NCBI GenBank assembly: GCA_039649175.1 | Contig: JBBWZS010000020.1 | Coordinates: 1,450-65,449, forward strand | Source of the DNA: Acidimicrobiaceae bacterium | GTDB taxonomy: Bacteria > Actinomycetota > Acidimicrobiia > Acidimicrobiales > AC-14 | Direction of reading: 5' to 3' | DNA length: 64,000 nucleotides | Shown: piece after piece, positions 1 to 64,000 of the stretch | How the letters are laid out: each line of letters starts with the position of its first letter | Numbering within the stretch: position 1 is the first letter of the stretch | Translations under genes and position numbers: made by a program | Notes under the pieces: model-generated | Told to the model about the DNA's origin: nothing | Database searches by the model: none | What the model saw: the letters and a program-made list of their open reading frames with translations, nothing else

Positions 1-672
1 CCGGCAGTGGTCGTCGACATGGAGCCACTCCCGCCGGTTCTTGGTGGAGGCGTACATCGGGAGGGGCTGGTCGTCGAGGGCCTTGACGGTGAAGAGGGGG
101 ATCACCTTCTCGGGGAACTGGTAGGGCCCGTAGTTGTTGCAGCAGTTGGTGATGGTGACGGGCAGCTCGAAGCTCTCGTGGTACGCCCGCACGGCGTGGT
201 CGGCACCCGCCTTGGAGGCGTTGTAGGGCGTGCGGGGGCGGTAGGGCGAGTCCTCGGTGAAGGCGTCGTCGGTGTCGAGATCGAGGTCGCCGTAGACCTC
301 GCACGTCGAGATGTGGTGGAAGCGGCCGATACCGGCCCGGCGGGCGCCCTCGAGCAATGTCTGCGTGCCGACCACGTTGGTGCGGAAGAACAGCCCGGGG
401 TCGAGGACGGCCAGGCTGTTGTGTGACTCGGCGGCGAAGTTGACCACCGTGTCGATCGCCTCGTCGGCCAGCACCGCGGTGACCGCGGCCAGGTCGCCGA
501 TGTCGCCCTCGACCAGACGCACGCTCGACCCCAGGTCGGCGAGGTTGTCCCGGTTGCCGGCGTAGGTGAGGGCGTCGTAGGCGACCACCACGTCGTCGGG
601 GCGCGTCGAGGACCAGTACCTGACGAAGTTGGAGCCGATGAAGCCGGCCCCCCCGGTCACGAGCAGTCTCAC
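1..672 (-). CDS. rmlB: dTDP-glucose 4,6-dehydratase (N-terminal about 224 aa; 3' end runs off the window)
   Basis: Hand translation of the reverse strand from GTG at 672: MRLLVTGGAGFIGSNFV... (Rossmann GxxGxxG), ...PYNASKAGADH (YxxxK), ...CCNNYGPYQFPEKVIP. Absent from the ORF track because it is open at the window edge. Confidence 0.85.
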   Translation of the reverse strand, partial: MRLLVTGGAGFIGSNFVRYWSSTRPDDVVVAYDALTYAGNRDNLADLGSSVRLVEGDIGDLAAVTAVLADEAIDTVVNFAAESHNSLAVLDPGLFFRTNVVGTQTLLEGARRAGIGRFHHISTCEVYGDLDLDTDDAFTEDSPYRPRTPYNASKAGADHAVRAYHESFELPVTITNCCNNYGPYQFPEKVIPLFTVKALDDQPLPMYASTKNRREWLHVDDHCR

Positions 673-711
673 CGGCCCCACGCTACCGGCTGGACCGCTC
701 CCGCCTGACCC

Positions 712-2175
712 TCAGCAGGACGGCTGGCTGGGGGCGCCCTTGGGTTGGGGGACACCCGACGGCGCGGTGGTGGCGGTGGTGGCGGGCGCGGCAGCGGTGT
801 CACCGGGAGCGGCGGGCGCGGGCTGGGCGCGGACGCCGCTGTAATCGGCGCCCACGGCCAGGGTCAGGTCGACGGTTCGCAGCGTCTTGTCCTCGGTGAC
901 GGTGGCGCCGGCCTGCAGGTAGCGGGCCAGCAGGTCGGCCTTGGCCTTCTGTCCTGTGGCGTAGCGGATCGTGGTGTGGGCGTACTTGAAGTTGTCGGCA
1001 TCGCCCTGGTCGGCCACGTTGAAGCCGGGCCCCCCCAGATCGGCGCCGGCCTTGGCCGCCGCCCCCTCGGAGCCGTTGCCGTTGAGCACCCGGACCCGCA
1101 CATCGCTGGGCCGGACGTCGCCGGCGCCGGTGGCGGGCGCGTTCAGGCCGTTGAGCCGGTCGATGTAGGTCTTGGCCTCGGCCTGGTTCAGGCGGAGCAC
1201 ATCGGCCCCGCCGATGGTGACGGGCGTTGTCGGCAGGGTGAGCATGTCGACGGTGTCGGGGTTCAACGACTTGAACCGCCGGGCCACGCGGACCAGGTCG
1301 CTGGTCGACATGGACGAGTCGATGGTGACGTCTTTGACCCCGATGCCGATCAGGCGGTTGAGGGTGAGGGGGTTGGTGAGCCCCGACGACACCGCCTTGC
1401 GCATCATGCGCCGGATGAAGTCCTGCTGGCGCTGGATGCGCCCCAGGTCGGAGGAGGGGTCGGTGCGCCACTTCCCCGACTCGAAGTACTCGTAGTGGCG
1501 GCTGCGCACCCACGACAGGCCGACGTCGCCGTCGAAGCGGATGCAGCCCGGGTTCTTGATGTCGAGACCGCTCATCGTGTCGCGCGCCGGTGCGGGGACG
1601 TACACGCTCACGCCGCCGACGGTGTTCACGATGTCGCGGAAGCCGACGAAGTCGACCTCCATGTAGTGGTTGATCTGGATGCCGAGGTTGTCCTTGATCG
1701 TCTGGATCAGGGTCTGCGGGCCGCCCGACGCGAACGACGAGTTGATGCGGTCGGACTTGGTACCGCCGGCGATCCTCACGTACAGGTCGCGGGGGATCGA
1801 CAGCAGCGCCGCCTTCTGGGCCTTGGAGTCGACGTGCAGGACCATGATCGTGTCGCTGCGCTGGCCCGACACCTCGTCCTTGCCCGCCTGTTGGGCCAGG
1901 TCGCCGCTGAGGCGGTCGCGACTGTCGGAGCCGACGAGCAGCACGTTCATGACCGAGCCCTTGTCCTCGGCCAGGTCGGACAGGTTCAGCTTGTGGATCT
2001 GGTTGAGACGCCAGCGCAGGTACGCATAGGCGCCGCCCGCGGTCACGACCGCGACCGAGAGGAAGATGCACGTCCCGATGAGGAGCCTCCGTGGCCACCG
2101 GCGGGTCTTCGGCCACGTCGGCCCCGGTTGTGCGGGTGGGCGGGGCCTGGCCGCCACGGGGGGGAGGGCTGCCAC
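712..2175 (-). CDS. LytR-CpsA-Psr (LCP) family cell-envelope phosphotransferase with an N-terminal TM helix and a LytR_C-like tail
   Basis: Motifs VLLVGSDSRDR, RSDTIMVLHVD, LLSIPRDLYV. TM segment LLIGTCIFLSVAVVTAGGAY. The exact start is uncertain. Confidence 0.85.
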   Translation of the reverse strand: MAALPPVAARPRPPAQPGPTWPKTRRWPRRLLIGTCIFLSVAVVTAGGAYAYLRWRLNQIHKLNLSDLAEDKGSVMNVLLVGSDSRDRLSGDLAQQAGKDEVSGQRSDTIMVLHVDSKAQKAALLSIPRDLYVRIAGGTKSDRINSSFASGGPQTLIQTIKDNLGIQINHYMEVDFVGFRDIVNTVGGVSVYVPAPARDTMSGLDIKNPGCIRFDGDVGLSWVRSRHYEYFESGKWRTDPSSDLGRIQRQQDFIRRMMRKAVSSGLTNPLTLNRLIGIGVKDVTIDSSMSTSDLVRVARRFKSLNPDTVDMLTLPTTPVTIGGADVLRLNQAEAKTYIDRLNGLNAPATGAGDVRPSDVRVRVLNGNGSEGAAAKAGADLGGPGFNVADQGDADNFKYAHTTIRYATGQKAKADLLARYLQAGATVTEDKTLRTVDLTLAVGADYSGVRAQPAPAAPGDTAAAPATTATTAPSGVPQPKGAPSQPSC

Positions 2176-2239
2176 GAGATGAGGCTATCCGCACCCGGGA
2201 AGGGGCACTGGGCACCTCGGCCACCCGTAGGCTGGGGCG

Positions 2240-3265
2240 ATGACCGCGCCCGCCGACTACGCCGTCGTCGGCGGGCGTCTGTTCAGCGGGCTCGACCACC
2301 TGTCGTGCGACCTCGGGGTCCTCGACGCACCGGCTCCCGGCGGGTGGGTGGTGGTGGTGCCCTTCGACGGCCCACCGGTGTGTGCACATTTCACCACCGT
2401 CGGGCCCGCCCGCCCGGCGCCTGTCACACCGTCCTGGCAGGGACCGGACCGGGAGTCGTGGACGTCGAGCCTCGACCGACACGCCTACGCCAAGCGGGTG
2501 ACCGTCATCCGCGACGCCATCGCCGCCGGTGACGTCTACCAGGTCAACTTGTGCCGGCGCCTCTCGGCCCCGCTCCCACCGGGAGCCGATCTGGCTGGCC
2601 TCGGGGCCCTCCTGGCCGCCCGCAACCCGGCGCCTCACGCCGCCCTGGTCTGGCTGCCCGCCGCCGGCGTGGCCGTGGCCTCGGCCTCGCCGGAGGCGTT
2701 CCTCCGCCGCCGGGGCCGGGCGGTGGAGTCCAGGCCCATCAAGGGCACGGCGGCTCCGGGGGGTGCCTTCGCCGCCAAGGACCGGGCCGAGAACGTCATG
2801 ATCGTGGACCTGGTGCGCAACGACCTGGGCCGGGTGTGCGAGCCCGGGACGGTGACGGTGCCCGCGCTGTGCCGCCCCGAGGCGCACCCCGGACTGGACC
2901 ACCTGGTCAGCACCGTCCATGGCCGGCTGCGCCCCGGGGTGGGCTGGGCGGAGCTGCTGGGGGCCACCTTCCCGCCGGGATCGGTCACCGGTGCGCCCAA
3001 GGGCGCCGCTCTCGAGATGATCGCCGGGCTCGAGCCCGTCGCCAGGGGCGTCTACTGCGGCTCGGTCGGTTGGGTCGACAGCGCCCGGGGCCACGGCGAT
3101 CTCAATGTGGCCATCCGGACCTTCTGGCTCGACGACGGCGCCATCCACTTCGGCACCGGTGCGGCGGTGACCTGGGACTCGACGCCCGAGGGAGAGTGGG
3201 CCGAGACCGAGCTGAAGGCGGCCACGTTGCTCGACATCGCCAGCACTCCGCCGGTGGCGGTGTGA
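2240..3265 (+). CDS. pabB: Chorismate-binding enzyme, aminodeoxychorismate synthase component I-like
   Basis: GDVYQVNLCRR, SPEAFLRRRG..SRPIKGT, ENVMIVDLVRNDLGRV, FPPGSVTGAPK, RGVYCGSVGW. Short form (341 aa). Confidence 0.8.
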   Translation: MTAPADYAVVGGRLFSGLDHLSCDLGVLDAPAPGGWVVVVPFDGPPVCAHFTTVGPARPAPVTPSWQGPDRESWTSSLDRHAYAKRVTVIRDAIAAGDVYQVNLCRRLSAPLPPGADLAGLGALLAARNPAPHAALVWLPAAGVAVASASPEAFLRRRGRAVESRPIKGTAAPGGAFAAKDRAENVMIVDLVRNDLGRVCEPGTVTVPALCRPEAHPGLDHLVSTVHGRLRPGVGWAELLGATFPPGSVTGAPKGAALEMIAGLEPVARGVYCGSVGWVDSARGHGDLNVAIRTFWLDDGAIHFGTGAAVTWDSTPEGEWAETELKAATLLDIASTPPVAV

Positions 3266-4086
3266 GCTCGGTCTGGGTCGACGGGGAGGTGCTCCCGGCG
3301 GACCAGGCCCGGGTGTCGCCCCTCGACCACGGGCTGCTCACCGGCGACGGCGTCTTCGAGAGCCTGCGGGTCTACGAAGGGGTGCCCTTCGCCGTCCGCC
3401 GCCACCTCGAACGCCTGGCCCGATCGGCCGCCGGCATCGGCCTGCCGGTGCCCGAACCAGCGGAGCTGCGGGCCGCCATGGACGCCGTCGTGGCCGCCAA
3501 CGAGCTCGACAACGGCCGCATGCGCATCACCGTGACCGGCGGGGTGGGTCCACTGTCATCCGACCGGGCCGAGGTGCGGCCCACCGTGATCGTGGCCGGC
3601 GGCGACCTCGTCGACTGGCCCGCCACCGCCGACGTGGTGGTGGCGCCGTGGCCCCGCAACGAGCGCGGCGCCCTGGCCGGGATCAAGTCGGTGTCCTACG
3701 GCGAGAACGTGGTCGCGCTCGCTTACGCGCGCGAACGGGGCGCGGGCGAGGCGCTGTTCGCCAACCTGGCCGGCAACCTGTGCGAGGGCACCGGCACCAA
3801 CGTGTTCGTGGCCGTGGGCGGGCGCCTTCTGACTCCCCCGTTGTCGTCGGGGTGCCTGGCCGGGGTGACCCGTGAGCTGCTGGGCGAGTTGGTCGACGTG
3901 GTCGACGAAGACGTGGCCATGGCCGCACTGGCCGATGCCGAGGAGGCATTCTTGACCTCCAGCACCAGGGAGGTGCAACCCATCCGCGCCATCGACGACC
4001 GCGACCTGCCGTCCGCCCCCGGCCCGCTCACCCTCGATGCCGCCGCCGCCTTTGCCGAGCTGGTGGCCGCCAACCCCGACCCCTGA
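3262..4086 (+). CDS. pabC: Class IV aminotransferase / aminodeoxychorismate lyase-like
   Basis: GTG at 3262 overlaps the pabB stop (GTGA). WVDGEVLPADQARVSPLDHGLLTGDGVFESLRVY, ERLARSA. It lies in frame inside track ORF 2551..4086, whose N-terminal part is shadow. Confidence 0.8.
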   Translation: MSSVWVDGEVLPADQARVSPLDHGLLTGDGVFESLRVYEGVPFAVRRHLERLARSAAGIGLPVPEPAELRAAMDAVVAANELDNGRMRITVTGGVGPLSSDRAEVRPTVIVAGGDLVDWPATADVVVAPWPRNERGALAGIKSVSYGENVVALAYARERGAGEALFANLAGNLCEGTGTNVFVAVGGRLLTPPLSSGCLAGVTRELLGELVDVVDEDVAMAALADAEEAFLTSSTREVQPIRAIDDRDLPSAPGPLTLDAAAAFAELVAANPDP

Positions 4087-4089
4087 TGT

Positions 4090-4551
4090 TCAGGCGGGCG
4101 CCGGTGCGCCCTTGGATGCCCAGAAGTCGTTGAGGGCGGCCTGGCACTTGACGTACCACGGGATGCCGAAGGCCAGGATCCACAGCGCCGTGGCCGGGCC
4201 CACCGGGCTCTGCTGGCCGTCGCGCTCGTACATGTTCTTGATCTCGATAGGCAACAGGAACAGGTTCACGATGCTGACGAAGGCCTGGAGGACGGCCCCC
4301 ACCGCGCCCCCGATGCCCTCGCCCGTGTGGCGCTTGATGTCCTCGAAGCTGTAGTACGCCCAGTAGATCCCGTAGAGCCCGAGCGTGACGATGGACAGCA
4401 GGATCTGCTTGCCGATGCTCCGTCGGGGCCCGACCGGCCCCGCCGGCGCCCCGTAGTTTCCGACCGGGTACGGAGGTGGCTGCCCCGGGGGCATCTGCCC
4501 GGGAGGAGGCGGCGGAGGCGGCGCGGGCGGCGGGGGCGGCAACGTGGTCAT
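4090..4551 (-). CDS. Proline-rich membrane protein, DUF4234-like
   Basis: LGLYGIYWAYYSFEDIKRHTG motif, two or three TM segments, poly-Pro N-terminus. ATG at 4551 is preferred over the TTG at 4587 used in the track. Confidence 0.6.
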   Translation of the reverse strand: MTTLPPPPPAPPPPPPPGQMPPGQPPPYPVGNYGAPAGPVGPRRSIGKQILLSIVTLGLYGIYWAYYSFEDIKRHTGEGIGGAVGAVLQAFVSIVNLFLLPIEIKNMYERDGQQSPVGPATALWILAFGIPWYVKCQAALNDFWASKGAPAPA

Positions 4552-4593
4552 ACCCGGGAGTGTGGCCGATGACCGGCTCGCCGACAAGGGGCA

Positions 4594-5430
4594 TCACGAC
4601 GGGCGCAGGTGCACCACGTCGCCGGCCAGGACCCGCGTCGTGCCCGCGCCTCCCGCTGAGGTGATCAGCAGGCTTCCGTCGTCGTCCACCGCCGTGGCCA
4701 CGCCGGCACAGACCTGGCCGCCCGGGAGGGTTACCCGTACCGCCTGCCCCAGGGTGACGCAGCGCCGCCGGTAGTCGTCCATCAAGGCCCGGTGGGCCAC
4801 GGCCGCTCCTTCGCCCTCGCCGTCGCCGACCAGCCCCCGCCAGCGCTGGTCCAGCCGGTGGAGGTAGGCGTCGAGCAGCCGGTCGCGGTCGACGGGTCGG
4901 GCGGCGACGGCCTCGGCGGTGACGGCGACTGGTTGCAGGTGCGCGGGCAGCGGGCCGGGCCAGCACACGTTGAAGCCGAGGCCGACCACGACGGCGGGGC
5001 TCCCGTCGGGCGCCTCGGCCAGCACCCCGGCCAGCTTGCGCTCGTCGGGAGCCCGCTCGCCGGAGCTCCGCTCGGGCCCGACCACGAGGTCGTTGGGCCA
5101 CTTCAGGCCGGGGGTGAACCCGGCCACGTCACCACACGCGTCGGCCGCCGCCAGCGCGCAGGCGAAGGTCGCCAGCGACGACAGGCGCGGGTCGGGCGGG
5201 CGCAGCACCACCGAGACGAGCAGCGACGAGCCGGGAGGGGCTTCCCAGGTGCGGCCTCGCCGGCCCCTGCCCGCCGTCTGGTGGTCGGCCACCACCACCA
5301 CGCCCTCGGGGGCCCCGGAGCGAACCAAATCGGCGGCGACACGGTTGGTGGAGTCCACGTCGTGGTAGCGGCGGACGTCGGTGAACCGGGTGGCAGACCG
5401 GTTGGCGTCGGCCGGCGGCACGCCTGCCAC
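4594..5430 (-). CDS. birA: Biotin-[acetyl-CoA-carboxylase] ligase
   Basis: VDSTNR, ADHQTAGRGRRGRTW, KWPNDLVV, KLAGVLAE. Start set at GTG 5430, because the upstream part of track ORF 4594..6144 is antisense to the carboxylase gene. Confidence 0.8.
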   Translation of the reverse strand: MAGVPPADANRSATRFTDVRRYHDVDSTNRVAADLVRSGAPEGVVVVADHQTAGRGRRGRTWEAPPGSSLLVSVVLRPPDPRLSSLATFACALAAADACGDVAGFTPGLKWPNDLVVGPERSSGERAPDERKLAGVLAEAPDGSPAVVVGLGFNVCWPGPLPAHLQPVAVTAEAVAARPVDRDRLLDAYLHRLDQRWRGLVGDGEGEGAAVAHRALMDDYRRRCVTLGQAVRVTLPGGQVCAGVATAVDDDGSLLITSAGGAGTTRVLAGDVVHLRPS

Positions 5431-5439
5431 GATAGGACC

Positions 5440-7197
5440 GTGTTCTCCAAGGTGCTGGTGGCCAATCGTGGTGAGATCGCCGTCCGGGTGATGCGCACGT
5501 GCCGGGAGCTGGGCGTGGCCAGCGTCGCCGTCTACTCCGACCTCGACCGCCACGCCATGCATGTCCGCATGGCCGACGAGGCGTGGTCCCTCGGCGGCAG
5601 GACGGCGACGGAGAGCTACCTCAACACCGAGGCGATCCTCGACGTGGCCCGGCGCAGTGGCGCCGACGCCCTGCACCCCGGCTACGGCTTCTTCTCCGAG
5701 AACCCCGACTTCACGCGGGCCGTCACCGAGCTCGGCGTGACCTTCGTGGGCCCGCCCGCCGGGGCCATGGACCTGATGGGCGACAAGATCTCGTCCCGCC
5801 AGGCGGCGGTGGCCGCCGGTGTGAAGGTGGTTCCGGGCACCACGTCCCCGACGGAGTCGGCCGACGAGGTGGTGGAGTTCGGCCGCGAGTACGGCTGGCC
5901 GGTGGCCGTCAAGGCCGCCTTCGGCGGCGGTGGCCGGGGGATGCGGGTGGTGGCCGACGCCGCCAGCGCACCGTCGGCCCTCGACGCCGCCCGGCGCGAG
6001 GCCCACGCCTACTTCGGGCGGTCCGAGGTCTACCTCGAGCGCTACCTCACCTGGCCGCGCCACGTGGAGATGCAGGTCTTCGCCGACACCCATGGTCACG
6101 CCGTGTGGATGGGCGAGCGCGACTGCTCCTGCCAGCGTCGCCACCAGAAGCTGGTGGAGGAGAGCCCCTCACCGGGCATGCCCGAGAGCGACAGGCAACT
6201 GCTGGGTGAGGCGGCGGTGGCGGTGGTCCGGGCCTGCGGGTACGTCAACGCCGGCACCGTCGAGTTCCTCTACCAGGACGGCGAGTCCTACTTCCTGGAG
6301 ATGAACACCCGCCTCCAGGTCGAGCACACGGTGACGGAGATGGTGTGTGGCGTCGACATGGTCGCCGAGCAGCTCCGGGTGGCCGACGGCGAGGCTCTCT
6401 CGTTCACCCAGGACTCCCTCCGGCGGCGGGGCCACGCCATCGAGTGCCGCCTCAACGCCGAAGACCCCGCCGGCGGCCGCTTCCTGCCGTCGCCCGGTTC
6501 CATCCACCGCATCTCGCTCCCCGGGGGCTACGGGGTGCGGGTCGACGCCGGCTACGCGGCGGGCGACACCGTCAGCCAGCACTACGACAACCTGGTGGCC
6601 AAGATCGTGGCCTGGGGAGCCGACCGCGACGAAGCTCGGCGCCGCCTCATCCGCGCCATGCGCGAGACGGTGGTCGAGGGCGTGGCCACCAACATCGACG
6701 CCCATCTGGCCATCCTCGAGCATCCCGACTTCGCCACCGGCACGCACTCGACCCGGTGGGTCGACGAGAAGCTCGACCTGTCGGCCGTGACGTCGTCGGC
6801 CTCGGGCACACCCGGCGGCGACGGTGGGACGGGCCTGGCGGCGAGCCGCGATGTCGATGTCGAGGTCGAGGGCCGCCGTTTCAAGGTCCGGGTGTGGGCG
6901 CCCCCCGGGGGGGCGGGGCTGGGGTCGGCGGCCCCCTCGGCCCGGGCCCGCCGTCGCGGGCCGGCACAGGGAACAGGCGCCGCCCCGGGACGGGTGACGG
7001 CCCCGATGCAGGGCACCATCGTCGAGGTACTGGTGGCGGTGGGCGACGCCGTCGAAGCCGGCCAGCCCGTCTGCGTGCTCGAGGCCATGAAGATGGAGAA
7101 CCTGGTCAACGCCGACCGGGCGGGCACCGTGGCCGAGGTCCGGGTGAGCCCGGGCGACACCGTGGGCGCCGGCGACGTGCTGCTCGTCGTCGGATGA
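5440..7197 (+). CDS. accA: Acetyl/propionyl-CoA carboxylase alpha subunit (biotin carboxylase + BCCP domain)
   Basis: GTG 5440: VFSKVLVANRGEIAVRVMRTCRELG. ATP-grasp core. C-terminal biotinylation motif EAMKMEN. Confidence 0.9.
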   Translation: MFSKVLVANRGEIAVRVMRTCRELGVASVAVYSDLDRHAMHVRMADEAWSLGGRTATESYLNTEAILDVARRSGADALHPGYGFFSENPDFTRAVTELGVTFVGPPAGAMDLMGDKISSRQAAVAAGVKVVPGTTSPTESADEVVEFGREYGWPVAVKAAFGGGGRGMRVVADAASAPSALDAARREAHAYFGRSEVYLERYLTWPRHVEMQVFADTHGHAVWMGERDCSCQRRHQKLVEESPSPGMPESDRQLLGEAAVAVVRACGYVNAGTVEFLYQDGESYFLEMNTRLQVEHTVTEMVCGVDMVAEQLRVADGEALSFTQDSLRRRGHAIECRLNAEDPAGGRFLPSPGSIHRISLPGGYGVRVDAGYAAGDTVSQHYDNLVAKIVAWGADRDEARRRLIRAMRETVVEGVATNIDAHLAILEHPDFATGTHSTRWVDEKLDLSAVTSSASGTPGGDGGTGLAASRDVDVEVEGRRFKVRVWAPPGGAGLGSAAPSARARRRGPAQGTGAAPGRVTAPMQGTIVEVLVAVGDAVEAGQPVCVLEAMKMENLVNADRAGTVAEVRVSPGDTVGAGDVLLVVG

Positions 7198-7512
7198 CGA
7201 GAGTGGCTCGACCGGCTCCAGTCGTTCAGCCGCCGGGCCGCTCAGGTGCGGGCTGCTCAGGCGCCGGGTCGTCGGGCGGCGCGCCAGCGGGCGGCGCCGG
7301 CTCCTGACCGTCGGGAGCTCGCCGGCCCCGATGGCCGAACAACCTCCCGATGGCGCCCATCAAGCGGGCGAAGGGGTCCGGAAAGATCCCCGGTTCGCCT
7401 TCGACGATCCCGTGCCTCACGGAGGCGATGCTAGGTCGAGCGGGCATCCGCGCCGCCGGAGGCCCTCTTTGGCAGACTTCTGGTCCGGGTACCCTCGAAT
7501 AGGAGCCAAACA

Positions 7513-7989
7513 GTGAATCGACGCGAGCTCGTTCAGGCGACCGCCGCACACGGCGATCTCGATGCGAAGATGGTCGACAGGGCCATCAAGGCCATGACCG
7601 AGGTGATCACCTCGGTGAACGCCAAGGGTGAGCCGGTCGCCATCTCGGGATTCGCCAAGTTCGCCCGGGTCGACCGCGCCGCCCGCATGGCCCGCAACCC
7701 GGCCACCGGCGCCCCCGTGAAGGTCAAGGCGTCGAAGAAGGCCAAGATCACCGCCCTCAAGGGCTACAAGGACGGCGTGATGTCGATCTCGGCCGCCCCC
7801 AAGCTGGCCAAGGGCGTGTGGCCGCCGGCCCCGCCGGCCAAGAAGGCGGCCTCCACGGCCAAGGCGGCACCCGCCAAGAAGTCGGCGTCCACGGCCAAGG
7901 CGGCCCCGGCCAAGAAGGCGGCCTCCGCGCCGGCCAAGAAGACGGCGGCAGCCAAGACCTCGCGCTCCTCCACCGCCCGCAAGCGGTAA
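7513..7989 (+). CDS. hupB: HU-type nucleoid protein with a Lys/Ala-rich (PAKKA-type) C-terminal tail
   Basis: N-terminal HU fold (ELVQATAAHGDLDAKMVDRAIKAMTEVI...FAKFARVDRAARMARNPATGAPVKV), followed by AKKAASTAKAAPAKK repeats as in mycobacterial HupB/MDP1. Confidence 0.9.
   Translation: MNRRELVQATAAHGDLDAKMVDRAIKAMTEVITSVNAKGEPVAISGFAKFARVDRAARMARNPATGAPVKVKASKKAKITALKGYKDGVMSISAAPKLAKGVWPPAPPAKKAASTAKAAPAKKSASTAKAAPAKKAASAPAKKTAAAKTSRSSTARKR
7800..7985. repeat. Imperfect in-frame tandem repeats encoding the AKKA/STAKAAPAKK tail of HupB
   Basis: Repeated gccaagaaggcggcctcc... / acggccaaggcggc... units are visible in the sequence. Confidence 0.7.
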
Positions 7990-8064
7990 CCACGCCGCTC
8001 TCTCGGGTTCCGGCATCTGGTTGCCGGTCAGCCCGGCCGCGTCGTCAGGAGAAACCGTGTGTCG

Positions 8065-9450
8065 TCAGGAGAAGCAGTAGGAGTCGGATGATGCGTCGCC
8101 GCCCTGGAGTCGCACCTGGTGGACCCGCAGGCCGCGGAAGTCGGTGACGAAGAAGTCGGGGTCGAAGGCGATCCCGCCCGCCGGATCGACGTCGAGCTTG
8201 ACCATCCAGGCCCCCACACCCTCGGGGTAGAACTGGTCGTCCCAGGCCCCGTAGAGGGAGTTGGTGAAATAGACCCGGCGCCCGTCGCGGCTCACCTCGA
8301 CCATCTGGGGCCCGCCCCGTAGCCGCTCGGGCGAGGACGGGTGCGGGGCGCCGTCGACGATGCCGCCGATGCGGACCGAGCCGGTGAGCACCGGGGCGAG
8401 GGGGTCGCTCACGTCGTATTGACGCAGCTCGCCCGTCCCCCAGCACGACACGTACAGGAACCTGTCGTCGACCGACAGGTCGATGTCGGTGACCAACGGG
8501 GGCACGGCGCCGAAGCCCTGCAGCAGCGGCGGCAGCACACTGGCATCGGCGGGTTCGGCCGGGATGTCGATGACCTTGGTGATCTGCCACTCGCCCGCGT
8601 CGATGTGCCACACCCAGATCGACGCCGACAGGTCCTCGACGCTGACGACCACTCCGAGGAAGCCGTAGGCCTTGTCGGGATGGTGGGCGGGCCGCAGCTC
8701 CAGGGCCATCTGGTACTGGTCGCCCAGGTCGAGGGTCTGGAGGTGGGTGCGCCCGGCCAGGTCCCAGATGTGGATGGCGTGGCCGTACTTGCGACCGAGG
8801 AGCAGCTCGGGGACGATCCCGTCCTCGATCATCGACGGCGTCCCCCACTCGCTGGTCACCATCACGCCCCGGTTGAGGTGCCACCAGAAGTCGTAGGCCA
8901 GGTACTGCGGACCCCGGTCGAGCTCCCAGCGCTCGAGCACGTCGAAGGTGGCGTGGTCGAGCAGGGCGATGCCGCCCGGGCCCTCCTCGCCCGCCCCGCC
9001 GAGAGCCGACAGGAACAGACCGTCGGGCCCGCAGTGCAGGGTGTGGGGCCGGGAGTACCCGGCCTTGGACGCGAGCTCGGCGGCGTCGATCACCCGGTCG
9101 AGGTGGGGCTGACGGGGGTCGGGCCGGGTGTCGACGACGTTGATGCGCGAGGACCGGATGCCGGGGACGAGCAACCAGCGCCGCTCCATGTGGTCGGGGT
9201 CGTGGCCGGTGTGGCACAGGGCCGAGCTGCAGGCGTTCCACCCGAAGTGATGCAGCTCGTCCCCCGCCTCGGGCATGTCCAGCCATCCCACCACGGTGGC
9301 GAACCCGGCCGACGACTTGTCGACGTCGACGACGGCCAGAGCGTCGGGTCGGCTGCCCTCGCCGCGGTGAAAGGCGGCCACGTAGGCCAGCTCCTCGGCG
9401 GGGGCGGCGGCGGCATCTTCGGGAGTCCGGTAGAACGTCGGATCGACCAT
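8065..9450 (-). CDS. Selenium-binding protein 56 (SBP56) family protein / methanethiol-oxidase homologue, cytoplasmic form
   Basis: MVDPTFYRTPEDAAAAPAEELAYVAAF, HHFGWNACSSALCH, RRWLLVPGIRSSRINVVD. 461 aa with no signal peptide. Confidence 0.85.
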   Translation of the reverse strand: MVDPTFYRTPEDAAAAPAEELAYVAAFHRGEGSRPDALAVVDVDKSSAGFATVVGWLDMPEAGDELHHFGWNACSSALCHTGHDPDHMERRWLLVPGIRSSRINVVDTRPDPRQPHLDRVIDAAELASKAGYSRPHTLHCGPDGLFLSALGGAGEEGPGGIALLDHATFDVLERWELDRGPQYLAYDFWWHLNRGVMVTSEWGTPSMIEDGIVPELLLGRKYGHAIHIWDLAGRTHLQTLDLGDQYQMALELRPAHHPDKAYGFLGVVVSVEDLSASIWVWHIDAGEWQITKVIDIPAEPADASVLPPLLQGFGAVPPLVTDIDLSVDDRFLYVSCWGTGELRQYDVSDPLAPVLTGSVRIGGIVDGAPHPSSPERLRGGPQMVEVSRDGRRVYFTNSLYGAWDDQFYPEGVGAWMVKLDVDPAGGIAFDPDFFVTDFRGLRVHQVRLQGGDASSDSYCFS

Positions 9451-9573
9451 GAAGGCCTCCTGGGATGTGAGCTGGGGTGTTCTCTTTCGCGAGTTCTAAC
9501 ACCGCAGGTCCACCGGCGCTCGAGAGCGAAAAAGTGCCCACGTTTTGAGCAACGCCCGTGTATCCTCTTGATT

Positions 9574-10938
9574 GTGAACAGTTTCACAAGTTCTCAGCCA
9601 GGGCCGGTTCGGGTGCCGTTCAGCGTGGTCGACGAGGCCGTCCACCTGCTGGAGACCGAGGCGGCACCGTGGAGCGTCGAGATGGAGCTCGCTGTCGAGG
9701 GCCACCTGGACGAGACCCGGCTCCGGACCGCCTTCGCCCACGCCCTGGAGGCCCACCCGATGGCTCGCGCCCGCAAGGTGGCGTCGCGCCCGGCCCTGCA
9801 CACCGACCAGTGGGAGATCGCCGCGGAGGCCGACCACGATCCCCTGCGGGTCGTCGACTGCGCCGACGACGACGCGCTGGCGACCGCCCGTGCCGAGCTG
9901 CAGAGCCTGGCCGTCCCCCTGGCCGAGGCCCCGCCCCTGCGGGCCCGCCTGGTTCGTCACCCCGGCGGCGACGTCGTCATGCTCAACGCCAACCACGCCG
10001 CCATGGACGCCTTCGGTGCCCTGCGACTGCTGCAGTCCGTGGCCCGGGCGTACGCCGGCGAGCCCGACCCTGCTCCGGCGCCGACCCACCTCGAGGCGCG
10101 CGAGTACCCCGACCGCCTCGCCGCCGGTGGGCTGGTCACCAGGCTGCGGCGGCGGCTGGCTCTGGCCGAGAAGCTCCGCGACGTCGTCACTCCCCCTGCC
10201 CGGGTGGCCCCTGACGGGGCCACGGGTGAAGCCGGCTACGGCTTCCACCACGTGTCACTGCCGGCCGCCCGGACAGAGGCCATCGCCGGCCTCGACCACG
10301 CCGGCACCGTGAACGACGTCCTCGTCAGCGCCCTGCACCTGGCCATCGCCGGTTGGAACGCCGACCACGGCCGACCGTGCGGCCGCATCGGCGTCCTCGT
10401 GCCCGCCAACCTGCGTCCCGACCACTGGCGCCACGACGTGGTCGGCAACTTCTCGCTGCCGGCCCGGGTGTCCACCACGCCCCGTGACCGGCGCAGCCCG
10501 CAGGCCGTCCTGCGGGCGATGACGGCCCAGACGGGGCGGAAGAAGAAGTCGGGTATGGGCACTGCCCTGGTGGTGGGCCTGGGCGCGGCGCGCAAGCTGC
10601 CGCTGTGGGCCAAGCAGGTCATCGTCGCCCTGATGCCGCTCACCGGCAACCGGTTGGTCGACACCGCCATGCTGTCCAACATGGGCCGGCTACCTGAGCC
10701 TCCGTCGTTCGGGCCCGAGGCCGGAGGCACCGTCGACGTGTGGTTCTCACCTCCCGGGCGTATGCCGCTCGGGCTCACGGTGGGCGCCGTCACCGTCGGC
10801 GAGCGGCTGCACCTGTCGTTTCGCTACCGGCACCGCCTCTTCGGCGCCGACGCCGCCCGAGCTTTCGCCGACCGGTACCTGGCCGAGCTGGACCGTCTCA
10901 TCGACCCCGCCCCCCCGACCGCCGCCCTCGCCTCCTAG
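9574..10938 (+). CDS. Stand-alone condensation-domain (HxxxD acyltransferase) protein
   Basis: NANHAAMDAFG (HxxxD(x)G-type motif) at the expected position, about 450 aa. The N-terminal 411 codons of track ORF 8341..10938 are antisense to the SBP56 gene. Start is GTG 9574 or TTG 9568. Confidence 0.65.
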   Translation: MNSFTSSQPGPVRVPFSVVDEAVHLLETEAAPWSVEMELAVEGHLDETRLRTAFAHALEAHPMARARKVASRPALHTDQWEIAAEADHDPLRVVDCADDDALATARAELQSLAVPLAEAPPLRARLVRHPGGDVVMLNANHAAMDAFGALRLLQSVARAYAGEPDPAPAPTHLEAREYPDRLAAGGLVTRLRRRLALAEKLRDVVTPPARVAPDGATGEAGYGFHHVSLPAARTEAIAGLDHAGTVNDVLVSALHLAIAGWNADHGRPCGRIGVLVPANLRPDHWRHDVVGNFSLPARVSTTPRDRRSPQAVLRAMTAQTGRKKKSGMGTALVVGLGAARKLPLWAKQVIVALMPLTGNRLVDTAMLSNMGRLPEPPSFGPEAGGTVDVWFSPPGRMPLGLTVGAVTVGERLHLSFRYRHRLFGADAARAFADRYLAELDRLIDPAPPTAALAS

Positions 10939-10947
10939 CCGGCGCCG

Positions 10948-12024
10948 TCAGGCGCCGCCGCCGCCGTCGACCACTTCCCTCTGGCCGACCACGTCGACCA
11001 CGTCGACCACGTCGACCACGTCGATGAGGACCTTGCCCACGGTGCCGTCGGCCACCGCGGCGTGGGCACGCCCCGTGTCGGCCAGGGGGAAGTGGTGCAG
11101 CGGCAACCCGGCGTCACGACCCACTCGCAGGGCGCCGGCGGCGACGGCCGCCGACACGTCGGCCACCGCCTGGTCCTTGGCCGCGGCAGGGACGGTGTAC
11201 ACGAGCACGAACTGGTACCGGGTGTTGGCCCTCATGGCCGAGAACACCGGGACGGCCAGCTCGTCGCCGTCACGCGCGTAGATCGCCACCGTGGCGTTGG
11301 GGGCGACGACCTGGCGGTCGAGCTCGGCGTTGGCGACAGGGGCCACCTCGACGATCATGTCCACGCCGTCGGGTGCCACCTCGCGGATGGCCGCCGCCGC
11401 GTCGCCGGCCCGGTAGTTGACGACGTGGTGGGCGCCGGCGGCGGTGGCCAGTTCGGCCTTCTCGGGAGAGCTGACGGTGGTCACCACCGTGGCGTCCGAC
11501 CACACCGCCAACTCGATGGCGGCATGGCCGACCGCCCCTGCGCCACCTGCCACCAGCACCGTGCGACCGGCCAGCGTCCCCGGGCCGAGATTCCCGGCTC
11601 CACCGGTCGTCAGGCAGCGGTGGGCGGTCAGGGCGGGGATGCCCAGGCTGGCGCCCAGGTCGAAGCCGGCCCCGTCAGGGAGGGCCACGGCCTGACGGGC
11701 GGGGAGGGCCACCAGCTCCTGGGCGGTGCCGTCGGCCCGTTTCCACGCCGCCTCCCACAGCCAGACCCGCTGGCCGACCCGGGCGGGGTCGACGCCGTCG
11801 CCCACCGCGATCACCGTCCCTGCCCCGTCCTGGTTGGGCACGACCTGGGGGTGGCGCAGCTCCTCGCCCGGGGCGTTCCCCTCCCTCGTCTTCCAGTCCG
11901 TGGGGTTCACCCCCGAGACGGCCACCGCCACCACGACCTCACCGGGGCCGGCGACGGGCTCGGGTCGCTCCACCAGCTTCAGGACCTCGGGCCCCCCGGT
12001 CCGCTCATGGACGATCGCTCTCAT
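10948..12024 (-). CDS. qor: Zn-independent MDR-family NADPH:quinone oxidoreductase with an unusual repeat-containing C-terminal extension
   Basis: MRAIVHERTGGPEVLKLVERPEPVAGPGEVVVAVAVSGVNPTDWKTREG, GGAGAVGHAAIELA. ATG 12024 is preceded by GGGAGG. The protein ends ...GKVLIDVVDVVDVVDVVGQREVVDGGGGA. Confidence 0.85.
   Translation of the reverse strand: MRAIVHERTGGPEVLKLVERPEPVAGPGEVVVAVAVSGVNPTDWKTREGNAPGEELRHPQVVPNQDGAGTVIAVGDGVDPARVGQRVWLWEAAWKRADGTAQELVALPARQAVALPDGAGFDLGASLGIPALTAHRCLTTGGAGNLGPGTLAGRTVLVAGGAGAVGHAAIELAVWSDATVVTTVSSPEKAELATAAGAHHVVNYRAGDAAAAIREVAPDGVDMIVEVAPVANAELDRQVVAPNATVAIYARDGDELAVPVFSAMRANTRYQFVLVYTVPAAAKDQAVADVSAAVAAGALRVGRDAGLPLHHFPLADTGRAHAAVADGTVGKVLIDVVDVVDVVDVVGQREVVDGGGGA
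10987..11022. repeat. Perfect 9-bp tandem repeat (gaccacgtc x4) in frame at the 3' end of qor
   Basis: Read directly from the sequence. Encodes (DVV)4 on the minus strand. Confidence 0.9.
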
Positions 12025-12119
12025 CGGCACCTCCCTCTCGTTCTGCGCGCGATTTCTAACCCACCGTGTTGGAGATCGCCCAGAGAACCGAATCGGGGGG
12101 CCGGCGGTAGGCTGGGGCC

Positions 12120-12938
12120 ATGAAGATCGGGATCGTCGGAAAGGGTGGGGTGGGCAAGACCACCCTCTCGTCGCTCATCTGCCAGAGCTACGCCGAGCGG
12201 GGGAAACGGGTGGTAGCCATCGACACCGACTCCAACCCCAACCTGGCCATGAGCCTGGGACTCGACGAGGACACCGCCAACCACGCTCCCCTCGTCCCCC
12301 GCTCCCTCGTCGTGGGCGGCGGCGACGGCAGCCTCACCCCCGCGGCCCTGCTCGACGAGTACGGCCTGCAGACACCCATCGGCGTCACCCTGCTCCACGC
12401 CATGCGGGTGGAGCAGGCCGGCGCCGGCTGCACGTGCATGTCCCACGCCACCGTCCGCAGCCTGCTGGAGATGGCCATGGAGGACGAGGCCGACGTCACC
12501 CTGGTCGACATGGAGGCCGGGCTCGAGCACCTCAGCCGGGCCGGGGGCACGCTGGCCTACGCCGACGTGCTGCTCATGATCATGGAGCCCACCCGCAAGT
12601 CGATCCTCACCGCGGCGCGCACCGTGCCCCTGGCCGAGGAGCTCGGCATCCCCCGCATGTACGGCGTGGGCAACAAGGCCCGCCTCCCCGCCGATGCCGA
12701 GTTCTACGAGAAGGTCTGCGCCGAGCAGGGCGTCACCCTGGCCGGTGTGGTGCCCTTCGACGCCGCCGTCCCCAGCGCCGACCGCAAGGGCGTGGGACTG
12801 GTGGCCGGGCAGGCCCCCGACGTGCGGGCGGCGGTGGGCCGCATCCTCGACGTGGTCGATTCCGAGGATGAGCACCAGGCCGCCCTCGACCGCCGGCGCG
12901 AGCGACTGCGCGGCCACATCGCCACCATCCGGGGGTAG
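12120..12938 (+). CDS. CooC/MinD-type P-loop ATPase (metallocentre maturation factor-like)
   Basis: MKIGIVGKGGVGKTTLSSL (deviant Walker A), VVAIDTDSNPNLAMSLG. Sits immediately next to fdhD. Confidence 0.7.
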   Translation: MKIGIVGKGGVGKTTLSSLICQSYAERGKRVVAIDTDSNPNLAMSLGLDEDTANHAPLVPRSLVVGGGDGSLTPAALLDEYGLQTPIGVTLLHAMRVEQAGAGCTCMSHATVRSLLEMAMEDEADVTLVDMEAGLEHLSRAGGTLAYADVLLMIMEPTRKSILTAARTVPLAEELGIPRMYGVGNKARLPADAEFYEKVCAEQGVTLAGVVPFDAAVPSADRKGVGLVAGQAPDVRAAVGRILDVVDSEDEHQAALDRRRERLRGHIATIRG

Positions 12939-12942
12939 CGCG

Positions 12943-13779
12943 TCAGGCGCCCACCACCCGGTCGCCGCCGGCGTACACGTTCATGGTGTCGCCCCGGAGG
13001 AACCCCACCAGCGTCATCCCCGCCTCCTCGGCCAGCTCCACGGCCAGGCTGGACGGTGCCGACACCGCGGCCAGGGCGGGAGCGCCGGCGATGAGGGCCT
13101 TCTGCACGAGCTCGAAGCTGGCCCGCCCCGAGGCCATCAGGACGTGCGACCGCAGGGGCAGGCGGCGGTGCATGGCCGCCCAGCCGATCACCTTGTCGAA
13201 GGCGTTGTGGCGGCCCACGTCCTCGCGAGCGCATACCAGGGTGCCGTCGGCGTCGAACAGGCCGGCGGCGTGGAGGCCCCCGGTGCGGGCGAACACCGCC
13301 TGTGCGGCACGTAGGCGGTCGGGGAGCCCGGCCAGCACCTCGACCGACAGGCGCAGGGGGTCGCCGGCCACGTCGACAGGCACTCGGGAGCGGACCGACG
13401 AGATGCTGGCCCGCCCGCACAGCCCGCACGACGAACTGGTGAACACCGCCCGAGGAGCGACGCCGGCCGCCGGGGCGTCGTCGGACACGGCCACATCGAC
13501 CACGTTGAACTCCCGGAGCGGGTCGACGGGTGCAGGCCCGGGTCCGGGTCCGCAGTAGCGCATGGCCCGCACCTGGTCACCCCGGTCGACGACGCCTTCG
13601 GTGAGCAGGAAGCCGGCAGCCAGCTCGAAGTCGTGACCGGGGGTGCGCATGGTCACGGCCATGGCCCGCCCGTTCACCCGGATCTCCAGAGGCTCCTCGG
13701 CCGCCACCACGTCGTAGGAGGTGCGCCGGGTGTCGCCCTCGATCCGCAGGAGAGGCCGGGGGACGCTGGCGCCGGGCAT
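12943..13779 (-). CDS. fdhD: Formate dehydrogenase accessory sulfurtransferase FdhD
   Basis: EEPLEIRVNG, MRTPGHDFELAAGFLLTEG, SSCGLCG, GGLHAAGLF, EDVGRHNAFDKVIGW, SGRASFELVQKA. ATG at 13779. Confidence 0.9.
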   Translation of the reverse strand: MPGASVPRPLLRIEGDTRRTSYDVVAAEEPLEIRVNGRAMAVTMRTPGHDFELAAGFLLTEGVVDRGDQVRAMRYCGPGPGPAPVDPLREFNVVDVAVSDDAPAAGVAPRAVFTSSSCGLCGRASISSVRSRVPVDVAGDPLRLSVEVLAGLPDRLRAAQAVFARTGGLHAAGLFDADGTLVCAREDVGRHNAFDKVIGWAAMHRRLPLRSHVLMASGRASFELVQKALIAGAPALAAVSAPSSLAVELAEEAGMTLVGFLRGDTMNVYAGGDRVVGA

Positions 13780-13906
13780 CGCCGGCGACGGTAGCTCAGC
13801 GGTCGAAGAATCGCAGGAGTACCGTGGCCGCTTCGAAGGGGCATCTGCGTCGGTCGGACGGCGATGGGAGGGCCACCGTGGGTACAGGCGTCGTGGGTCG
13901 CCGGTC

Positions 13907-16900
13907 GTGAGCGCCGCCGACCGGATCGCATCCTGGCCGGTGCTGCGCCAGTTGCGAGGCGGTGACCCACTCGGTCTCGGACCGGCGGCACAGTCGCCCC
14001 GGTCGGCCTCGCTGGTGCCCCGCACGGAGACCGCCGACAAGGTGGTGGACTCGATCTGCCCGTACTGCGCGGTGGGCTGCGGCCAGAAGGTGTACGTCAC
14101 CGACGGCCAGGTGACCCAGATCGAGGGCGATCCCGACAGTCCCATCTCGCGGGGGCGCTTGTGCCCCAAGGGCTCGGCCAGCCTCAGCCTGGTGACCGCC
14201 CCGGCCCGCGAGCAGAAGGTGAAGTACCGCCGGCCCTACGGCACCGAGTGGGAGGACCTCTCGCTGGTCGAAGCCATGGACCGCATCGCCGACCGGGTCA
14301 TTGCCACCAGGGCCGCAACCTGGCAGGAGCGTGACGACAACGAAGACCTCACCCTCAAGCGCACGCTGGGCTTCGCCAGCCTCGGAGGAGCGACCCTCGA
14401 CAACGAGGAGAACTACCTCATGAAGAAGCTCTACACCGCCCTGGGCGCGGTGCAGGTGGAGAACCAGGCCCGCATCTGACACTCCTCCACCGTCCCCGGT
14501 CTGGGGACCTCGTTCGGGCGGGGCGGCGCCACCACCTTCCAGCAGGACCTGCAGAACGCCGACTGCATCCTCATCCAGGGCTCCAACATGGCCGAGTGCC
14601 ACCCCGTTGGCTTCCAGTGGGTGATGGAGGCCAAGGCCCGGGGGGCGACGGTGATCCACGTCGACCCCCGGTTCACCCGCACGAGCGCCCTGGCCGACAT
14701 CCACGTGCCCATCCGGGCGGGCAGCGACATCGCCTTCCTCGGCGGCATCGTGAACCACATCCTGGCCAACGGGCGCGAGTTCCGCGAGTACGTGGCCGCC
14801 TACACCAACGCCGCGACCCTCGTCGGCGACGGCTTCGCCGACACCGAAGACCTCGACGGCCTGTTCTCGGGCTTCGACGCCGACAACAAGACCTACGACC
14901 CGGCCACCTGGCAGTACGCGGGCATGACCACCGCCACCGCCGCCGCCGGCCACCGCGAGCAGGCGATGGGCGAGGCCCACGGGCACGGGTCGAAGCACCA
15001 GGGGGCGGGTCGCCCCGACAGCGACCCGTCCCTCGAAGATCCCCGCTGCGTCTTCCAGATCCTCAAGCGCCATTTCTCGCGCTACACGCCGGAGATGGTC
15101 GAAGAGATCTGTGGTGTCCCCCCGGAGCTGTTCACCCGGGTGGCCGAGGCCCTGTGCGCCAACTCGGGACGGGAGCGCACCTCGGCGTTCGTGTACTCGG
15201 TGGGCTGGACCCAGCACACGGTGGGGGTGCAGTACATCCGCACCGCGTCCATCATCCAGTTGCTGCTGGGCAACATCGGGCGGCCGGGCGGCGGCATCCT
15301 CGCCCTGCGCGGCCACGCCAGCATCCAGGGCTCCACCGACATCCCCACGCTGTTCAACATCCTCCCCGGCTACCTGCCCATGGTGCCCGCCCGGGGGCCC
15401 GCCGACCTGGCCGCCTACATCGACGCCTACAACGCACCGGCGGGGTTCTGGGGCCACATGGACGCCTACCTGGTGAGCATGCTCAAGGCGTGGTGGGGCG
15501 ACGCCGCCACCGCCGACAACGACTATTGCTTCGACTACCTGCCGAGGATCGACGCCGACCACTCGCACTACCGCAGCACCCTCGACATGGCCGACGGCAG
15601 GGTCAAGGGCTTCTTCGTGGTGGGCGAGAACCCGGTGGTGGGCTCGGCCAACGGCCGCCTCCAGTGCCAGGCTCTGGCCAACCTCGACTGGCTGGTCGTG
15701 CGCGACCTGGTGGAGATCGAGACGGCGGCGTTCTGGTACGACTCCCCCGAGATCGACAGCGGCGAGGCCCGCACCGCCGACATCGGCACCGAGGTGTTCT
15801 TCCTGCCCGCCGCCGCCCACACCGAGAAGGACGGGAGCTTCACCAACACCCAGCGCCTCCTGCAGTGGCACCATGCCGCCGTCGAGCCGGCGGGCGACTG
15901 CCGCTCCGACCTGTGGTTCTACTTCCACCTCGGTCGCATCATCAAGGACAAGCTGGCCCACTCCACCGAGGCGCGCGACCGACCCGTCCTCGATCTCACC
16001 TGGGACTACCCCACCCACGGCCCGACGGCCGAGCCTGACGCCGAGGCCGTCCTCCGGGAGATCAGCGGGTGGGGACCGCACGGGGCCGTCGACGGGTACG
16101 CCGACCTGAAGGCCGACGGGTCCACCGCCTGCGGCTGTTGGATCTACTCGGGCTCCTACGCCGGCGAGGCCAACCAGGCGGCCCGGCGCAGGCCCGGGTC
16201 GGAGCAGTCGTGGGTGGCGCCGGAGTGGGGCTGGGCGTGGCCGGCCAATCGCCGGATGCTCTACAACCGGGCGTCGGCCGACCCCGAAGGCCGGCCCTGG
16301 TCGGCGCGGAAGGCCTACCTGTGGTGGGACGAGGATTCGGGCCGGTGGACCGGTGAGGACGTGGCCGACTTCGTCGCCACCATGCGCCCCGACTACCGGC
16401 CTCCAGAGGGTGCGTCGGCCGAGGACGCCCTGCGCGGCGACGAGCCGTTCGTGATGCAGACCGACGGACGGGGATGGCTGTTCGCGCCGACCGGCCTGGT
16501 CGACGGGCCGTTGCCCGCCCACTACGAGCCCCACGAATCACCGTTCACCAACTCGCTCTACGGCCAGGAGTGCAACCCCGCCCGCCTGATCCACTCCCGG
16601 CGCGGCAACCGCTCCAACCCCGGCGGCGGGCGGCCCGGGGCCGACGCCTTCCCCTACGTGGTGTCGACCTACCGGCTCACCGAGCACCACACCGCAGGTG
16701 GTATGAGCCGGTTCCTCGCCTACCTGTGCGAGCTCCAACCCGCCATGTTCTGCGAGGTCAGCCCCGAGCTGGCAGCCGAGCGGGGGTTGGTGAACGGCGG
16801 CTGGGCCACGGTGGTGACGTCCCGATCGGCCATCGAGGCCCGGGTGCTGGTGACCGAGCGCATGCCTGCGCTGCGCGTGCAGGGCCGCACCGTCCACCAG

Positions 16901-17116
16901 GTGGGCCTGCCCTACCACTGGGGGCGGCGCGGCCTGTCGCCCGGTGACTCGGCCAACGACCTGGCGGGCGTGGTGCTCGACCCCAACGTCCACATCCAGG
17001 AGTCCAAGGCGGCGTCGTGTGACATCCGCCCCGGCCGCCGTCCCCGAGGACCCGACCTCACCCGCCTGGTCGACGAGTACCTGGGCCGCGCCGGTATCAC
17101 GAGTGAGGGACCATGA
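13907..17116 (+). CDS. fdhA: Molybdopterin formate dehydrogenase alpha subunit, selenocysteine-containing (TGA at 14477-14479 read as Sec)
   Basis: Track ORFs 13721..14479 and 14588..17116 are in the same frame and joined through one TGA. Context is ...VQVENQARI-U-HSSTVPGLGTSFGRGGATTFQQD, the FdnG/FdhF-type Sec/Cys site. N-terminal 4Fe-4S motif CPYCAVGCG...CPKG. Start GTG 13907 gives SAADRIASWPVLRQL, which I recall as the usual N-terminus in actinobacterial homologues. Confidence 0.85.
14492..14508 (+). promoter_or_regulatory. SECIS-like hairpin 12 nt downstream of the fdhA UGA
   Basis: GTCCCC-GGTCT-GGGGAC: perfect 6-bp stem with a 5-nt loop GGUCU. From memory, the E. coli fdhF SECIS apical loop has the same loop sequence. 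Confidence 0.6.
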
Positions 17117-17958
17117 TCGCCCGACCCTCGCCGGGCGACCCGGCCACCGATGCCGGCTGGACGACCGACCAGCCCCGGCTCGGGTTCTTCACCGACACGT
17201 CGCTGTGCATCGGCTGCAAGGCCTGCGAGGTGGCGTGCAAGGAGTGGAACGGCGTGCCCGACGACGGCTTCGACTTCTCCGGCACGTCCTATGACAACAC
17301 CGGCGCGCTGGGCGCCGACACCTGGCGACACGTCACGTTCACCGAGAAGCTGGTGCCCGCACCCGGCGGTATCGGTAGCGGTGGCGGTGACGAGGTGCGT
17401 TGGCTGATGTCGTCGGATGTGTGCAAGCACTGCACACACGCCGCCTGCCTCGACGTGTGCCCCACCGGCGCCCTGTTCCGCACCGAGCACGGCACGGTTG
17501 TGGTGCAGGACGACGTGTGCAACGGGTGCGGGTACTGCGTGCCCGCCTGCCCGTTCGGGGTCATCGACCAGCGCCGGGGCGACGGCCGGGTGTGGAAGTG
17601 CACGCTCTGCTACGACCGCATCGGCGCCGGGATGACGCCGGCGTGCGCGCAGGCCTGTCCGACCGAGTCGATCAAGTTCGGCCGCCTCGACCAGCTCCGA
17701 GCCTCCGCCGACGGGCGGGTGACGACCCTGCGCGCCGGGGGCGCCCCCGACGCCCGGCTCTACGGCGCCGACACCACCGACGGCGTCGGGGGGATGGGGG
17801 CGTTCTTCCTCCTGCTCGACGACCCCGAGACCTACGGCCTCCCTCCCGACCCCGTCGTCACCACCCGCGACCTGGCTTCGATGTGGCGGACGGCGGGAGC
17901 GGCCGCTGTCGCCGTGGTGGCCAGCGTGGCCGGGGCCGTACTGGCCGGCCGCCGGTGA
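17113..17958 (+). CDS. fdhB: Formate dehydrogenase beta subunit (4x[4Fe-4S] ferredoxin-type, C-terminal TM anchor)
   Basis: ATGA overlap with fdhA. CIGCKACEVACKEWN, CKHCTHAACLDVCP, CNGCGYCVPACP, CTLCYDR...CAQACP. Hydrophobic tail AAAVAVVASVAGAVLAG. Confidence 0.9.
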   Translation: MIARPSPGDPATDAGWTTDQPRLGFFTDTSLCIGCKACEVACKEWNGVPDDGFDFSGTSYDNTGALGADTWRHVTFTEKLVPAPGGIGSGGGDEVRWLMSSDVCKHCTHAACLDVCPTGALFRTEHGTVVVQDDVCNGCGYCVPACPFGVIDQRRGDGRVWKCTLCYDRIGAGMTPACAQACPTESIKFGRLDQLRASADGRVTTLRAGGAPDARLYGADTTDGVGGMGAFFLLLDDPETYGLPPDPVVTTRDLASMWRTAGAAAVAVVASVAGAVLAGRR

Positions 17959-18010
17959 CCCCTACCCCGGCGTTCCGGTCACGTTTCGGTGGGTCAGGAC
18001 CCACCGAAAC

Positions 18011-18919
18011 GTGACCGGAACCGAGGATGGGGCGGTGCGGACCTACTACGGCCGTCCCGTGCTCAAGGCGCCGGTGTGGAAGTGGCCGATCCCCGTGTAC
18101 TTCTTCACCGGCGGGATGGCCGGCGCCTCGGCCAGCCTGGCCCTGGCTGCCCGCCTGAGCGGTGACGGGGCGCTGGCCCGCCGGTCCCTCGGGGTGGCGG
18201 CACTCGCGGCCGCCGCCAGCCCGCCGCTGCTCATCGCCGACCTGGGCCGCCCCGAGCGGTTCCTCAACATGCTCCGGGTCGCCAAGGCCACCTCGCCCAT
18301 GAGCGTGGGCACCTGGGTGGTGTCGGCCTTCGTGCCCGCCGCCATCGGCGCCGCCGCGTGCGAGCGCACCGGACGCCTGCGCCGGGTCGGCCGGGTGCTC
18401 GAGGCCGTCGCCGGTGCTCTCGGCCCGGTCATGTGCACCTACACCGGCGTCCTGGTGGCCGACACCGCCGTGCCCGCGTGGCACGAGGCGCACCGCGAGC
18501 TGCCCTTCGTGTTCGCCGGCAGCGCCATGGCCAGCGCGGGGGCCGCCGCCGTGGCCCTGTCGCCGGTGGACGGGACCGGGGCGGCCATCGCCCGCCGGCT
18601 CCTGGCCGCCGGCGTCGTGGTCGAGGGGGCGGCCAGCCAGGTGATGGAGCGGGCCCATCCCCATGCCTGTGCGCCCTACCGCGGTGCCGGTCGGGCCGCC
18701 GTCCTGGCCACGACCGCTCGGGCCCTGACGGTGGCGGGGACGGCCGTCGCCCTCACCCTGGGTCGCAGGCGGCGCCCGGCGGCGACCGCGGGCGGCGCCC
18801 TCGTCCTGGTCGGCGCCCTGTGCGAGCGCCTCTGCGTGAGCGAAGCGGGCGTCGAGTCGGCCCGTGACCCGCGGGCCACCATCGGCCCCCAGCGCAGGCG
18901 GCTCGACCAGGCGCGCTGA
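18011..18919 (+). CDS. NrfD/PsrC-type integral membrane (quinone-interacting) subunit of the FDH complex
   Basis: YYGRPVLKAPVWKWPIPVYFFTGGMAGAS and multiple TM segments. Lies directly downstream of fdhB. Confidence 0.8.
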   Translation: MTGTEDGAVRTYYGRPVLKAPVWKWPIPVYFFTGGMAGASASLALAARLSGDGALARRSLGVAALAAAASPPLLIADLGRPERFLNMLRVAKATSPMSVGTWVVSAFVPAAIGAAACERTGRLRRVGRVLEAVAGALGPVMCTYTGVLVADTAVPAWHEAHRELPFVFAGSAMASAGAAAVALSPVDGTGAAIARRLLAAGVVVEGAASQVMERAHPHACAPYRGAGRAAVLATTARALTVAGTAVALTLGRRRRPAATAGGALVLVGALCERLCVSEAGVESARDPRATIGPQRRRLDQAR

Positions 18920-18924
18920 CCCGG

Positions 18925-19197
18925 TCAGGGCTGGTCGTCGCTGGGCAGCAGGGAGCGGGCCACGGCGACGGCCTCGGCCAGGGCGTCGGCGGGCGTGGCC
19001 CCGGCCGCCACCCGGGCGGCGACGAAGCGTCCGGCCACGAAGGTCGACAACGGTGCGAAGCGCCGCTCGCTGCCGTGAGCCACCTCCCGGGCCAGGTCCA
19101 GCAGAGCCCCGACCTCGGCCTCGGTCAGGTCGGCGCCGAGGGCCATGGCGTAGCGCCGGGGCCACTCCGGCTCGGGGATGCCGGTGGGCTCGCTCAT
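18925..19197 (-). CDS. Small conserved protein usually found beside mobA (DUF6457-like, from memory)
   Basis: 90 aa. ATGA overlap with the mobA stop. High GC3 coding bias. Confidence 0.5.
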   Translation of the reverse strand: MSEPTGIPEPEWPRRYAMALGADLTEAEVGALLDLAREVAHGSERRFAPLSTFVAGRFVAARVAAGATPADALAEAVAVARSLLPSDDQP

Positions 19198-19796
19198 GGG
19201 CGGGCGCCGAGCAGGGCGCGGGCCCTGTCGAGGTCGGCGGGGCGGTTGACGTTGAGAGTCGCCGCGGGGTCGAGCGTGACCGCCACCACGTCAGGAGGGA
19301 GCAGCCGGGCCGCCGGCAGGCCGGCCAGCTCGGGGCCCAGCCCGTGCAGGCGGGCCCGCAGGGCCGGGCTCCGGTGCACAGCCAGCAGCGGGTGAGCACG
19401 ACCCCGCTCGTCGAGGGCGGCAACCGCTTCCACCGCCGGGTCGCACAGGGCGGCGGACAGCGCCTCGAGGTGCGCGGAGGTGAGCAACGGCAGATCACCG
19501 GCGAGCACGGCGACGGCGACCGCCGCATCTTCGTCGACGGCCCCCAATCCGGCGGCCACCGCCGGCACCGGCCCCCCGCCGGGCGCCGCCTCGGTCGTGA
19601 ACACGACCCCTTCGACGGCGGTGGCTCGCCTGGGACCGACCACCACCACCTCGTCGCACAGAGGCCGGGCGGCGGACAGCACCCGGTCGAGCAGTGAGCG
19701 CCCGCCCACCTCGAGGGCCAGCTTGTCGACGCTGCCCATGCGCCGGGCCGAGCCACCGGCCACCACGACGGCCGCCAACCGGACCGGGGCGCTCAT
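19194..19796 (-). CDS. mobA: Molybdenum cofactor guanylyltransferase
   Basis: MSAPVRLAAVVVAGGSARRMGSVDKLALEVGGRSLLDRV, LAGDLPLL. ATG at 19796; the longer track ORF to 20201 is an upstream extension. Confidence 0.85.
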   Translation of the reverse strand: MSAPVRLAAVVVAGGSARRMGSVDKLALEVGGRSLLDRVLSAARPLCDEVVVVGPRRATAVEGVVFTTEAAPGGGPVPAVAAGLGAVDEDAAVAVAVLAGDLPLLTSAHLEALSAALCDPAVEAVAALDERGRAHPLLAVHRSPALRARLHGLGPELAGLPAARLLPPDVVAVTLDPAATLNVNRPADLDRARALLGARP

Positions 19797-20013
19797 GACC
19801 AACCCGATCCTACTGGGACCGCAGGCGCCGGGCCCCCGCAACCCGGGAGTGTCACGGGGCCCCGGAACCTGGCGGCACCACCGTGCGAGCATCGGCACCC
19901 GAGGCGCCCGACTGGAGGCCGGCATGGGGGCCGGGCGACCGCCGCGCCGCAGACGGTGCGAACTACGCTCTCTCGCACCTGGACACACCGTCTGAGGAGA
20001 GGACCCACTCACC

Positions 20014-20445
20014 ATGCTTCGTCGATTGATCGCTCCTGTCTCCGCACTCGCCCTGGGGGGACTGGCTGTCGCCGGCGCCATGCCTGCCGGCGCCGCCACC
20101 CGCACGTTCACGGTTGCCCTGCACGGTTCCGAGGAGGTGCCCCCCGCCGATGGCGGCTCGGGCACGGCTCGGATCACCGTGGACAGCAGCACCGGACGCA
20201 TCTGCTACGTGCTGCTCGTGTCCAACCTCGGTGGTCCCGCCGTCAGCGCCCACATCCACCAGGCGCCCTTCGGCGTCGTCGGTCCCGACGTGGTGCCCCT
20301 GGAGGCCCCGGTCAACGGCCGTTCGGCCGCCTGCACCACCACCAGCAGGGCCGAGGCCAAGGCCATCCTCGCCCATCCCTCGGACTTCTACGTGAACGTC
20401 CACACCGCCGAGTTCCCGGCCGGGGCGGCGCGCGGCCAGCTGTGA
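20014..20445 (+). CDS. Secreted CHRD domain protein
   Basis: Signal peptide ...AMPAGAA. LHGSEEVPP, AHIHQAP.G, FYVNVHTAEFPAGAARGQL. Confidence 0.8.
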   Translation: MLRRLIAPVSALALGGLAVAGAMPAGAATRTFTVALHGSEEVPPADGGSGTARITVDSSTGRICYVLLVSNLGGPAVSAHIHQAPFGVVGPDVVPLEAPVNGRSAACTTTSRAEAKAILAHPSDFYVNVHTAEFPAGAARGQL

Positions 20446-20452
20446 GCAGGTC

Positions 20453-20488
20453 CTGACTGCGGCCCGGCACGAGCCGGGCCGCAGTCAG
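20453..20488. terminator. Bidirectional terminator-like hairpin between convergent genes
   Basis: ctgactgcggcccggc-acga-gccgggccgcagtcag: perfect 16-bp stem with a 4-nt loop. No U-tract, which is common in high-GC actinobacteria. Confidence 0.6.
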
Positions 20489-20494
20489 CGTGGT

Positions 20495-21073
20495 TCAGGC
20501 GCCCTTGGAGGTGCCGGCCCGGCGGGCGGCGGGCTTGGCGGGGGCCACCTTCGCAGCACGCGCCTTGCCGGCGGCGGCGGCCGTCCTGGGCGCCCCGGAC
20601 TTCGGTGAGGTCGTGGCGCGGGAAGTCGCGGCGCGGGTGGCTGTGGCGCGGGTAGCGGTGGGACGGGCACTCGTGGCGCGGGTGCGGGCGGCGGGGGCGC
20701 TTGCCGCCCGGGCCGGCGCCTTTGCCCTGGCGACGGGCTTGGAAGTGGCGCGAGGACGCGCTGGGGCCCGTCTGGCCTCGGGCTCGTGGGCCTGAGGCTC
20801 GACGGCCTCGGGCTCGAGGGCCTGAGGCTCGACGGCCTCGGGCTCGACGACCGCCTCGGAGTCAACCGCGGGGGGCGGTGGGGTGATGGTGTCGCTCGCC
20901 CGGACGGGTTCCCGGGCCGGCGCCTGGGACTGCGCACCGGAGAGAGCGTCGGCGAGGGTCCAGCCGGCGGGCGGCGGGTTCGACCCGGAGCGCACCAGCG
21001 ACTCGATCTGCTGAGTGGCGTCGCGCTCGATGTCTTCGCGCGACGTCTTTCGTCCGAACAGTGATCGCAGCAT
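20495..21073 (-). CDS. Hypothetical low-complexity protein (acidic EPEAVEPQ repeats followed by an Arg/Ala/Lys-rich basic tail)
   Basis: ATG 21073 (MLRSLFGRKTSREDIERDATQQIESLV). No recognisable domain. Confidence 0.5.
   Translation of the reverse strand: MLRSLFGRKTSREDIERDATQQIESLVRSGSNPPPAGWTLADALSGAQSQAPAREPVRASDTITPPPPAVDSEAVVEPEAVEPQALEPEAVEPQAHEPEARRAPARPRATSKPVARAKAPARAASAPAARTRATSARPTATRATATRAATSRATTSPKSGAPRTAAAAGKARAAKVAPAKPAARRAGTSKGA
20774..20847. repeat. Tandem 15/30-bp repeat (cctgaggctcgacggcctcgggctcga x2 plus a partial copy)
   Basis: Exact 27-nt copies at 20791-20817 and 20821-20847. Encodes EPEAVEPQALEPEAVEPQAH. Confidence 0.85.
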
Positions 21074-21280
21074 GGTGAGAAAACCTCTCTTGGGATGGAC
21101 AACACGACAACACGGCGCCGGCACTTCGGGGCGGATCGAAGAAGGGACAGGTCACCGCACGGCAGGAGAATCCCTGCCTCCCGTCCGACAGACCGCTCCG
21201 CGCCCTCACCTCCAGTATCGCGTAGTTCCGGCGACTACGAGCGTGATTTGTCGGCCCCAACCCCGATCATCGCGAGCGGG

Positions 21281-22963
21281 TCAACCCTTGGGTGGCGGTG
21301 ACCGCAGCTCGGCATCGGTCGGGGGTGCCAGGTTGCCGTAGGGCGGCACCACCACCGGTGCCTCCTTCCACTGGTAGGGGACGAGATCGGGGCCCACCCG
21401 GTGGCCGCCAGGACCACTGTCGACATCGCCGTCGTGGCGGAAGTGGGCGCCGTACCAGACGACGAGGTCCTGGCGCTCGACGGACTCGCCCGACACCATG
21501 CGGTCGAGGTTGGCCCGTGACAGCGCCGGGTCGGTCGTGAAACCCTGGCCGTCGTCGACCTCGTTGGGGTCGTAGCGCAGGATCCAGACGTCGCCCGCGC
21601 CGTACGTGTCGGCGGTGCCGTCACCGGGCCCGGGGCGGATGGCGTAGCCCTGCGACGCCCTGGTGTTGCGCACCCGCCAGTACCGGCCGTGTTCGGCGCT
21701 GCGGTCCCGGCGGACCTCCAGGCGGATCGTGTGCCAGTTGGCCGTCTCCACCACGGGTGGGTCGTTGTACTCCTGGATCACGTTGCTCTGGGCCTCGAGG
21801 ATGTCGAAGTCGAGGCGCCAGTAGACGTTGTGATGGTGGGCCTGGCAGGTGCACGGGTTCTGGGCGGCGGCGAACCCGAAACGGGGGCGGATGGTGCCGT
21901 CGGCGGCCAGCCGCCACTCGCTGACATAGCGGTACCAACCGGCCTGGAGCTGGCTGACGATCACCAGCTCGTCGCCGTCGAGCCACAGCGCCACGCCCCG
22001 GAAGTTCCCTCCGTCGGCCTGGCTCTCGAGAATGGTCTGCGGCGCGGTGGCACACAGCCGGAAGCCGGCGACAGCCTCGTCGCCTTCGGCGATGAAACAA
22101 CTCTCCTCGTGCTGCCAGTCGCGATAGGTGGGGCCGCAACCGGTCGCGGCCCCGCCGTCGCCGTAGGCGACGTTGAGGATGGGGGCGTGGGCGCGGGACA
22201 GGACCCGCTGGCCCTTGTAGTCGACGGTGCGCAGCTCGACTCCCGAGCCGTTGGTGCCCGACGACGCCGAGGGGCGCACCACGACCAGGTCCCAGAGCAC
22301 GGTGGCACCCCGGCGCACGCGCACACGGGCCTGGCCCACCCCGGCGGTCAGGGCACAGGTCGGGCCTGGGGGCGCCCCACACTCGGCCGCCGAGGGCGCC
22401 ACGATCCCCGCCGGCTCCCGGATGATCTCGGCGTCGAAGGTGCGCACGCCCACGATGCGGTGGCGCCCGCCGCCGCCGTCGCCGTCGGGGGTGCGCAGGC
22501 CCACGGCGATGACCCGGTCGACGGAGCCGTCGGCGTTGTGGATGTTGACCAGGGGTGGCATTGGTCGGTAGGCGTAGGCACCCTCGGGCTCGAGCAGCGC
22601 CGCCATCTCCGGATCGTCGCCCAGGATCGAAACCGCCCAGGTGTGCTCGTCCTCGCTCGGCGGCCACTGGTGGGCGGTCGGGAAGATCTCCGAGCTACCG
22701 GGGTCGTCGAGCCAGCCCTGGACCCGGGCGGACCGACCAGTCGTGGTGTCGTGCACCAGGGTGCTGAAACGGGGGCCGTCCCCATCGTCCTTGTCGACCA
22801 CATCGAAGCCCACCAGCCACAGGTCACCGGCCGGGAAGTGCTGTCGGAGCAGGGGATGCGAAAGGATGGCCTTGGTGGCGGCGGCGTGGGCGGTGGTGTA
22901 GGTCTGCTCGGCGACCACCTCGACTTCGAGGGGCTCTTTGTCCGCTGCGGCTTCCTCTGGCAT
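21281..22963 (-). CDS. Copper amine oxidase-like protein with a divergent active-site motif
   Basis: AHHHNVYWRLDFDI resembles the CuAO HxH...RLDxxIDG block. DLVVWYGAHFRH resembles D(I/V)VxWxTxGxxH (third His). GWYRYVSEWRLAADGTI aligns to GNY(D/E)Y...F..dGtI. ATG 22963 has a GGGAGG RBS. Confidence 0.6.
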   Translation of the reverse strand: MPEEAAADKEPLEVEVVAEQTYTTAHAAATKAILSHPLLRQHFPAGDLWLVGFDVVDKDDGDGPRFSTLVHDTTTGRSARVQGWLDDPGSSEIFPTAHQWPPSEDEHTWAVSILGDDPEMAALLEPEGAYAYRPMPPLVNIHNADGSVDRVIAVGLRTPDGDGGGGRHRIVGVRTFDAEIIREPAGIVAPSAAECGAPPGPTCALTAGVGQARVRVRRGATVLWDLVVVRPSASSGTNGSGVELRTVDYKGQRVLSRAHAPILNVAYGDGGAATGCGPTYRDWQHEESCFIAEGDEAVAGFRLCATAPQTILESQADGGNFRGVALWLDGDELVIVSQLQAGWYRYVSEWRLAADGTIRPRFGFAAAQNPCTCQAHHHNVYWRLDFDILEAQSNVIQEYNDPPVVETANWHTIRLEVRRDRSAEHGRYWRVRNTRASQGYAIRPGPGDGTADTYGAGDVWILRYDPNEVDDGQGFTTDPALSRANLDRMVSGESVERQDLVVWYGAHFRHDGDVDSGPGGHRVGPDLVPYQWKEAPVVVPPYGNLAPPTDAELRSPPPKG

Positions 22964-23112
22964 CGGTGCTCGACCTCCCGGAGTGCCCAGTTCGGGCGTT
23001 TGGCCGCCTGGGCCCGAGCGGCCTCGGAGCGGCGGCTCGGTGACGACATGCCTTTCTACCTCCCGGGCGACGCTCGGCTGTCCCTGCCCGACCGCAGGTA
23101 GGTTTGTCGGCA

Positions 23113-24408
23113 ATGCCCGACATCCCCGAGAACGGTCTGACCCGGCTGGTGCACCAGGTCACCGAGGTGGCCACCGGGCCCGACACCACGTTCGCCGACG
23201 GTCGCCTCACCGTCTCGGCCAAGGCCGCCCGCGAGTGCCTGGCCGACCCCGCCCTGGCTCACGTCGAGGTGACGTGGGCCTCCCCGGGCCAGTCGGTGCG
23301 CATCGTGAAGGTCCTCGACGCCGTCGAACCGAGGACCAAAGGGGCAGGTGGGGGTGGCATCTTCGCCGGCTTCGTCGGCCCCGACCGGGTCCAGGGCCGG
23401 GGATCCACGCACGTGCTGCGGGGGGCGGCGGTCGTGGTCGCCGGGTTCCTGCCCCGGGCCCAGGAAGCGGTGGTCGAGATGTCGGGCCCGGCGGCGGCCC
23501 TGTCACCCCTTGGCGCCACCCACAACCTGGTGGTCGAGTTCACCCCGGCCGAGGATGCTCCCTGGGAGGACGTCGACCGAGCCCTGCGCGGAGGCGCGTT
23601 GCGCCTGGCCGTGCATCTGGCCGATGCCGCCCTCGACACCCCGCCCGATGCCGAGGAGTGGCTGCCCGCCCCCACTCCTCCCACCGGCGGCGGCGGCCGG
23701 TACCGGGTGGGTGCCATCACCAACCTCCAGACCCAGGGCACCTTCAAGGACGTCTTCGTCTACGGCCGCAGCTTCTCGGGGGGCCTGCCCACCCTGATCG
23801 ACCCCGGCGACCTCGACGACGGGGCCGTGGTGAGCGGCCAGTTCGGGCACCCGTCGCTCAAGAACCCCACCTTCATGCATCAGAACCACCCCGTCGTCGC
23901 CGCCCTGCGGGCCCGCCACGGCGTCGACGTCGACTTCGCCGGCGTGGTGATCTCCCCCGAGCCGGTGGTCGCCAGCCAGAAGGAGTTGGTCTCGGCCCAT
24001 GCCGCCCGCCTGTGCGCGGCGGCGGGCTGGGACGCGGCCATCGTCACCAAGGAAGGCGGCGGTAACGCCGACGGCGACGTGGCCCTCAAGATGGACGCCT
24101 TGGAAGACGCCGGGGTGATGGCCGTGGGCCTGTTCGCGGAGATGGCGGGGCCCGACGGCACCGGACCACCCATCGTCGTGCCCCCGGAGCGGGCGACGGC
24201 CATGGTGAGCACCGGCAACTACGACGAGCGCCTGGTGCTGCCTGCCGTCGAGCGGGCCCTCGGAGGCGACGCGGTGGCCCTGGTCGACCGTCCTGCCACC
24301 GACGAGCTGCAGCTGCCGATCGCCGTGGTCTACTGCGCCCTGAGCCCCCTGGGCTGGGGCCACCTCACCTGCGCGCCCGAGGTCGGGACAGAGGTGTTGT
24401 CGGCATGA
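23113..24408 (+). CDS. Glycine/sarcosine/betaine reductase component B substrate-binding subunit (GrdE/GrdG/GrdI family)
   Basis: SPGQSVRIVKVLDAVEPRTKGAGGGGIF, GSTHVLRGAAVV, VEMSGPAA, TNLQTQGTFKDVFVYG, PTLIDPGDLDDGAVVSGQF-GHPSLKNPTFMHQNHPVV, IVTKEGGGN. ATG 23113; the track uses TTG 23104. Confidence 0.8.
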   Translation: MPDIPENGLTRLVHQVTEVATGPDTTFADGRLTVSAKAARECLADPALAHVEVTWASPGQSVRIVKVLDAVEPRTKGAGGGGIFAGFVGPDRVQGRGSTHVLRGAAVVVAGFLPRAQEAVVEMSGPAAALSPLGATHNLVVEFTPAEDAPWEDVDRALRGGALRLAVHLADAALDTPPDAEEWLPAPTPPTGGGGRYRVGAITNLQTQGTFKDVFVYGRSFSGGLPTLIDPGDLDDGAVVSGQFGHPSLKNPTFMHQNHPVVAALRARHGVDVDFAGVVISPEPVVASQKELVSAHAARLCAAAGWDAAIVTKEGGGNADGDVALKMDALEDAGVMAVGLFAEMAGPDGTGPPIVVPPERATAMVSTGNYDERLVLPAVERALGGDAVALVDRPATDELQLPIAVVYCALSPLGWGHLTCAPEVGTEVLSA

Positions 24409-25697
24409 GCCGGGTCGTGCACTACATCAACCAGTTCTTCGCCGGCGTGGGCGGCGAGGACTCGGCCGGCACCCCACCCACGACCCGCCCCGAAGCGGTC
24501 GGACCGGGCCGGCGCCTGGCCCAGCTCATCGGCCCCGACCACGAGGTCGTGGCCACCGTCTTCTGTGGCGACGACCACGCCTCCGGTGACCCGGCGGCCA
24601 TCGCCGAGATCATCGACCTCGTCCGCGCCGCCGAGCCCGACCTGGTGGTGGCCGGGCCCGCCTTCACCAGCGGCCGCTACGGCCTGGCCTGCGCCCGGGT
24701 GGCGGCCGCCGCCACCGCCGCCGGGATCCCCGTCATCGCCTCCATGCACCCCGACAACCCCGGCCTCGACGAGGCGGGCGGCGCTCCCGTCGTGGCCAGC
24801 GGCGAGGTGGCCCGCCAGATGGGGCCGTCACTCGACAGGCTGGCTGCCGCCGTGCGCCGGATGCTGGCAGGCGAGACGCTCACCGCCGACGACGGTCGCA
24901 TCGGCGCCGTGCCCCGCCGGTCACGGGTGGCCACCAGCGATGCCGCCAGCCGGGCCGTCGACCTGGTGCTGGCCCGCCTGGGGGGCGACGCCGCCGCCAC
25001 CGAGGTGCCCCTGCCCCGGTTCGACCACGTCACCCCGGCGGCGCCGGTCGCAGACCTGGCCACCGCCACGCTCGCCCTGGTCACCGAGTCGGCCCTGGTG
25101 CCCGACGACAATCCCGACCACCTCGAGTCGGCCCGGGCCACCAAGTGGTTGCGCTACCCCCTCGACGGCCGTGACTCGCTCACGCCCGGCGAGTGGCGCT
25201 CCGTGCACGGCGGCTTCTCGACGGTGTGGGCCAACGAGGACCCCCACCGCCTCCTGCCCCTCGACGTGGCCCGCCGCCTCGAAGGCGAGGGCCTCATCGG
25301 CAGCCTGTACCCGGCCTACCTCGTGACCGCCGGCAACGGCACGTCGGTGGGCAACGCCCGGCGCTTCGGTATCGAGTGGGCCGCCGACCTGCGCCACTCC
25401 GAGGTCCGGGCCGCCATCCTCACCGCTACCTGAGGCACCGGCACGCGTTGCGGGGCAACGCTGGCAAAAGAGCTCGAACGGGCAGGCATCCCCACCGCCT
25501 TGCTGTGCAACCTGGTGTCGATCGCCCAGCGGGTGGGTGCACCGCGCATCGTGCCCACCAGGGGCATCCCCTACCCCACCGGCGACCCGTCCCTCACCAA
25601 GGCCGACGAGAACGCCTGGCGGCTGCGCCTGGTCAAGACCGCCCTGGGGGCCCTGGCCACCCCGGTGAAGCAGCCCACCGTGTTCGAAGTGGCGTAA
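24405..25697 (+). CDS. Glycine/sarcosine/betaine reductase selenoprotein B family (GrdB/GrdF/GrdH), TGA at 25431-25433 read as Sec
   Basis: ATGA overlap with the upstream gene. MSRVVHYINQFFAGVGGED. Track ORFs 24405..25433 and 25500..25697 are in the same frame through ...AAILTAT-U-GTGTRCGATLAKELERAGIP, the classical GrdB 'LT(S/A)T-U-GTCTRCGAT' site. Confidence 0.85.
25443..25463 (+). promoter_or_regulatory. SECIS-like hairpin 9 nt downstream of the grdB-like UGA
   Basis: cagcgttg-cgggg-caacgctg: 8-bp stem with a 5-nt G-rich loop. Confidence 0.5.
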
Positions 25698-25724
25698 CCA
25701 GCCCACTGTGGCCATCCTGGTCTC

Positions 25725-27218
25725 ATGACCGATCGTGCTGTGATCAGCGGGGCCTCCCAGGTGCTGGCCCACGTCCCCGGGCTGGCCCGTCACGGGTCCA
25801 AGCCCCGGCGGGAGCTGGCCAAAGACGAAGGCGTGCAGAAGGCGTTCCTGGCCGCCCTGCGCAGCACCGGCGAGGCGGTGGCCTACGCGCCCCACCAGGC
25901 GTGGCTGGGGGCCCTCCACCCCCGTGACCTCCCCGAACGGCCTTGGGCCCGCCGGCCCGGGCAGAGCCCGGGAGGCAGTGGCGGCGTCGGCCAGGGAGCG
26001 GCCGAGGCCTCGGCCGGCGGGCCCGACGGCACCATGGTGGGCGAGGAGGAGTTCCTCGGGCTGCTGGCCGTGGTCGACGAGTTCGGCCTCATCACCCTCG
26101 ACCCCGAGGCCGCCGACCGGTCCGCCGCCGCCCTGGCCGCCCACCCCCTGGCCAAGGCCCTCGACCTCGACCTCATCGACCGGGCGCGCGGCGACGCCGG
26201 GAAGGTGGCAGCCGAAGACGGCTCCCTGCCCCTGCACGTCGGTGCCGACCGCCTGGTCGGCGCCGTCCGGGGTGCCCAGGCCGACGACGAGTCGCTGTCG
26301 GCCCACGTCCTGCTCGAGAACCTGGCCTCCAAGGCCACCGCCACCCTGGCCCTGCTCCACCTGCTGGCCGCCGGTGACGTCGACCCGACGTCGATCGACT
26401 ACGTGCTGTCCTGCGGCGAGGAGGCCATCGGCGACCGCTACCAGCGGGGGGGCGGCAACCTGGCCAAGGCCGTCGCCCAGGCGGCCGGGCTCACCGAGGC
26501 GTCGGGCGCCGACATCAAGAACTTCTGCGCCGCCCCGGTGCCCGCCCTGGTGATGGCGTCGGCCCTGGTGGCGTCCGGGGTCTTCCGCCGGGTGGCAGTC
26601 GTGGCCGGGGGATCGCTGCCCAAGCTGGGCATGAAGTTCCAGGGTCACCTGTCCCACGACCTGCCCGTGCTCGAAGACGTCCTCGGCGGCACCGCCGCCG
26701 TCATCGAGGCCGACGACGGCCGCTCGCCCATCGTCCGGCTCGACGCCGTGGGCCGCCACCGGGTGGCCGCCGGCGGGTCGGCCCCCCAGATCATGGAGGC
26801 CCTCGCCGTCGAGCCGCTGGAACGGGTCGGCCTGGCCATGACCGACGTCGACGACTTCGCCACCGAGCTGCACAATCCCGAGATCACCGAGCCCCAGGGC
26901 TCGGGCGACGTGGCCGCCCGCAACTACCGCACCATGGCCGCCCTGGCCGTGCGCCGGGGCGACCTCGAGCGCGACGACCTCGCCCGCTTCGTCACCGAGC
27001 GGGGCATGCCCGGGTTCGCCCCCACCCAGGGGCACCTGGCATCGGCGCTGTGCTACCTGCCCCACGCCCTGCGTCGACTGACCGCCGGGGACGCAGGTAG
27101 GGTCTGCCTCGTCGCCAAGGGAAGCCTGTTTCTCGGACGGATGTGCCAGCTTTCCGACGGCATGAGCATGCTGCTGGAGCGCAACCCGGCCGCCGAATCG
27201 CAGGGGAGGGCGACATGA
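25725..27218 (+). CDS. grdC: Glycine reductase complex component C, beta subunit-like (GrdC)
   Basis: The N-terminus AVISGASQVLAHVPGLARHGS...AYAPHQAWLGAL resembles my recollection of the GrdC N-terminus. Thiolase-like core with NFCAAP. 497 aa. Confidence 0.7.
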   Translation: MTDRAVISGASQVLAHVPGLARHGSKPRRELAKDEGVQKAFLAALRSTGEAVAYAPHQAWLGALHPRDLPERPWARRPGQSPGGSGGVGQGAAEASAGGPDGTMVGEEEFLGLLAVVDEFGLITLDPEAADRSAAALAAHPLAKALDLDLIDRARGDAGKVAAEDGSLPLHVGADRLVGAVRGAQADDESLSAHVLLENLASKATATLALLHLLAAGDVDPTSIDYVLSCGEEAIGDRYQRGGGNLAKAVAQAAGLTEASGADIKNFCAAPVPALVMASALVASGVFRRVAVVAGGSLPKLGMKFQGHLSHDLPVLEDVLGGTAAVIEADDGRSPIVRLDAVGRHRVAAGGSAPQIMEALAVEPLERVGLAMTDVDDFATELHNPEITEPQGSGDVAARNYRTMAALAVRRGDLERDDLARFVTERGMPGFAPTQGHLASALCYLPHALRRLTAGDAGRVCLVAKGSLFLGRMCQLSDGMSMLLERNPAAESQGRAT

Positions 27219-27556
27219 CCACCGTCACCGAGGTCACCAAGGACACCTTCGAAGACCTCACCGCCGAGGGCACCGTCCTCATCGACGTCTGGGGCCCGGC
27301 GTGCGTGCCCTGTGTGGCCCTGACCCCCCACGTCGAGCGCCTGGCCGAGCAGCGACCCGACCTCCAGGTCCTCAAGTTGGAGGCGCCCAAGAACCGGCGG
27401 CTGTGCATCGACATGAAGGTCATGGGCATGCCGGCGTTCCTGCTGTTCCGGGACGGCGCCGAGGTGGCCCGGCTCTCCGACCCCGAGCTCACGCCCGAAG
27501 CTCTCACGTCCTGGCTCGACACCACGCTCGAGACCCTGAACCCCGAAGGGGGGTAA
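27215..27556 (+). CDS. trxA: Thioredoxin with a W-G-P-A-C-V-P-C active site
   Basis: ATGA overlap with grdC and a GGGGAGGG RBS. LIDVWGPACVPCVALTPHVERLA...MPAFLLF. The CVPC redox motif is the one recalled for the Grd-associated thioredoxins of Eubacterium acidaminophilum and Clostridium species. Confidence 0.85.
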   Translation: MTTVTEVTKDTFEDLTAEGTVLIDVWGPACVPCVALTPHVERLAEQRPDLQVLKLEAPKNRRLCIDMKVMGMPAFLLFRDGAEVARLSDPELTPEALTSWLDTTLETLNPEGG

Positions 27557-27562
27557 CACACC

Positions 27563-28048
27563 ATGTTGAAAGACCGTCTGGTCATCGCCCTGGGTGAACG
27601 CGACGGCATCTCCGGCCCGTCCATCGAGGCCTGCGTCCGGGCTGCGGGAGGCAAAGTGGTCTTCGGGGCCACCGAGTGCTTCGTCTGAACCGCAGCCGGA
27701 GCCATGGACCTGCACAGCCAGGAGGCGATTCTCCGCCTGGTGGGTGAGCACGGCCCGCAGAACCTGATGGTGATCCTGGGCGCTCCCGATCCCGAGAGCG
27801 CAGAGATCGCCGCAGAGACTGTGGTGCTGGGCGACCCGTCGTACGCAGGACCATTGGCCGGGGCCCAGTTGGGCCTCGACGTGTACCACGTCCTCGAAGA
27901 CGCCATAAAGGCCGACGTGCCCGACGACGTCTGGGAGGAACAGATCGGCGTGATGGCCGATGTCCTCGACGGCCCTGGTGTGGCCACCGCGGTGGCCGCC
28001 ATGCGCGCCCAGGCACCCGACTCACCGGAGGCACCCGCCACCGCCTGA
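27563..28048 (+). CDS. grdA: Glycine/sarcosine/betaine reductase complex selenoprotein A, TGA at 27686-27688 read as Sec
   Basis: Hand translation: MLKDRLVIALGERDGISGPSIEACVRAAGGKVVFGATECFV-U-TAAGAMDLHSQEAILRLVGEHGPQNLMVILGAPDPESAEIAAETVVLGDPSYAGPLAGAQLGLDVYHV. This matches the GrdA signature CFVUTAAGAMD. The track shows only the post-TGA part (27704..28048). Confidence 0.9.
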
Positions 28049-28060
28049 CCGCTGCGCCAC

Positions 28061-28088
28061 GCGGGGACCGCCGGTCAGCGGTCCCCGC
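28061..28088. terminator. Hairpin between convergent grdA and the LLM gene
   Basis: gcggggaccgc-cggtca-gcggtccccgc: 11-bp perfect stem. The loop contains the stop codon of the minus-strand LLM gene. Confidence 0.5.
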
Positions 28089-29064
28089 CGGCGATGGCCG
28101 GCAACACCTCTTTGTCGTAGAAGCGCAGGAAGCCGTCCTGGTCCGGCCCGATCTGGTGGACCAGGATCTGGCTGTACCCGGCGGCTGCGAACGAGGCGAT
28201 GAGCTCGAGGTGACGGGCCGGGTCGGGCCCGAGGGCGACGGTGCCGACCATGTCGTCCGGTCGGGCCAGGGCGAGCACCCGGGCGAAGTCCTTCGGGTGG
28301 GCCAGCTCGGTCAGGGCCGACCCCTTCAGGGCCCCGTTCGGCCACCAGCGCGCCGCGGTGCGGCGGGCCTCGTCATCGCTGGCGGCCCAACACACGTGAA
28401 CCTGGGCAACACGCGGCTTGCCCGCCCCGCCCGCTCCCTCGAAGGTCTCCACGTGGCGGCTGGAGGGCGTGACCCCGAAGTAGCCGTCGCCGATGCGCCC
28501 GGCGAGGGCGGCACTGGCCTTCGACGAGCCGGCGACCACGATCGACGGTGGTCGTCGCGGCAGGGTGAACAGCTGGGCCTGCTCCACCGTGTAGTGGGTG
28601 CCCCGGTGGTCGACGGTGCCGCCCTCCCACAGCCGGCGGATGACGCCGACCGCCTCCTCCAGCATCTCCCGGCGCTCGTCGGGGCGGGGCCAGCGGGCGC
28701 CGGTGACGTGCTCGTTGAGCCGTTCCCCGGTGCCGACGCCGAGGAAGAAGCGGCCGTCGCAGAGCACGGCCACGGTGGCGGCGGCGTGGGCGATGATGGC
28801 GGGGTGCACGCGGATCAGGGGGGCGGTGACGCCGGTGCCGATGCGGAGCTGCTCGGTGGCCTGGGCGATGGCACCCAGCACCGACCACACGAACGGGCTC
28901 TGACCCTGCTCGGGCACCCACGGGTGGAAGTGGTCGGAGATGCCCGCCAGTCGGAAGCCGATCTCCTCGGCTCGTGCCGCGTTGCGCACCAGCGCCTTGG
29001 GGTCGTGCTCCTCGCACGACAGCCAGTACCCGAGCTCGAGGAGCGGGCGGGCTGCGTCAGCCAC
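28075..29064 (-). CDS. Luciferase-like (LLM class) F420-dependent oxidoreductase, G6PDH-related subfamily
   Basis: LELGYWLSCEEHDPKALVRNAARAEEIGF...ISDHFHPWVPEQGQSPFVWSVLGAIA, GRFFLGVGTGERLNEHV. GTG 29064 overlaps the upstream gene's stop by 8 nt. Confidence 0.8.
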   Translation of the reverse strand: MADAARPLLELGYWLSCEEHDPKALVRNAARAEEIGFRLAGISDHFHPWVPEQGQSPFVWSVLGAIAQATEQLRIGTGVTAPLIRVHPAIIAHAAATVAVLCDGRFFLGVGTGERLNEHVTGARWPRPDERREMLEEAVGVIRRLWEGGTVDHRGTHYTVEQAQLFTLPRRPPSIVVAGSSKASAALAGRIGDGYFGVTPSSRHVETFEGAGGAGKPRVAQVHVCWAASDDEARRTAARWWPNGALKGSALTELAHPKDFARVLALARPDDMVGTVALGPDPARHLELIASFAAAGYSQILVHQIGPDQDGFLRFYDKEVLPAIAGGDR

Positions 29065-29812
29065 CGCCGGTCTCCGCCGCGGCGTGGATCGCGTCGGGGC
29101 GGGCCACACCGACGAGGCGACCGGCCAGGGTCGTCACCACCACCCACGGGGCGGGGCTGTGCGCCAGGTTGGCTGACATCTCCTCGGCGCTCACGTGGGG
29201 CCGGTAGGTGCTGGGCCCCTCCTGCATGACCTCGGCGATGGTGCGGCTGTCCTCCATGCCCAGGGCTTCGGCCCGCACCAGGCCCAGCACCACCCGCTCC
29301 GACGGCGCCGTCACCAGGGCCAGCTCCCACCCGTCGACGCGCGCGCGCACGGCCGACACCTGTTCGTCGAGCGTGCAGGTGGGAACGGTCGCATCGGCCA
29401 GGCTCGACAGTCGGGGCTGATCGGCCAGCGTGCCCTCGAAAGGAAGACCGTCGCCGATCCACTCCATCTTCGAGCCCACGTAGTCGTAGACCTCGGCGAA
29501 CCCCAGGCTCTCGAGCCGCCACGCGGCTCGTGGGCTCATGTCTCAGAGCGAGTCGTAGCAGTAGACGATCACCGGCCGGCTCTGGTCGAGGCGTTCGGGC
29601 GCCAGATCGGCCAGCTCGGTGAGCGGCACGTGCACGGCGCCGGTGATGTGGGACTCGTCCCACTCGGCTTTGGGCATGACGTCGACCAGTTGGGCGCCGG
29701 TGCCCATCAGGCGCTGGACTTCGTGGCGGTCGATCTCGGTGGGCACGAGCAACTCCTTGGCAGTGGCGCAACGGGCGCCCGTACTCCCCTTCCCAGATCG
29801 GCCGTGGCTCAT
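29057..29812 (-). CDS. Rhodanese-CBS pair protein with an in-frame TGA (29543-29545) read as selenocysteine (C-x4-U motif)
   Basis: Track ORFs 29543..30364 (C-terminal part) and 29057..29539 are in the same frame: ...LVDVMPKAEWDESHITGAVHVPL...RPVIVYCYDSL-U-DMSPRAAWRLESLGFAEVYDYVGSKMEWIGDGLPFEG. The rhodanese fold continues uninterrupted across the TGA and is followed by a CBS pair. ATG 29812. Confidence 0.65.
29512..29530 (-). promoter_or_regulatory. SECIS-like hairpin 12 nt downstream of the rhodanese UGA
   Basis: mRNA CGAGCCG-CGUGG-CGGCUCG: 7-bp perfect stem with a 5-nt loop. Confidence 0.45.
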
Positions 29813-29887
29813 AACCTTGCGGGACCGGGTAAGCATCAGGTCTGGCGTCGGTCCGGACGTCACCGACCCGCTGATCGCAGGAGGATC

Positions 29888-30052
29888 ATGAGCCAGATTG
29901 GCGACCTGTTGAGCCGGAGCAGCTGCGCCCAGTGCGGGGCGAAGGTCTTCATGACCGACGAGGGCCGGGTGGCCTGCGAGGGTTGCCAGCTCCCCACCGA
30001 AGAGTGCACCTGTGAGGGTGCCGTCAAACCCGACACCCAGCTCCCCGTCTGA
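29888..30052 (+). CDS. Small (54 aa) Cys-rich zinc-ribbon-like protein
   Basis: GGAGGA RBS 2 nt before the ATG. CAQCG-x13-CEGC-x6-CTCEG. High GC3. Its 3' end overlaps the next gene by 35-41 nt, which lowers confidence. Confidence 0.45.
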   Translation: MSQIGDLLSRSSCAQCGAKVFMTDEGRVACEGCQLPTEECTCEGAVKPDTQLPV

Positions 30053-31151
30053 GGCCTCGGGCATCGCCGGCTCCGGAGACGAGGGACTCGGACGCAGGCG
30101 GCGGTGGCGCGCCTGGTCGATCGTGCGCCTGGTGGGCGGCCTGGCCCTGGCCGCCGTCGCCGTCAACCTGATCGCCGGCCGGCGCGCCGAGCTGGAGGGT
30201 GCCACCGCCATCCTGAGTGGGCTGCGGTGGGAGTGGCTCGTGCTGGCCTTCGCCATCGAGGTGACGTCGGTGGTGGCCTTCGCCGAGGTGGAGCGGCGCA
30301 TGCTCGGTGCCGGTGGACTGCGGGTCGGGCTCTGGCCGCTCACCGGCATCGCCCTGGCCGGCAACTCGGTGCAGAACTCCCTGCCCGGCGGTGTGGCCTG
30401 GGCCAGTGTCTTCGCCTACCGCCAGTTCCGGGCCCGGGGTGCCGACGACGTGCTGGCGGCCTGGACCATGGTGGCCGTCGAGATCCTCTCCGGTGCGTCC
30501 CTCGCAATCGTGGCCGGCGTCGGGGTGGCCCTGGCCGGCGACACCGCCACCGACCTCAACCTAGTGGGGACCATCCTCGCGGTGGCGGCGATTGCCCTCG
30601 CCGTCGTCCTGGTCGTGCGCCGACGCGGCGAGCACGTGCCCGTGACCGTGGGGTCCTGGGTGCTCAGGACGGCCCAGCGGGTGACCGGCCGCCCCCGGGG
30701 CGACGCCCACCAGATCGTCCTGCACGGGTGGCAACGGCTGGTGACGGTCACGCCCAGCCGGGCCGACTGGGCCATCGGCCTGTGCTGGTCGGCGGTCAAC
30801 TGGCTGGCCGACTGCGCGTGCCTGGCCATCGCCTTCCTGGCCGTCGGTGCCGCGGTGCCGTGGCAGGGCCTGCTCCTGGCCTACGGGGCCGGCCAACTGG
30901 CCGCCAACCTCCCGTTCACGCCCGGCGGCCTCGGCGTGGTGGAGGGCAGCCTGGCCATCGCCTTGGTGGCCTACGGCAACAACGAGGCGTCGACGGTGGC
31001 CGCCGTGCTGCTGTACCGGGTGGTGAGCTTCTGGGCCATGCTCCCCCTCGGCTGGACGGCTTGGGCCGTCCTGACCGCCCGGGCCCGCCATCTCGCCGAC
31101 GGGGACGCTCGACGCTCTCTCCTTCCCTCCGCCGCCGGGGGTGAGGGGTGA
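30012..31151 (+). CDS. Lysylphosphatidylglycerol-synthase TM-region-like (UPF0104, flippase-like) membrane protein
   Basis: Multi-TM protein with AYGAGQLAANLPFTPGGLGVVEGSL motif. Confidence 0.75.
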   Translation: MRVPSNPTPSSPSEASGIAGSGDEGLGRRRRWRAWSIVRLVGGLALAAVAVNLIAGRRAELEGATAILSGLRWEWLVLAFAIEVTSVVAFAEVERRMLGAGGLRVGLWPLTGIALAGNSVQNSLPGGVAWASVFAYRQFRARGADDVLAAWTMVAVEILSGASLAIVAGVGVALAGDTATDLNLVGTILAVAAIALAVVLVVRRRGEHVPVTVGSWVLRTAQRVTGRPRGDAHQIVLHGWQRLVTVTPSRADWAIGLCWSAVNWLADCACLAIAFLAVGAAVPWQGLLLAYGAGQLAANLPFTPGGLGVVEGSLAIALVAYGNNEASTVAAVLLYRVVSFWAMLPLGWTAWAVLTARARHLADGDARRSLLPSAAGGEG

Positions 31152-31558
31152 GGACCGGCTCGGTCCGAGGGCGCCTGGTGCTGGTGCTGGCCGCCACCGC
31201 CCTGGTGGGGGTGACGGCCTGCGGCGGGCCCCGGAACTCGCTGAACACCGACGCCAGCGTGTGCTTCCGCTCCCTGGCCGTGGCCAGTGGCGCCGTCCAC
31301 CACAAGGGCAAGCTGGTGGGCGTGCGCCGGGTCAGCGCCCGGGTGTTGACCCGGGAGATGCCCGAGGCCACCGTGACCGGGACCGCCCCGGTGTGCCTGG
31401 TGGCCTACCAGTCCGACTATCAGGCCGGCGAGGTGGCCGACGCCCGGCCGCCCGCGGCTGGCCGCTACGCGGTGGTGGCTGTCGCCACCGGTACACCCAC
31501 GCTGCTCGGGGCGCGGGTCACCGATCGGCTCCCGCTGCGGTTCCGGCACCGCACCTGA
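31148..31558 (+). CDS. Putative lipoprotein
   Basis: GTGA overlap with the upstream gene. Signal peptide plus lipobox LVGVTAC. Confidence 0.6.
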   Translation: MRTGSVRGRLVLVLAATALVGVTACGGPRNSLNTDASVCFRSLAVASGAVHHKGKLVGVRRVSARVLTREMPEATVTGTAPVCLVAYQSDYQAGEVADARPPAAGRYAVVAVATGTPTLLGARVTDRLPLRFRHRT

Positions 31559-31727
31559 GCGCGCCCCGTCGTTCTCAGGCACTTCACAGGTTCATCTGAG
31601 GGTCCTGCCAGCTTGGGTGGGCACACTGTCTGTGTCGGAGCAACCGGAGGCCGCCGTCCTCCCCCCACTGACCCGGTCAGACCGGTCGCTCCCGCCGAAG
31701 CCGGCGCCGCCTGCGGCGCCGGCTTCG

Positions 31728-32345
31728 CTATGGGCCCGGACCCGCCGACCAGGCAGTCACCACTGCGACCCACAGGTGGAAGCCCAGGGCGGGGACGATC
31801 TCGGCGATCGGCGCTCTGCCCGAAGCCGACAAGCCCACGCCGACCACACAGGCGGCGAGCTCGATCCGGCACAACCCGTAGCCCCACGCCCGCCGGCGCG
31901 ACCCGACCGGGAGCCCGGCGGCGAAGCGCCACATCAGCAGCGGCAGCGAGGCCCCGAGGACGAGGCCGCCGACGGTGTGGACGGCGTGCGACGGCCCCGG
32001 GCCCGTCAGCCGCACGCCGGCGGCAACCACCTGGCCCAACAGGCCGGTCAGGAAGACGACCAGGAAGCTGCGAGGCGAGGCGAACCAGTGTCCGACGAAC
32101 CAGGCGAAGCCCGCCATGAGCACGGCAGCGGCGACGAGCCCGCCGCGGAAGACCAACGCCGACCTCGGGTCCGTCCCCAGGTAGCTGACGGGGCGGTCGT
32201 CGAAGAACCCGAGCCCCGTCCGGTCCATGCCGGCGGCCACGCAGCCCCACAGGATGATGACGGCGGCCCCACCGCCATACCGCAGCTGAGACGGTGGTCG
32301 CCGCCGATCGACGCGCGTCGTCCCGTCCGCCCACTCCCGGTCCAC
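31728..32345 (-). CDS. Hypothetical polytopic membrane protein (DUF998-like)
   Basis: Five or six hydrophobic segments and coding-like GC3. No catalytic motif recognised. Confidence 0.5.
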   Translation of the reverse strand: MDREWADGTTRVDRRRPPSQLRYGGGAAVIILWGCVAAGMDRTGLGFFDDRPVSYLGTDPRSALVFRGGLVAAAVLMAGFAWFVGHWFASPRSFLVVFLTGLLGQVVAAGVRLTGPGPSHAVHTVGGLVLGASLPLLMWRFAAGLPVGSRRRAWGYGLCRIELAACVVGVGLSASGRAPIAEIVPALGFHLWVAVVTAWSAGPGP

Positions 32346-32386
32346 CGGATCATGTTGTCAGCGATCCACCCGACCCTCCGGTCGCG

Positions 32387-32566
32387 TCAGTCGCGGTTGT
32401 GGAGGGCGGTGGCGAACAGGCCGGCCACGCCCACGGCGATGAGCACCACGGGGAGCGCCCAGCGGATCGGGAAGCCCAGCCCCTCGTCGAGCAGGACCAC
32501 CACGGCCATGCCGGCAAACACCGTCCCTGCCACTAGGGAGATCACATCGAGGTCATGACGAGGCAC
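32387..32566 (-). CDS. Small two-TM membrane protein downstream of the PspC-domain gene
   Basis: GTG 32566 is preceded by GGAGG. VPRHDLDVISLVAGTVFAGMAVVVLLDEG...LPVVLIAVGVAGLFATAL. The longer track ORF start is not credible. Confidence 0.5.
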   Translation of the reverse strand: MPRHDLDVISLVAGTVFAGMAVVVLLDEGLGFPIRWALPVVLIAVGVAGLFATALHNRD

Positions 32567-33935
32567 GGCGAACCTCCAGCCGGCCGAAGCCGGTCCGGGC
32601 CGACAGGACGAGGCGGCCCCCGCCTTCGCGGCCCGGCTGGACGACGTGGCGCCCGTTGTCCATCCCGTCGGTCTGGCGCCCGAACAGGACCATGCTGCCG
32701 GCGCCCACGTGACCGTCGACGACCACCTCGGTGGCCTCGGGGACGACCACCTGGAGCTCGCCGGCACCCATGGAGGCGACGACCTTCCGGGTGGACCCCG
32801 ACAGGTCGACGGCGGTGAGGTCGACCACGAGATCGCCCGCCGCCAACCGGTACGGCGAGCGCAGCTCGGCCACCGACCGGGGTTGGTAGGACCGGTCGCC
32901 GACGCCGCCGCGCAGGGGGACGTCGACGGCGGCCGCCGCCGGTAGGGCCACGGCGAGGATCAGGCCCAGGGGGATGAGCCAGCGGGCCCTCCCCCGCCAG
33001 GCGCCGACCAGCAGGGCGCCCCCCACCACCAGCAGCGCCAGGGCCAGGCCCACGGTGACGGGGACGTCGACGGCACCGGTCGCGGTGACCAGGGCGAGCG
33101 CGCCGGCGAGGATCGCCAGCACGCTGAGGGTGACGGCCACCAGTACCGACCGCGGGCGGCGGGCACGGGCGGCCGGCGCCGGGACCGGGCGGGTCGGGAC
33201 GGTCGGGCCCGCCGCCGACCATGTCCGGTCGCCGCTGCCGGTGACGTCGACCTGGGTGGCGTGGGTGGTCGGGCTGGCATCGGTGGCCGCGGTGGCGGTC
33301 AGCGGCTCGGTGCCCGTGAGCGGTGTCGTAGCGGTCCGACTCTCGTCGACCGCGGTTCCGGAGTCGTCGCCTGCCGGGTCGGCGCCGGGGCCAGCACCGA
33401 GTGTCCTGGGGGGCTGCGGGGCCCACGGCGGTGGGGGCGGGCCGGCGGGCGACGAACCGGGCGGGGCCGCTGGCGGGGGCAGCGACGGCCCGGCGTGATC
33501 TCGTCGCGACCACAGGACGGCGGCACCCACGCCGAGGAGCACCAGGCCGCCGAAGCGACCACCGCCGCCGTGGTCACCGAGGCGGTCGAGCACCACGATG
33601 GCGCCCACCGCCAGCAGCACCGCAGCCAGCACCTGCGAGCTGTGGCCGTGACGGGCACGGTCGAGGATGGTGGCACCGCCCGACCGGTCGTCGGGCACCA
33701 GCAGCCACCCCACCAGGTAGAGCAAAACACCCGACCCACCGGCCAGGGACAGCACCACGAAGGCGACACGGAACACGACCGGGTCGACGTTGAAATGGCG
33801 GCCCAACCCACCGCAGAGGCCGGACACGATCTTGTCGTCGGTCGACCGGGTCAGGCGCGGGGGCGCCACCCCAGGCGGGCCTGCCGCGGGGGGAGGTGCC
33901 TGGGAGCCGGTGTGGGTGTCATCTGCGGCGTTCAT
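32553..33935 (-). CDS. PspC-domain membrane protein
   Basis: DKIVSGLCGGLGRHFNVDPVVFRVAFVVLSLAGGSGVLLYLVGWLLVP. Alternative starts at 33971 or 34031. Confidence 0.8.
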   Translation of the reverse strand: MNAADDTHTGSQAPPPAAGPPGVAPPRLTRSTDDKIVSGLCGGLGRHFNVDPVVFRVAFVVLSLAGGSGVLLYLVGWLLVPDDRSGGATILDRARHGHSSQVLAAVLLAVGAIVVLDRLGDHGGGGRFGGLVLLGVGAAVLWSRRDHAGPSLPPPAAPPGSSPAGPPPPPWAPQPPRTLGAGPGADPAGDDSGTAVDESRTATTPLTGTEPLTATAATDASPTTHATQVDVTGSGDRTWSAAGPTVPTRPVPAPAARARRPRSVLVAVTLSVLAILAGALALVTATGAVDVPVTVGLALALLVVGGALLVGAWRGRARWLIPLGLILAVALPAAAAVDVPLRGGVGDRSYQPRSVAELRSPYRLAAGDLVVDLTAVDLSGSTRKVVASMGAGELQVVVPEATEVVVDGHVGAGSMVLFGRQTDGMDNGRHVVQPGREGGGRLVLSARTGFGRLEVRRASS

Positions 33936-34049
33936 GGCCCCAGCGTGCGCCTGAAGGGGCCGTCCGTCCATCCGGGTTTTCCCGGGTCGCACCCGGACCT
34001 CCCCGGACCCGCGATCCGTGGGCGGCCCCATAGCCGCACGTCCGTCTTC

Positions 34050-35342
34050 ATGGGATCATCGGCTCTGGTGACGAGCGACGCGTCGGCGCACGACCCGACT
34101 GCAGCGGGCCGGCCCCCCCGGCTGACCCGGAGCGACGACGGCATTGTCGCCGGCGTATGCGCGGGCGTGGCCCGCTCGCTCGGCGTCGACCCCGTCGTCG
34201 TGCGGGTGGCCGTCGTCGTACTCACCCTGGCGGGCGGCACGGGGGCTGCGGCCTATGTAGCGGCGTGGCTGCTCCTTCCCCGGGACGGGCGCGACCACTC
34301 GCTGGTGCAGGCGGTGATCCGCAACCGCCGCTGGGACCTGGCCCAGGTGCTGGCCGCCGGCTCGGTGTGCCTCGGGGCCCTGCTCATCGTGCGCAACACC
34401 GGCTTCTGGTTCGACGACGCCGTCGTCTGGCCGCTGCTGCTGGCCGGCGTGGGACTGGCGTTGATCTGGCGGCAGGCGGGCGACGACGAGCGCCAGTCGT
34501 TCGTGCGGGTGGCCCAGGGGGCGGTGGGACGCCTGCCCCGTTCCGCGGTGCCGCCGATCGACCTGCGCTCCCGGCGCGCCGCCCTGGGCCGGGTCGTGGT
34601 GGGCGTGATCATGGTGGTCGCCGGCGTGGGCACCTTCCTGGCCGCCAGCGACGCCTTCTCGGCCGTGCGCCAGGCCCTGGTGGCCAGCACCGTGATCGTC
34701 GCCGGCCTGGCCCTGATCTCCGGCCCGTGGTGGCTGCGACTCGGTCGCGACCTGGCGAGGGAGCGCCGCGAGCGCATCCGTTCCGAGGAACGGGCCGAGG
34801 TGGCCGCCCACCTGCACGACTCGGTGCTCCAGACCCTGGCCCTCATCCAGCGCAACGCCGCCGACCCCCGTACCGTCGTCACCATGGCCCGCCGCCAAGA
34901 GCGCGAGCTGCGGGGATGGCTGTGGGAGACGGGCCGCCAGGCCTCCGCCGGTGAGAGCCTGACGACCGAGGTCACCCGCGTGGCGGCGGAGATCGAAGCC
35001 AGCCATGCGGTGAGCGTCGACGTGGTGGCCGTGGGTGACTGCCCCCTCGACGACCGCCTGCGGGCCATGGTGGCCGCCGCGCGCGAGGCCATGGTCAACG
35101 CCGCCACCTGGTCGGGCGTCGACACCGTCTCGGTCTACACCGAGGTCAAAGAGACCGAGGCGGCGGTGTTCGTGCGCGACTGGGGATCGGGGTTCGATCC
35201 CGCCGCCGTGGCCCCCGACCGCCACGGCGTGAGCGAGTCGATCTCGGGGCGCATGGTCCGCAACGGCGGCGCCGCCGTCGTCCGGTCGACCCTGGGCGAG
35301 GGCACCGAGGTCCAGCTGCGCATGTCGGTGGCCCAGTGGTGA
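34050..35342 (+). CDS. Sensor histidine kinase with an N-terminal PspC domain (LiaS-like)
   Basis: GIVAGVCAGVARSLGVDPVVVRVAVVVLTLAGG, H-box AAHLHDSVLQTLALIQR, HATPase C-terminus. Confidence 0.85.
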   Translation: MGSSALVTSDASAHDPTAAGRPPRLTRSDDGIVAGVCAGVARSLGVDPVVVRVAVVVLTLAGGTGAAAYVAAWLLLPRDGRDHSLVQAVIRNRRWDLAQVLAAGSVCLGALLIVRNTGFWFDDAVVWPLLLAGVGLALIWRQAGDDERQSFVRVAQGAVGRLPRSAVPPIDLRSRRAALGRVVVGVIMVVAGVGTFLAASDAFSAVRQALVASTVIVAGLALISGPWWLRLGRDLARERRERIRSEERAEVAAHLHDSVLQTLALIQRNAADPRTVVTMARRQERELRGWLWETGRQASAGESLTTEVTRVAAEIEASHAVSVDVVAVGDCPLDDRLRAMVAAAREAMVNAATWSGVDTVSVYTEVKETEAAVFVRDWGSGFDPAAVAPDRHGVSESISGRMVRNGGAAVVRSTLGEGTEVQLRMSVAQW

Positions 35343-35367
35343 GCCCCGGTGGCGACGGGGAGCCCAC

Positions 35368-36033
35368 ATGAGCGAGCCGGCGCCGCCCACGGGCGCACCC
35401 CGGCCCCGCATCTTCCTGGTCGACGACCACCATCTGTTCCGGTCGGGGGTCCGGGGCGAGCTGGGCGACGCCGTCGACGTGGTGGGCGAGGCGTCGGAGG
35501 TGGCACCGGCGGTGGAGATGATCATCGAGCGGCGGCCCGACGTCGTGCTTCTCGACGTGCACCTGCCCGGCGGTGGGGGCCGGGCGGTGATCGAAGGGGT
35601 GGCGCCGGTGGCGCCCGAGGTGCGCTTCCTCGCCCTGTCGGTGTCCGATGCCGCCGCTGACGTCATCGGCGTGATCAGGGCGGGCGCCCGGGGCTATGTC
35701 ACCAAGACCATCTCCGGCCCGGAGCTGGCGGCGGCCATCGGGCGGGTGGCCGGCGGTGACGCCGTCTTCTCGCCCCGCCTGGCCGGGTTCGTCCTCGACG
35801 CCTTCGCCGACGGCGGTGAGCCCACCGGCGACAGCGACCTCGACCAGCTCACCGCCCGGGAGAAGGAGGTGCTGCGCCTCATCGCCCGGGGCTACCCGTA
35901 CAAGGCGGCGGCTCGCGAGCTCAACATCGGGACCCGCACGGTGGAGACCCACGTGTCGTCGGTGCTGCGCAAGCTCCAGTTGTCGAACCGCAACGAGCTC
36001 ACCCGTTGGGCCGCCGAGCGCCGGCTCATCTGA
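35368..36033 (+). CDS. LuxR/NarL-family response regulator
   Basis: IFLVDDHHLFRSG...DVVLLDVHLPGG receiver domain. C-terminal LTAREKEVLRLIARGYPYKAAARELNIGTRTVETHVSSVLRKL. Confidence 0.9.
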   Translation: MSEPAPPTGAPRPRIFLVDDHHLFRSGVRGELGDAVDVVGEASEVAPAVEMIIERRPDVVLLDVHLPGGGGRAVIEGVAPVAPEVRFLALSVSDAAADVIGVIRAGARGYVTKTISGPELAAAIGRVAGGDAVFSPRLAGFVLDAFADGGEPTGDSDLDQLTAREKEVLRLIARGYPYKAAARELNIGTRTVETHVSSVLRKLQLSNRNELTRWAAERRLI

Positions 36034-36151
36034 CATTCTGCCGGGATTCTCGGCCGGCTGGGCCCTAGACTGGGGTGGCTGCGGACGAACGGAGGCGACG
36101 CTGTCCCCTGACCCTGGCGCCGACGGCAACGGGCCGGCTCCGGACATCGAA

Positions 36152-37114
36152 GTGGTGCCCCCCACGGGCCCGATCCCCCTCTCCCGGGGAGCGGCCGAAC
36201 GGGCGCTGCTGCGCGTCGACCACTACCCCCGCCACGCCGAGCTGACGGGCGTCCACCGGCTCACGTCCACCGGCACCGTGTTCCTCGATTTCATCGTCGT
36301 CGACGACCAGCCGTTCGTCTTCCAGCCGGGCTACTTCGTGGGGATCCAGGCCGAGGTCGACGGCATCGGCCTGCGCCGCAGCCCGTACTGCATCGCCTCG
36401 CCACCGAACGACGAGCGCAGGTTCCGCCTGCTGGTGCGCGAGGTCACCGAGGCGCCGATGTCGTACTACCTCACCGGCCTCAACATCGGCGACGTCATCA
36501 ACTTCCGGGGTCCCAGCGGGCGCTCGATGATCCCGAGGGACGGTGACCACGATCTGGTGTACCTGGCCACCGGGGTCGGGGTGGGCCCCGTCCTCGCCCT
36601 CGTCGACCACCTGGCCGCCCATCACATCGAGAAGAAGGTGACGCTGTACTGGGGCCTGCGCCTCACGTCCGACATCTGCCTGCTCGACGAGCTCGACGCC
36701 CTGGTGGCGCGCTACCCGTCGTTCAGCTACCGGATCACCCTCTCGCAGCCGCCTCCCGACTGGGACGGGTTGCGGGGCCGGGTCACCGAATCGGTGCCGC
36801 CGTTGCTCGGAACCCTGGGAGACAAACGGTTCTACCTGGTGGGCAACGGCGCCATGATCGCGGAGATGGAGTTCGCCCTGTCCGACCTGGGCGTCGACCG
36901 GACCCTGGTGCACCAGGAGGTGTACTTCAACGTGCGCTACCGGCCCGACCCCATGGCCCTGGCTGACATCCGCGCCCGGTTCGTGGCCAACGACTTGTTC
37001 TCGCCCCACAGTCACCAGGAAGCGGGCCTGCTCTACCCGGAGAACCCCATCTCCCGCCGGCGCCGGCCGAGCACGTCGATGGGCTCACCCGGCACTCCCC
37101 GCCGGCCCGAGTAG
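36152..37114 (+). CDS. Ferredoxin-NADP reductase-like FAD/NAD(P)-binding oxidoreductase
   Basis: RRSPYCIAS (RxYS-type FAD motif), LVYLATGVGVGPV, FYLVGNGAMI. Start codon is uncertain (GTG 36152/36155). Confidence 0.7.
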   Translation: MVPPTGPIPLSRGAAERALLRVDHYPRHAELTGVHRLTSTGTVFLDFIVVDDQPFVFQPGYFVGIQAEVDGIGLRRSPYCIASPPNDERRFRLLVREVTEAPMSYYLTGLNIGDVINFRGPSGRSMIPRDGDHDLVYLATGVGVGPVLALVDHLAAHHIEKKVTLYWGLRLTSDICLLDELDALVARYPSFSYRITLSQPPPDWDGLRGRVTESVPPLLGTLGDKRFYLVGNGAMIAEMEFALSDLGVDRTLVHQEVYFNVRYRPDPMALADIRARFVANDLFSPHSHQEAGLLYPENPISRRRRPSTSMGSPGTPRRPE

Positions 37115-37127
37115 CACCGGCGCACCG

Positions 37128-38231
37128 ATGGACGTGCTCGTCGTCGGGGCGGGCCTGGCCGGTCTCACCGCGGCCGCCGACCTGCACGCCGCCGGGTTGT
37201 CGGTCGCCATCGTCGAGGCGCGCGACCGGGTGGGCGGACGGCTGTTGACCCTCGCTCCCGACGGGCTGGGCCATGGCGCCTGGTTCGACCTGGGGGCCAC
37301 CTGGTACTGGGGCGACCAACCGCAGATCCGGGCCCTGGGCGCCGAGCTGGACCTCGAGTCCTTCGCCCAGTTCGCCGACGGCCGCGGTCTGGTCGAGGAG
37401 GCACCGGGGGACGGGCCCATCCCCGTCGACGTCCCCCCGGCTGCCCCTGCCGAGCTCCGCTTCGTCGGGGGTGCCCAGCAGCTGTGCCTGCGCCTGGTCG
37501 AACGCCTGCCCGCCGACTCGGTGATCCTCGCCACCTCGGTCACCGCCCTGTCCGCCGAGGGCCGCGGCGTGACGGCCGCGACCTCCGGCCCCGGGGCGGA
37601 GGCGGGGCGGGTGGAGGCGTCGTTCGCGGTCGTGGCCGTGCCTCCCCGCCTGGCCCTCGAGCGCATCACCTTCACACCGCCGTTGCCCGCCGAGGTGGCC
37701 CGGGTGATGAAGGCCACCACCACCTGGATGGCCCAGGCCGTCAAGTGTGTGGCCGTGTACGACACGGCGTTCTGGCGCCGGGCGGGATGGTCGGGCTTCG
37801 CCTTCAGCACCACCGGGCCGTTGCGCGAGGTGCACGACGCCTGCACCCACGACGGCTCCGTCGCCGCCCTGTGGGGCTTCCTCGCCGGCGACGACGAGGT
37901 GCGTTCCATCGGGCCCGCCGAGCGGGCGCCGTTGATCTTCGCCCAGCTGGAGCGCCTCTTCGGGCCCGCCGCCGGCGACCCCGCGCAGTACTTCGAGCGG
38001 GACTGGTCGGCCGATCCCAACACCATCGACGACGAGTGGTACTGGGTGGAGGGCGAGCCCCTCGATCACGGTCACCCGGCTCTGGGCGAGGCGTTGCTCG
38101 ACGGGCGGGTGGTGCTGGCCGGCGCAGAGACCGAGGCCGTGGGGGGCGGCCACATGGAGGGCGCGGTGCGGTCGGGCCACCGGGCGGCCGAGCTCGTCCT
38201 GGGCGCGGCGGGTGCCCGACATACGGAGTGA
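37128..38231 (+). CDS. Flavin-containing amine oxidase family protein
   Basis: MDVLVVGAGLAGLTAAADLHAAGLSVAIVEARDRVGGRL dinucleotide-binding motif. C-terminal ...LAGAETEAVGGGHMEGAVRSG. Confidence 0.8.
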   Translation: MDVLVVGAGLAGLTAAADLHAAGLSVAIVEARDRVGGRLLTLAPDGLGHGAWFDLGATWYWGDQPQIRALGAELDLESFAQFADGRGLVEEAPGDGPIPVDVPPAAPAELRFVGGAQQLCLRLVERLPADSVILATSVTALSAEGRGVTAATSGPGAEAGRVEASFAVVAVPPRLALERITFTPPLPAEVARVMKATTTWMAQAVKCVAVYDTAFWRRAGWSGFAFSTTGPLREVHDACTHDGSVAALWGFLAGDDEVRSIGPAERAPLIFAQLERLFGPAAGDPAQYFERDWSADPNTIDDEWYWVEGEPLDHGHPALGEALLDGRVVLAGAETEAVGGGHMEGAVRSGHRAAELVLGAAGARHTE

Positions 38232-38327
38232 GCGTGGCTCGAACTCGAGAGTGAGCAGCGGCCGGGCACCCGGCGGACCGGCTCGGTACCATACGATCCC
38301 ACGTTCAGGCAAAAGGGGAGGCCGAAC

Positions 38328-39068
38328 ATGAGGGTCAAATGGTCTGCAGCCGTCTTGGTGACACCTCTGTTGTTGCTGGTGCCGATCGTGAGCAGCGCCC
38401 CGGCTGGCGCCGGGCTGACCGCAGTGTGCAATGTCGGTCCCGACCAGCCGCCGATCCCGGCCACCATCACCGGCTCGGGGTTCATCCAGGGCACCTCGGG
38501 CGACGATGTGATCGTCGGCAGCGCAGGCGACGACACCATCGTCGCGTCGGGCGGCAACGACGTCATCTGTGCCGAGGGCGGCAACGACACCGTCAACGGG
38601 GGGGGCGGTGACGACACCATCTTCGGTGACGGCGCCGGTCCCAACGACCCACCACCGTTCGGCCCGGGTGGCGACGACCGCCTGGTCGGGGGCTCGGGCA
38701 ACGACCAGATCTTCGGGTTGGGGGGCAACGACAGCATCCAGGGCAGCGATGGAAATGACTTCCTCGTCGGCATGGGTGGTGAGGATCGAATCAGGGGTGG
38801 CGACGGGAAGGACACCATCTTCGGTGGTCCCGGCGACGACAACCTCGGTGGCGACACCGGCAACGACACCATCTTCGGGAACTTCCAGAGCGACACCATC
38901 TTCGGTGGAGGGGGATCCGACTTCATCAACGGTGACAACCCCCCCGGCGAGCCCGGCGGCCCTCCGGGCGGCCCTCACGAGACTCCCGGCGCCACGGACA
39001 CCTGTGACGGCGGAGGATCGATCAACACCATCGTCAACTGCGAGGTGGTGACGGGCGGCGTCGCCTGA
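38328..39068 (+). CDS. Secreted calcium-binding protein with hemolysin-type (RTX, GGxGxD) repeats
   Basis: Signal peptide, then repeated G(S/G)xG(N/D)DxI nonapeptides. Confidence 0.75.
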   Translation: MRVKWSAAVLVTPLLLLVPIVSSAPAGAGLTAVCNVGPDQPPIPATITGSGFIQGTSGDDVIVGSAGDDTIVASGGNDVICAEGGNDTVNGGGGDDTIFGDGAGPNDPPPFGPGGDDRLVGGSGNDQIFGLGGNDSIQGSDGNDFLVGMGGEDRIRGGDGKDTIFGGPGDDNLGGDTGNDTIFGNFQSDTIFGGGGSDFINGDNPPGEPGGPPGGPHETPGATDTCDGGGSINTIVNCEVVTGGVA

Positions 39069-39141
39069 TCCTCGGCGGCTGGCCGCCACACCCTTCCGAC
39101 GTGCATGGCGCGCCTGAGGCGGGCCCTGCACGGTTGGGATT

Positions 39142-40194
39142 TCAGGCGGCGTAGACGTCGATCTCGGTGGCTTTCACCGACACCCAGACCGGGCCTCCGT
39201 CCCGGAGGTGGAGGTCGGCAGCGGCCGCCGGCGTCACCTCGGCCACGATGGGCGGGGAGCCGGCGATCTCGACCCGCACGCGATCGGCCTGGAGATCGAG
39301 GGCTCCGGCCTCGCCCGCCCAGATGTTGCGGGGGCTGCCCTCGGGACGGCTGCGGTGCAGGGCGACGGCCCGGGGGTGCACCAGGGCGAAGACGGGCCCC
39401 CGCAGGTCGCCGGCCACGGTGAGCGAGCCTCCGGCGGTGAGGGTGACCTCGGCGCCCCGGGCCGTGCCCTCGAAGAGGTTGAGGCCCACCAGGGCGGCCA
39501 CCCACGGCGAGCGGGGCCGGGCCGTGACCTCCGACATGGGCCCCTGCTGGGTGACCCGGCCGTTCTCGACGACCACGAGGCGGTCGCCGATGGCCATGGC
39601 GTCGACGGGGTCGTGGGTGACCATCACCCGGACGCCGGCCGACCCGGCCAGCCGGGCCCGCAGCTCACGGCGTAGCTGGGCCCTGCCGGCGGCGTCGACC
39701 GCGGCGAGGGGCTCGTCGAGCAACAGGAGGGCGGGCTCGGTGGCCAGGGCCCGGGCCAGGGCCACCCGCTGGGCCTCGCCCCCCGACAGGGCGGAGGGGC
39801 GGCGGGAAGCGAGCTCGCCGACGCCCATCCGGTCGAGCCACTCCCGCGCCGACCGGCGGGCGCCGAACCGCCGCCGGCCCCTGGCCCGCAGCCCGTAGGC
39901 GACGTTGTCGAGGGCGCTCAAATGCGGGAACAGGAGGTAGTCCTGGAACACGACGGCGACCGGTCGCCGCTCGGGCGGCACGTGGATGCCGGTCGCGGTG
40001 TCGTCGAGCACGACGCCGTCGAGGACAACGTGGCCCCGGTCGATGGCGGTCAGTCCCGCCAGGGCGCGCAGCAGGGTGGTCTTGCCTGCGCCGTTGGGGC
40101 CGACGACGGCGACGATCTCGGCGGCGGTGGCGTCGAGGGCGACGGCGAGGTCGAGCGATCCCACCCGGACGGCCAGGTCAGCGCGAAGACCCAT
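39142..40194 (-). CDS. modC: Molybdate ABC transporter ATP-binding protein with a C-terminal TOBE/Mop domain
   Basis: GPNGAGKTT, LSGGEAQRVALARAL, LLLDEP. Operon context with modB and modA. Confidence 0.85.
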   Translation of the reverse strand: MGLRADLAVRVGSLDLAVALDATAAEIVAVVGPNGAGKTTLLRALAGLTAIDRGHVVLDGVVLDDTATGIHVPPERRPVAVVFQDYLLFPHLSALDNVAYGLRARGRRRFGARRSAREWLDRMGVGELASRRPSALSGGEAQRVALARALATEPALLLLDEPLAAVDAAGRAQLRRELRARLAGSAGVRVMVTHDPVDAMAIGDRLVVVENGRVTQQGPMSEVTARPRSPWVAALVGLNLFEGTARGAEVTLTAGGSLTVAGDLRGPVFALVHPRAVALHRSRPEGSPRNIWAGEAGALDLQADRVRVEIAGSPPIVAEVTPAAAADLHLRDGGPVWVSVKATEIDVYAA

Positions 40195-40975
40195 CTCCTC
40201 CCACCAACCTCCCCCGTAGGGCCACCAGCACGGCCAAGGCGACCCCCAGCAGGACCAGCGACAGGGCGATGGCGCCCTCGGGCCGGGTCTGGAGGGTGAC
40301 GTAGATGGCGCTGGGCATGGTCTGGGTGCGGCCCGGGAGGTTGCCGGCGAAGGTGATGGTGGCGCCGAACTCGCCCAGGGCGCGCGCCCAGCACAGGGCG
40401 GCGCCGGCGGCCACCGAGGGAGCGGCCAGGGGAAGGGTGACGGTGCGGAACCTCCGCCAGGGGCCGGCCCCCAGGGTCGCGGCGGCCTCGTCGTAGCACC
40501 GGTTGGCCTGGCGCAGGCCGGCCTCGGCGGTGATGACCAGGAACGGCATGGCCACGAACGCCTCGGCCACGATCACCCCTCTGGTGGTGAAGGGCAGCGG
40601 GAACCCGGGCAGCGACCCGAAGTGGCGTCCGAGGAAGCCGCCCCGTCCGAACGCCGACAGCAGGGCGACGCCGCCCACGACGGGCGGCAGCACCATGGGC
40701 AGCAGGACCAGGGCTCGCACCAGCGAGCGGCCGGGGAACGACAACCGGGCCAGGACCCAGGCCAGCGGCACCCCGAGCACGACGGCCACCGCCAGCGCGC
40801 CCAGCGAGCACTCCAGCGAGAGGCGCAGGGCCTGGCCCACCTCGGGAGTGGACAGCTCCGGGCCCAGCCGTGACCACGGCGCCCGTTGCAGCAGGCCGAT
40901 GAGGGGCACGGCGACCAGCGCCACTGCCCCCACCGCGGGCACGACGAGCCCCAGCGGTGGACGGGCCTTACTCAC
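40178..40975 (-). CDS. modB: Molybdate ABC transporter permease
   Basis: CysTW-type permease with the EAA loop ...ARALGEFGATITFAGN. Confidence 0.85.
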   Translation of the reverse strand: MSKARPPLGLVVPAVGAVALVAVPLIGLLQRAPWSRLGPELSTPEVGQALRLSLECSLGALAVAVVLGVPLAWVLARLSFPGRSLVRALVLLPMVLPPVVGGVALLSAFGRGGFLGRHFGSLPGFPLPFTTRGVIVAEAFVAMPFLVITAEAGLRQANRCYDEAAATLGAGPWRRFRTVTLPLAAPSVAAGAALCWARALGEFGATITFAGNLPGRTQTMPSAIYVTLQTRPEGAIALSLVLLGVALAVLVALRGRLVGGDGSSR

Positions 40976-41775
40976 GGGGCCCCGAAGCCGTGGGACGCCA
41001 GGGTGGCCTCACCGGCGCCGCCCACCAGGTCGTCGACGAACGCCTGGGCGCGGCGGCGGTTCGTGGTGGCGCGCACCACGGCAGCCGGATACCGGGTCAC
41101 CACGTTGGCATCGTCGGGGATCTCGACTCGTGTCACCTCGTCGCCGGCCGCGGCCGCGTCGGTGACGTAGACGATGCCGGCGTCGGCGTCGCCGGATGCC
41201 ACCCGGCGCAGCACCGCCTTCACGTCCAGCTCCCGTGACACCGGGTGCACCGTCACACCGGCGCGCCGCAGCGCCTCGGCGGCCGACCGTCCCGCCGGCA
41301 CCGCAGGGTCGGCGAGGACCACCCTCCGGTCGTCGTTGGCCAGGTCACCCAGCGAGGACACACCCTTGGGGTTGCCTCTTTGCACCACGATGGCCAGCTT
41401 GTTGTGCGCGAAGATCCGGGGAGCGTCGACCAGCCCGGCCGCCACCAACGGCGCCATGCTGGTCTCGTCGGCGGTGGCCACCACGTCGGCAGGGGCGCCG
41501 GCGCCGACCTGGGCCACAACCTGCTGGGACCCGGCGAAGCTGTAGGTGACGGCCAGGCCGGCGTGGTCGGTCGCCCGCCGCCAGCCGGGGTCGTCGAACG
41601 CCTCGGTGAGCGAGGCGGCCGCCACCACGGTGAGCGAGCCAGTGGCGCCATGCGTCGATGGCGGCGAGGCACCGACGTGGCAGCCGCCGGCGGCCAGCGC
41701 CGTGACCGCGAGCATCGCCGTCGCCACCACCGCCCGCGGGCGGGAACGGCGCCGGCCCCCTCTCACTCCGGTCAC
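40972..41775 (-). CDS. modA: Molybdate-binding periplasmic lipoprotein
   Basis: GTGA overlap with the upstream regulator gene. Signal/lipobox ...LAAGGC. LTVVAAASLTEAFD, FAGSQQVVAQV..GAPADVVATAD. Confidence 0.8.
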   Translation of the reverse strand: MTGVRGGRRRSRPRAVVATAMLAVTALAAGGCHVGASPPSTHGATGSLTVVAAASLTEAFDDPGWRRATDHAGLAVTYSFAGSQQVVAQVGAGAPADVVATADETSMAPLVAAGLVDAPRIFAHNKLAIVVQRGNPKGVSSLGDLANDDRRVVLADPAVPAGRSAAEALRRAGVTVHPVSRELDVKAVLRRVASGDADAGIVYVTDAAAAGDEVTRVEIPDDANVVTRYPAAVVRATTNRRRAQAFVDDLVGGAGEATLASHGFGAP

Positions 41776-42173
41776 TCCGGCGCCGCCACCTCGATGACCA
41801 CGTTGGTGGCCTTGATGACGGCGACGGCCAGCATGCCCGGCGCCAGGCCCAGCTCGTCGGCCGCCTCCCGGCTCATCAGCGACACCACCCGGTGGCGGCC
41901 GGCGTAGATCTCCACCTGGGCCATCACCTTGTCCTTGACCACCTCGGTGACGATGCCGGCGAAGCGGTTCCGTGCCGATCCCGACACGACGACACCCGAG
42001 TCGGGCCCCGACGCCTGCGCCGAGGCGAATTGGGCCAGCACCTCGCCGTCGACGACGCGGCGGCCGCCCGCGGTGCGGGTCGTGGCCAACTTGCCCGCAT
42101 CGGCCCACCGCCGCACGGTGTCGGGGCTGACCCCGAGCAACTCGGCTGCCTGCCCCATGCGATACGCCACCAT
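41772..42173 (-). CDS. Excisionase/MerR-type HTH plus TOBE (Mop) domain molybdate-responsive regulator-like protein
   Basis: MGQAAELLGVSPDTVRRWADAGKL (HTH), then ARNRFAGIVTEVVKDKVMAQVEI...AVIKATNVVIE (Mop/TOBE). Confidence 0.75.
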   Translation of the reverse strand: MVAYRMGQAAELLGVSPDTVRRWADAGKLATTRTAGGRRVVDGEVLAQFASAQASGPDSGVVVSGSARNRFAGIVTEVVKDKVMAQVEIYAGRHRVVSLMSREAADELGLAPGMLAVAVIKATNVVIEVAAPE

Positions 42174-42384
42174 GGCGGCAAGCCTAACCCGCAGTTGCTG
42201 CTTCGTTCCCTCTCTCCTCCCCATACCTGCGGGTCGGATGCATGTTGGAGCCGACGTTTGCGCCCACGGTCAGAAACCCGGAAGACGGTGGGCCTCAGCG
42301 GGGTTGTGATGAATGGCGGACGGGAGCCTCGGGTCGTCAGCCCGACGCCGAACCGAATCTTTGGCCGTACGACTCACGTGGAGC

Positions 42385-43332
42385 ATGCCCATGCCGCAAG
42401 GCAGCAGCGATCGTTCGAATACCGAGGACATCCTCCGGCGCTACCTGTGCGAGATCGGCCGCACACCGCTCCTCAGCAAGGATGACGAGCAGCGTCTGGG
42501 GCGGGTGATCGCAGACGGGCGCAGTGCTGCCTCGGCGTTGCGACGTCGGGGCCAGGAACTGCCCGCGGAACGGCGTGACGAGCTGGAGGCGGCGGTGGCC
42601 GAGGGCGAGAAGGCGGCTCAGACCTTCGTCGAGTCGAACCTGCGCCTGGTCGTCTCCGTGGCCAAGCGCTACCAGTCGTCGGACCTCCCGCTCCTGGACC
42701 TGATCCAGGAGGGCAACCTCGGCCTGATCCGGGCGGTGGAGAAGTTCGACGTGACCAAGGGGTTCCGGTTCTCCACCTACGCGACCTGGTGGATCCGTCA
42801 GGCCATCGGCCTGGCCGTGGCCAACACCGGCCGCACCATCCGCCTTCCGGTGCACGTCGGCGAGACGGTCGCCAAGGTCCAGCGGGCCCGGGTGGCCCTG
42901 GAGGCGGAGCTGGGCCGCCCACCGGACATCGAAGAGCTGTCAGCGCAGACCGATCTCTCACCGGCCCGGGTCCAAGAGGCGCTCCAACAGGGGCACCACC
43001 CCACGTCGATCTTCGACCCGATGGCCGCCGACCACGACCTCACCCTGGCTGACGTCATCGAGGATCCCAACGAGACCAGCGCCATCGACCAGGTCATCGC
43101 CGCCTCGCTGCCCGCCCAGGTTCGGGACCTCCTGAGCGTCCTCACCGATCGAGAGCGCGAGATCGTCTGTCTGCGGTACGGCCTCGATCGGGGGAAGCCT
43201 CGCACTCTCGCCGAGCTCGGTCACGCCTGCAGGCTCAGCCCCGAGGGTGTCCGTCACGTGGAGAAGAAGGCCCTGGCCAAGCTGCGCCGCCAGTGCACCT
43301 CGGCCGGCCTCATCGACCTGCTCGCCGGCTGA
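42385..43332 (+). CDS. Sigma-70 family RNA polymerase sigma factor (group 1/2-like)
   Basis: YLCEIGRTPLLSKDDE, NLRLVVSVAKRY, DLIQEGNLGLIRAVEKFD, FSTYATWWIRQAI, region 4 LTDREREIVCLRYGL. Confidence 0.85.
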   Translation: MPMPQGSSDRSNTEDILRRYLCEIGRTPLLSKDDEQRLGRVIADGRSAASALRRRGQELPAERRDELEAAVAEGEKAAQTFVESNLRLVVSVAKRYQSSDLPLLDLIQEGNLGLIRAVEKFDVTKGFRFSTYATWWIRQAIGLAVANTGRTIRLPVHVGETVAKVQRARVALEAELGRPPDIEELSAQTDLSPARVQEALQQGHHPTSIFDPMAADHDLTLADVIEDPNETSAIDQVIAASLPAQVRDLLSVLTDREREIVCLRYGLDRGKPRTLAELGHACRLSPEGVRHVEKKALAKLRRQCTSAGLIDLLAG

Positions 43333-43395
43333 CACCGGTCACGGCGCGTCGCCGCGCCTCCCCGGGGTGATTCCCGAGAACTGACCCCGATCCCT

Positions 43396-44304
43396 TCAGC
43401 GGGCCCGGGCGGGAGTGCGGGTGGTGGTGCGGGCGCGGGAAGGGCCGGCGGAGGGGCGCTTCGGGGCAGCCTGGCGCTTGACGCGACCGGCGGCCTCCTT
43501 GGCCTCGCCCTTGACCGCTTCGGTCGACCCCTTGGCCTGGCGCTTCACCCGAGAGGTCGCCCCCTTGGCCTCCTTGGTGACCGTCTCGGTGGCGTCGGTG
43601 GCCCGCTCCTTCACCGTGCCGACCGACGACTCGGCCGTGCCCTTGACCTGCCCGGCCGCCTCGGTGGCCGTCTCCTTGACCTTCTCGAGGCTCTGCTGGG
43701 CGCTGGATTGAAGCTCGCCGGCCACCGACTTGCCCGCCTCGGCCACGCTCTTGGTGATCGGCTCCAGCCTCTCCTTGGCCTTGTCGGTGAGCTGCTTCTC
43801 CCTGTCGGTGGGCGGAAGCAGGGCGGCGGCGAAGAACCCGCCGGCGAAGGCCAGGAGGCCGGCGGCGACGGGGTTGCCCTCGGCCTTGCGGCGAGCCCCC
43901 TGCGGGGCGTCGCGCACGTTGTCGACCACCGTCGAGGCCGCCGAACCGGCGCGCGCTCCCACGGTGGGGCTCTGGGCCCGGACGGTGCCGGCCCTTCCGG
44001 ACAGCTGGCCCCCGCCGATGCTGGCGCTGCCACTCCCGTTGCCACTGCCGTGGCCATTGCCGTTCCCGCTGCCGCTTCCGACCACGCTGCGCACCCCCTG
44101 GCGGACGGCGTCCGCCCCTCGTCGGGCCAGCCGGGCGGGGCTGACCTTCTCCTTCACGTCGTCGACCTTGTCGGCCAGATCGGCCTTGGCCCTGGCCACC
44201 ACCTTCTTGGGGGCGACTCGGTCGCCCACGGCCTCGAGCGTCTCGCCCAGGTCTTCGCGGATGTCGTCGATCTCGCTCCTGAGCTCCTCCGGGCTTCTGT
44301 CCAT
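43396..44304 (-). CDS. DUF3618-like stress-associated protein with apolipoprotein-like repeats
   Basis: MDRSPEELRSEIDDIREDLGETLEAVGDRV. One TM segment. Repetitive K/E/A-rich C-terminus. Confidence 0.65.
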   Translation of the reverse strand: MDRSPEELRSEIDDIREDLGETLEAVGDRVAPKKVVARAKADLADKVDDVKEKVSPARLARRGADAVRQGVRSVVGSGSGNGNGHGSGNGSGSASIGGGQLSGRAGTVRAQSPTVGARAGSAASTVVDNVRDAPQGARRKAEGNPVAAGLLAFAGGFFAAALLPPTDREKQLTDKAKERLEPITKSVAEAGKSVAGELQSSAQQSLEKVKETATEAAGQVKGTAESSVGTVKERATDATETVTKEAKGATSRVKRQAKGSTEAVKGEAKEAAGRVKRQAAPKRPSAGPSRARTTTRTPARAR

Positions 44305-44305
44305 C

Positions 44306-44773
44306 TCAGTACCTTCTTCCCCATGCGTCGCTGTAGGTGGGTTGCTCGGAGCTGTTGACGCCCCGCTGGAGTGAGTCCTTGGCCGTCTCCACGTCTTCCT
44401 TCACCGTCTCCACCGTCTGCTGCGGCACGGGGCGGACGGTGGACAGCTTGGACTTGCCCTGGACGGCCAGGACGCCGGCCACGGCCAGGAAGACCACACC
44501 GACCACGAGGAAGGCCACGCCCGCGGGCATGATCTCGGCCAGCCCCCACGCGGCGGCGAAGGCGAGCAGGATCAGGGCGACGAAGCCGACGGCGCCGGCG
44601 GCTCCGAACGCCCCCAGCCCCTTGCCCGCCTGGGCGATCTGCTCCTTGGTCTCGACCCGGGCCAGCTCCATCTCCTTGCGGACGAGTTGCTGGAGCTGAC
44701 CGGTGACGTCGGAGATGAGCTCGCCCAGGGACGGTTCGTCCTTGCTCATCGAAGCGGAGGGGCCCACGGTCAC
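44306..44773 (-). CDS. Actinobacterial 'holin-X'-family small membrane protein (not prophage-associated here)
   Basis: SLGELISDVTGQLQQLVRKEMELARVE followed by two TM helices. Confidence 0.65.
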   Translation of the reverse strand: MTVGPSASMSKDEPSLGELISDVTGQLQQLVRKEMELARVETKEQIAQAGKGLGAFGAAGAVGFVALILLAFAAAWGLAEIMPAGVAFLVVGVVFLAVAGVLAVQGKSKLSTVRPVPQQTVETVKEDVETAKDSLQRGVNSSEQPTYSDAWGRRY

Positions 44774-45606
44774 CTCGTCCGGGCGGCGCGGGCAATGGCG
44801 GCGCGCGCCGCGCTGCGATCGGCGGGGGCAGGAGCGCCGCCGCCGGCCCGCGCCGGCGTGGCCGACGCGGGCGTGGCAGCCGCCCGGGGGGCAGGCGGAC
44901 GTGAGACCGAGGCCCGGGCCACCGGCGCCTGGCGGGTGGGCGCGGGCGCAGCGACAGGGGCCTCAGCGGCGGCGCCGTCACCGTCGGCGGAGTTGGCCCG
45001 TACCGCGCGGCCGATGCCGAACCCGGCGATGGCGGCGCCGACGAGGAACGCGCCGGGGCGGCGGCGGGCGAACGCCTGGAGATCGTCGAGAACGCCCGTC
45101 ACCCCCCGCGTATCGATGTCCGACGCCAGCCCGTAGAGGCGATCGGCGGCGTCGTAGACGGCGTCGGCGGCGTTGGACACGTAGGGCTTGAGGTTCTCGG
45201 CGTCATCGGGACGACCCTCGACCAGCGCCTGCACCTCGTCGCCGATCATCGACAGCGTGTCGGCCAGGCGTCGGGACTGGGCCTGCGCCTGCTGCTCGAG
45301 CTGGGTCTTGGCCTCCTCGGCCAGCGAGCGGCCCTGCTCGAGGGCCTCACCGCCCACCTTGGCGGCCTGCTCCTTGACGGTGCCCGTCACCTCACGGACC
45401 TGGTCGGTGGTGACGGCCACCACCTCCTGGCCCTTCTCGGCCGCGGTTGACGCCACCTCCTGGGCCTGGTCGGTGGCGGCCGACGCCACGTCCTGGGCCT
45501 CGTCAGCGGCCCGCGAGCCCACCTTCGAGCCCGACCGGGCCGCGGCACGGCCTGTCGAACGGGTCCGCACGGTCGGGCTGACCGAAGTCGTCCGTCGTTG
45601 TGCCAT
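44770..45606 (-). CDS. Hypothetical helical-repeat protein; first gene of a three-gene stress-like operon
   Basis: 4-nt overlap with the downstream gene. Repeats ATDQAQEVASTAAEKGQEV. C-terminal TM segment FLVGAAIAGFGIG. Confidence 0.55.
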   Translation of the reverse strand: MAQRRTTSVSPTVRTRSTGRAAARSGSKVGSRAADEAQDVASAATDQAQEVASTAAEKGQEVVAVTTDQVREVTGTVKEQAAKVGGEALEQGRSLAEEAKTQLEQQAQAQSRRLADTLSMIGDEVQALVEGRPDDAENLKPYVSNAADAVYDAADRLYGLASDIDTRGVTGVLDDLQAFARRRPGAFLVGAAIAGFGIGRAVRANSADGDGAAAEAPVAAPAPTRQAPVARASVSRPPAPRAAATPASATPARAGGGAPAPADRSAARAAIARAARTR

Positions 45607-45776
45607 GTGTCGCTCCTTCGTATCGAGCGTCCTGCCTGGGATCAGGGGGGTCCTTGTTCGCCAGCTCGCTTCGCCGACACGTGACCTTCGGGCGAAACGC
45701 CCGTCGGCCCTGTCGAGGCTGACTGCTCAACCACAGATTTTCCTGCCCAATGCCGGCGCCGGTAAACCTGGTGTCG

Positions 45777-47171
45777 TCAGGCGAGCAGGCGGGACAGCTC
45801 GGCCCGGTCGGGCCCGGGCAGGTGCGGGCTCTCGAAGCCGGCGACGGCGTCCACCCGCTCGGCGAACCCGGGGCGGGCGAACACCTCGTCGGGCAGGGCC
45901 AGGCACCCGGTCACCTCGAGGAGGCCTCGGAACACCTCGGGGTCGCCCATGGCGGCGCCGAACATCGCAGCCGCCACGGAGCCGACCGGCGGTGGCTCCT
46001 CACCGTTGCGCAGGGCGCTCATCTCGGCCATGCGGGCCCTATCGGCCCGGATCTGGTCCCGGTAGAACGGGCCCACCTCGACCTCGGTCGTCTCGGCCCA
46101 CGCCCGGGCGAAGCCCACCGGGTCGTCGAGGTCCGAGCGCACGACGTCACGCAGGCACTGGGCGTGGAGGAGCCCGACGGTCATCCCCCTGCCGGCCGAC
46201 GGGTTCGTGCACGCCCAGGCGTCGCCGACGGCGGCGATCCCCGTGGCCACCGGGCGGCCGTCGATCACGAAACGGTGGTGGCGGTCGAGCACGCCGGCCG
46301 TGGTGAGCACGTCCGAGATCGGTTCGCCGTCGAGCCAGTGGGCGTACAGCGGGCAGGCGGCCACCACCGCGGCGAAACGGTCGGGCTCCCGCAGCCTCTT
46401 GAACAGCGGATCGGACGACGCCGCCCACACCGTCACCGACCAGGTGCCGTTGTCGCCGGGGATGGTCAGCACCGAGAAGGTCCCCAGGTCGGCCACCGGC
46501 GGCCCGACCATGGGCGGCGGGTTCGGACCGGTGAAGAACCGGGTGTGGTAGACGAACCCGCAGTCCTCGGCATCGACCTCGGGCCGGCGCGCCCCGATGG
46601 CGCCCAGCAGCTCACCCAGCCTGGTCCGCCGGCCCATGGCGTCGACCACCAGGTCGGCGGCGCAGCGGTCCCCGTTGCCGGTGACCACGCCGGTGACGTG
46701 CGGGACACCGTCGATGGCGCCGGGACCTGCGGTCAACCGGGCCACTTCGACGCCCCGCCGCACCGTCACGCCGGGCGTGTGCCGGGCGGCGTGAGCCAGC
46801 ACGGATTCGACGACCGGACGACGACCGGTGACGAACCGGAACCGGTCGTCGTCGGGCCGGGCTGACGGGTCCTCGACGGAGGGCGGCAACAGGTACATCG
46901 GGTTCATCGACACGCACCCGGCTTCCACCAGGGCGTCGACCGTCCCTGGCAGCTCCTCGTCGAGGATGGTGCGGAACCGGGGCAGCAGGATGTGGGCCTG
47001 GTGGAACTGGGCCACGCCGGTGCGCTCCCACTCGTCCCAGGCCTGCGATGCCACGTCGGGCGGCAGGGCGGCGTCGCGCTCGAGGACGAGCACCTCGTGA
47101 CCGTCGCGGGCCAGCAGCATGGCCGTCGACAGACCGATGACGCTTCCACCGCACACGAGCACCGAGGCCAT
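45777..47171 (-). CDS. FAD-dependent oxidoreductase/monooxygenase
   Basis: MASVLVCGGSVIGLSTAMLLARDGHEVLVLERD (GxGxxG beta-alpha-beta motif). ...GDAWACTNPSAGRG. Confidence 0.75.
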   Translation of the reverse strand: MASVLVCGGSVIGLSTAMLLARDGHEVLVLERDAALPPDVASQAWDEWERTGVAQFHQAHILLPRFRTILDEELPGTVDALVEAGCVSMNPMYLLPPSVEDPSARPDDDRFRFVTGRRPVVESVLAHAARHTPGVTVRRGVEVARLTAGPGAIDGVPHVTGVVTGNGDRCAADLVVDAMGRRTRLGELLGAIGARRPEVDAEDCGFVYHTRFFTGPNPPPMVGPPVADLGTFSVLTIPGDNGTWSVTVWAASSDPLFKRLREPDRFAAVVAACPLYAHWLDGEPISDVLTTAGVLDRHHRFVIDGRPVATGIAAVGDAWACTNPSAGRGMTVGLLHAQCLRDVVRSDLDDPVGFARAWAETTEVEVGPFYRDQIRADRARMAEMSALRNGEEPPPVGSVAAAMFGAAMGDPEVFRGLLEVTGCLALPDEVFARPGFAERVDAVAGFESPHLPGPDRAELSRLLA

Positions 47172-47454
47172 GGCCCCTAGCTCATCACGTGGCGGGAAGG
47201 TCGAGCGCCCGGCCCCGGGAGGGCCACCCGGGTGGGGCGACCGGCGGTGTGCGTGGGACGGTGGTCACCCACCGCCCGCCTCACACGCCCCGACGATCGC
47301 TCCTTCCCCCGGCGACTTCCGCCACCCGTGGCACGAAGTCTCGGGCACCCACCGACCCGGGTCAATAGTGGATTTGCACACCTATCGCGTAAATGACGTC
47401 ACCGGCCGTGGCATCCCGGGCGGCGCGACGCCGTCGTCTCTGGGCCCTGAGCTC

Positions 47455-48141
47455 TCAGCCGACGGTCAGGCAGGTGCCCAGCACGCAGACCCGGGCCAGG
47501 TAGGTCGGGGGCAACGGCGCAGGGCGGGTCACGAGGGGTTCGAGAGCCGATCCCGGTGCCACCGGAGGGGCGGCTGCTGCTGCGACGGGGGCCGAGGTGG
47601 TGGAGACGGCCGGCGCGGCGACACCCGCCGCGGGGTCCGGGGCCGCCGGTGAGGTGGGGGCGGCGGAAGGGGCCGGTGGTCGAGGCGACACCTGTGCGGG
47701 CAGCACGGCGTCCTGCGGCTGCGCCTGCGCCTGCGCCGAGGCAGGCGGCGGAGGCGACGGCGACGCGGACGGCGGCGACGTCACCGCAGGCAGATCTGCG
47801 GCCGGCGCAGGTGCGGGCCCGGTGCGGGGGCTGGTCGAGCCGGGGACGGGGGCGACGCCGCGCCGGGGCGAGGCGGGACCGAAGGCGAGGCCCCAGACCA
47901 GCGCGCCCACGACGAGGGCGACCACCACCGCCAGCGCGGCCGCCATCACCGCACGGGGACGGCGGCGCCATTCCTTCGCGCGGTCCGACGCGACGGCGTC
48001 GTCCCACTCCTGGAGGAAGCGCCCCAGCTGGCGGTGGGCGTCGAGGTGGGCCAGCTCGTCGCGCGGATCGGGCGAGCCGTGCTTGCACGTGGGGCACGTC
48101 CAGGTGTTCCGGGTCGAGCCCGCTGTCGAGACAGGAGTCAC
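47455..48141 (-). CDS. Hypothetical single-pass membrane protein with a CxxC...H..H N-terminus and a Pro/Ala-rich exterior
   Basis: WTCPTCKHGSPDPRDELAHLDAH, then TM segment AVMAAALAVVVALVVGALVW. Confidence 0.45.
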   Translation of the reverse strand: MTPVSTAGSTRNTWTCPTCKHGSPDPRDELAHLDAHRQLGRFLQEWDDAVASDRAKEWRRRPRAVMAAALAVVVALVVGALVWGLAFGPASPRRGVAPVPGSTSPRTGPAPAPAADLPAVTSPPSASPSPPPPASAQAQAQPQDAVLPAQVSPRPPAPSAAPTSPAAPDPAAGVAAPAVSTTSAPVAAAAAPPVAPGSALEPLVTRPAPLPPTYLARVCVLGTCLTVG

Positions 48142-48212
48142 TGCGACCGTATCGGCAACCCCGGCGGCCGACTTAAGGGGGATTTAGGAAAAGTTTTCCC
48201 GGCGCCCGCGCG

Positions 48213-51200
48213 CTACCGGGCGATGAAGTACTTGGCCCGGGGGTGGTGGCAGATGACGGCCGAGGTGGTCTGCTCGGGGTGGAACTGGAAGTCCTCGCTG
48301 ACGGCCACGCCGATGCGCTCCACCTCGAGCAAGTCGGCCACCTTGGCGTTGTCCTCCAGGTCGGGACAGGCGGGGTAGCCCCACGAGTAGCGCCCACCCC
48401 GGTAGTGCTGGCGCAACAGCATGTCGACCAGCTTGCCGTCGTCGTCGGCGAAACCCCACTCCTCGCGGATGCGCCGGTGCCAGTACTCGGCCAACGCCTC
48501 GGCCATCTCCACGCCCAGGCCGTGGAGGAGGAGGTACTCCTGGTAGCGGTCCTCGGCGAACAGGTGGGCGGTGGCCTCCGAGACCGCTTCACCCATGGTG
48601 ACCACGTGGAAGGCGGCGTAGTCGACCTCACCGGAGTCGATGGGCCGGAAGAAGTCGGCGATGCACAGGAACGGCTCCTGGCCCTGGCGGGGGAAGGAGA
48701 ACCGCAGCCACTCCGACGTGCGGGTGTCGTCTTTCCAGATGACCAGGTCGTTGCCGTCACCGTTGGCCGCGTAGTAGCCGTAGGCCACCTGGGGCACAAG
48801 GGCGCCGCTCTCCTTGGCCTTGGCCAGTTCCTCCCGCAGCGTGGGGCGCATGCGGGCCTTGAAGTCGGCGTCGGACTCGGTCCTGCCGGTGTCGGGGTCC
48901 TTGACGGGCCGGAACTGCCACTGGTGACGGAACAGGGCGGTCTCGTTGAGCCACCCGGCGATCTCGTCGATGGGAAGGCCCTTCACCACCCGGGAGCCGA
49001 GGAAGGGCGGCACGAAGATGGTGTTGTCGGTCTCCACCTCGGGTGAGCGCGCCGGGATGCCCTCGCCGCCCCCGGCGGGCGCCACCGATCGAGAACGGGA
49101 GGGGCCGACCCGCCCGGTGAGCTCCCGCCCGAAGTTGGGGTCGTCGCTGCCGGTGCGCTTGAGGTCCATCAGCTGGTCGAGGGTGCGCAGGCCCTCGAAG
49201 GCGTCCTTGCCGTAGAACAGGCGCCCGTCGTAGACCTCGCGCAGGTCGCGCTCCACGTAGCGGCGGGTGAGCGCCGCGCCGCCGAGGAGCACGGGGATGT
49301 CGGCCAGACCGCGCTGGTTCAGCTCCTCCAGGTTCTCGCGCATGATGAGCGTGCTCTTCACCAGCAGGCCGCTCATGCCGATGGCGTCGGCGCCCACCTC
49401 GGTGGCCTTGGCCACCATCTCGTTGACGGCCACCTTGATGCCCAGGTTGTGGACCTCGTAGCCGTTGTTGGTGAGGATGATGTCGACGAGGTTCTTGCCG
49501 ATGTCGTGGACGTCGCCCTTCACCGTGGCCAGCACCACCCGGCCCTTGCCCCCCTGGTCGGACTTCTCCATGTGGGGCTCGAGGTGGGCGACGGCAGCCT
49601 TCATGGCCTCGGCCGACTGGAGCACGAAGGGCAGCTGCATCTCACCCGAGGCGAACAGGTCGCCCACCACCTTCATGCCGGCGAGGAGGGTGTCGTTGAC
49701 GATGTCGAGTGCGGGTGTGGTGGTGAGGGCCTCGTCGAGGTCGTCGGTGAGGCCGTTGCGGTCGCCGTCGATGATGCGGTGGTGCAGGCGGTCGGCGACG
49801 GGCCAGCCGCTGCGGTCCTCCTTCTCCACCTTGTTGGCATCGACGCCCTCGAACAGCCCGAGCAGCTCCTGCAACGGGTCGTAGCCCTCCCTGCGGCGGT
49901 CGTAGATCAGGTCGAGGCACACCTCGCGCTGGCGCTCGGGCATGCGCGACAGGGGGATGATGCGCCCGGCGTGGACGATGGCGGCGTCGAGGCCGGCCTC
50001 CACGCACTCGTGCAGGAACACCGAGTTGAGGGCGTGGCGGGCCGCCGGGGTGAGGCCGAACGACACGTTGGACAGGCCCAGGATGGTGTGCACCCCGGGC
50101 AGCTCGGCCTTGATGCGCCGGATCCCCTCGATGGTCTCGATGCCGTCGCGCCTGCTCTCCTCCATGCCCGTCGACAGCGGAAGGGCGAGGGCGTCGAAGA
50201 GCAGGTCGGACGCCTCCATGCCGTAGCGGTTCACGGCGAGGTCGTGGATGGCCCGGGCCGAGCGCACCTTCCAGTCGGCGGTGCGGGCCTGGCCCTCGGT
50301 GTCGATGCAGGTGCACACCACGGCGGCGCCGTACTCGCGGGCGAGGGAGAAGAAGCGGTCGAAGCGGGTGCCGGGGGCGTCGCCGTCCTCCAGGTTCACC
50401 GAGTTGAGCACGGGCTTGCCGCCGATCCACTGCAGGCCCTGCTCGATGACGGCGGGCTCGGTGGAGTCGAGCACGAGGGGGATGCTGGCCTGGGTGGCGA
50501 AGCGACGGGCCACCTCGTCCATGTCGGCCACGCCGTCCTCACCCGTGTAGTCGACGCACACGTCGAGCAGGTGGGCGCCCTCTTTCACCTGGGCCTGGGC
50601 CATGGCCACGCACTTGTCCCAGTCGTCGGACAGCATGGCCTCGCGGAAGGCCTTCGACCCGTTGGCGTTGGTCTTCTCGCCCACCACCAGGAACGACGTG
50701 TCCTGGCGGAACGGGACGTGCGAGTAGATCGACGCCGCCCCGGGCTCGTGCACCGGCTGGCGCCGCGCGGGGGTGAGGTCACGGCAGCGTTCGACGACGG
50801 CCCGCAGGTGCTCGGGCGTGGTGCCGCAGCACCCGCCGATGACCTGCACACCCAGCTCGGACACGAACCGGGCGTGGTAGTCGGCCAGCTGGTCGGGAGT
50901 GAGGTCGTAGTGCATCTTGCCGTCGACCACCGACGGCAACCCGGCGTTGGGCAGGCAGGAGATGGGTACCCGGCAGTGCTGCGACAGGTGGCGCAGGTGC
51001 TCGTGCATCTCGCCCGGGCCGGTGGCGCAGTTGAGGCCGATGACGTCGGGGCGGACAGCTTCGAGGGCGGTGAGGGCGGCGGCGATCTCGGTGCCCGGCA
51101 GCATGCGCCCGGTGAGCTCGACGGTGACCTGCACCTGCAGCGGCACCTGGCGGCCGGCGGCGGCCATGGCCCGCCGGGACCCGATGATGGCGGCCTTGGC

Positions 51201-51725
51201 CTGGAGCAGGTCGAAGACGGTCTCGATGATGATGAGGTCGACGCCGCCCTCGAGCAGCCCGGCGGCCTGGACCTCGAAGCAGTCGCGCAGCTCGGCGAAG
51301 CGGATCTGGCCGAGCGAGGGGAACTTGGTGCCGGGACCGATGGAGCCCGCCACCCAGGGGCCCCCGTCGCTGCGGCGGTAGCCGTCGGCCACCTCGCGGG
51401 CGATGCGGGCCGCCTTGACGTTGAGCTCGTGGGTGCGCTCGGCCAGCCCGTACTCGGCGAGGGTGACGGGCAACGAGCCGAAGCTGTCGGTCTCGACCAC
51501 GTCGACGCCGACGTCGAGGAACGACCGGTGCAGGTCGGCGATCACGTCGGGCCTGGTGTCGACCAGGATCTCGTTGCAGCCTTCGAGGGCGGCGCCACCG
51601 AAATCGTCGGCGGTGAGCTCTCGCACCTGGAGGTTGGTGCCGGTGGCGCCGTCGTAGATGACAACGCGCTCGTTCACGGCTTGCAGGTAGCGATCCACCC
51701 CGGTCAGGCTACCGGCCGTTGCCAT
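48213..51725 (-). CDS. metH: Cobalamin-dependent methionine synthase
   Basis: 1170 aa. Hcy-binding, pterin-binding, B12 (GDVHDIGKN) and AdoMet-activation modules are all recognisable. Confidence 0.95.
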   Translation of the reverse strand: MATAGSLTGVDRYLQAVNERVVIYDGATGTNLQVRELTADDFGGAALEGCNEILVDTRPDVIADLHRSFLDVGVDVVETDSFGSLPVTLAEYGLAERTHELNVKAARIAREVADGYRRSDGGPWVAGSIGPGTKFPSLGQIRFAELRDCFEVQAAGLLEGGVDLIIIETVFDLLQAKAAIIGSRRAMAAAGRQVPLQVQVTVELTGRMLPGTEIAAALTALEAVRPDVIGLNCATGPGEMHEHLRHLSQHCRVPISCLPNAGLPSVVDGKMHYDLTPDQLADYHARFVSELGVQVIGGCCGTTPEHLRAVVERCRDLTPARRQPVHEPGAASIYSHVPFRQDTSFLVVGEKTNANGSKAFREAMLSDDWDKCVAMAQAQVKEGAHLLDVCVDYTGEDGVADMDEVARRFATQASIPLVLDSTEPAVIEQGLQWIGGKPVLNSVNLEDGDAPGTRFDRFFSLAREYGAAVVCTCIDTEGQARTADWKVRSARAIHDLAVNRYGMEASDLLFDALALPLSTGMEESRRDGIETIEGIRRIKAELPGVHTILGLSNVSFGLTPAARHALNSVFLHECVEAGLDAAIVHAGRIIPLSRMPERQREVCLDLIYDRRREGYDPLQELLGLFEGVDANKVEKEDRSGWPVADRLHHRIIDGDRNGLTDDLDEALTTTPALDIVNDTLLAGMKVVGDLFASGEMQLPFVLQSAEAMKAAVAHLEPHMEKSDQGGKGRVVLATVKGDVHDIGKNLVDIILTNNGYEVHNLGIKVAVNEMVAKATEVGADAIGMSGLLVKSTLIMRENLEELNQRGLADIPVLLGGAALTRRYVERDLREVYDGRLFYGKDAFEGLRTLDQLMDLKRTGSDDPNFGRELTGRVGPSRSRSVAPAGGGEGIPARSPEVETDNTIFVPPFLGSRVVKGLPIDEIAGWLNETALFRHQWQFRPVKDPDTGRTESDADFKARMRPTLREELAKAKESGALVPQVAYGYYAANGDGNDLVIWKDDTRTSEWLRFSFPRQGQEPFLCIADFFRPIDSGEVDYAAFHVVTMGEAVSEATAHLFAEDRYQEYLLLHGLGVEMAEALAEYWHRRIREEWGFADDDGKLVDMLLRQHYRGGRYSWGYPACPDLEDNAKVADLLEVERIGVAVSEDFQFHPEQTTSAVICHHPRAKYFIAR

Positions 51726-51822
51726 CGTGGACGTCGGCCTTCCAGATCGTGCGTGTCGGATAGGGAAAAGGAATCAGTGACATCGGGGTCGAATAGGTCA
51801 TGAACATGGCTCGTCAGGAGGA

Positions 51823-52245
51823 ATGGCCGGGATGACCACGATGATCCTGCTCGTGGTGATGTTCGCGGCCGTCGTGGTGCCCCAAGCGTGGAAGGCCCGG
51901 ACCGAGCGCCACCAGGACTTCCTCGACAGCATCCACCTCCACGCCGGAGTGGAGCGCCCACCCGACGGTCCCCCTCCGGCTCGCCGGCCTCCCTCCACGC
52001 TGGCCCGGCGGCGGACGGTCTTCAAGGCCCTCCTGGCGTCGGTGGGCGTGTCGGCGGTCGCCGCCGTCGTCTTCCCGGCCAAGGCGAGCCTCATCGCCCA
52101 ACTGGCCGTCGACAACTGCCTGCTGGCCTACGTGGGCCAACTCGTGCGCTGGCGCGACGCCCGCAGCCCCGTCCGGGCGCCCGTTCCGGCTCCCGACATG
52201 GTCCTGACGCCGTCGTCGGTACAGCCCGCCCTGCGCATCGGCTGA
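51823..52245 (+). CDS. Hypothetical membrane protein
   Basis: CAGGAGGA RBS and two TM segments. No known motif. Confidence 0.5.
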   Translation: MAGMTTMILLVVMFAAVVVPQAWKARTERHQDFLDSIHLHAGVERPPDGPPPARRPPSTLARRRTVFKALLASVGVSAVAAVVFPAKASLIAQLAVDNCLLAYVGQLVRWRDARSPVRAPVPAPDMVLTPSSVQPALRIG

Positions 52246-52252
52246 GCTTTTG

Positions 52253-52290
52253 GTGACGGGCACCCGGGTGCTTCGCACCGCGCCCGTCAC
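52253..52290 (+). terminator. Nested stem-loop directly after the stop codon at 52243-52245
   Basis: gtgacgggc...ggtgc-ttc-gcacc...gcccgtcac. Confidence 0.4.
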
Positions 52291-52377
52291 TGCCGTCGGG
52301 GGCCCCTGCCCCGCCGGCGTGTGAACCCGCGGCAGCCGCGATTCTGGTCGAAGGCGTGCCGGTAGGCTCGGCCGTCC

Positions 52378-52920
52378 GTGAAGATCTACACCCGAGCCGG
52401 CGACGACGGCACCACCGGATTGCTCTTCGGCGGACGGGTGCGCAAGGACTCGCCGGTGACCACCGCCTGCGGCGACGTCGACGAGGCCCAGGCGGTCCTG
52501 GGCGTGGCGCGCAGCGCCGCCGACGCCACGCCCGAGCTCGACGCCCTCGTGGTCGGCATCCAGCGCCACCTGTGGGTGCTGATGGCGGAGTTGTCCACCG
52601 CCCCTGAGAGCCGGGCAAAGCTGGTTGGCGGCCAGACGCTCGTGACGGCCGACATGGTCGCCGGCCTGGAACTACTCATCGACGACCTGGCGGCGCGCGC
52701 CGACCCCCCCACCGAGTTCGTCGTCCCCGGCCAGGCTCCCAGCGCGGCGTTCCTCGACCTGGCCCGCACCGTCGTGCGCCGGGCCGAGCGCCACTCCCTG
52801 GCGGTGGCCGCCGAAGGGTCCCAGGTCGTGCCCTACCTGAACCGTCTCTCCGACCTGCTCTGGACCATGGCCCGCTGGCGCGAGGGAGAGTCGCTCACCG
52901 CCCGCTCGCCGACGCCGTGA
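52378..52920 (+). CDS. PduO-type ATP:cob(I)alamin adenosyltransferase
   Basis: MKIYTRAGDDGTTGLLFGGRVRKDSP. Confidence 0.85.
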   Translation: MKIYTRAGDDGTTGLLFGGRVRKDSPVTTACGDVDEAQAVLGVARSAADATPELDALVVGIQRHLWVLMAELSTAPESRAKLVGGQTLVTADMVAGLELLIDDLAARADPPTEFVVPGQAPSAAFLDLARTVVRRAERHSLAVAAEGSQVVPYLNRLSDLLWTMARWREGESLTARSPTP

Positions 52921-52978
52921 CGGCCGGCGACCTGCGACCCACCGACATGACCCTGAAAGACCTGGAAGGAACAGCCTC

Positions 52979-54457
52979 ATGGGACTGACCTGCACCCTCG
53001 ACGCCGAGGCCCCCGCCGATGTCGCCGTGCTGGGCGTGCCCGTGTTCTCCGGCGGCGAGGTGCCCGCCGGCGCCGGGGCCGAGCTCGACGGCCACTGGTT
53101 GAGCGAGCGCCACTTCGAGGCCAAGCCCGGTGAGACCCTGGCCCTGCCCGCGGACGACGGCACCACGGTGATCGCCGTGGGCATGGGCGCCCGTGACGAC
53201 GTGACCGCCGAGACCCTCCGCAAGGGCGCCGCCGCCCTGGTGCGCGCCGCCTGGCACTCCCCGGCCGTGGCCACCACCCTGGTGGCTGCCGCCCCCGAGC
53301 TGGACGGCGCCGCCGCCGTCCAGGCCGTGGTCGAAGGCGCCGCTCTGGCCGCCTACCGCTTCACCCGCTACAAGGGCGACCCCCATCCGTGCCTGCTGGA
53401 GACGTTCACGGTCGTGGCCGAGGGCCGGGCCGCGGAGTCGGGCCTGCAACGGGGCAACCGGGTGGTGGCGGCGGTGACCATGGCGCGCGACCTGGTGAAC
53501 GAGCCCGCCGGCGCCATGACTCCCTCCCGCCTGGCCGACGTGGCCGCCGAAGCGGCTGCGGGTGGTCGCCTGGAGCTCACCGTCTGGGACGAGGTCGACA
53601 TCGCCTCCGAGAACCTGGGCGGCCTCGAAGGCGTGGCCCGGGGCTCGGACGAGCCCGCCCGGCTGATCCGGTTGGCGTGGGAGCCCCCCAACCCCCGAGC
53701 CCGCATCGCCTTGGTGGGCAAGGGGATCACCTTCGACTCGGGAGGCTTGTCGATCAAGTCGGCCGAGGGCATGGAGACCATGAAGACCGACATGTCGGGG
53801 GCGGCGGCGGTGCTGGCCACCATGGCCGCCCTGCCCGACCTGGCGCCCGACGTGGCCGTGCTGGCCATCGTGCCCGCCACCGAGAACATGCCCGGCGGTC
53901 ACGCCACCAAGCCCGGCGACGTGCTCAAGGCCCGCAACGGCAAGACCATCGAGGTGCTCAACACCGACGCCGAAGGGCGGCTGGTGCTGGCCGACGGACT
54001 GTCGCTGGCCGTGGAGGCGGGGGTGGACGCCATCGTCGACCTGGCCACCCTCACCGGCGCGTGCATCGTGGCACTCGGGCCCAAGATCGCCGGCCTCATG
54101 GGCAACCACGAGGGTTGGGTCGACCAGGTTCGCACCGCCGCCGACCGGGCGGGCGAGAAGGTGTGGCCGCTCCCGCTGCCCCAGGAGTACCGCCGTTCCA
54201 TCGACTCCGAGATCGCCGACGTGAAGAACATCGGCTCCGATCGCTACGGCGGGGCGCTCACCGCCGGGCTGTTCCTGCGCGAGTTCGTGGGCGACGTGCC
54301 CTGGGCCCACCTCGACATCGCCGGTCCCGCCCGCAGCGGAGACGATGACGGCTACGTCCGCAAGGGCGGCACCGGATGGGGCGTGCGCACGCTGCTGGAA
54401 CTGGTGTGCTCCTTCGACCCGCCCGTCCCCACGCACGGGTCGCCGCCTGCAGGCTGA
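52979..54457 (+). CDS. pepA: Leucyl aminopeptidase (M17)
   Basis: VGKGITFDSGG, NTDAEGRLVLAD, motif around GATLTGA. Confidence 0.9.
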   Translation: MGLTCTLDAEAPADVAVLGVPVFSGGEVPAGAGAELDGHWLSERHFEAKPGETLALPADDGTTVIAVGMGARDDVTAETLRKGAAALVRAAWHSPAVATTLVAAAPELDGAAAVQAVVEGAALAAYRFTRYKGDPHPCLLETFTVVAEGRAAESGLQRGNRVVAAVTMARDLVNEPAGAMTPSRLADVAAEAAAGGRLELTVWDEVDIASENLGGLEGVARGSDEPARLIRLAWEPPNPRARIALVGKGITFDSGGLSIKSAEGMETMKTDMSGAAAVLATMAALPDLAPDVAVLAIVPATENMPGGHATKPGDVLKARNGKTIEVLNTDAEGRLVLADGLSLAVEAGVDAIVDLATLTGACIVALGPKIAGLMGNHEGWVDQVRTAADRAGEKVWPLPLPQEYRRSIDSEIADVKNIGSDRYGGALTAGLFLREFVGDVPWAHLDIAGPARSGDDDGYVRKGGTGWGVRTLLELVCSFDPPVPTHGSPPAG

Positions 54458-54473
54458 CGTGGGAGAGTGAGAC

Positions 54474-55991
54474 ATGGCGGACGCGGACGCTCCCAACGGC
54501 GGCGGACGACGGCCTCCCAAGGCCCGTCCCGCGCCCGACCGCACGCCGAGCGCCCCCCGCCGGCCAGCAGCCAAGAAGGCGGCGGCGACGTCGGGCCCCG
54601 ACGACGTGACCGCTCCGCCCCCGCCTCCGGCCACGCGGCGGGCACCGGCCAAGAAGGCCGCGGCAACGACACCGGCGGGCGGTGAGGCCGGGGCGACGCC
54701 TCCGGCCACGCGCCGGACGCCGACCAAGAAGGTGACGGCGGCGGCCGGCGCGGGTGCCCCGGCGCCGGCCACCCGCCGGGCCACCGCCAAGAAGGCGGCC
54801 ACCACCCGGACCGATGACGTGGCGGCAGCAGCGGCTCCGACCACGCGGCGAACACCGGCCAACAAGGCCGCTGCTCCCGCCACCAGGCGGCCTCGGTCGG
54901 CCTCCGCCGCCCAGGCCCCGTCAGCAGCCGCGTCGGAGGCAGCCGCGTCGGAGGCAGCCACGTCGGAGGCAGCCACGTCGGAGGCAGGCGCGTCGGAGTT
55001 GCCGGCGCTGCCCCCGCCCTTCGAGGTGCCGCCCCCGCCCCCGCCGCCGGACGCCGTACTCACTCCCCCGCCGCCACCCGGGTGGGATGCACCTCCTCCA
55101 CCTCCACCACCTCCACCTCCGCCGCCTCCGCCTCCGCCACCGCCGCCCCAGTCAGCGGACGACGCCCCGGCACCGGCGCCGGTGTGGACACCGCCCGGCG
55201 GCGGTCCTGCCCAGAGCCCGACCACGCCACCGCCACCGCCCGCCGGCTCGATGGCGCCGCCACCACCCGGGGGCGGTTGGGCGCCACCGCCGGGAGCGGC
55301 GCACCCCGGTGAGTGGCGACCTCCCGGCAGCGCCCCCCCTCCCACCTGGCCCGGCGCCCCCCAATGGGCACCACCCGCCGCCACGCCGACCGAAGGGCTG
55401 GCCGTCGCCAGCTTCGTGGTCTCGCTGGCGTCGGTGATCCTGTTCTTCCTCGTCGTCCCCGCCATCGTGGCCTTCGTCCTGGGCATCATCGCCCTGCGCA
55501 GGATCAAGCGCAGGGCGCCGCGGGGCGGCCGGAGCCTGGCCATCGCCGGTGTGATCATCGGCCTGGTGGTCGCCTTGGGCGGCACTGCCTTCGACGTCGG
55601 CGTCGCCTACTTCGCCACCCACACCACGAGTTACGACGACTTGGCGCCGGGCGACTGCGTCAAGCGGCCCAATGGCGAGGTCGTCCTGCTCCGCCGCCAG
55701 AGCTGTTCGGGCAACCACGACCGTCAGGTCTTCGCGACCCTCGACGACCCGGCGGGTGACTCGGCGGCCTACCCGGGGCGCACCACCTTGCGGACCTTCG
55801 CTGAGAGCGAGTGCCTGCTCCGGTTCTCAGCACTGGCGACCGACGTCCCCAACCGGGCCGACCTGGGTGTGTTCTTCCTGGTCCCCAACCAGAAGTCGTG
55901 GGAGAACAGCGGCAACCGTCGGATCGTCTGCATGGTGGGCACCCGCGACGGGTCGTCGCTGACGCAACCGCTGCCGCTCGCCGCCAGGTAG
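54474..55991 (+). CDS. Pro/Ala/Lys-rich protein with DUF4190-type TM hairpin and a C-terminal septum-formation-like Cys domain
   Basis: PATRR(A/T)PAKKAA repeats, a 19-Pro run, IALRRIKRR...AIAGVIIG, then DCV...SCSGNHD...ECL...IVC. Confidence 0.7.
   Translation: MADADAPNGGGRRPPKARPAPDRTPSAPRRPAAKKAAATSGPDDVTAPPPPPATRRAPAKKAAATTPAGGEAGATPPATRRTPTKKVTAAAGAGAPAPATRRATAKKAATTRTDDVAAAAAPTTRRTPANKAAAPATRRPRSASAAQAPSAAASEAAASEAATSEAATSEAGASELPALPPPFEVPPPPPPPDAVLTPPPPPGWDAPPPPPPPPPPPPPPPPPPPQSADDAPAPAPVWTPPGGGPAQSPTTPPPPPAGSMAPPPPGGGWAPPPGAAHPGEWRPPGSAPPPTWPGAPQWAPPAATPTEGLAVASFVVSLASVILFFLVVPAIVAFVLGIIALRRIKRRAPRGGRSLAIAGVIIGLVVALGGTAFDVGVAYFATHTTSYDDLAPGDCVKRPNGEVVLLRRQSCSGNHDRQVFATLDDPAGDSAAYPGRTTLRTFAESECLLRFSALATDVPNRADLGVFFLVPNQKSWENSGNRRIVCMVGTRDGSSLTQPLPLAAR
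55092..55148. repeat. Run of 19 consecutive proline codons
   Basis: cct/cca/ccg codons counted directly in the frame of 54474..55991. Confidence 0.9.
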
Positions 55992-56001
55992 GTCGGGCCC
56001 G

Positions 56002-58029
56002 GTGGTGACCGACCTGGCGCTCCCCGCGGACACCGGAGACCGCCCGGCGCCGCCTCCACCCGACGCGCCAGGCCCGACCCTGCGCTATCGGGCGCCCCTC
56101 GACGGGCTGCGGGCGCTGGCGGTGATGGCGGTGCTGGCCTACCACGGCGACCTGGTGTGGGCACGGGGTGGCTTCATCGGCGTGGACGTGTTCTTCGTCC
56201 TCAGCGGCTTCCTCATCACCGGCCTGATCCTCGTCGACCACCAGAGCTACGGCCGGGTGCGCCTCGGCCGGTTCTGGCGTCGTCGGGCCCTGCGCCTGCT
56301 TCCCGCCCTTATCGTGGTGCTGGTCGGCGTCTCGGTCGCCGTCCCCCTCCTGGCTCCCGACCAGAACTGGCGGCTGGGCGACGACCTGCTGGCGGCGCTG
56401 GCCTATGTGAGCAACTGGCGCCTGATCTACCAGCACCAGTCGTATTTCCAGGCCATCGGGCGGCCACCGGTGCTGCAACACCTCTGGAGCCTGGCGGTCG
56501 AGGAGCAGTTCTACCTGGTGTGGCCCGTCGTCGTCGCTGTCGCCTTGCGCGCCGGGATCACCCGCCGGCGGATGGTGCGCCTCATCGTGGTGGCCGCCGT
56601 CGGGTCGGCCGCCCTGATGGCCGCCCTCTACCGGCCCGCCGACGACCCGTCGCGCGTCTATTACGGCACGGACACCCGCGCCGCCGCCCTGCTGGTGGGC
56701 GCCGCCGTGGCCTTCCTCTGGAACTGGGGCGGGGCCGGGCGGACCGCCGGCGGCCATGACACCGACGCGGGGGCCGAGTCGGCGCCGCCGGCCGCACCCC
56801 GCCGGGGGCGGGCCGTCGCCGTCCGTGCCCTCCTGGAGGCGGCCGGGGTGGCGGCGCTGGTGGGACTGGGCCTGTGCGTGAGGGGCCTCGACCAGCTGCG
56901 GCCCGGCCTGTACCGCGGCGGGTTCCTGGGCGTGGCCATGCTGGCAGCGGTGGTGGTCGCCGTGGGCGCGGCCGAGCGGCGCACGTTGGTGGGCCGGGTG
57001 CTCGGCTGGCGGCCCCTCGTGTGGCTGGGCCGGCGTTCCTATGGCGTGTACCTGTGGTTCTGGCCGGTCTTCATGCTCACCCGGCCCCACGCCGACATCG
57101 ACCTCACCGGTTACCCGCTGTTCGCCCTGCGCGCCTCCGTCACCGTGGCCCTGGCGACCGCCTCCTACCGCTTCGTGGAGATGCCGATCCGGTCCGGCGC
57201 CCTGGCGAGAACCTGGTCGGCACTGCGCTCGCGGTCGGGTCGTCGCGAGGCGAGCCGGGCCACGGCCTGGACCATGGCCGTCGCTCTGGCCTTCGCCGCC
57301 ATCGCCGCGGGGGTCGTCGTCCACCGCCGCACCCCCACCCCGGACGCCTTCTTGGTAGAGGGCCGGCTGGCGCTGCGCCAGGTGCCGGCCGACAGGACGG
57401 TCGAGCCGGGATCGGCGACGACCACCACCTCCCAGGATCCGACGACCACCGTCGCCCCGCCCGAGCCCACTCCCGCCCCTACCCCACCGGCGCCGGCCGA
57501 CACGGCGCCGGCGCCCACCGCACCCGCACCCGCGCCCGCCCACACTGCGGTGGTGGCGGCGACCGGGCCCCACGGCCGGGTCACCGCCATCGGCGAGTCG
57601 GTGCTGATGGAGGCCGAGCCCGAGCTGGCGGCGGCGGTTGACGACCTCACGCTCGAGGCCGCCGTCGGTCGCCAGATGGAGGGGACGATCAAAGCCGTCC
57701 AGGCCCTGCACGACGCCGGGGGGCTGGGCGACGAGATCATCGTGCAGGTCGGCAACAACGGCACCGTCACCAGCGACGAGTTCGAACAGCTCATGTCGTT
57801 GCTGTCGGGTGCCCGCCGGGTGGCGGTGGTCAACGTGAAGGTGCCCCGGGTGTGGGAGGAGTCGAACAACGACGTGCTCGCCTCGGGGGTGGCCAGATGG
57901 CCCAACGCGGTCCTGCTCGACTGGCACAGCCTCGGGTCGGCCAACCCCGATGTGTTCCTCGACGACGGTGTCCACCTGCGGCCCGACGGTGTGCGCCTCT
58001 ACACCCAGCTGATCCTGTCCGGCCTCTGA
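56002..58029 (+). CDS. Acyltransferase-3 family membrane protein with a C-terminal SGNH-like domain (OafA-type O-acetyltransferase)
   Basis: LDGLRALAVMAVLAYH, multi-TM N-terminal half, Pro/Thr linker, soluble C-terminal domain. Confidence 0.85.
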   Translation: MVTDLALPADTGDRPAPPPPDAPGPTLRYRAPLDGLRALAVMAVLAYHGDLVWARGGFIGVDVFFVLSGFLITGLILVDHQSYGRVRLGRFWRRRALRLLPALIVVLVGVSVAVPLLAPDQNWRLGDDLLAALAYVSNWRLIYQHQSYFQAIGRPPVLQHLWSLAVEEQFYLVWPVVVAVALRAGITRRRMVRLIVVAAVGSAALMAALYRPADDPSRVYYGTDTRAAALLVGAAVAFLWNWGGAGRTAGGHDTDAGAESAPPAAPRRGRAVAVRALLEAAGVAALVGLGLCVRGLDQLRPGLYRGGFLGVAMLAAVVVAVGAAERRTLVGRVLGWRPLVWLGRRSYGVYLWFWPVFMLTRPHADIDLTGYPLFALRASVTVALATASYRFVEMPIRSGALARTWSALRSRSGRREASRATAWTMAVALAFAAIAAGVVVHRRTPTPDAFLVEGRLALRQVPADRTVEPGSATTTTSQDPTTTVAPPEPTPAPTPPAPADTAPAPTAPAPAPAHTAVVAATGPHGRVTAIGESVLMEAEPELAAAVDDLTLEAAVGRQMEGTIKAVQALHDAGGLGDEIIVQVGNNGTVTSDEFEQLMSLLSGARRVAVVNVKVPRVWEESNNDVLASGVARWPNAVLLDWHSLGSANPDVFLDDGVHLRPDGVRLYTQLILSGL

Positions 58030-58110
58030 CCCGGGGCGCCGTGCGCGTATCGGCACTAGTGTTTGATCGCGGTTGAAATTTCCGGCGACAAATTTCAAGG
58101 GAGATGCGGG

Positions 58111-58788
58111 ATGAAGACCAGCCGTTTTTTGCGTGCCCGGGCAGTCGTGCCCGCCGTCATGCTCGTCGGAGGGGCCGGTCTACTCGTGACCCAGCTGGCC
58201 TCGAGCGCGCCGGCATCGGAGACACCACAGATCCAGAGCTTCCACCTGCGCGCCGCCAACAGCGGCAAGGACGCCACCGTCGCCGGCGGCTCGACGGCTG
58301 ACGGGGCCAGGGTCATCCAGCTGCCCGCCACCGCCCTCAACGACCAGGGCTTCGTGCCCCTGCCGTTCGGCACCGGCTTCGTCATCGTGAACGTCAACAG
58401 CAACAAGGTCCTCGACACCGCCGGCGGGTCGACAGCGGCGGGGGCGGCGGTCGTCCAGCACACCTTCGGCCCCACCGTCCCCGAGGTTGCCAGCCAGGTC
58501 TGGTTCCTCACCGCCACCGGGTCCAACGCCGTGTTCACCAACTTCAAGAGCGGCCTGGCCCTGGAGGTGGCGGGCGCATCCAGCGACGACGGCGCGCCCC
58601 TCATCCAGAACGCGAGGAGCGGGGCCGCTGACCAGAACTTCGCCGGCATCCCCGTCGGAGTCCCGGCCACCACATCGACATCGTCCACATCCTCGACGTC
58701 GTCCACCTCATCGACATCCTCCACGTCGTCAACATCGTCCACGTCCTCCACGTCGACGACATCCACGACAATGGCCGGCTCGGGCTAG
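58111..58788 (+). CDS. Secreted ricin-type beta-trefoil lectin domain protein with a (TSS)n tail
   Basis: Signal peptide. Repeated 'KVLD.AGGST..GA.V.Q' and Q.W-type motifs. C-terminal TSTSSTSSTSS... Confidence 0.7.
   Translation: MKTSRFLRARAVVPAVMLVGGAGLLVTQLASSAPASETPQIQSFHLRAANSGKDATVAGGSTADGARVIQLPATALNDQGFVPLPFGTGFVIVNVNSNKVLDTAGGSTAAGAAVVQHTFGPTVPEVASQVWFLTATGSNAVFTNFKSGLALEVAGASSDDGAPLIQNARSGAADQNFAGIPVGVPATTSTSSTSSTSSTSSTSSTSSTSSTSSTSTTSTTMAGSG
58668..58770. repeat. Imperfect 9-bp tandem repeat encoding (T-S-S)n
   Basis: acatcgtcc/acgtcgtcc/acctcatcg units read in the sequence. Confidence 0.8.
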
Positions 58789-58813
58789 TACGGCCATACT
58801 CTGTCGCTGAACC

Positions 58814-59404
58814 ATGAGAACAGGACGATGGCGCACCAGGGCAGTGGCACTCGCCGCCCTGGCGCTCGGCGCCGCGGGCCTGTCCGTACTTCCCTTCCCC
58901 GCCGCCGCGCCGGCTGACGAGGTCTTCGTCCCGCCGCCCGGGTTCGAGTTGCAGGCCGCCCACAGCGGCAAGGTGCTGCTCATCAACGGGTTCGCCGACA
59001 CCGACGGAGCGCCGGTGGTCCAGTTCTCGAGCAACGGGGGCCTCAACGAACGGTGGGCGCCCGTTCCCTTCGGCACCGGGTTCGTGTTCGTGGGACTGAA
59101 CGGCTACAAGGTGCTCGACGTGGCCGGGGCGTCGACCGACAACGGCGCCGGTCTCATCCAGCAGCAGTGGAACGGCAGCGCCAGCCAGGTGTGGCTGCTC
59201 TTCCCGTTCGGGCCCAACGCCTCGGTGTTCATCAACGCCAAGAGCGGCAAGGCCATGGACGTCGCCGGGGCATCCACCGCCGACAACGCCCCCGTGATCC
59301 AGTGGGACTGGCAGGCGGGCGCCAACCAGATCTGGCGGGGCATCCCCGTCGGCGTGCCCGAGACCACGTCGACGACGACATCCACGACCGTCGCCGCAGG
59401 CTGA
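58814..59404 (+). CDS. Secreted ricin-type lectin domain protein, tandem paralogue
   Basis: Shares PFGTGFV(I/F)V..N..KVLD.AG.ST..GA and GIPVGVP(A/E)TTST with the upstream gene. Confidence 0.7.
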   Translation: MRTGRWRTRAVALAALALGAAGLSVLPFPAAAPADEVFVPPPGFELQAAHSGKVLLINGFADTDGAPVVQFSSNGGLNERWAPVPFGTGFVFVGLNGYKVLDVAGASTDNGAGLIQQQWNGSASQVWLLFPFGPNASVFINAKSGKAMDVAGASTADNAPVIQWDWQAGANQIWRGIPVGVPETTSTTTSTTVAAG

Positions 59405-59427
59405 GCACCCGGACCAGAAGAACGGGG

Positions 59428-59461
59428 CGGCGGCCGGGGGGTCGTGGGTCCCCGGCCGCCG
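59428..59461. terminator. Hairpin between convergent genes
   Basis: cggcggccgggg-(10 nt)-ccccggccgccg: 12-bp perfect stem. Confidence 0.5.
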
Positions 59462-59475
59462 TCCGCTGCACGCCG

Positions 59476-60159
59476 TCAGGCGGCGGCGCCGCCCTCAGGG
59501 CCGGGCCCAAGGTCGAGACCATGGCCCTCTACGACGGCCAACGCCTGACGATGGCGTTCCCATGCCCACGTTGTTGCGTCGCGACACAACGACGGGTGGA
59601 ACTTCCACCTGGTCAGCTGTCGCTCGGTGGCCTCGAAGTCCTCGCCCAGCTCCACCAGGCTCAAGGCCAGGCGCCGGCAGCGCTGGCGCAACTGGTCGGC
59701 GGCGGGCATGCGCAGTTGGTCTTCCTGCCAGGCCTGATGGGCCGCCTGGAGGTCGCCGGGCAGCCGTTGCACCTGACGGCGGGTGAGGGGTGGCAGCTTG
59801 CGCCGCACGGCGATGGCGCCGTCGCCCCGGGTCTCGGCCAGGTCGAACTGGCAGCACCGGGCGAAGGCCCGCATGAACGGCGAGTGGCGCCCGCCCCGGC
59901 TGCCCAGCCCCAGGGCCTGGGCGGTGGGGGCGAGGGGAAGATCGAACCCGTCGGGGCTGGCTTCCAGGCCGGCAGCCAGTCGCCGCAGGAGCCAGGTGGT
60001 CGACGGACCGAGGATGCCGAGCCAGTACTGCTCGACGTAGTGGGACCGGGGGTCGTGGCCGAGGGCGTCGATGACGCTGTCGGGCCAGGGCTGGATGGCC
60101 AGGGTGTCGGGTGGGTCGGCCGGGGTGGTGCCGGGGTGGAGCGCAACCGCTGTGCTCAT
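59476..60159 (-). CDS. Conserved hypothetical protein
   Basis: ATG 60159 with an AGGAGG RBS. MSTAVALHPG...YVEQYWLGILGPSTTWLLRRL. No assignable function. Confidence 0.55.
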   Translation of the reverse strand: MSTAVALHPGTTPADPPDTLAIQPWPDSVIDALGHDPRSHYVEQYWLGILGPSTTWLLRRLAAGLEASPDGFDLPLAPTAQALGLGSRGGRHSPFMRAFARCCQFDLAETRGDGAIAVRRKLPPLTRRQVQRLPGDLQAAHQAWQEDQLRMPAADQLRQRCRRLALSLVELGEDFEATERQLTRWKFHPSLCRDATTWAWERHRQALAVVEGHGLDLGPGPEGGAAA

Positions 60160-60354
60160 GACGCCTCCTGGGCGCTGGCAACAAGAGAAGGGGAAGGCGA
60201 CCGAACAGCTTTTTCGTGCCTTTTCAGTATCTCCCATACTCTACTGACCGTCAACCGGACGGCAGCGGCAACGAGCGGAATGTCGACCCGCCGAGTAGGG
60301 TTTTCCTTTGAGACAGCTACTCCCGAATCCCGCACCTGCCGAGGACGTGATCGC

Positions 60355-61530
60355 ATGGCCACCTTCCGAGACCTGCTGGCCGAGGCCAAGACCCAGATCC
60401 GCGAGGTCGACACGGCCGAGGCCGAGCGCCTGACCGCCGAGCGACCGGGCACGGTCGTGCTCGACGTACGCGAAGCCGACGAGTACGAGCAGGGCGCCCT
60501 GCCCGACGCCGTGCACATCCCCCGGGGGTTCCTCGAGAGCCAGGTCGAGAACCGCATCGCCGACCACGACGCGCCGGTGGTCGTGTACTGCGCCGGCGGC
60601 ACCCGGTCGGCCTTCGCCGCCCGCACCCTGGGTGAGCTGGGCTACACCGACGTGGTCTCGGTGGCCGGCGGGTTCAACAAGTGGAAGAACGAGGGGCGCA
60701 GCTGGACGACGCCGCGCACCTTGTCGCCCGAGCAGCGCAACCGCTACCAGCGCCACCTGCTGCTGCCCGAGGTGGGCGAGGAGGGCCAGCAGAAGCTGCT
60801 CGACGCCAAGATCCTGCTCCTCGGGGCCGGGGGACTGGGCTCTCCCGCCGCCCTCTACCTGGCGGCCGCCGGCGTGGGCACCCTGGGCATCATCGACATG
60901 GACGTGGTCGACGAGTCCAACCTCCAGCGCCAGATCCTGCACAACCTCGACCGCATCGGCGACCGCAAGGTCGATTCGGCCAAGAAGACCCTCACCGCCC
61001 TCAACCCCGACGTCAACGTGGTCACCTACGACGTGCGCCTGGGGGCCGACAACGTGCTCGACATCATCGACGGCTACGACGTCATCGTCGACGGCACCGA
61101 CAACTTCCCCACCCGCTACCTGGTCAACGACGCCTCGCTGGTGAAGCGCATCCCCGTCGTGCACGGGTCGATCTTCCGGTTCGAGGGCCAGGCCACCGTC
61201 TTCCACCCCTACGTGGGCCCGTGCTACCGCTGCCTCATCCCCGAGCCCCCTCCGGCCGAGCTGGCGCCGTCGTGCGCCGAGGCGGGCGTGCTGGGCGTGC
61301 TGCCCGGCATCGTCGGCTCCATCCAGGCCATGGAGGCCATCAAGATCGTCCTCGGCCTCGGCGAGCCCCTCGTCGGCCGCCTGCTCGCCTACGACGCCCT
61401 CGAGGAGTCGTTCCGCACCTTCAAGGTCCCGCGCGACCCCGAGTGCCCGGCGTGCGGTCCCGATGCCGGAGAGATCGTCATCGCCGAGTACGACGAGCTG
61501 TGCATGCCCCACCCCCGCGCCGCCGCCTGA
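60355..61530 (+). CDS. Rhodanese-ThiF/MoeB fusion (MoeZ-like adenylyltransferase/sulfurtransferase with the rhodanese domain at the N-terminus)
   Basis: N-terminus: VVLDVREADEYEQGALPDAVHIPRG...VVVYCAGGTRSAFAARTL..GGFNKW. Then RYQRHLLLPEVGEEGQQKL, LLLGAGGLGSPAALYLAAAGVG, CYRC...CPAC zinc site. Confidence 0.85.
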   Translation: MATFRDLLAEAKTQIREVDTAEAERLTAERPGTVVLDVREADEYEQGALPDAVHIPRGFLESQVENRIADHDAPVVVYCAGGTRSAFAARTLGELGYTDVVSVAGGFNKWKNEGRSWTTPRTLSPEQRNRYQRHLLLPEVGEEGQQKLLDAKILLLGAGGLGSPAALYLAAAGVGTLGIIDMDVVDESNLQRQILHNLDRIGDRKVDSAKKTLTALNPDVNVVTYDVRLGADNVLDIIDGYDVIVDGTDNFPTRYLVNDASLVKRIPVVHGSIFRFEGQATVFHPYVGPCYRCLIPEPPPAELAPSCAEAGVLGVLPGIVGSIQAMEAIKIVLGLGEPLVGRLLAYDALEESFRTFKVPRDPECPACGPDAGEIVIAEYDELCMPHPRAAA

Positions 61531-61640
61531 GCGGCGACGGATCCTCGGCGAACTCACCCCTTCCCTCGCACGTCGGGCTGTGACATAGTCCGGATGGCGT
61601 TGGATCGGGACCCGGTCGTCGAGGGGGGAGAGGAAGCCTC

Positions 61641-62297
61641 ATGAAACGATTTCTGCGAATGCTGGGATCGGGAGCGACAGCTCTGGGCCTGCTTGCCGCC
61701 GTGCCGTCGGCGGCCGGGGCGGCAGAGGTCGCCACGACGACCTGCACGAGCACCCTGGCCCCCGGCACCTACGCCAAGGTGGTCGTGCCCGCGGGTGCGG
61801 TGTGCATCATCGACGGGCCCATCACCATCACCAACGGCCTGTTCATCCGCGAGGGTGCCACCTTCGTCCTCGGCAGCGAGGACCACCCGGGGCACACGGG
61901 CATCATCGTCGGGGGTGTCCACGCCACCAATCCCGCGTCGGTGCAGATCCACTTCACCGCCATCAACGGCGGTATCGAGATCCACGGCGGGTCGGGCCCG
62001 TTCGGGGGACCCTTCGACGTGACCTTCAACGCCATCGAGGACAACCAGATCAACGGGCCGGTGCTCATCGAGGGCTACAACGGCTTCTGGATGGGCTTCA
62101 TCCGCAACAAGGTCAACGGCACGGTGACCATGCGGAACAACGTGCTGGCCGACCCTGACGGCAACGAGTACGTCACCAACGTCATCAACGGCGACCTGGT
62201 CTGCCGCGGCAACTCTCCGGCCCCGCAGACGGGCGACTCGGAGGGCGAACAGAACATCGTGACCGGCGCCAAGATCGGGCAATGCCGGCGAGTCTGA
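61641..62297 (+). CDS. Secreted hypothetical protein, probably beta-helical
   Basis: Signal peptide ...PSAAGAA. Repetitive G/I/N-rich strands. Confidence 0.55.
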   Translation: MKRFLRMLGSGATALGLLAAVPSAAGAAEVATTTCTSTLAPGTYAKVVVPAGAVCIIDGPITITNGLFIREGATFVLGSEDHPGHTGIIVGGVHATNPASVQIHFTAINGGIEIHGGSGPFGGPFDVTFNAIEDNQINGPVLIEGYNGFWMGFIRNKVNGTVTMRNNVLADPDGNEYVTNVINGDLVCRGNSPAPQTGDSEGEQNIVTGAKIGQCRRV

Positions 62298-62337
62298 CCC
62301 CGTCGCGGTAGCCGTCCGACGGGCTAGCGTCGGGGCC

Positions 62338-63273
62338 ATGCGAGCTTCCCGGGCCATCGTCGTGGCCACGATGATCGTGGTCGCCATGGTCGCCGGCACG
62401 GGGACGGCGCCGGCGGCACCCCGGCCCTTCCGCTGGAAGCCACCGGCTTCTCCGGCCACGACAGCGCCGACCCCGCCGGGCGCCGCCACCGTCGCCCCCG
62501 CGGCCGAGACCGGTCCCCCGGCCCCGACCTGGGCACCGGCCGCCACCGCCGCCATCCACCCGGGTGTGCAGACGCTCACCGCCGGCCGCCAGTGCACGGC
62601 CAACTTCGTCTTCACCGACGCCACCGACGTCTACGTCGGCCAGGCCGCCCACTGCGCCGGCACCGGCGACAGCACCGACACCGACGGCTGCGGCTCCGCG
62701 TCGCTGCCGCTGGGCACGGCGGTGGAGGTGACGGGGGCGTCGCATCCCGGCGTCCTGGCCTACAGCTCCTGGGTGACCATGCAGGACCGCCACGAGACCG
62801 ACCCCACCATCTGCGCGTTCAACGACCTGGCTCTGGTGCGCCTCGACCCCGCCGACCGGGCGGACGTCAACCCCTCGGTCCCCCACTGGGGCGGCCCCGT
62901 CGACCTCGCCCCCGGCGACAGCGCCACGGGCTCGCTGGTCTACAGCTCGGGCAACTCCAAGCTGCGCTTCGGGCTCCCCCTGCTCATGCCCAAGCTGGGT
63001 TTCAGCCTGGGCGACCAGGGCGACGGTTGGTCGCACCAGGTGCTCACCCTCACACCCGGCATCCCCGGCGACTCGGGGAGCGCCGTGCTCGACGCTCAGG
63101 GCCGGGCCCTCGGGGTGCTGAGCACCCTCGAGATCCTGCCCCTCCCCGGCGTCAACGGCGTGGGCGACCTGCGCCACGAGCTCGACTACCTGCACACCCA
63201 GACCTCCAGCACCGTCCAGCTGGCGGTGGGGACAGAGCCGTTCAACGGCGCCCAGCTCCCCGTCGGCCCCTGA
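62338..63273 (+). CDS. Secreted chymotrypsin-fold (S1) serine protease
   Basis: GQAAHCAG (His), NDLALVRL (Asp), PGDSGSAVL (Ser). Confidence 0.75.
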   Translation: MRASRAIVVATMIVVAMVAGTGTAPAAPRPFRWKPPASPATTAPTPPGAATVAPAAETGPPAPTWAPAATAAIHPGVQTLTAGRQCTANFVFTDATDVYVGQAAHCAGTGDSTDTDGCGSASLPLGTAVEVTGASHPGVLAYSSWVTMQDRHETDPTICAFNDLALVRLDPADRADVNPSVPHWGGPVDLAPGDSATGSLVYSSGNSKLRFGLPLLMPKLGFSLGDQGDGWSHQVLTLTPGIPGDSGSAVLDAQGRALGVLSTLEILPLPGVNGVGDLRHELDYLHTQTSSTVQLAVGTEPFNGAQLPVGP

Positions 63274-63383
63274 CCCGGGCCGTTCCCCGACTTCCGTCCC
63301 GAGAGCTCTGCCGCCTAGGATCGACCTTCGTGCCCGGCGCCTGTGCCGGGCCTCCACGATCGAAAGGTGGTTCGAAGCGCGCC

Positions 63384-63941
63384 ATGACGGTAAAGAGCGG
63401 CAGTCACCCCATCGGCCCCGAGAACGGACAGCTGACCATCAACACCTATGTCGGGGGCATGGGGGCGAAGATGGGCCACGACCTCGTCCTCGAGGCCAAG
63501 CGGTGGAACGGCACCGTCAACCTCGACGCCGACAACCCGGGCGCCTCGAGTGTGCAGGTCACCGTGGACGCCGACTCCCTCGAAGTGGTGCAGGCCACCG
63601 GAGGCCTCAAGCCTCTCAGCGACAAGGACAAGGCCGACATCTCCCAGAACCAGGAGAAGACCCTGCAGTACGGCAAGCACCCGCAGATCACCTTCCAGTC
63701 GACGGCGGTCTCGGGCAGTGCCCCCAGGCTGTCGATGCAGGGCAACCTCACCATCGCCGGCAACACCAAGCCCGTCACCCTCGACGTGAGCGTCGACGAC
63801 GGCGCCGGTGGCGCCAAGGTCACCGGCGTCACCAAGCTCCAGCACAGCGACTTCGGCGTGAAGCCCTACTCCAAGATGGGCGCCCTGAAGGTCAAGGACG
63901 AGGTCGACATCCAGGTGGTCGTGAACCTCCCCTCGGCCTGA
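63384..63941 (+). CDS. YceI-family polyisoprenoid-binding-like protein
   Basis: ...HPQITFQSTAV...GNLTIAGNTKPVTLDV...DFGVKPYS. Confidence 0.8.
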   Translation: MTVKSGSHPIGPENGQLTINTYVGGMGAKMGHDLVLEAKRWNGTVNLDADNPGASSVQVTVDADSLEVVQATGGLKPLSDKDKADISQNQEKTLQYGKHPQITFQSTAVSGSAPRLSMQGNLTIAGNTKPVTLDVSVDDGAGGAKVTGVTKLQHSDFGVKPYSKMGALKVKDEVDIQVVVNLPSA

Positions 63942-64000
63942 TCACCGGGCGGATGCGCATGCCTGTTCGAGGGTGACGACGCCCCTCGAACAGGGCCTCC

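What the first reader, a model, noticed from the sequence alone, without database searches (positions are those of the whole stretch)
23113..28048. Atypical grd-like selenoprotein reductase cluster in a high-GC actinobacterial background
The gene order is grdE/I-like, grdB-like(Sec), grdC, trx(CVPC), grdA(Sec), tightly coupled (ATGA overlaps at 24405 and 27215; 6-27 nt gaps elsewhere). From memory, classical clostridial clusters are grdX-trxB-trxA-grdE-grdA-grdB-grdC-grdD. Here grdD (the subunit recalled to carry the acetyl-thioester and yield acetyl phosphate), trxB and grdX are absent from the cluster and from the whole 64-kb window. Either those functions are encoded elsewhere, or this is a reduced or different reductase. 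Grd systems are textbook features of strict anaerobes that ferment amino acids. Their presence beside F420-type, FAD-monooxygenase and copper-oxidase genes in an actinobacterial-type genome is unexpected.
Basis: partly seen in the sequence, partly recalled or inferred. Interest (0 to 1): 0.8.

Follow-up and report, generated by a model that had tools for sequence, protein, structure and literature searches.

The report
GrdD-less, pyruvoyl-less selenoprotein reductase operon
This five-gene operon in an uncultured Acidimicrobiales soil bacterium encodes a two-selenoprotein reductase related to glycine/betaine reductase, but it lacks two parts the textbook enzyme needs, and the same reduced version occurs in at least seven mostly non-fermenting phyla and is not described in the papers I could search.

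Summary
There is no grdD, trxB or grdX anywhere in the 64 kb.

It is not a rearranged glycine reductase.
- In 120/120 homologues and in every main-clade locus where it could be read, the GrdE-like protein has Gln-Phe/Tyr/Leu where GrdE has the Asn-Cys self-cleavage site. No pyruvoyl group can form, as in betaine reductase GrdI and fluoroacetate reductase FarE.
- The GrdB-like selenoprotein has UxxGxxC instead of UxxCxxC. It fails the published GrdB and GrdF motifs and every NCBIfam class cut-off. It scores lower against those models than GrdB and GrdH do across classes.
- 75 related loci (1.21 Mb; Acidimicrobiia, Thermoleophilia, Gemmatimonadota, Dormibacterota, Chloroflexota, Methylomirabilota, Binatia and others) contain no grdD. 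All 9 canonical loci have grdD directly after grdC.
- GrdD relatives are few in the library of 1.84 billion cluster representatives. None that carries a name comes from these phyla.

Best reading: a pyruvoyl-independent reductase acting on an acetate with a good leaving group. The carboxymethyl group passes through Sec on GrdB-like and GrdA to GrdC Cys268. The acetyl unit is then released without GrdD. The substrate and the released product are unknown.

This is a new variant of a known kind.

The parts
23113..24408 (+). grdE/grdI-like substrate-specific subunit of 'protein B' (431 aa), predicted to stay uncleaved and carry no pyruvoyl group
   Evidence: PF09338 313 bits. NCBIfam GrdG 202 bits against a cut-off of 780, and FarE 108 against 675. 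The site aligned to the canonical 'SGN|CVSACDKN' reads 'SGQFGHPSLKNPT'. It is Gln-Phe/Tyr/Leu in 120/120 homologues and in all main-clade loci where it could be read.
24405..25697 (+). grdB-like selenoprotein (430 aa), Sec343 encoded by the TGA at 25431-25433, motif TAT-U-GTG-TRC (UxxGxxC)
   Evidence: Translation. PF07355 362 bits. TIGR01918 subfamily 415 bits, which passes. GrdF 422/800, GrdH 377/775 and GrdB 376/602 all fail. The TGA is kept in 76/76 relatives, and the main clade always has UxxGxxC. It fails the published GrdB and GrdF motifs.
25434..25471 (+). SECIS hairpin for the grdB-like Sec codon
   Evidence: Rfam RF01990 SECIS_4, 40.9 bits against a gathering score of 38, E=5.4e-6.
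25725..27218 (+). grdC ('protein C' beta subunit, KAS III-like core), 497 aa, present without its usual partner GrdD
   Evidence: NF040746 533 bits against 450, plus DUF5940 and ACP_syn_III. Cys268 aligns with the nucleophilic Cys of KAS III/FabH in profile searches. Clade signature: His383 in 76/76 and Cys443 in 71/76.
27215..27556 (+). Grd-type thioredoxin (113 aa, redox motif CVPC), start overlaps the grdC stop (ATGA)
   Evidence: PF00085 59 bits. The best NCBIfam model is clostridial TrxA, 80 bits, below its cut-off. A Trx-like match was found in 56 of 76 variant clusters (window included), mostly C-x-P-C.
27563..28048 (+). grdA selenoprotein A (161 aa), Sec42 encoded by the TGA at 27686-27688, motif CFV-U
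   Evidence: Translation. PF04723 188 bits. NF040748 191 bits against 130. The TGA is kept in 80/80 relatives. No SECIS was recognised.
28051..28098 (.). strong G+C-rich hairpin between the convergent grdA and F420-LLM genes, probably the end of the operon
   Evidence: RNA fold of 28046-28100 gives -36.8 kcal/mol, z = -4.15, and 0 of 200 shuffles fold as well. There is no T-run, so the consensus terminator scan did not list it.

Best explanation
The operon encodes a self-contained, selenium-dependent reductase of the glycine/sarcosine/betaine reductase superfamily. It belongs to a distinct class that is pyruvoyl-independent and works without GrdD.

Proposed mechanism; step 1 is inferred from the sequence data, steps 2-4 and 6 by analogy with the characterised Grd systems, and step 5 is speculative.
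1. The uncleaved GrdE-like subunit and the GrdB-like selenoprotein bind a substituted acetate X-CH2-COO-. X must be a good leaving group, because no Schiff base can be formed. A quaternary 'onium' group as in glycine betaine is the leading guess. A halide or another leaving group is possible.
2. Sec343 of the GrdB-like protein attacks the alpha carbon and displaces X. This gives a Se-carboxymethyl enzyme.
3. The carboxymethyl group passes to Sec42 of GrdA.
4. GrdC converts the selenoether into an acetyl thioester on its FabH-like Cys268. GrdA is left as a Se-S species.
5. The acetyl group leaves GrdC directly, most plausibly to CoA by reversal of the FabH priming step, or to water. There is no GrdD Cys and no obligatory acetyl phosphate.
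6. The operon's CVPC thioredoxin, recharged by the housekeeping NADPH-thioredoxin reductase, reduces GrdA again.

Shown here: the gene content, the two Sec codons, the loss of the Asn-Cys site, the UxxGxxC motif, the conserved absence of grdD, and the clade-specific GrdC residues. Not shown: the substrate, the released product and the physiological role.
For: Gene identities pass the curated models for GrdA and GrdC and the selenoprotein B subfamily model.

No pyruvoyl group: Gln-Phe/Tyr/Leu replaces Asn-Cys in 120/120 homologues and in all main-clade loci where it could be read. The betaine subunit GrdI of the E. gilvus cluster also lacks the Cys. PMC10838667 states that FarE and GrdI lack the processing cysteines and are not proproteins.

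A distinct class:
- The published GrdB and GrdF motifs (PMC9751293) are matched by 7/7 canonical GrdB proteins and by none of the ~68 GrdD-less-clade proteins tested.
- Positive controls pass their models (GrdH 798 against 775, GrdB 946 against 602). Cross-class scores are 469-709, while the window protein reaches only 376-422.

No GrdD:
- None in the window.
- None in 75 related loci totalling 1.21 Mb. 53 of these have at least 5 kb downstream of grdC.
- All 9 canonical loci have grdD directly after grdC.
- No other gene is conserved beside the five.
- An exhaustive HMMER search of 1.84 billion representatives finds only 108 GrdD-like proteins at E<=1e-30. The high-GC ones that carry names are Bacillota, Symbiobacteriaceae and, through named relatives of P0258, Desulfovibrio/Deltaproteobacteria.

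GrdC co-variation:
- Cys268 is invariant and aligns with the FabH nucleophile.
- His383 occurs in 76/76 GrdD-less GrdCs against Gln in 15/17 GrdD-linked ones.
- Cys443 occurs in 71/76 GrdD-less GrdCs against Pro in 18/18 GrdD-linked ones.

Functional constraint: both Sec codons are retained across at least seven phyla, and a SECIS follows the grdB-like Sec codon.
Against: - Whole genomes could not be searched. A grdD elsewhere in these genomes is not strictly excluded, and many GrdD-like representatives carry no taxon name.
- Cys443 is absent from 5 GrdD-less GrdCs (L024, L075-77, L078), so it cannot be a universal replacement for the GrdD thiol.
- The position of His383 and Cys443 relative to the active site could not be established. 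Profile alignments to FabH cover only the N-terminal core.
- No transporter, regulator or riboswitch points to a substrate.
- No cultured organism carries the system among the 80 best species hits, so no physiology is available.
- No SECIS was demonstrated for grdA.
Confidence: 0.62

Rival explanations
1. It is an ordinary glycine or sarcosine reductase, as many automatic annotations say. The genes are merely rearranged, and grdD, trxB and grdX lie elsewhere on the chromosome.
For: Sources name relatives 'glycine reductase' or 'sarcosine reductase'. The best NCBIfam hits are the sarcosine models GrdG and GrdF. The motif TxGNxTxV of the published GrdB pattern is present. Whole genomes were not searched.
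Against: - The Asn-Cys processing site needed for the pyruvoyl group that binds glycine or sarcosine as a Schiff base is missing in all members.
- The full GrdB and GrdF motifs fail.
- Scores lie far below the cut-offs and below cross-class scores.
- grdD is absent from all 75 related loci, while it follows grdC in 9/9 canonical loci.
Confidence: 0.05
2. It is a true betaine reductase: a functional equivalent of GrdHI that releases trimethylamine. It differs from the clostridial enzyme only in how the acetyl group is released.
For: Like GrdI, the GrdE-like protein lacks the processing Cys and has an aromatic residue at that site (SGQF against SGSF). Betaine is a common osmolyte in soils (my knowledge). 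Apart from fluoroacetate, this is the only characterised pyruvoyl-independent chemistry in the family.
Against: - The GrdH model scores 377 against a cut-off of 775, no better than the GrdB model. A real GrdH passes at 798.
- Identity to GrdH and GrdI (39% and 33-34%) is no higher than to GrdB and GrdE (41% and 32%).
- No BCCT or Opu transporter lies next to any locus, unlike the E. gilvus cluster.
- UxxGxxC differs from the UxxCxxC of GrdH.
Confidence: 0.2
3. It is a reductive dehalogenase or detoxifying enzyme for haloacetates or similar alkylating acetates, analogous to the fluoroacetate reductase FarEB.
For: FarE is also unprocessed, and FarB has also lost Cys residues of the UxxCxxC motif. 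FarE is the second-best NCBIfam hit. Such a role would need no energy conservation and so no GrdD (inference).
Against: The FarE score is 108 against a cut-off of 675. That is lower than the scores of GrdE (201) and GrdI (172) against the same model. The far system described uses the organism's GrdA and protein C and adds a radical-SAM gene, which is not seen here.
Confidence: 0.08
4. The cluster is a decaying remnant, or an annotation artefact in which the TGA codons are real stops.
For: All carriers are MAGs. No SECIS was found for grdA.
Against: - Five intact, translationally coupled genes are conserved at 60-95% identity across at least seven phyla. Both TGA codons are kept, and strongly conserved coding sequence continues after them.
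- A SECIS above the Rfam gathering score follows the grdB TGA.
- selA and selB lie next to the cluster in 7-9 loci.
- A third Sec gene (fdhA) lies in the same window.
Confidence: 0.02

Closest known systems
Betaine reductase of Peptoclostridium (Eubacterium) acidaminophilum type: GrdH/GrdI + GrdA + GrdC/GrdD + TrxA/TrxB. Represented here by the Enterococcus gilvus pCR1A cluster (L005).
   Same: - Selenoprotein B plus an unprocessed partner subunit without the pyruvoyl-forming Cys.
- GrdA with CxxU.
- GrdC with the FabH-like Cys.
- A dedicated non-WCGPC thioredoxin.
- Presumably the same carboxymethyl-selenoether chemistry.
   Different: - No GrdD.
- No trxB or BCCT transporter in the cluster.
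- Gene order is E-B-C-T-A instead of trxB-trx-A-C-D-I-H.
- UxxGxxC instead of UxxCxxC.
- The GrdH model scores 377 against a cut-off of 775.
- 39% and 33-34% identity to GrdH and GrdI.
- The hosts are non-fermenting soil lineages.
Glycine reductase (GrdE/GrdB + GrdA + GrdC/GrdD), e.g. Acetoanaerobium noterae (L006) and loci L080-L086.
   Same: Same five protein families. Both selenoproteins are present. GrdA and GrdC pass the same curated models.
   Different: - The Asn-Cys self-cleavage site is lost, so there is no pyruvoyl group.
- The published GrdB motif fails (AHGGxD and GPxF[NF]AGRYG are not met).
- There is no GrdD, so no known route to acetyl phosphate and ATP.
Fluoroacetate reductase FarEB of Cloacibacillus porcorum (PMC10838667; NCBIfam NF053623).
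   Same: The E-type subunit is unprocessed, cysteines next to Sec are lost, and the substrate carries a leaving group that needs no Schiff base.
   Different: The FarE model scores only 108 bits against a cut-off of 675. Far relies on the organism's own GrdA and protein C encoded elsewhere, and the paper predicts acetyl phosphate as the product. The operon here carries its own GrdA and GrdC but no GrdD.
PlsX-FabH pair of fatty-acid and phospholipid synthesis (E. coli plsX-fabH, L090).
   Same: The core of GrdC aligns with KAS III/FabH, including the acyl-accepting Cys. GrdD belongs to the PlsX family PF02504. The two genes are adjacent in E. coli, as grdC and grdD are in canonical clusters.
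   Different: Here only the FabH-like half is kept. Whether it hands acetyl to CoA, as FabH does in reverse, is untested.

Membership tests
Glycine/sarcosine/betaine reductase superfamily (Grd system in the broad sense) | Selenoprotein A with CxxU | tested here: met
   NF040748 191 bits against a cut-off of 130. ECFV-U with an in-frame TGA.
Glycine/sarcosine/betaine reductase superfamily (Grd system in the broad sense) | Selenoprotein B family member with Sec, paired with a PF09338 subunit | tested here: met
   TIGR01918 415 bits against 65. PF07355 and PF09338 both match. The TGA is followed by a SECIS_4 match.
Glycine/sarcosine/betaine reductase superfamily (Grd system in the broad sense) | Protein C made of two subunits, GrdC and GrdD | tested here: not met
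   GrdC is present (533 bits against 450). GrdD is absent from the window and from 75 related loci by Pfam, tblastn and a GrdD profile. Whole genomes were not searchable.
Glycine reductase (GrdB/GrdE) | GrdE proprotein with an Asn-Cys self-cleavage site that yields a pyruvoyl group | tested here: not met
   The site reads Gln-Phe in the window and Gln-Phe/Tyr/Leu in 120/120 homologues.
Glycine reductase (GrdB/GrdE) | GrdB equivalog model TIGR01917 and the published GrdB motif (PMC9751293) | tested here: not met
   376 bits against a cut-off of 602 (control GrdB 946). The motif fails at GPxF[NF]AGRYG, AHGGxD and RV[IL]PxD.
Sarcosine reductase (GrdF/GrdG) | NCBIfam GrdF and GrdG models, and the published GrdF motif (IHGGYDR, TTGTGT) | tested here: not met
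   GrdF 422 against 800 and GrdG 202 against 780. The motif is absent.
Betaine reductase (GrdH/GrdI) | GrdH model NF040795 | tested here: not met
   377 bits against a cut-off of 775. The control E. gilvus GrdH scores 798.
Betaine reductase (GrdH/GrdI) | Unprocessed partner subunit that lacks the pyruvoyl-forming Cys | tested here: met
   SGQF in the window against SGSF in GrdI, with no Cys at the site.
Betaine reductase (GrdH/GrdI) | Reduces glycine betaine to trimethylamine plus an acetyl unit | not testable with these tools
   This needs an enzyme or cell assay.
Fluoroacetate reductase (FarEB) | FarE equivalog model NF053623 | tested here: not met
   108 bits against a cut-off of 675.
D-proline reductase (PrdA/PrdB) | PrdA and PrdB equivalog models; the system has no GrdA or GrdC | tested here: not met
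   PrdA 41 against 700 and PrdB 63 against 300. GrdA and GrdC are present.

The most novel reading that the evidence does not exclude
A previously unrecognised class of selenium-dependent 'carboxymethyl' reductase is widespread in uncultured lineages from soil and other environments. These include Acidimicrobiia, Thermoleophilia, Gemmatimonadota, Dormibacterota, Chloroflexota, Methylomirabilota and Binatia. The class acts on a substrate other than glycine, sarcosine or betaine. It has dispensed with GrdD, so its FabH-like GrdC releases the C2 unit directly as acetyl-CoA or acetate rather than as acetyl phosphate. That would uncouple Grd chemistry from Stickland-type ATP synthesis and turn it into an assimilatory or redox-balancing reaction in organisms that are mostly respirers.
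Probability: 0.35. Interest if true: 0.8.

Novelty: new variant of a known kind. Interest (0 to 1): 0.66.

Why it matters
Grd enzymes are textbook markers of strictly anaerobic amino-acid fermentation. Surveys use grdB, grdE and grdH to infer glycine reduction or trimethylamine production.

- This clade is abundant: more than 1,250 protein clusters, and at least 73 GTDB species among the 80 best hits. It is currently annotated as 'glycine/sarcosine/betaine reductase', yet it cannot use the glycine mechanism and lacks the subunit that makes acetyl phosphate. Automatic pathway calls for these soil lineages are therefore probably wrong.
- A natural GrdD-less system gives a way to test what GrdC and GrdD each do. 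That question has been open since the GrdD Cys359 work (as I recall it).
- It also enlarges the set of selenoproteins kept by lineages generally regarded as aerobic. That runs against the view, restated in a 2026 review, that aerobes rarely retain them.

Tried and rejected
- Literature searches for Grd systems in Acidimicrobiia, Thermoleophilia or Actinobacteria found nothing relevant. A search for 'grdD' alone was swamped by unrelated acronyms.
- No solved structure matches any of the three large proteins by sequence. I did not run structure prediction, because the tool returns no coordinates and so could not test whether Cys443 or His383 lie near Cys268.
- Profile alignment of the C-terminal half of GrdC to FabH was not significant (probability 0.4%). 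I therefore dropped the idea of a thiolase-like Cys-His-Cys triad as a claim.
- A SECIS for grdA was not found by Rfam at a relaxed threshold, by single-sequence folding, or by RNAalifold on 30 sequences.
- A substrate clue from neighbours failed. Clustering all flanking ORFs of 76 loci (the window region included) gave no conserved partner. Pfam-annotated contexts differ from locus to locus.
- The copper-amine-oxidase-like neighbour is kept only in close Acidimicrobiales relatives (7 loci) and matches its family only weakly. I do not count it as part of the system.
- The contig holding this window could not be retrieved with annotation; only 5.6-kb and 6.5-kb JGI contigs were returned.
- I considered that high-GC GrdD homologues might belong to these phyla. 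The best candidate, P0258, turned out to be Desulfovibrio-type.

Full report
**1. What is in the window**

Window 23113-28048 (+) carries five tightly packed genes.

| Gene | Coordinates | Key evidence |
|---|---|---|
| grdE/I-like | 23113-24408, 431 aa | PF09338, 313 bits |
| grdB-like | 24405-25697 | in-frame TGA at 25431-25433, ...ILTAT-U-GTGTRCGAT...; PF07355 362 bits; TIGR01918 415 bits |
| grdC | 25725-27218 | NF040746, 533 bits against a cut-off of 450 |
| thioredoxin | 27215-27556 | redox motif CVPC |
| grdA | 27563-28048 | in-frame TGA at 27686-27688, ECFV-U-TAAGAMD; NF040748 191 bits against 130 |

An Rfam SECIS_4 match above its gathering score follows the grdB TGA at 25434-25471. 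A very stable hairpin closes the operon between grdA and the convergent F420-dependent LLM gene. It lies at 28051-28098, folds at -36.8 kcal/mol and has z = -4.15.

The GrdE-like protein is 100% identical to one that NCBI names 'MAG: Acidimicrobiaceae bacterium'. The window is 69-77% G+C.

**2. What is missing from the window**

I translated GC3-selected stop-to-stop ORFs covering most of the window and scanned them against Pfam. There is no PF02504 (GrdD/PlsX-type) protein and no thioredoxin reductase.

I fetched reference clusters from two annotated records.
- The Enterococcus gilvus pCR1A betaine reductase cluster, trxB-trx-grdA-grdC-grdD-grdI-grdH-BCCT (L005).
- The Acetoanaerobium noterae glycine reductase cluster, trxB-trxA-grdE-grdA-grdB-grdC-grdD (L006).

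tblastn with their GrdD and TrxB found nothing in the window. A GrdD profile searched against the six-frame translation found nothing even at E<=10. GrdX candidates, the small ORFs directly upstream of trxB in L006 and L083, have no match either.

**3. The protein B pair is not a glycine, sarcosine or betaine reductase by any class test**

*Cleavage site.* Canonical GrdE proteins read ...SGN|CVSACDKN... at the self-cleavage site, where the Cys becomes the pyruvoyl group. The window protein reads ...SGQFGHPSLKNPT... All 120 database homologues (71-100% identity) have Gln-Phe/Tyr/Leu at this site. So do all main-clade genomic loci where the site could be read. The betaine subunit GrdI of E. gilvus also lacks the Cys (SGSF). 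[quoted passage not shown] It also states that glycine and sarcosine need a carbonyl for Schiff-base activation. The enzyme here therefore cannot use the glycine/sarcosine mechanism.

*Sec motif.* The Sec motif is UxxGxxC in the whole main clade, against UxxCxxC in GrdB and GrdH.

*Published motifs.* The GrdB and GrdF motifs of Nobu et al. (PMC9751293) are matched by 7/7 canonical GrdB proteins and by none of the ~68 proteins of the GrdD-less clade.

*NCBIfam class models, with positive controls.* The controls pass their own models. The window protein scores lower against each model than GrdB and GrdH do across classes (469-709 bits), so it lies outside all three known classes.

| Query | GrdB model (cut-off 602) | GrdF model (cut-off 800) | GrdH model (cut-off 775) |
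|---|---|---|---|
| Window GrdB-like | 376 | 422 | 377 |
| A. noterae GrdB | 946 (passes) | 709 | 563 |
| E. gilvus GrdH | 469 | 548 | 798 (passes) |

The same holds for the E-type subunit. Against the GrdG model the window protein scores 202, GrdI scores 345 and GrdE scores 668.

*Identities.* The GrdB-like protein is 39% identical to GrdH and 41% to GrdB. The GrdE-like protein is 33-34% identical to GrdI and 32% to GrdE.

**4. Absence of GrdD is a clade character**

I scanned one genome per GTDB species with a GrdC alignment. At least 590 loci were found and the best 80 were kept.

Ranks 1-73 share 47-89% GrdC identity with the window. They come from Acidimicrobiales, Solirubrobacterales/Thermoleophilia, Gemmatimonadales, Dormibacterota, Chloroflexota, Methylomirabilis, Binatia, Deltaproteobacteria and Thermodesulfobacteriota. 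All are MAGs. Ranks 74-80 (about 42% identity) are Bacillota and Varibaculum.

Mapping reference proteins onto every locus gave these results.
- The main clade has the order E-B-C-(T)-A.
- A few deep branches have B-E-C-A.
- L078 carries three GrdE-like paralogues.
- L075-77 carry C-T-A alone.
- None of these loci has GrdD.
- All nine canonical loci have grdD directly after grdC. Where the upstream region is present, they also have trxB upstream.

In numbers, 75 variant loci total 1.21 Mb. 67 have at least 1.5 kb downstream of grdC and 53 have at least 5 kb. There is no GrdD hit, and TrxB occurs in only one locus, L053. A GrdD HMM against the six-frame translation of everything fetched matched only the nine canonical loci.

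Clustering all flanking ORFs showed no further conserved gene. Pfam-annotated contexts of five relatives differ completely outside the five genes.

**5. Could GrdD be encoded elsewhere in these genomes?**

I could not search whole genomes, so I searched the GrdD family itself. A GrdD profile was run with HMMER against 1.84 billion cluster representatives. It found only 658 proteins at E<=1e-3 and 108 at E<=1e-30, many of them fragments.

Amino-acid composition flagged several high-GC members. The ones that carry names are Bacillota and Symbiobacteriaceae. The most actinobacterium-like candidate, P0258, has relatives named Desulfovibrio and Deltaproteobacteria, with a Synergistaceae GrdD among the more distant hits. 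No named GrdD comes from a phylum that carries the variant. Meanwhile the variant GrdE-like family alone has more than 1,250 clusters.

This is strong but indirect evidence. Many representatives are unnamed.

**6. GrdC co-varies with the loss of GrdD**

Cys268 (NFCAAP) is invariant in all GrdCs. In profile searches against PDB and against E. coli FabH, it aligns with the acyl-accepting Cys of KAS III.

Several columns separate GrdD-less GrdCs from GrdD-linked ones.

| Position | GrdD-less GrdC | GrdD-linked GrdC, including GrdC-GrdD fusions |
|---|---|---|
| 383 | His in 76/76 | Gln in 15/17 |
| 443 | Cys in 71/76 | Pro in 18/18 |

The exceptions at position 443 are L024, L075-77 and L078. Cys443 therefore cannot be a universal substitute for the GrdD thiol. 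I could not place either residue relative to the active site.

**7. Mechanism proposed**

Established Grd chemistry, from the Andreesen-school biochemistry as summarised and from my own knowledge, runs as follows. Sec of protein B takes the carboxymethyl group. GrdA Sec receives it. Protein C turns it into an acetyl thioester. GrdD Cys359 passes the acetyl group to phosphate. Thioredoxin re-reduces GrdA.

Here every actor except GrdD and the pyruvoyl group is present and under constraint. The most economical reading has three parts.
- The substrate bears a good leaving group, such as an onium group as in betaine, or a halide.
- The carboxymethyl relay is unchanged.
- The acetyl group leaves GrdC Cys268 directly, to CoA by reversal of FabH priming, or to water. 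This step is speculative.

The substrate is unknown. Nothing in the neighbourhood points to one.

The neighbouring genes in the window include several that look oxygen-dependent:
- an SBP56/methanethiol-oxidase-like protein;
- a flavin amine oxidase;
- a weak copper-amine-oxidase-like protein.

An F420-dependent LLM oxidoreductase also lies next to grdA. Together with the known habits of these phyla (my knowledge), this suggests respiring hosts. A role in assimilation or redox balancing then seems more likely than Stickland ATP synthesis. This is inference.

**8. Comparison and novelty**

The system works most like betaine reductase, which is also pyruvoyl-independent. It fails the GrdH membership test and lacks GrdD. 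It is a member of the Grd superfamily in the broad sense, but of none of its characterised classes.

The full-text library holds no description of it. The one survey that looked across GTDB filtered by GrdB and GrdF motifs, which these proteins fail.

I rate it a new variant of a known kind, with an interest score of about 0.66. It is a widespread, coherent and testable deviation in a textbook enzyme system. Substrate, product and physiology remain unproven, and whole-genome absence of grdD still has to be checked.

Noticed in passing
window 13718-17116 (+), TGA at 14477-14479: A formate-dehydrogenase-type molybdopterin subunit reads through an in-frame TGA at the classic position (ENQARI-U-HSSTVPGLG). 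A weak SECIS_3 match lies at 14474-14535 (24.6 bits, below its gathering score). The gene sits in a cluster with FdhD (12943-14235, -), a 4Fe-4S subunit (17107-17958), an NrfD-like membrane subunit (17723-18919), DUF6457 and MobA. It is a third selenoprotein gene in the window.
   Followed up: partly
window 21281-22963 (-); also L004, L008, L009, L011, L025, L042: A 560-aa protein is transcribed divergently from the grdE-like gene. It matches Cu_amine_oxid only weakly (32 bits) and matches no NCBIfam model. It stays next to the cluster in 7 Acidimicrobiales loci but not in other lineages. Its function and any link to the reductase are unknown.
   Followed up: partly
L018, L019, L029, L034, L037, L038, L040, L059, L061 (upstream of the cluster): Genes that look like selA and selB by sequence motifs lie beside the GrdD-less cluster in 7-9 loci (Solirubrobacterales, a Dormibacteria MAG and an Actinomycetota MAG). 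I did not check them with family models. If correct, this reductase may be a main user of selenocysteine in those genomes.
   Followed up: partly
window 28075-29109 (-); homologues in L011, L057, L075, L077, L078: An F420-dependent LLM-class oxidoreductase (TIGR03557, 407 bits) lies convergent to grdA. Homologues recur near the cluster in five other loci from three phyla. This may be chance, because the family is large in these genomes, or it may hint at a link to F420 redox metabolism.
   Followed up: no
L075, L076, L077 (Chloroflexota), about 10001-12475: These loci carry grdC-trx-grdA with no grdB or grdE homologue within the fetched flanks (up to 10 kb each side), and their GrdC has Pro instead of Cys443. 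The A-C module seems to exist apart from any protein B genes in these genomes.
   Followed up: partly
L078 (Binatia) 2593-11555; L069-L071 7353-11866: Deep branches of the GrdD-less clade carry other protein B types. L078 has three grdE-like paralogues with one grdB-like gene. The Proteobacteria and Binataceae loci have the order B-E-C-A, with 'APYWN' at the cleavage-site position and UxxSxxC. This suggests several substrate specificities feed the same GrdD-less module.
   Followed up: partly
proteins P0245, P0260, P0266, P0267, P0395: Natural GrdC-GrdD fusion proteins of 840-890 aa exist. The only one that carries a taxon name, P0266, is from a Bacillota MAG. All of them have Pro at GrdC position 443. 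They are the opposite extreme to the GrdD-less systems.
   Followed up: partly
window 8065-9495 (-): An SBP56 family protein (selenium-binding protein/methanethiol oxidase family; Pfam 618 bits). It is far below the NCBIfam MtoX cut-off (95 bits against 650).
   Followed up: no
window 27689-27745 (+) and 30 related loci (alignment A4): The grdA Sec codon has no recognisable SECIS. There is no Rfam match at E<=10, the fold is no better than shuffled sequence, and RNAalifold predicts no consensus pairs across 30 diverse sequences. Yet the TGA is conserved in 80/80 genes.
   Followed up: yes
loci L007-L079: All 73 GrdD-less loci among the 80 best GTDB species hits are metagenome-assembled genomes. 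No isolate appears, so no cultured model for this system appears among these hits.
   Followed up: no

What the first reader, a model, noticed from the sequence alone, without database searches (positions are those of the whole stretch)
23830..23880. Substrate-binding subunit has Phe where GrdE has its pyruvoyl-forming cysteine
In GrdE proproteins, self-cleavage at a Cys (Cys-242 in the Clostridium sticklandii / Eubacterium acidaminophilum proteins, as I recall) generates the pyruvoyl group that binds glycine as a Schiff base. My recollection of the local context is ...DGA(I/V)(L/V)SGN-C-VS.CDKN.TY.H.NNP. The protein here reads ...DDGAVVSGQ-F-GHPSLKNPTFMHQNHP, with Phe at residue 244 (codon 23842-23844) and no Cys, Ser or Thr at the equivalent position. 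Betaine-specific GrdI is reported not to be processed, since a quaternary amine cannot form a Schiff base. This cluster may therefore be a betaine-type (GrdHI-like) reductase or act on another N-substituted or unknown substrate. In a marine or soil actinobacterium, that would imply trimethylamine (or another amine) production.
Basis: partly seen in the sequence, partly recalled or inferred. Interest (0 to 1): 0.7.

Follow-up and report, generated by a model that had tools for sequence, protein, structure and literature searches.

The report
Uncleaved glycine-reductase-like selenoenzyme in soil actinobacteria
The gene really does have phenylalanine where glycine reductase has its self-cleaving cysteine, but this is the conserved norm for an uncharacterised branch of the enzyme family common in soil actinobacteria, so its substrate (betaine is only one candidate) is still unknown.

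Summary
Codon 23842-23844 (TTC) encodes Phe244 of a 431-aa PF09338 protein. By MAFFT and by ungapped BLASTP it lies in the same column as Cys242 of GrdE/GrdG. The betaine subunit GrdI has Phe at that column in 120/120 sequences. The residue is fixed, not an accident: F/Y/L and never C/S/T in 120 close homologues and in 78 GTDB species loci.

The protein is almost certainly not a pyruvoyl proenzyme, so it is not a canonical glycine or sarcosine reductase. It is not a GrdI orthologue either:
- It is 29-32% identical to GrdE, GrdG and GrdI alike, and forms a separate clade.
- Its selenoprotein partner scores 258 bits against a GrdH cut-off of 775, and fails published GrdB and GrdF motifs.
- No betaine transporter is found in 80 related loci.
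- An aromatic residue at this site is the majority state in the superfamily (91 of 136 representative clusters), so it does not diagnose betaine.

What is there is a self-contained module: E*, B* (Sec343, SECIS), GrdC, thioredoxin and GrdA (Sec42). It is conserved in Acidimicrobiia and Thermoleophilia MAGs. It never has grdD nearby, and its B subunit reads UxxGxxC instead of UxxCxxC. The substrate is undetermined.

The parts
23842..23844 (+). TTC codon for Phe244, at the position of the pyruvoyl-forming Cys242 of GrdE/GrdG
   Evidence: Sequence read directly. Column identity shown by MAFFT and by ungapped BLASTP.
23113..24408 (+). E*: a 431-aa GrdE/GrdG/GrdI-family substrate subunit (PF09338), predicted to stay unprocessed
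   Evidence: Pfam 312.7 bits. NCBIfam GrdG 202 bits against a cut-off of 780, and FarE 108 against 675. 100% identical to P0001 from an Acidimicrobiaceae MAG.
24405..25697 (+). B*: a 430-aa GrdB/F/H-family selenoprotein. In-frame TGA at 25431-25433 gives Sec343, in the motif ILTAT-U-GTGTRCGAT.
   Evidence: Read-through translation. PF07355 363 bits up to the TGA. The U-G-T-G-T-R-C motif with TGA is present in all 72 detectable homologous genes. All top 120 database homologues stop at about 342 aa, which is at the TGA.
25434..25471 (+). SECIS element immediately after the Sec codon of B*
   Evidence: Rfam SECIS_4, 40.9 bits against a gathering score of 38, E = 5e-6.
25725..27218 (+). GrdC (component C beta subunit). 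Retains the FCAAP cysteine but lacks the C-terminal helix of about 25 aa found in canonical GrdC.
   Evidence: NCBIfam NF040746 532.8 bits against a cut-off of 450. Alignment with three canonical GrdC proteins.
27215..27556 (+). Operon thioredoxin with a C-V-P-C active site (WGPACVPCV)
   Evidence: PF00085 58.9 bits. 36% identical to the thioredoxin of the E. gilvus grd cluster.
27563..28048 (+). GrdA selenoprotein A. TGA at 27686-27688 gives Sec42, in the motif E-C-F-V-U-T-A-A-G-A-M-D.
   Evidence: Sequence. tblastn 53% identity to E. gilvus GrdA. PF04723 120.7 bits for the part after the TGA. C-x-x-U with TGA in 62 homologous loci. Rfam found no SECIS here.

Best explanation
The gene encodes the substrate-binding subunit (E*) of a distinct, uncharacterised branch of the glycine/sarcosine/betaine-reductase (Grd) selenoenzyme family. 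The branch is found mainly in Acidimicrobiia and Thermoleophilia.

**Shown**
- E* cannot make a pyruvoyl group by the GrdE route, because both cysteines are absent.
- It is encoded in a conserved five-gene module with a Sec-containing B subunit, GrdC, a CVPC thioredoxin and Sec-containing GrdA.
- In some relatives E* and B* are fused into one polypeptide.

**Inferred mechanism**
1. E* stays as one chain and, with B*, binds a carboxymethyl compound X-CH2-COO- whose leaving group X needs no Schiff-base activation. Candidates for X are a quaternary ammonium as in glycine betaine, a sulfonium or a halide.
2. The selenolate of Sec343 attacks the alpha-carbon and releases X.
3. The carboxymethyl group passes to Sec42 of GrdA.
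4. GrdC takes it over as an acetyl thioester.
5. Oxidised GrdA is re-reduced by the operon thioredoxin.

**Open points**
- No grdD lies in the module. The last step, which in clostridia is phosphorolysis to acetyl phosphate on GrdD, is therefore unaccounted for. It may differ, for example by hydrolysis or transfer to CoA.
- Glycine betaine is the single most likely named substrate, at roughly one chance in four. The evidence does not single it out.
For: - **Site.** F244 aligns with the GrdE/GrdG Cys and the GrdI Phe. It is F/Y/L and never C/S/T in 120 homologues and in 78 species loci.
- **Precedent.** GrdI and FarE, which also lack the cysteines, are described as not being proproteins (PMC10838667).
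- **Partner subunit.** 0 of 120 B* sequences match the published GrdB or GrdF motifs, while the controls do.
- **Functional module.**
  - Sec codon plus an above-threshold SECIS in B*.
  - TGA conserved in 72 B* genes and 62 GrdA genes.
  - GrdC passes its NCBIfam cut-off.
  - Thioredoxin and GrdA are confirmed.
- **Conservation.** The order E-B-C-(Trx)-A holds across 80 GTDB species loci, out of 131 species with a relative.
- **Fusions.** Natural E*-B* fusions P0243 and P0242 exist. AlphaFold2 models P0243 as one compact structure (pLDDT 89.9, pTM 0.84), with high confidence around the SGQY site.
- **Distinct clade.** The protein is equidistant from GrdE, GrdG and GrdI.
Against: - There is no biochemical evidence. 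The substrate is unknown, and no conserved transporter or catabolic gene accompanies the module.
- The mechanism is transferred from clostridial enzymes that are only about 30% identical.
- grdD was not found within 8 kb in any of 80 loci, nor in the 64-kb window, so a full Grd cycle ending in acetyl phosphate is not demonstrated. grdD could lie elsewhere in these genomes, which I could not test.
- B* lacks the first Cys of the UxxCxxC motif. That motif is thought to be involved in the interaction with GrdA (review PMC13188914) and in protecting Sec from oxidation (PMC10838667). The carboxymethyl hand-over may therefore differ.
- The NJ tree is crude: no bootstrap, no PrdA outgroup, midpoint rooting.
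Confidence: 0.6

Rival explanations
1. It is specifically a betaine reductase, a functional equivalent of GrdHI. It cleaves glycine betaine to trimethylamine plus an acetyl unit.
For: - Phe at the Cys position, and Ser at the second Cys position, are the same pair as in GrdI (F247/S251).
- B* shares with the one GrdH examined a Trp (SARATKW versus SASATKW) and a Phe (HGGF versus HAGF). GrdB and GrdF have Tyr at both places.
- JGI's automatic annotation labels some B* homologues 'betaine reductase'.
Against: - E* is only 31-34% identical to GrdI, no closer than to GrdE. The GrdI relatives retrieved with the E. gilvus protein are at least 77% identical to it across many genera.
- The NCBIfam GrdH model gives 258 bits against a cut-off of 775, lower than GrdF at 307.
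- The clade is separate from GrdI in the tree.
- An aromatic residue at the site is common across the superfamily.
- The sister Y-type system L088 has Tyr, not Trp or Phe, at the B positions, and sits next to a DASS/CitMHS anion transporter.
- No BCCT transporter is seen in 80 loci, unlike the E. gilvus grdIH locus.
- JGI labels are inconsistent: 'glycine', 'sarcosine' and 'betaine' are all used for close homologues.
Confidence: 0.22
2. It is a genuine glycine (or sarcosine) reductase that activates the amine without a GrdE-derived pyruvoyl group. It might serve glycine catabolism or a reductive-glycine route fed by the neighbouring formate dehydrogenase.
For: - Database names say 'glycine reductase'.
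- The best NCBIfam matches are to the sarcosine models GrdG and GrdF.
- A Sec-containing FdnG-like formate dehydrogenase lies 6 kb upstream, and also in 7 related loci.
- GrdA, GrdC and thioredoxin are canonical.
Against: - Both cleavage cysteines are absent and never restored in about 200 relatives.
- B* fails three of the six elements of the published glycine-GrdB motif and fails the GrdF motif.
- All NCBIfam scores are far below cut-offs.
- The formate dehydrogenase linkage is limited to the closest relatives (7 of 80), so it looks like synteny rather than a functional unit.
- No known Grd enzyme reduces a primary or secondary amine without the carbonyl cofactor (established knowledge; Andreesen 2004, as cited).
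Confidence: 0.13
3. The Phe is a misalignment artefact, or the protein is processed at another Ser/Cys/Thr nearby. It would then still be a pyruvoyl enzyme.
For: S241 (invariant) and S248 lie within four residues of the site.
Against: - The alignment around the site is ungapped and anchored by invariant residues on both sides, in three independent alignments.
- S241 is equally invariant in GrdE, GrdG and GrdI, so it is not the cleavage nucleophile there.
- S248 is S/A/G among relatives.
- GrdI shares this architecture and is reported as not being a proprotein.
Confidence: 0.03
4. The locus is a decaying, non-functional remnant of a glycine reductase operon.
For: grdD is missing, and the first Cys of UxxCxxC is lost.
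Against: - All five genes are intact.
- The Sec codons and a SECIS are retained.
- The module shows 62-95% identity, in the same order, across 80 species.
- The motifs SGQ[FY]GHP, GPAFTSGRYG and VHGGFST are near-invariant.
Confidence: 0.02

Closest known systems
Betaine reductase protein B (GrdI + selenoprotein GrdH) of Peptoclostridium (Eubacterium) acidaminophilum and relatives
   Same: - Same two-subunit family (PF09338 + PF07355).
- Phe at the GrdE-Cys position and Ser at the second Cys position.
- Presumed to be unprocessed.
- Works with GrdA, GrdC and thioredoxin.
   Different: - Only 31-34% identical, and in a separate clade.
- The GrdH model scores one third of its cut-off.
- B* has UxxGxxC rather than UxxCxxC.
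- No BCCT transporter and no grdD in the module.
- The host is a high-GC actinobacterium rather than an anaerobic Firmicute.
Glycine reductase protein B (GrdE proprotein + GrdB), e.g. Acetoanaerobium sticklandii/noterae
   Same: - Homologous over the full length (32% identity, BLASTP E = 3e-66).
- Same operon partners: GrdA (CxxU), GrdC and a CVPC-type thioredoxin.
- Sec in the B subunit at the equivalent position.
   Different: - Cys242 and Cys246 are replaced by Phe and Ser, so no pyruvoyl group is expected.
- The GrdB signature motifs GPxF[NF]AGRYG, AHGGxD[QTAP] and RV[IL]PxD are not met.
- grdD is absent.
Fluoroacetate reductase FarE/FarB of Cloacibacillus porcorum (PMC10838667)
   Same: - The E-type subunit lacks both processing cysteines.
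- The CxxC next to Sec in the B-type subunit is altered.
- It shows that the family can act on a non-amine carboxymethyl substrate.
   Different: - The NCBIfam FarE model scores 108 bits against a cut-off of 675.
- B* keeps the second Cys of the motif.
- Different phylum, and no evidence for haloacetate use.
Uncharacterised Tyr/Phe-type PF09338 systems, e.g. locus L088 (P0252)
   Same: - Nearest non-actinobacterial relatives (38-39% identity).
- Aromatic residue at the site.
- The B subunit also reads U-G-T-G-T-R-C.
   Different: L088 carries TrxB, GrdD and a DASS/CitMHS transporter next to the genes. The actinobacterial module has none of these.

Membership tests
GrdE (glycine reductase proprotein) | Cys at the self-cleavage site (Cys242, after Asn) that becomes the pyruvoyl group | tested here: not met
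   Phe244 occupies that column. Relatives have F/Y/L only.
GrdE (glycine reductase proprotein) | Second conserved Cys, four residues downstream (C-x3-C) | tested here: not met
   S248 in the window, and S/A/G in relatives.
GrdE (glycine reductase proprotein) | Cleavage into fragments of about 25 and 22 kDa, with a carbonyl N-terminus | not testable with these tools
   Needs protein expression and mass spectrometry.
GrdB (glycine-specific selenoprotein B) | Published GrdB motif YxNx6GGE...CGD...GPxF[NF]AGRYG...AHGGxD[QTAP]...RV[IL]PxD...TxGNxTxV (PMC9751293) | tested here: not met
   Three of six elements fail: GPAFTSGRYG, VHGGFST and RLLPLD. 0 of 120 relatives match, while the A. noterae and Photobacterium GrdB controls match. 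NCBIfam TIGR01917 gives 264 bits against a cut-off of 602.
GrdG/GrdF (sarcosine reductase) | NCBIfam NF040793/NF040794 cut-offs and the published GrdF motif (IHGGYDR, TTGTGT) | tested here: not met
   202 bits against 780 and 307 against 800. The GrdF motif is absent, while the P. acidaminophilum GrdF control matches. GrdG also has the Cys.
GrdI/GrdH (betaine reductase) | No Cys at the GrdE cleavage position (Phe in GrdI) | tested here: met
   GrdI reads SGS-F-MPCS-S in 120/120 sequences. The window reads SGQ-F-GHP-S.
GrdI/GrdH (betaine reductase) | Orthology: NCBIfam GrdH model NF040795 cut-off, and clustering with characterised GrdI | tested here: not met
   258 bits against a cut-off of 775. 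31% identity to GrdI, against at least 77% among the GrdI relatives retrieved. Separate clade in the NJ tree.
GrdI/GrdH (betaine reductase) | Betaine-dependent formation of trimethylamine | not testable with these tools
   This is a biochemical assay. The only indirect test, a betaine (BCCT) transporter in the neighbourhood, was negative in 80 loci.
FarE/FarB (fluoroacetate reductase) | NCBIfam NF053623 equivalog cut-off | tested here: not met
   107.8 bits against a cut-off of 675.
Grd-type selenoprotein reductase superfamily (PF09338 + PF07355 with GrdA) | E-type and B-type subunit genes adjacent, Sec (TGA + SECIS) in B, and GrdA with CxxU in the same operon | tested here: met
Complete glycine-reductase-type complex (proteins A, B and C) | Protein C made of GrdC plus GrdD, encoded side by side | tested here: not met
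   GrdC is present. No GrdD homologue was found by tblastn in the 64-kb window or within 8 kb in any of 80 related loci. The rest of these genomes could not be searched.

The most novel reading that the evidence does not exclude
Soil Acidimicrobiia and Thermoleophilia, lineages known mostly as aerobes, carry a self-contained selenoenzyme module of E*, B*, GrdC, thioredoxin and GrdA. The module has no pyruvoyl cofactor and no GrdD. It would perform a thioredoxin-driven reductive cleavage of a substrate not yet linked to this enzyme family, or of betaine in an unexpected ecological setting. Its last step would differ from clostridial acetyl-phosphate formation.
Probability: 0.4. Interest if true: 0.7.

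Novelty: new variant of a known kind. Interest (0 to 1): 0.5.

Why it matters
Grd-type enzymes are textbook examples of selenium-dependent, energy-conserving amino-acid reduction in strict anaerobes. Only four substrates have been characterised: glycine, sarcosine, betaine and fluoroacetate. D-proline is reduced by the related Prd system.

This work shows that the cysteine-bearing, pyruvoyl-forming type is a small clade within a much larger set of aromatic-type homologues. One such branch forms a compact grdD-less operon in at least 131 species-level genomes, mostly soil actinobacterial MAGs.

If the substrate is betaine, these abundant soil bacteria would be an unrecognised source of trimethylamine. 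If it is something else, the module points to new selenoenzyme chemistry. In either case, current 'glycine reductase' annotations for these genes are probably wrong. I found no paper in the searchable library linking glycine reductase to these taxa.

Tried and rejected
- **Solved structures.** A PDB sequence search with E* gave no hit at E <= 1. Foldseek of the AlphaFold model against PDB gave only generic periplasmic-binding-protein-like alpha/beta matches (TM <= 0.28, rmsd about 19 A), so no solved homologue exists.
- **Model geometry.** The model's coordinates are not exposed, so I could not measure the distance between the aromatic residue and the Sec site.
- **Alignment for the fusion.** The first alignment (A2) put the B* rows on the wrong half and was discarded. 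Alignments A3 and A4, with more fusion proteins, fixed this.
- **SECIS for grdA.** Rfam found none, and the folding energy is no better than shuffled sequence. Sec there rests on conservation of the TGA.
- **Sec machinery.** There is no tRNA-Sec gene in the window; selA, selB and selD were not searched for.
- **Neighbourhood clues.**
  - Clustering of flanking ORFs in 80 loci found no conserved gene beyond the module. The apparent extra clusters are antisense ORFs or local synteny.
  - The CuAO-like divergent neighbour occurs in only 9 of 80 loci.
  - Pfam annotation of much of the remainder of the window showed nothing related to betaine or methylamines.
- **Sister clades.** The contigs for P0246, P0249, P0256 and P0257 were too short to be informative.
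- **PrdA.** I could not obtain a PrdA sequence, so it is missing from the alignment and the tree has no outgroup.
Full report
**1. What is at the coordinates**

The window has 72% G+C. Its protein at 23113-24408 is 100% identical to a protein from a MAG named Acidimicrobiaceae bacterium. The ORF encodes 431 aa and matches Pfam PF09338 (glycine/sarcosine/betaine reductase component B subunits) end to end, at 312.7 bits. Codon 23842-23844 is TTC, which is Phe244, in the context DDGAVVSGQ-F-GHPSLKNPTFMHQNHP.

**2. Is Phe244 really at the GrdE cysteine position?**

I fetched reference genes from annotated records:
- P. acidaminophilum grdG/grdF on its megaplasmid.
- Acetoanaerobium noterae grdE/grdB.
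- Photobacterium grdE/grdB.
- An Enterococcus gilvus gene that sits directly upstream of an NCBI-named grdH and a BCCT transporter. This is a GrdI.

Three alignments place F244 in the column of Cys242 (A. noterae GrdE, P. acidaminophilum GrdG) and Cys244 (Photobacterium GrdE): a 10-sequence MAFFT alignment, a 136-sequence alignment and ungapped pairwise BLASTP. The second Cys, at position 246, aligns with S248.

GrdI has Phe in the same column (F247, with Ser at the second position). All 120 GrdI homologues retrieved read SGS-F-MPCS-S. [quoted passage not shown]

**3. Is it more than chance?**

Yes. Among the 120 closest database homologues (71-100% identity) the site is F 94, Y 25, L 1. Among 78 GTDB species loci it is F 53, Y 19, L 6. 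It is never C, S or T. The S248 position is S/A/G, so it is not a conserved nucleophile. The surrounding motif SGQ[FY]GHPxLKN is nearly invariant.

**4. The surrounding system**

The gene heads a tightly packed operon:
- **E*** at 23113-24408.
- **B*** at 24405-25697.
  - It is a PF07355 selenoprotein whose in-frame TGA at 25431-25433 (Sec343) is followed directly by an Rfam SECIS_4 hit above the gathering score.
- **GrdC** at 25725-27218, above its NCBIfam cut-off.
- **Thioredoxin** with a CVPC site at 27215-27556.
- **GrdA** at 27563-28048, with TGA 27686-27688 in E-C-F-V-U-T-A-A-G-A-M-D.

A scan of one genome per GTDB species found relatives in 131 species. All of the best 80 are MAGs. Most are labelled Acidimicrobiales/Acidimicrobiia or simply Actinomycetota. 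Others are Thermoleophilia (Solirubrobacterales, Thermoleophilaceae, Gaiellales). A few are labelled Mycobacteriales, Dormibacterota or Gemmatimonadota.

The order E-B-C-(Trx)-A is conserved in these loci. No other gene recurs in the flanks.

Two features set the module apart from canonical clusters.
- **No GrdD.**
  - No GrdD homologue is found in the 64-kb window or within 8 kb in any of the 80 loci.
  - By contrast, grdC and grdD are adjacent in E. gilvus and in the sister system L088.
  - The actinobacterial GrdC also lacks the C-terminal helix of about 25 residues found in canonical GrdC.
- **Altered Sec motif.**
  - B* reads T-[AS]-T-U-G-T-G-T-R-C in all 72 detectable genes. The first Cys of the canonical UxxCxxC is Gly.
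  - The review PMC13188914 describes that motif as the likely GrdA-interacting element.

**5. Which family member is it?**

None of the characterised ones.
- **NCBIfam scores.**
  - E* scores 202 bits on the GrdG model (cut-off 780) and 108 on FarE (cut-off 675).
  - B* scores 307 on GrdF, 264 on GrdB and 258 on GrdH, against cut-offs of 800, 602 and 775.
- **Published motifs.**
  - The motifs of Nobu et al. (PMC9751293) recognise my GrdB and GrdF controls.
  - They match 0 of 120 B* sequences, which instead carry invariant GPAFTSGRYG, VHGGFST and SARAT[KR]W.
- **Pairwise identity.**
  - E* is 32%, 29% and 31% identical to GrdE, GrdG and GrdI.
  - Those three are 38-63% identical to one another.
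- **Tree.**
  - In a neighbour-joining tree of 136 representatives, the window protein groups with P0241-P0243, P0246 and P0249.
  - This group is separate from both the GrdI clade and the Cys-bearing GrdE/GrdG clade. The tree is crude: it has no bootstrap and no PrdA outgroup.

**6. How unusual is Phe here?**

An exhaustive HMMER search of 50%-identity cluster representatives found 861 clusters at E <= 1e-3. Among the 136 full-length sequences of the best 150, the site is Y in 70, F in 21 and C in 12. The rest are H, S, L, W, N and others. That list is ranked by similarity to an F-type query and is therefore biased. Even so, an aromatic residue is clearly a widespread state and Cys is confined to one clade. 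An aromatic residue therefore argues against a pyruvoyl enzyme but says nothing specific about betaine.

The nearest non-actinobacterial relative with usable context is L088 (P0252), at 38-39% identity and with Tyr at the site. It has a complete TrxB-Trx-GrdA-GrdC-GrdD set and a DASS/CitMHS anion transporter. Its B subunit also reads U-G-T-G-T-R-C.

**7. Extra structural evidence**

Two members of the window's clade, P0243 (798 aa) and P0242, are natural fusions of E* and B* up to the Sec codon. AlphaFold2 was run on P0243 with a 68-row alignment. It gives a confident single compact model (mean pLDDT 89.9, pTM 0.84), with pLDDT of about 89-95 around the SGQY site. This fits a stable, uncleaved E*/B* unit. 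No solved structure resembles it, and I could not measure intramolecular distances.

**8. Most likely function**

*Shown:* this is an intact, selenium-dependent, five-gene Grd-type module under strong conservation. Its substrate subunit cannot form the GrdE-type pyruvoyl group.

*Inferred from established Grd chemistry* (Andreesen 2004; Bednarski et al. 2001; both cited):
1. Sec343 of B* attacks the alpha-carbon of a carboxymethyl compound whose leaving group needs no Schiff base.
2. The carboxymethyl group moves to Sec42 of GrdA.
3. GrdC converts it to an acetyl thioester.
4. The operon thioredoxin recycles GrdA.

The fate of the acetyl group without GrdD is open.

Betaine is the best-known substrate of this chemical type. 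It has weak support from the shared Phe/Ser pair and from two aromatic positions shared between B* and the single GrdH examined. Orthology tests, the tree and the gene neighbourhood do not support it specifically. I put betaine at roughly 0.2-0.25, another non-amine or 'onium' substrate at about 0.4, and glycine or sarcosine by an unknown activation at about 0.13.

**9. Novelty and verdict**

Three literature searches combining glycine reductase with Acidimicrobiia, Acidimicrobiales or Thermoleophilia terms found nothing relevant.

The 'betaine-type, hence trimethylamine' inference is not established. The locus is best described as a new variant of a known kind: a pyruvoyl-less and apparently GrdD-less Grd-type selenoenzyme module typical of soil actinobacteria. 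Interest is moderate. It offers a concrete, testable lead to a new substrate specificity and shows that these genes are widely mis-annotated as 'glycine reductase'. The single residue itself is the family norm rather than an anomaly.

Noticed in passing
window 13955-17116 (+), with 17113-17958 and 18011-18919: A selenocysteine-containing FdnG-like formate dehydrogenase alpha subunit. It has an in-frame TGA at 14477-14479 in the motif QARI-U-HSSTV, an Fe4S4 domain before it and molybdopterin domains after it. There is a weak SECIS_3 hit (24.6 bits, below gathering). A 4Fe-4S subunit and an NrfD-like membrane subunit follow. The same FdnG lies near the Grd-like module in 7 of 80 related loci.
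   Followed up: partly
window 25725-27218 and 80 related loci (L008-L087): No grdD (component C alpha, PlsX-like) lies next to grdC anywhere in this clade. The actinobacterial GrdC also lacks the C-terminal helix of about 25 aa found in canonical GrdC. It is unknown whether grdD is elsewhere in these genomes.
   Followed up: partly
window 25431-25452; the B* genes of L008-L087; L088 5851-7150: The motif next to Sec is U-G-T-G-T-R-C rather than the canonical U-G-T-C-T-R-C. The first Cys of UxxCxxC is Gly in all 72 actinobacterial B* genes, and also in the B subunit of the sister Tyr-type system L088.
   Followed up: yes
P0243 (798 aa) and P0242, same clade as the window protein: Natural fusions of the E* and B* subunits into one polypeptide that ends at the Sec codon. 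AlphaFold2 models the fusion confidently (pLDDT 89.9, pTM 0.84).
   Followed up: partly
window 8068-9450 (-): A 461-aa member of the SBP56 family (selenium-binding protein / methanethiol oxidase), Pfam 621.6 bits. It adds to the selenium- and sulfur-related genes on this contig.
   Followed up: no
window 21284-23113 (-): A 610-aa protein with a weak, partial copper amine oxidase domain (38.9 bits), transcribed divergently from the Grd-like operon. It is present in the same position in only 9 of 80 related loci, all among the closest relatives.
   Followed up: partly
window 39145-42108 (-): A ModABC-like ABC transporter (SBP_bac_11 binding protein, permease, and ATPase with a TOBE domain). A MobA-like gene at 19197-20201 (-) is also present. 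Both fit molybdenum-cofactor supply for the formate dehydrogenase.
   Followed up: no
superfamily level (representatives P0241-P0390): Several other long PF09338 proteins (P0272 774 aa, P0342 789 aa, P0388 697 aa, P0375 621 aa) look like E-B fusions from other clades. The family contains many clusters with His, Ser, Asn, Trp or Leu at the 'Cys' site, all uncharacterised.
   Followed up: no

Follow-up and report, generated by a model that had tools for sequence, protein, structure and literature searches.

Why a gene for a predicted selenoprotein of the rhodanese type should overlap one for an F420-dependent oxidoreductase, beside a glycine-reductase-like (grd) cluster, is the question raised by this locus of an Acidimicrobiaceae bacterium. 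The window, meaning the whole 64,000-nucleotide stretch of DNA that was analysed, carries a rhodanese–CBS gene with an in-frame UGA and, directly behind it, a gene for an LLM-class enzyme; the pair lies between grdA, towards which it converges, and a small cysteine-rich open reading frame (Table 1). The explanation that best accounts for the whole, with a probability of roughly 0.55, is that the two genes form a conserved, coupled operon in which the LLM enzyme would be the F420-linked partner of the rhodanese–CBS Cys/Sec protein. Taken by themselves, the architecture and the partnership of the two proteins are highly probable, and the chemistry proposed for them, a coupling of the F420 pool to the Cys/Sec site, is put forward only tentatively.

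Table 1. Features of the rhodanese–LLM locus and its immediate surroundings (positions in the window).
Feature	Position	Strand	Details
Rhodanese–CBS gene, predicted selenoprotein	29812/29746–29057	minus	Maximal ORF from ATG 29812 to stop TGA 29059–29057; PF00581 60.3 bits
Predicted Sec codon UGA (U90), in frame in the rhodanese–CBS gene	29545–29543	minus	Sole internal TGA of the frame
SECIS-like hairpin CGAGCCGC-GUG-GCGGCUCG	29512..29530	minus	Begins 12 nt past the UGA; 8-bp stem, loop GUG
Predicted F420-dependent LLM-class oxidoreductase, 329 aa	29064–28075	minus	Start GTG 29064–29062, end codon 28077–28075; TIGR03557 407.7 bits
Start/stop overlap, 8 nt, GTGGCTGA	29057..29064	minus	Read directly from the sequence; junction of the predicted translational coupling
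GC-rich hairpin, 11-bp stem, no U tract	28061–28071/28078–28088	both strands	Lies where grdA and the LLM gene converge; includes the LLM stop codon
Putative inserted rhodanese–LLM cassette, approximate extent	28020..29860	no strand	Relative to relatives with the mini-ORF directly after grdA
Cys-rich mini-ORF, 54 aa, CxxC…CxxC…CxC	29888–30052	plus	RBS AGGAGG 29879–29884; small gene of the grd-cluster neighbourhood
grdA, selenoprotein A, U42, convergent neighbour (context)	27563..28048	plus	PF04723 187.5 bits; NF040748 191.1 bits

The two genes share GTGGCTGA because the rhodanese–CBS stop codon occupies 29059–29057 and the LLM start codon 29064–29062. A rhodanese–LLM fusion protein, which long open frames had suggested, was rejected, as the two genes lie in different frames. 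Upstream, the true start of the rhodanese–CBS gene is more likely GTG 29746 than ATG 29812, judging from an AAGGAG 6 nt ahead of it and from homologues that open with MPxEIDRHEV. The spacer to the divergent mini-ORF would then be 141 nt, as against the original prediction's figure of about 75 bp. Downstream, the hairpin that was thought to end the operon in common with grdA does exist, 13 nt past the grdA stop codon, with folding energies of −36.8 kcal/mol on the plus strand (z −2.97) and −40.6 kcal/mol on the minus strand, but it has no U tract and a terminator scan made no call on it. Its stem is retained in the closest relative of the window (L006), and the loop there differs.

Gene callers in many assemblies annotate only a 160-aa ORF at this place, beginning at M92 just past the UGA. 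Such annotation would suit a genuine stop codon, which would split the locus into a truncated rhodanese piece and an independent 160-aa protein, with the LLM gene coupled to the latter. That reading is very improbable, given that full-length homologues with Cys (225–240 aa) are collinear through the UGA, and that 15 full-length homologues have an invariant Cys at the position aligned with U90. Across 80 homologous genome loci from several phyla the same codon is TGA in 72 and Cys in 8. Of 73 Sec-type loci, 54 have the 8-bp stem of the hairpin that follows the UGA and 62 have at least 7 bp of it, compared with two of eight Cys-type loci, and the synonymous-site conservation of the hairpin across phyla is tied to the TGA forms. 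Furthermore, the window's genome has Sec machinery, with tRNA-Sec on contig C65 and SelB on C44 (261.6 bits, cut-off 242.25), and the AlphaFold model of the protein shows a single rhodanese domain spanning the UGA site. The UGA is read as Sec because Cys stands at that position in 8 loci, the hairpin is conserved and the genome encodes tRNA-Sec and SelB; as a prediction the Sec assignment holds, and the selenoprotein reading given earlier for this gene is upheld with it.

The same AlphaFold model (pLDDT 87) places a CBS pair after the rhodanese domain and matches rhodanese domains (3nhv, 3hix) as well as the CBS pairs of MgtE and AcuB. Pfam detects CBS domains in 15 of the 19 family members aligned but none, at E ≤ 0.01, in the window's own protein, where the C-terminal CBS pair is supported by the model and its structural matches. 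Its active-site loop reads C85-YDSL-U90-DMSPR. Forms 1–5 of rhodanese-like selenoproteins have been described, including TsoB (U-x4-U) and the NF041203 'LYCAU' form, with the pattern 'UxxS' for form 1 (2026 review, PMC13188914). Like them, the window's protein has a single rhodanese domain with the predicted Sec in the active-site loop; its C-x4-U loop is spaced like the U-x4-U of TsoB, a pattern that one homologue (L082) itself carries, and U-D-M-S fits 'UxxS'. It differs from forms 1–5 in its predicted C-terminal CBS pair ('CBS' occurs 0 times in PMC13188914), in belonging to a family found mainly in Actinomycetota and Chloroflexota, and in its F420 partner, which is described for none of them. 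Scores against the curated rhodanese selenoprotein HMMs are low, at 27.5 against 115 for NF041203 and 21.7 against 805 for NF045694 (TsoB).

The second protein had been assigned to the F420-type LLM oxidoreductases of a G6PDH-related subfamily, an assignment that the family models confirm. It scores 407.7 bits with the whole-protein model TIGR03557 (F420_G6P_family; cut-off 210.4) and 172.9 bits with Pfam Bac_luciferase, compared with 286.2 for the FMN-type sister model TIGR03885, under the cut-off of 398.7. When it is aligned to FGD1 (3b4y), His40, Trp44 and Glu109 match conserved LLM residues, and the SDHFHPW and GTGE…NE motifs are kept. The LLM is, on this comparison, predicted to be an F420-dependent enzyme of the TIGR03557 class, with the fold and HMM family of that class, which counts FGD1, the F420-dependent hydroxymycolic acid dehydrogenase (fHMAD) and Adf among its relatives; it has no Tat signal, in contrast to fHMAD, and what marks its subclade off within TIGR03557 is genetic linkage to the rhodanese–CBS gene. 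An identity as FGD itself was tried and rejected, with 157 bits for TIGR03554 against a cut-off of 420 and replaced pocket residues: the phosphate-binding Lys198, Lys259 and Arg283 of FGD1 correspond to Ser, Leu and Thr, and His260 to Thr. A true FGD is absent from the window's genome, where the best TIGR03554 score is 197.5 against 420. Also rejected was a Sec-containing LLM, raised by a '1 TGA inside' flag on some matches; the TGA is an ordinary stop at the match end.

The capacity to make F420, on which the original prediction depended, is present in the host. Biosynthesis genes over their cut-offs are cofD (310.9 bits), cofE (259), cofG (420.7), cofH (467) and cofC (119.2), with cofG and cofH in one fused frame of 767 aa. 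Similarly, cofE is found in the window's own genome and in all ten other pair genomes searched. As a test of co-occurrence the presence of F420 genes is uninformative, since 380 of the 401 genomes in the class (95%) have a cofE that passes its cut-off.

The pair recurs, too often for a chance arrangement. Besides the window's, 15 pairs were counted, all in related soil actinobacteria: 14 independent assemblies have overlapping start and stop (−4, −8, −11 or −14 nt), and in one more a 9-nt gap separates the genes. The 8-nt overlap and the two-gene operon claimed for this locus are borne out in that way, as is the position of the LLM start, since overlapping starts are conserved across the pairs; the two genes are assigned to a translationally coupled operon whose coupling is conserved. 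Ten of the loci carry the Sec form and five the Cys form, the latter including L020 and L116/G369, of which G369 is a one-contig genome from the same order. The claimed pairing of a selenoprotein with an F420 enzyme recurs, but it is not confined to selenoproteins, as the five Cys pairs show. No description of it was found in the searchable literature, as the original prediction had also stated; the sole match, Rhodococcus DTDB catabolism, concerns genes that are unlinked there.

Seen from the rhodanese side, the association is loose. The LLM gene is directly downstream at 10 of 77 judgeable rhodanese–CBS loci, with one additional partial case (L010), and a search centred on the LLM added adjacency in 4 further genomes; the other 67 judgeable loci have no LLM. 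Among 81 loci no downstream gene but the LLM is both recurrent and tightly coupled. A close LLM is missing altogether from genomes G004 and G005, and in L006 the LLM has been deleted in frame, leaving a 14-codon remnant behind a retained rhodanese gene. The rhodanese–CBS protein usually occurs without the LLM, and the partnership, as judged from these loci, is facultative and asymmetric. Seen from the LLM side, it is tight. Rhodanese–CBS also occurs in 8 of 13 genomes that have an LLM of ≥55% identity, versus 28 of 388 other genomes. The LLM tree gathers the linked LLMs in one clade (support 100/97) with 13 of 14 rows linked to rhodanese–CBS; with the three nearest rows added, 14 are linked, one has its rhodanese gene 3.7 kb away and two are unlinked, and linkage occurs in none of the 31 other LLM paralogues. 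The LLM evidently falls in a dedicated branch of TIGR03557 whose genes almost always come next after one for rhodanese–CBS.

The trees of the two proteins broadly agree for linked loci. In the rhodanese tree, linkage requires seven changes of state, of which at least four are forced, and all linked rhodaneses but one fall within a single 28-row clade. Much of the recurrence is explained by vertical inheritance of an ancestral arrangement, because most of the linked loci come from that one clade. Synteny is conserved, by the gene-neighbourhood comparison that the original prediction had called for, in a subclade that takes in Acidimicrobiia and related Actinomycetota, where the comparison indicates that the pair has been inherited as a unit. 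Surrounding genes are less constant. Among nine pair loci examined in detail no third gene is universal; thioredoxin-fold and DsbD_TM genes adjoin the pair in four of them (L008, L009, L020 and L031), a redox setting that favours the partnership, and a GH15-like gene recurs in three. Around unlinked LLM orthologues the genes vary and offer no clue to function.

Vertical inheritance gives some weight to a different account, in which the genes share a transcript but not a function, the LLM being an F420-reducing or F420-oxidising dehydrogenase for an alcohol or sugar within a stress- or redox-responsive unit whose arrangement is simply passed on. The single rhodanese clade and the congruent trees would be expected under it, as would the dispensability of the LLM, deleted in L006 and missing from G004 and G005; a genome with no true FGD could also use an FGD-like paralogue for general F420 reduction, and GH15/trehalase-like genes lie near some loci. 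However, the overlap has been upheld through four junction designs, in Sec and Cys forms alike and over about 50% LLM divergence, and the LLM subclade as a whole keeps its linkage to rhodanese–CBS, which none of the 31 other paralogues has. Moreover, a retained LLM orthologue is nearly always adjacent, and loss of adjacency usually goes with loss of the LLM. Functional independence is on these grounds rather unlikely, and an F420-linked partnership of the two proteins is preferred.

The position beside grdA invites another interpretation, that the pair serves the Grd system as an accessory, either supplying electrons in place of a missing local TrxB or delivering selenium to the two Grd selenoproteins. 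The pair is convergent to grdA with a hairpin common to both, four Sec codons cluster in the region, and the window has no trxB, as originally noted, the only weak match (on contig C84) falling outside it. Nevertheless, a genuine TrxB (395 bits) is encoded on contig C74, and the grd operon encodes a thioredoxin of its own. The pair resembles the trxA and trxB accessory genes of grd operons in adjoining grdA, but here the adjacency is not conserved and TrxB is separate. No grd gene was found in the flanking sequence examined at the other 15 pair loci; the rhodanese module stands beside grd only in the window and in L006, and L006 retains its grd and rhodanese genes with the LLM deleted. An alternative electron input near Grd, as once proposed, is not borne out by these comparisons.

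Relatives that have a mini-ORF but no cassette make the history of the site clearer. Six of them (L137, L139, L140, L141, L142 and L146) have the mini-ORF directly after grdA on the same strand, and in one relative a bestrophin-like gene occupies the slot between the two. Homology to L140, L146, L137 and L139 stops at about 28013–28019 and restarts at 29861–29889; no flanking repeats or target-site duplication were found around the cassette. The alignments indicate that the rhodanese–LLM cassette was inserted, in this lineage, between grdA and the mini-ORF, a slot whose content varies, and that no conserved tie exists between the cassette and the glycine-reductase-like cluster. A role as Grd accessory is already largely refuted by synteny and is now a most unlikely prospect; since the grd-side position is an insertion, it should not be used for inferring Grd function.

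The mini-ORF itself is best described as a real small gene. It has homologues in 12 clusters (48–55 aa) and a paralogue on contig C208, and differs from its counterpart in L006 by five synonymous and two conservative codon changes; its AGGAGG lies only 3 nt ahead of the ATG. The length of 54 aa, the Cys motif and the RBS given in the original prediction all stand, but its role as divergent partner of the operon does not: the product is predicted to be zinc-ribbon-like, and the gene belongs with grdA rather than with the rhodanese operon.

What the partnership might do can be proposed in outline. Production of the two proteins would be held at a constant ratio, and they would probably act together. 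The rhodanese–CBS protein may be a cytoplasmic thiol/selenol redox or carrier protein, in which C85 and U90 could form a selenylsulfide or hold an S, Se or metal atom because C85 occupies the canonical catalytic position and U90 lies five residues on in the same loop; its CBS pair is probably a nucleotide-sensing module. The LLM would be an accessory hydride-transfer enzyme that has kept the catalytic His, Trp and Glu of the FGD/fHMAD/Adf type and lost the sugar-phosphate pocket. It could couple the F420/F420H2 pool to a small-molecule hydroxyl or carbonyl, or to a (seleno)thiohemiacetal-type intermediate made or carried on the Cys/Sec site. This chemistry is without precedent because the known LLM enzymes work on small molecules, and no F420-dependent LLM is known to have a protein partner or to use S/Se centres.

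The nearest organisational parallel is with BigR-type operons, the ArsR/SmtB-regulated operons of persulfide and thiol stress, which likewise place a rhodanese gene beside redox enzymes; other members of the rhodanese–CBS family neighbour ArsR/SmtB regulators, thioredoxin-fold proteins and DsbD_TM proteins. The pair differs from those operons in having no adjacent persulfide dioxygenase or sulfite exporter, in its predicted F420-dependent LLM partner and in an active site with a second chalcogen residue, the predicted Sec.

One further step, speculative and well short of even odds, is that a dedicated LLM branch came to serve a Cys/Sec rhodanese–CBS protein as its redox partner. That would be a new link between the deazaflavin F420 and protein-bound S/Se, for example the F420-dependent redox conversion of a (seleno)thiohemiacetal, persulfide or perselenide adduct on the C-x4-U loop, and the module would sit within the wider selenoprotein-built metal(loid)/thiol-stress systems of soil Actinomycetota. 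If the partnership is biochemical, it would join F420 redox metabolism to selenoprotein and sulfurtransferase chemistry, a connection undescribed in the searchable literature, where the rhodanese-linked LLM subclade also has no substrate or partner described. More immediately, the annotation of the rhodanese–CBS gene, routinely miscalled as a 160-aa fragment, is corrected. Actinomycetota have many F420-dependent LLM enzymes, very few of them with a known substrate; an LLM subfamily defined by its linkage to one partner gene provides a concrete handle for assigning function.

The rhodanese–CBS gene and the F420-type LLM gene behind it face a glycine-reductase-like (grd) cluster in convergent orientation, and the 8-nt overlap from which the original prediction derived an operon is present in both frames. 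Within the longer open frame, the probable start codon of the rhodanese–CBS gene is GTG 29746, with AAGGAG 6 nt ahead of it; homologues have the N-terminus MPxEIDRHEV and lengths of 225–240 aa. The hairpin claimed at the operon end is real, with an 11-bp stem at 28061–28088, and its U tract is missing.

Coordinates of the rhodanese–CBS/LLM pair and neighbouring genes in the window
Feature	Position	Strand	Remark
grdE-like	23104–24408	+	grd-like cluster
grdB-like, with Sec	24405–25697	+	grd-like cluster
grdC/DUF5940	25725–27218	+	grd-like cluster
thioredoxin	27215–27556	+	grd-like cluster
grdA, with Sec	27563–28048	+	grd-like cluster
rhodanese–CBS gene frame	ATG 29812 to TGA 29059–29057	-	one internal TGA at 29545–29543
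LLM gene	GTG 29064 to stop 28077–28075	-	329-aa protein
start/stop overlap, rhodanese–CBS/LLM	8 nt, GTGGCTGA common to both frames	-	direct sequence reading
Cys-rich mini-ORF	29888–30052	+	54 aa; LPG_synthase_TM membrane protein gene next

The in-frame UGA of the rhodanese–CBS gene is confidently predicted to be a selenocysteine codon. Database searches returned full-length homologues (225–240 aa) with a Cys aligned to the UGA in the motif YC-x4-C-D-[ML]-S-P-R-A-A, together with 160-aa fragments starting at a Met two codons past it; a fragment that starts just past a UGA is a typical selenoprotein miscall. Across 80 homologous genome loci from Actinomycetota, Chloroflexota and a few other phyla, the aligned codon is TGA in 72 and Cys in 8. 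A hairpin, CGAGCCGC-GUG-GCGGCUCG, starts 12 nt past the UGA; its 8-bp stem is complete in 54/73 Sec-type loci (≥7 bp in 62/73) and the hairpin is found in only 2/8 Cys-type loci, so synonymous positions are under constraint only in loci that encode Sec. The genome also has tRNA-Sec and SelB. The curated NCBIfam selenoprotein models did not recognise the protein, in which Pfam finds a rhodanese domain (60.3 bits). In the AlphaFold model (pLDDT 87) a single rhodanese domain is followed by a CBS pair at the C-terminus; the PDB structures matching it are single rhodanese domains and the MgtE and AcuB CBS pairs. Pfam finds CBS in 15/19 aligned family members, the window's protein giving no CBS hit at E ≤ 0.01. 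Two chalcogen residues lie five positions apart in the rhodanese loop, the modelled C85 at the end of the central β-strand and U90 directly before the active-site helix. No signal sequence is evident in this protein or in the LLM.

The LLM scores 407.7 bits on the F420-dependent LLM oxidoreductase model TIGR03557 (NCBIfam; cut-off 210.4), in line with the F420-dependent G6PDH-related subfamily to which it had been assigned. It stays under the cut-offs of true FGD (157 vs 420) and of the FMN-type sister family TIGR03885 (286 vs 398.7), and identity as an FGD was rejected. Alignment to FGD1 retains equivalents of the catalytic His, Trp and Glu, and the sugar-phosphate pocket is not kept, K198, K259, H260 and R283 being replaced by S, L, T and T. 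To our knowledge, hydride transfer between F420 and a carbon of the substrate that bears OH or =O is the reaction of all characterised LLM relatives (FGD, fHMAD and Adf). The closest solved structure (PDB 9hav, also 9haw, 9hax and 9hay; E = 3.4e-76) is titled only 'Luciferase family protein', and no mention of 9hav was found in the searchable literature. The window lies on contig C84 of a 2.68-Mb MAG that is 80% complete and, judged by its nearest relatives, an actinobacterium of Acidimicrobiales type. This genome holds three TIGR03557-like paralogues, including C80:22377-23324 and C227:1282-2235 on other contigs, and no true FGD (best TIGR03554 score 197.5 vs cut-off 420). F420 is available, since cofC, cofD and cofE, as well as cofG and cofH fused in one frame, all score above their cut-offs, as the original prediction needed; this capacity is non-discriminating, because cofE is above cut-off in 380/401 genomes of the class.

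Synteny bears the pairing out. An LLM gene lies directly downstream on the same strand in 10 of the 77 loci with enough downstream sequence (window counted), a further locus, L010, reaches the first 33 LLM codons before its contig ends, and a separate search that started from the LLM and covered 401 class genomes added four adjacent pairs and one convergent neighbour. The overlapping LLM start is likewise conserved, at −8 nt (L008, L009, L011, L017, L031), −4 nt (L010, L062), −11 nt (L028, L054) or −14 nt (L109, L111, L114, L116), and only L020 has a short gap instead. No gene other than the LLM recurs in tight coupling downstream of the rhodanese–CBS family. The rhodanese–CBS member of the pair is of the Sec form in ten loci and of the Cys form in five, which ties the LLM to the protein family rather than to selenium as such. 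We place a probability of roughly 0.9 on this pair architecture and partnership.

The association is one-sided. A tree of 48 TIGR03557-type LLMs places the rhodanese-linked proteins in one clade (support 100/97) with 13/14 rows linked, ten linked rows of the tree being so by construction as they were fetched with the rhodanese query; in the LLM-fetched sample only, 4/6 clade members and 0/~27 others are linked. With its three nearest rows the clade comprises 14 linked members, one 3.7 kb from a rhodanese gene and two unlinked; the remaining 31 paralogues, the C80 and C227 copies included, are all unlinked. Rhodanese–CBS is present in 8/13 class genomes that have an LLM at ≥55% identity vs 28/388 of the rest, a descriptive comparison only, since related genomes do not count as independent. 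Most rhodanese–CBS genes lack an LLM partner. In their tree the linked genes fall within one 28-row clade, apart from L062, and linkage there is patchy (seven changes needed, at least four forced). Among five close genomes in which the rhodanese gene is unlinked, a clade-type LLM occurs elsewhere only in G003, and two have no LLM at E ≤ 1e-30. The window's closest relative, L006, shows 90% identity in the rhodanese–CBS protein and has the same order of grd, rhodanese, mini-ORF and LPG synthase genes, and a clean in-frame deletion of 945 nt (L006:6700-6790 vs window 28075-29064) leaves 14 LLM codons, GTG GCT GAC joined to GAG GTG … CGC TGA (MAD-EVLPAIAGGDR and stop), with the terminal hairpin stem intact. 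The in-frame remnant makes the pair ancestral in that lineage and the LLM dispensable. The main rival reading, co-regulated but independent enzymes inherited vertically, is considered less likely than not.

The most economical reading is that the rhodanese–CBS protein would work as a thiol/selenol redox or carrier protein, with the linked LLM subfamily as an optional accessory that ties in F420 and whose substrate would be a small intermediate arising at the Cys/Sec site or handed over by it; this chemistry is offered tentatively, with the odds against it. Some pair loci also have thioredoxin-fold and DsbD_TM genes, and in L009:199-4066 and L008:383-5856 an apparent five-gene operon with overlapping boundaries runs from a TlpA/AhpC-TSA-like thioredoxin-fold gene through a DsbD_TM-like membrane protein and a 144-aa protein to Sec rhodanese–CBS and LLM. 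A GH15/trehalase-like glycoside hydrolase (~610–670 aa) lies within a few genes of rhodanese–CBS, with or without LLM (L008:2338-4176, L020:2723-4573, L062:6072-7913; also L038, L039 and L057).

A functional tie to Grd, as originally suggested, is not supported, as in the available sequence grd genes are near the rhodanese gene only in the window and L006. The lack of a local trxB loses its force, with TrxB on contig C74 and a thioredoxin within the grd operon. The mini-ORF is, judging by its conservation, a real small gene, with homologues of 48–55 aa in 12 clusters and five synonymous plus two conservative changes relative to L006. Rather than being a divergent element of the rhodanese operon, it belongs with grdA, which it follows by 5–72 nt on the same strand in six relatives (L137, L139, L140, L141, L142 and L146). 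The interval between grdA and the mini-ORF (window 28049-29887) is a variable slot, empty in these six; the window and L006 have the rhodanese(–LLM) cassette there, and L143:409-1519 a bestrophin-like gene. DNA homology to these relatives ends at ~28019 and resumes at ~29861–29889, and therefore a ~1.8-kb rhodanese–LLM cassette was inserted in inverse orientation; no flanking repeats were found around it. A 47-aa mini-ORF paralogue with the same Cys pattern (MTELDTILSRAVCALCG…CNGC…CDC; G000:C208:15663-15794) stands alone, with no grd or LPG-synthase gene nearby. To retain its basic N-terminus, the LPG_synthase_TM ORF can start only at GTG 30012 or 30018, overlapping the mini-ORF 3' end by 35–41 nt; in relatives the two are instead separated by 48–66 nt.

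The components of the pair are known families, and their pairing was not found in the searchable literature, in agreement with the original prediction; in the sole co-mention of F420-LLM and rhodaneses, Rhodococcus DTDB catabolism, the genes are unlinked. A 2026 selenoproteome review describes five rhodanese selenoprotein forms, none with a CBS pair or F420 partner (PMC13188914). One of the known systems, TsoB, has the motif U-x4-U (PMC13188914), the same spacing as the C-x4-U loop here, and is a fused rhodanese/DsbD selenoprotein, of which the separate rhodanese and DsbD genes in L008 and L009 are reminiscent. The Chloroflexota MAG locus L082 has TGA at both chalcogen positions (VYUHDSAUDMS) and thus U-x4-U itself.

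Sec rhodanese–CBS genes that fall outside the LLM-linked clade are often in metal(loid)-type neighbourhoods, such as those with a same-strand MerB-like lyase gene immediately upstream (L049, L055, L068, L071, L075, L080, L081; below the curated MerB cut-off), ArsR/SmtB regulators (L019, L042, L044, L055, L057, L058, L070, L075, L080, L081), MerR-like regulators (L040, L068, L076, L084, L085) or a MerA/Lpd-like flavoprotein, a pyridine-nucleotide disulfide oxidoreductase (L016, L035, L039, L057; below the curated MerA cut-off). A membrane protein of ~183 aa adjoins rhodanese–CBS in ten loci (L020, L029, L049, L050, L055, e.g. at 4342-4890, L070, L073, L081, L084, L085) and matches NF049942 'DF family (seleno)protein' (105.7 bits vs cut-off 70), so that two (seleno)protein families co-localise. 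Taken as a whole, the rhodanese–CBS family is suggested to serve organometal, metal or thiol stress.
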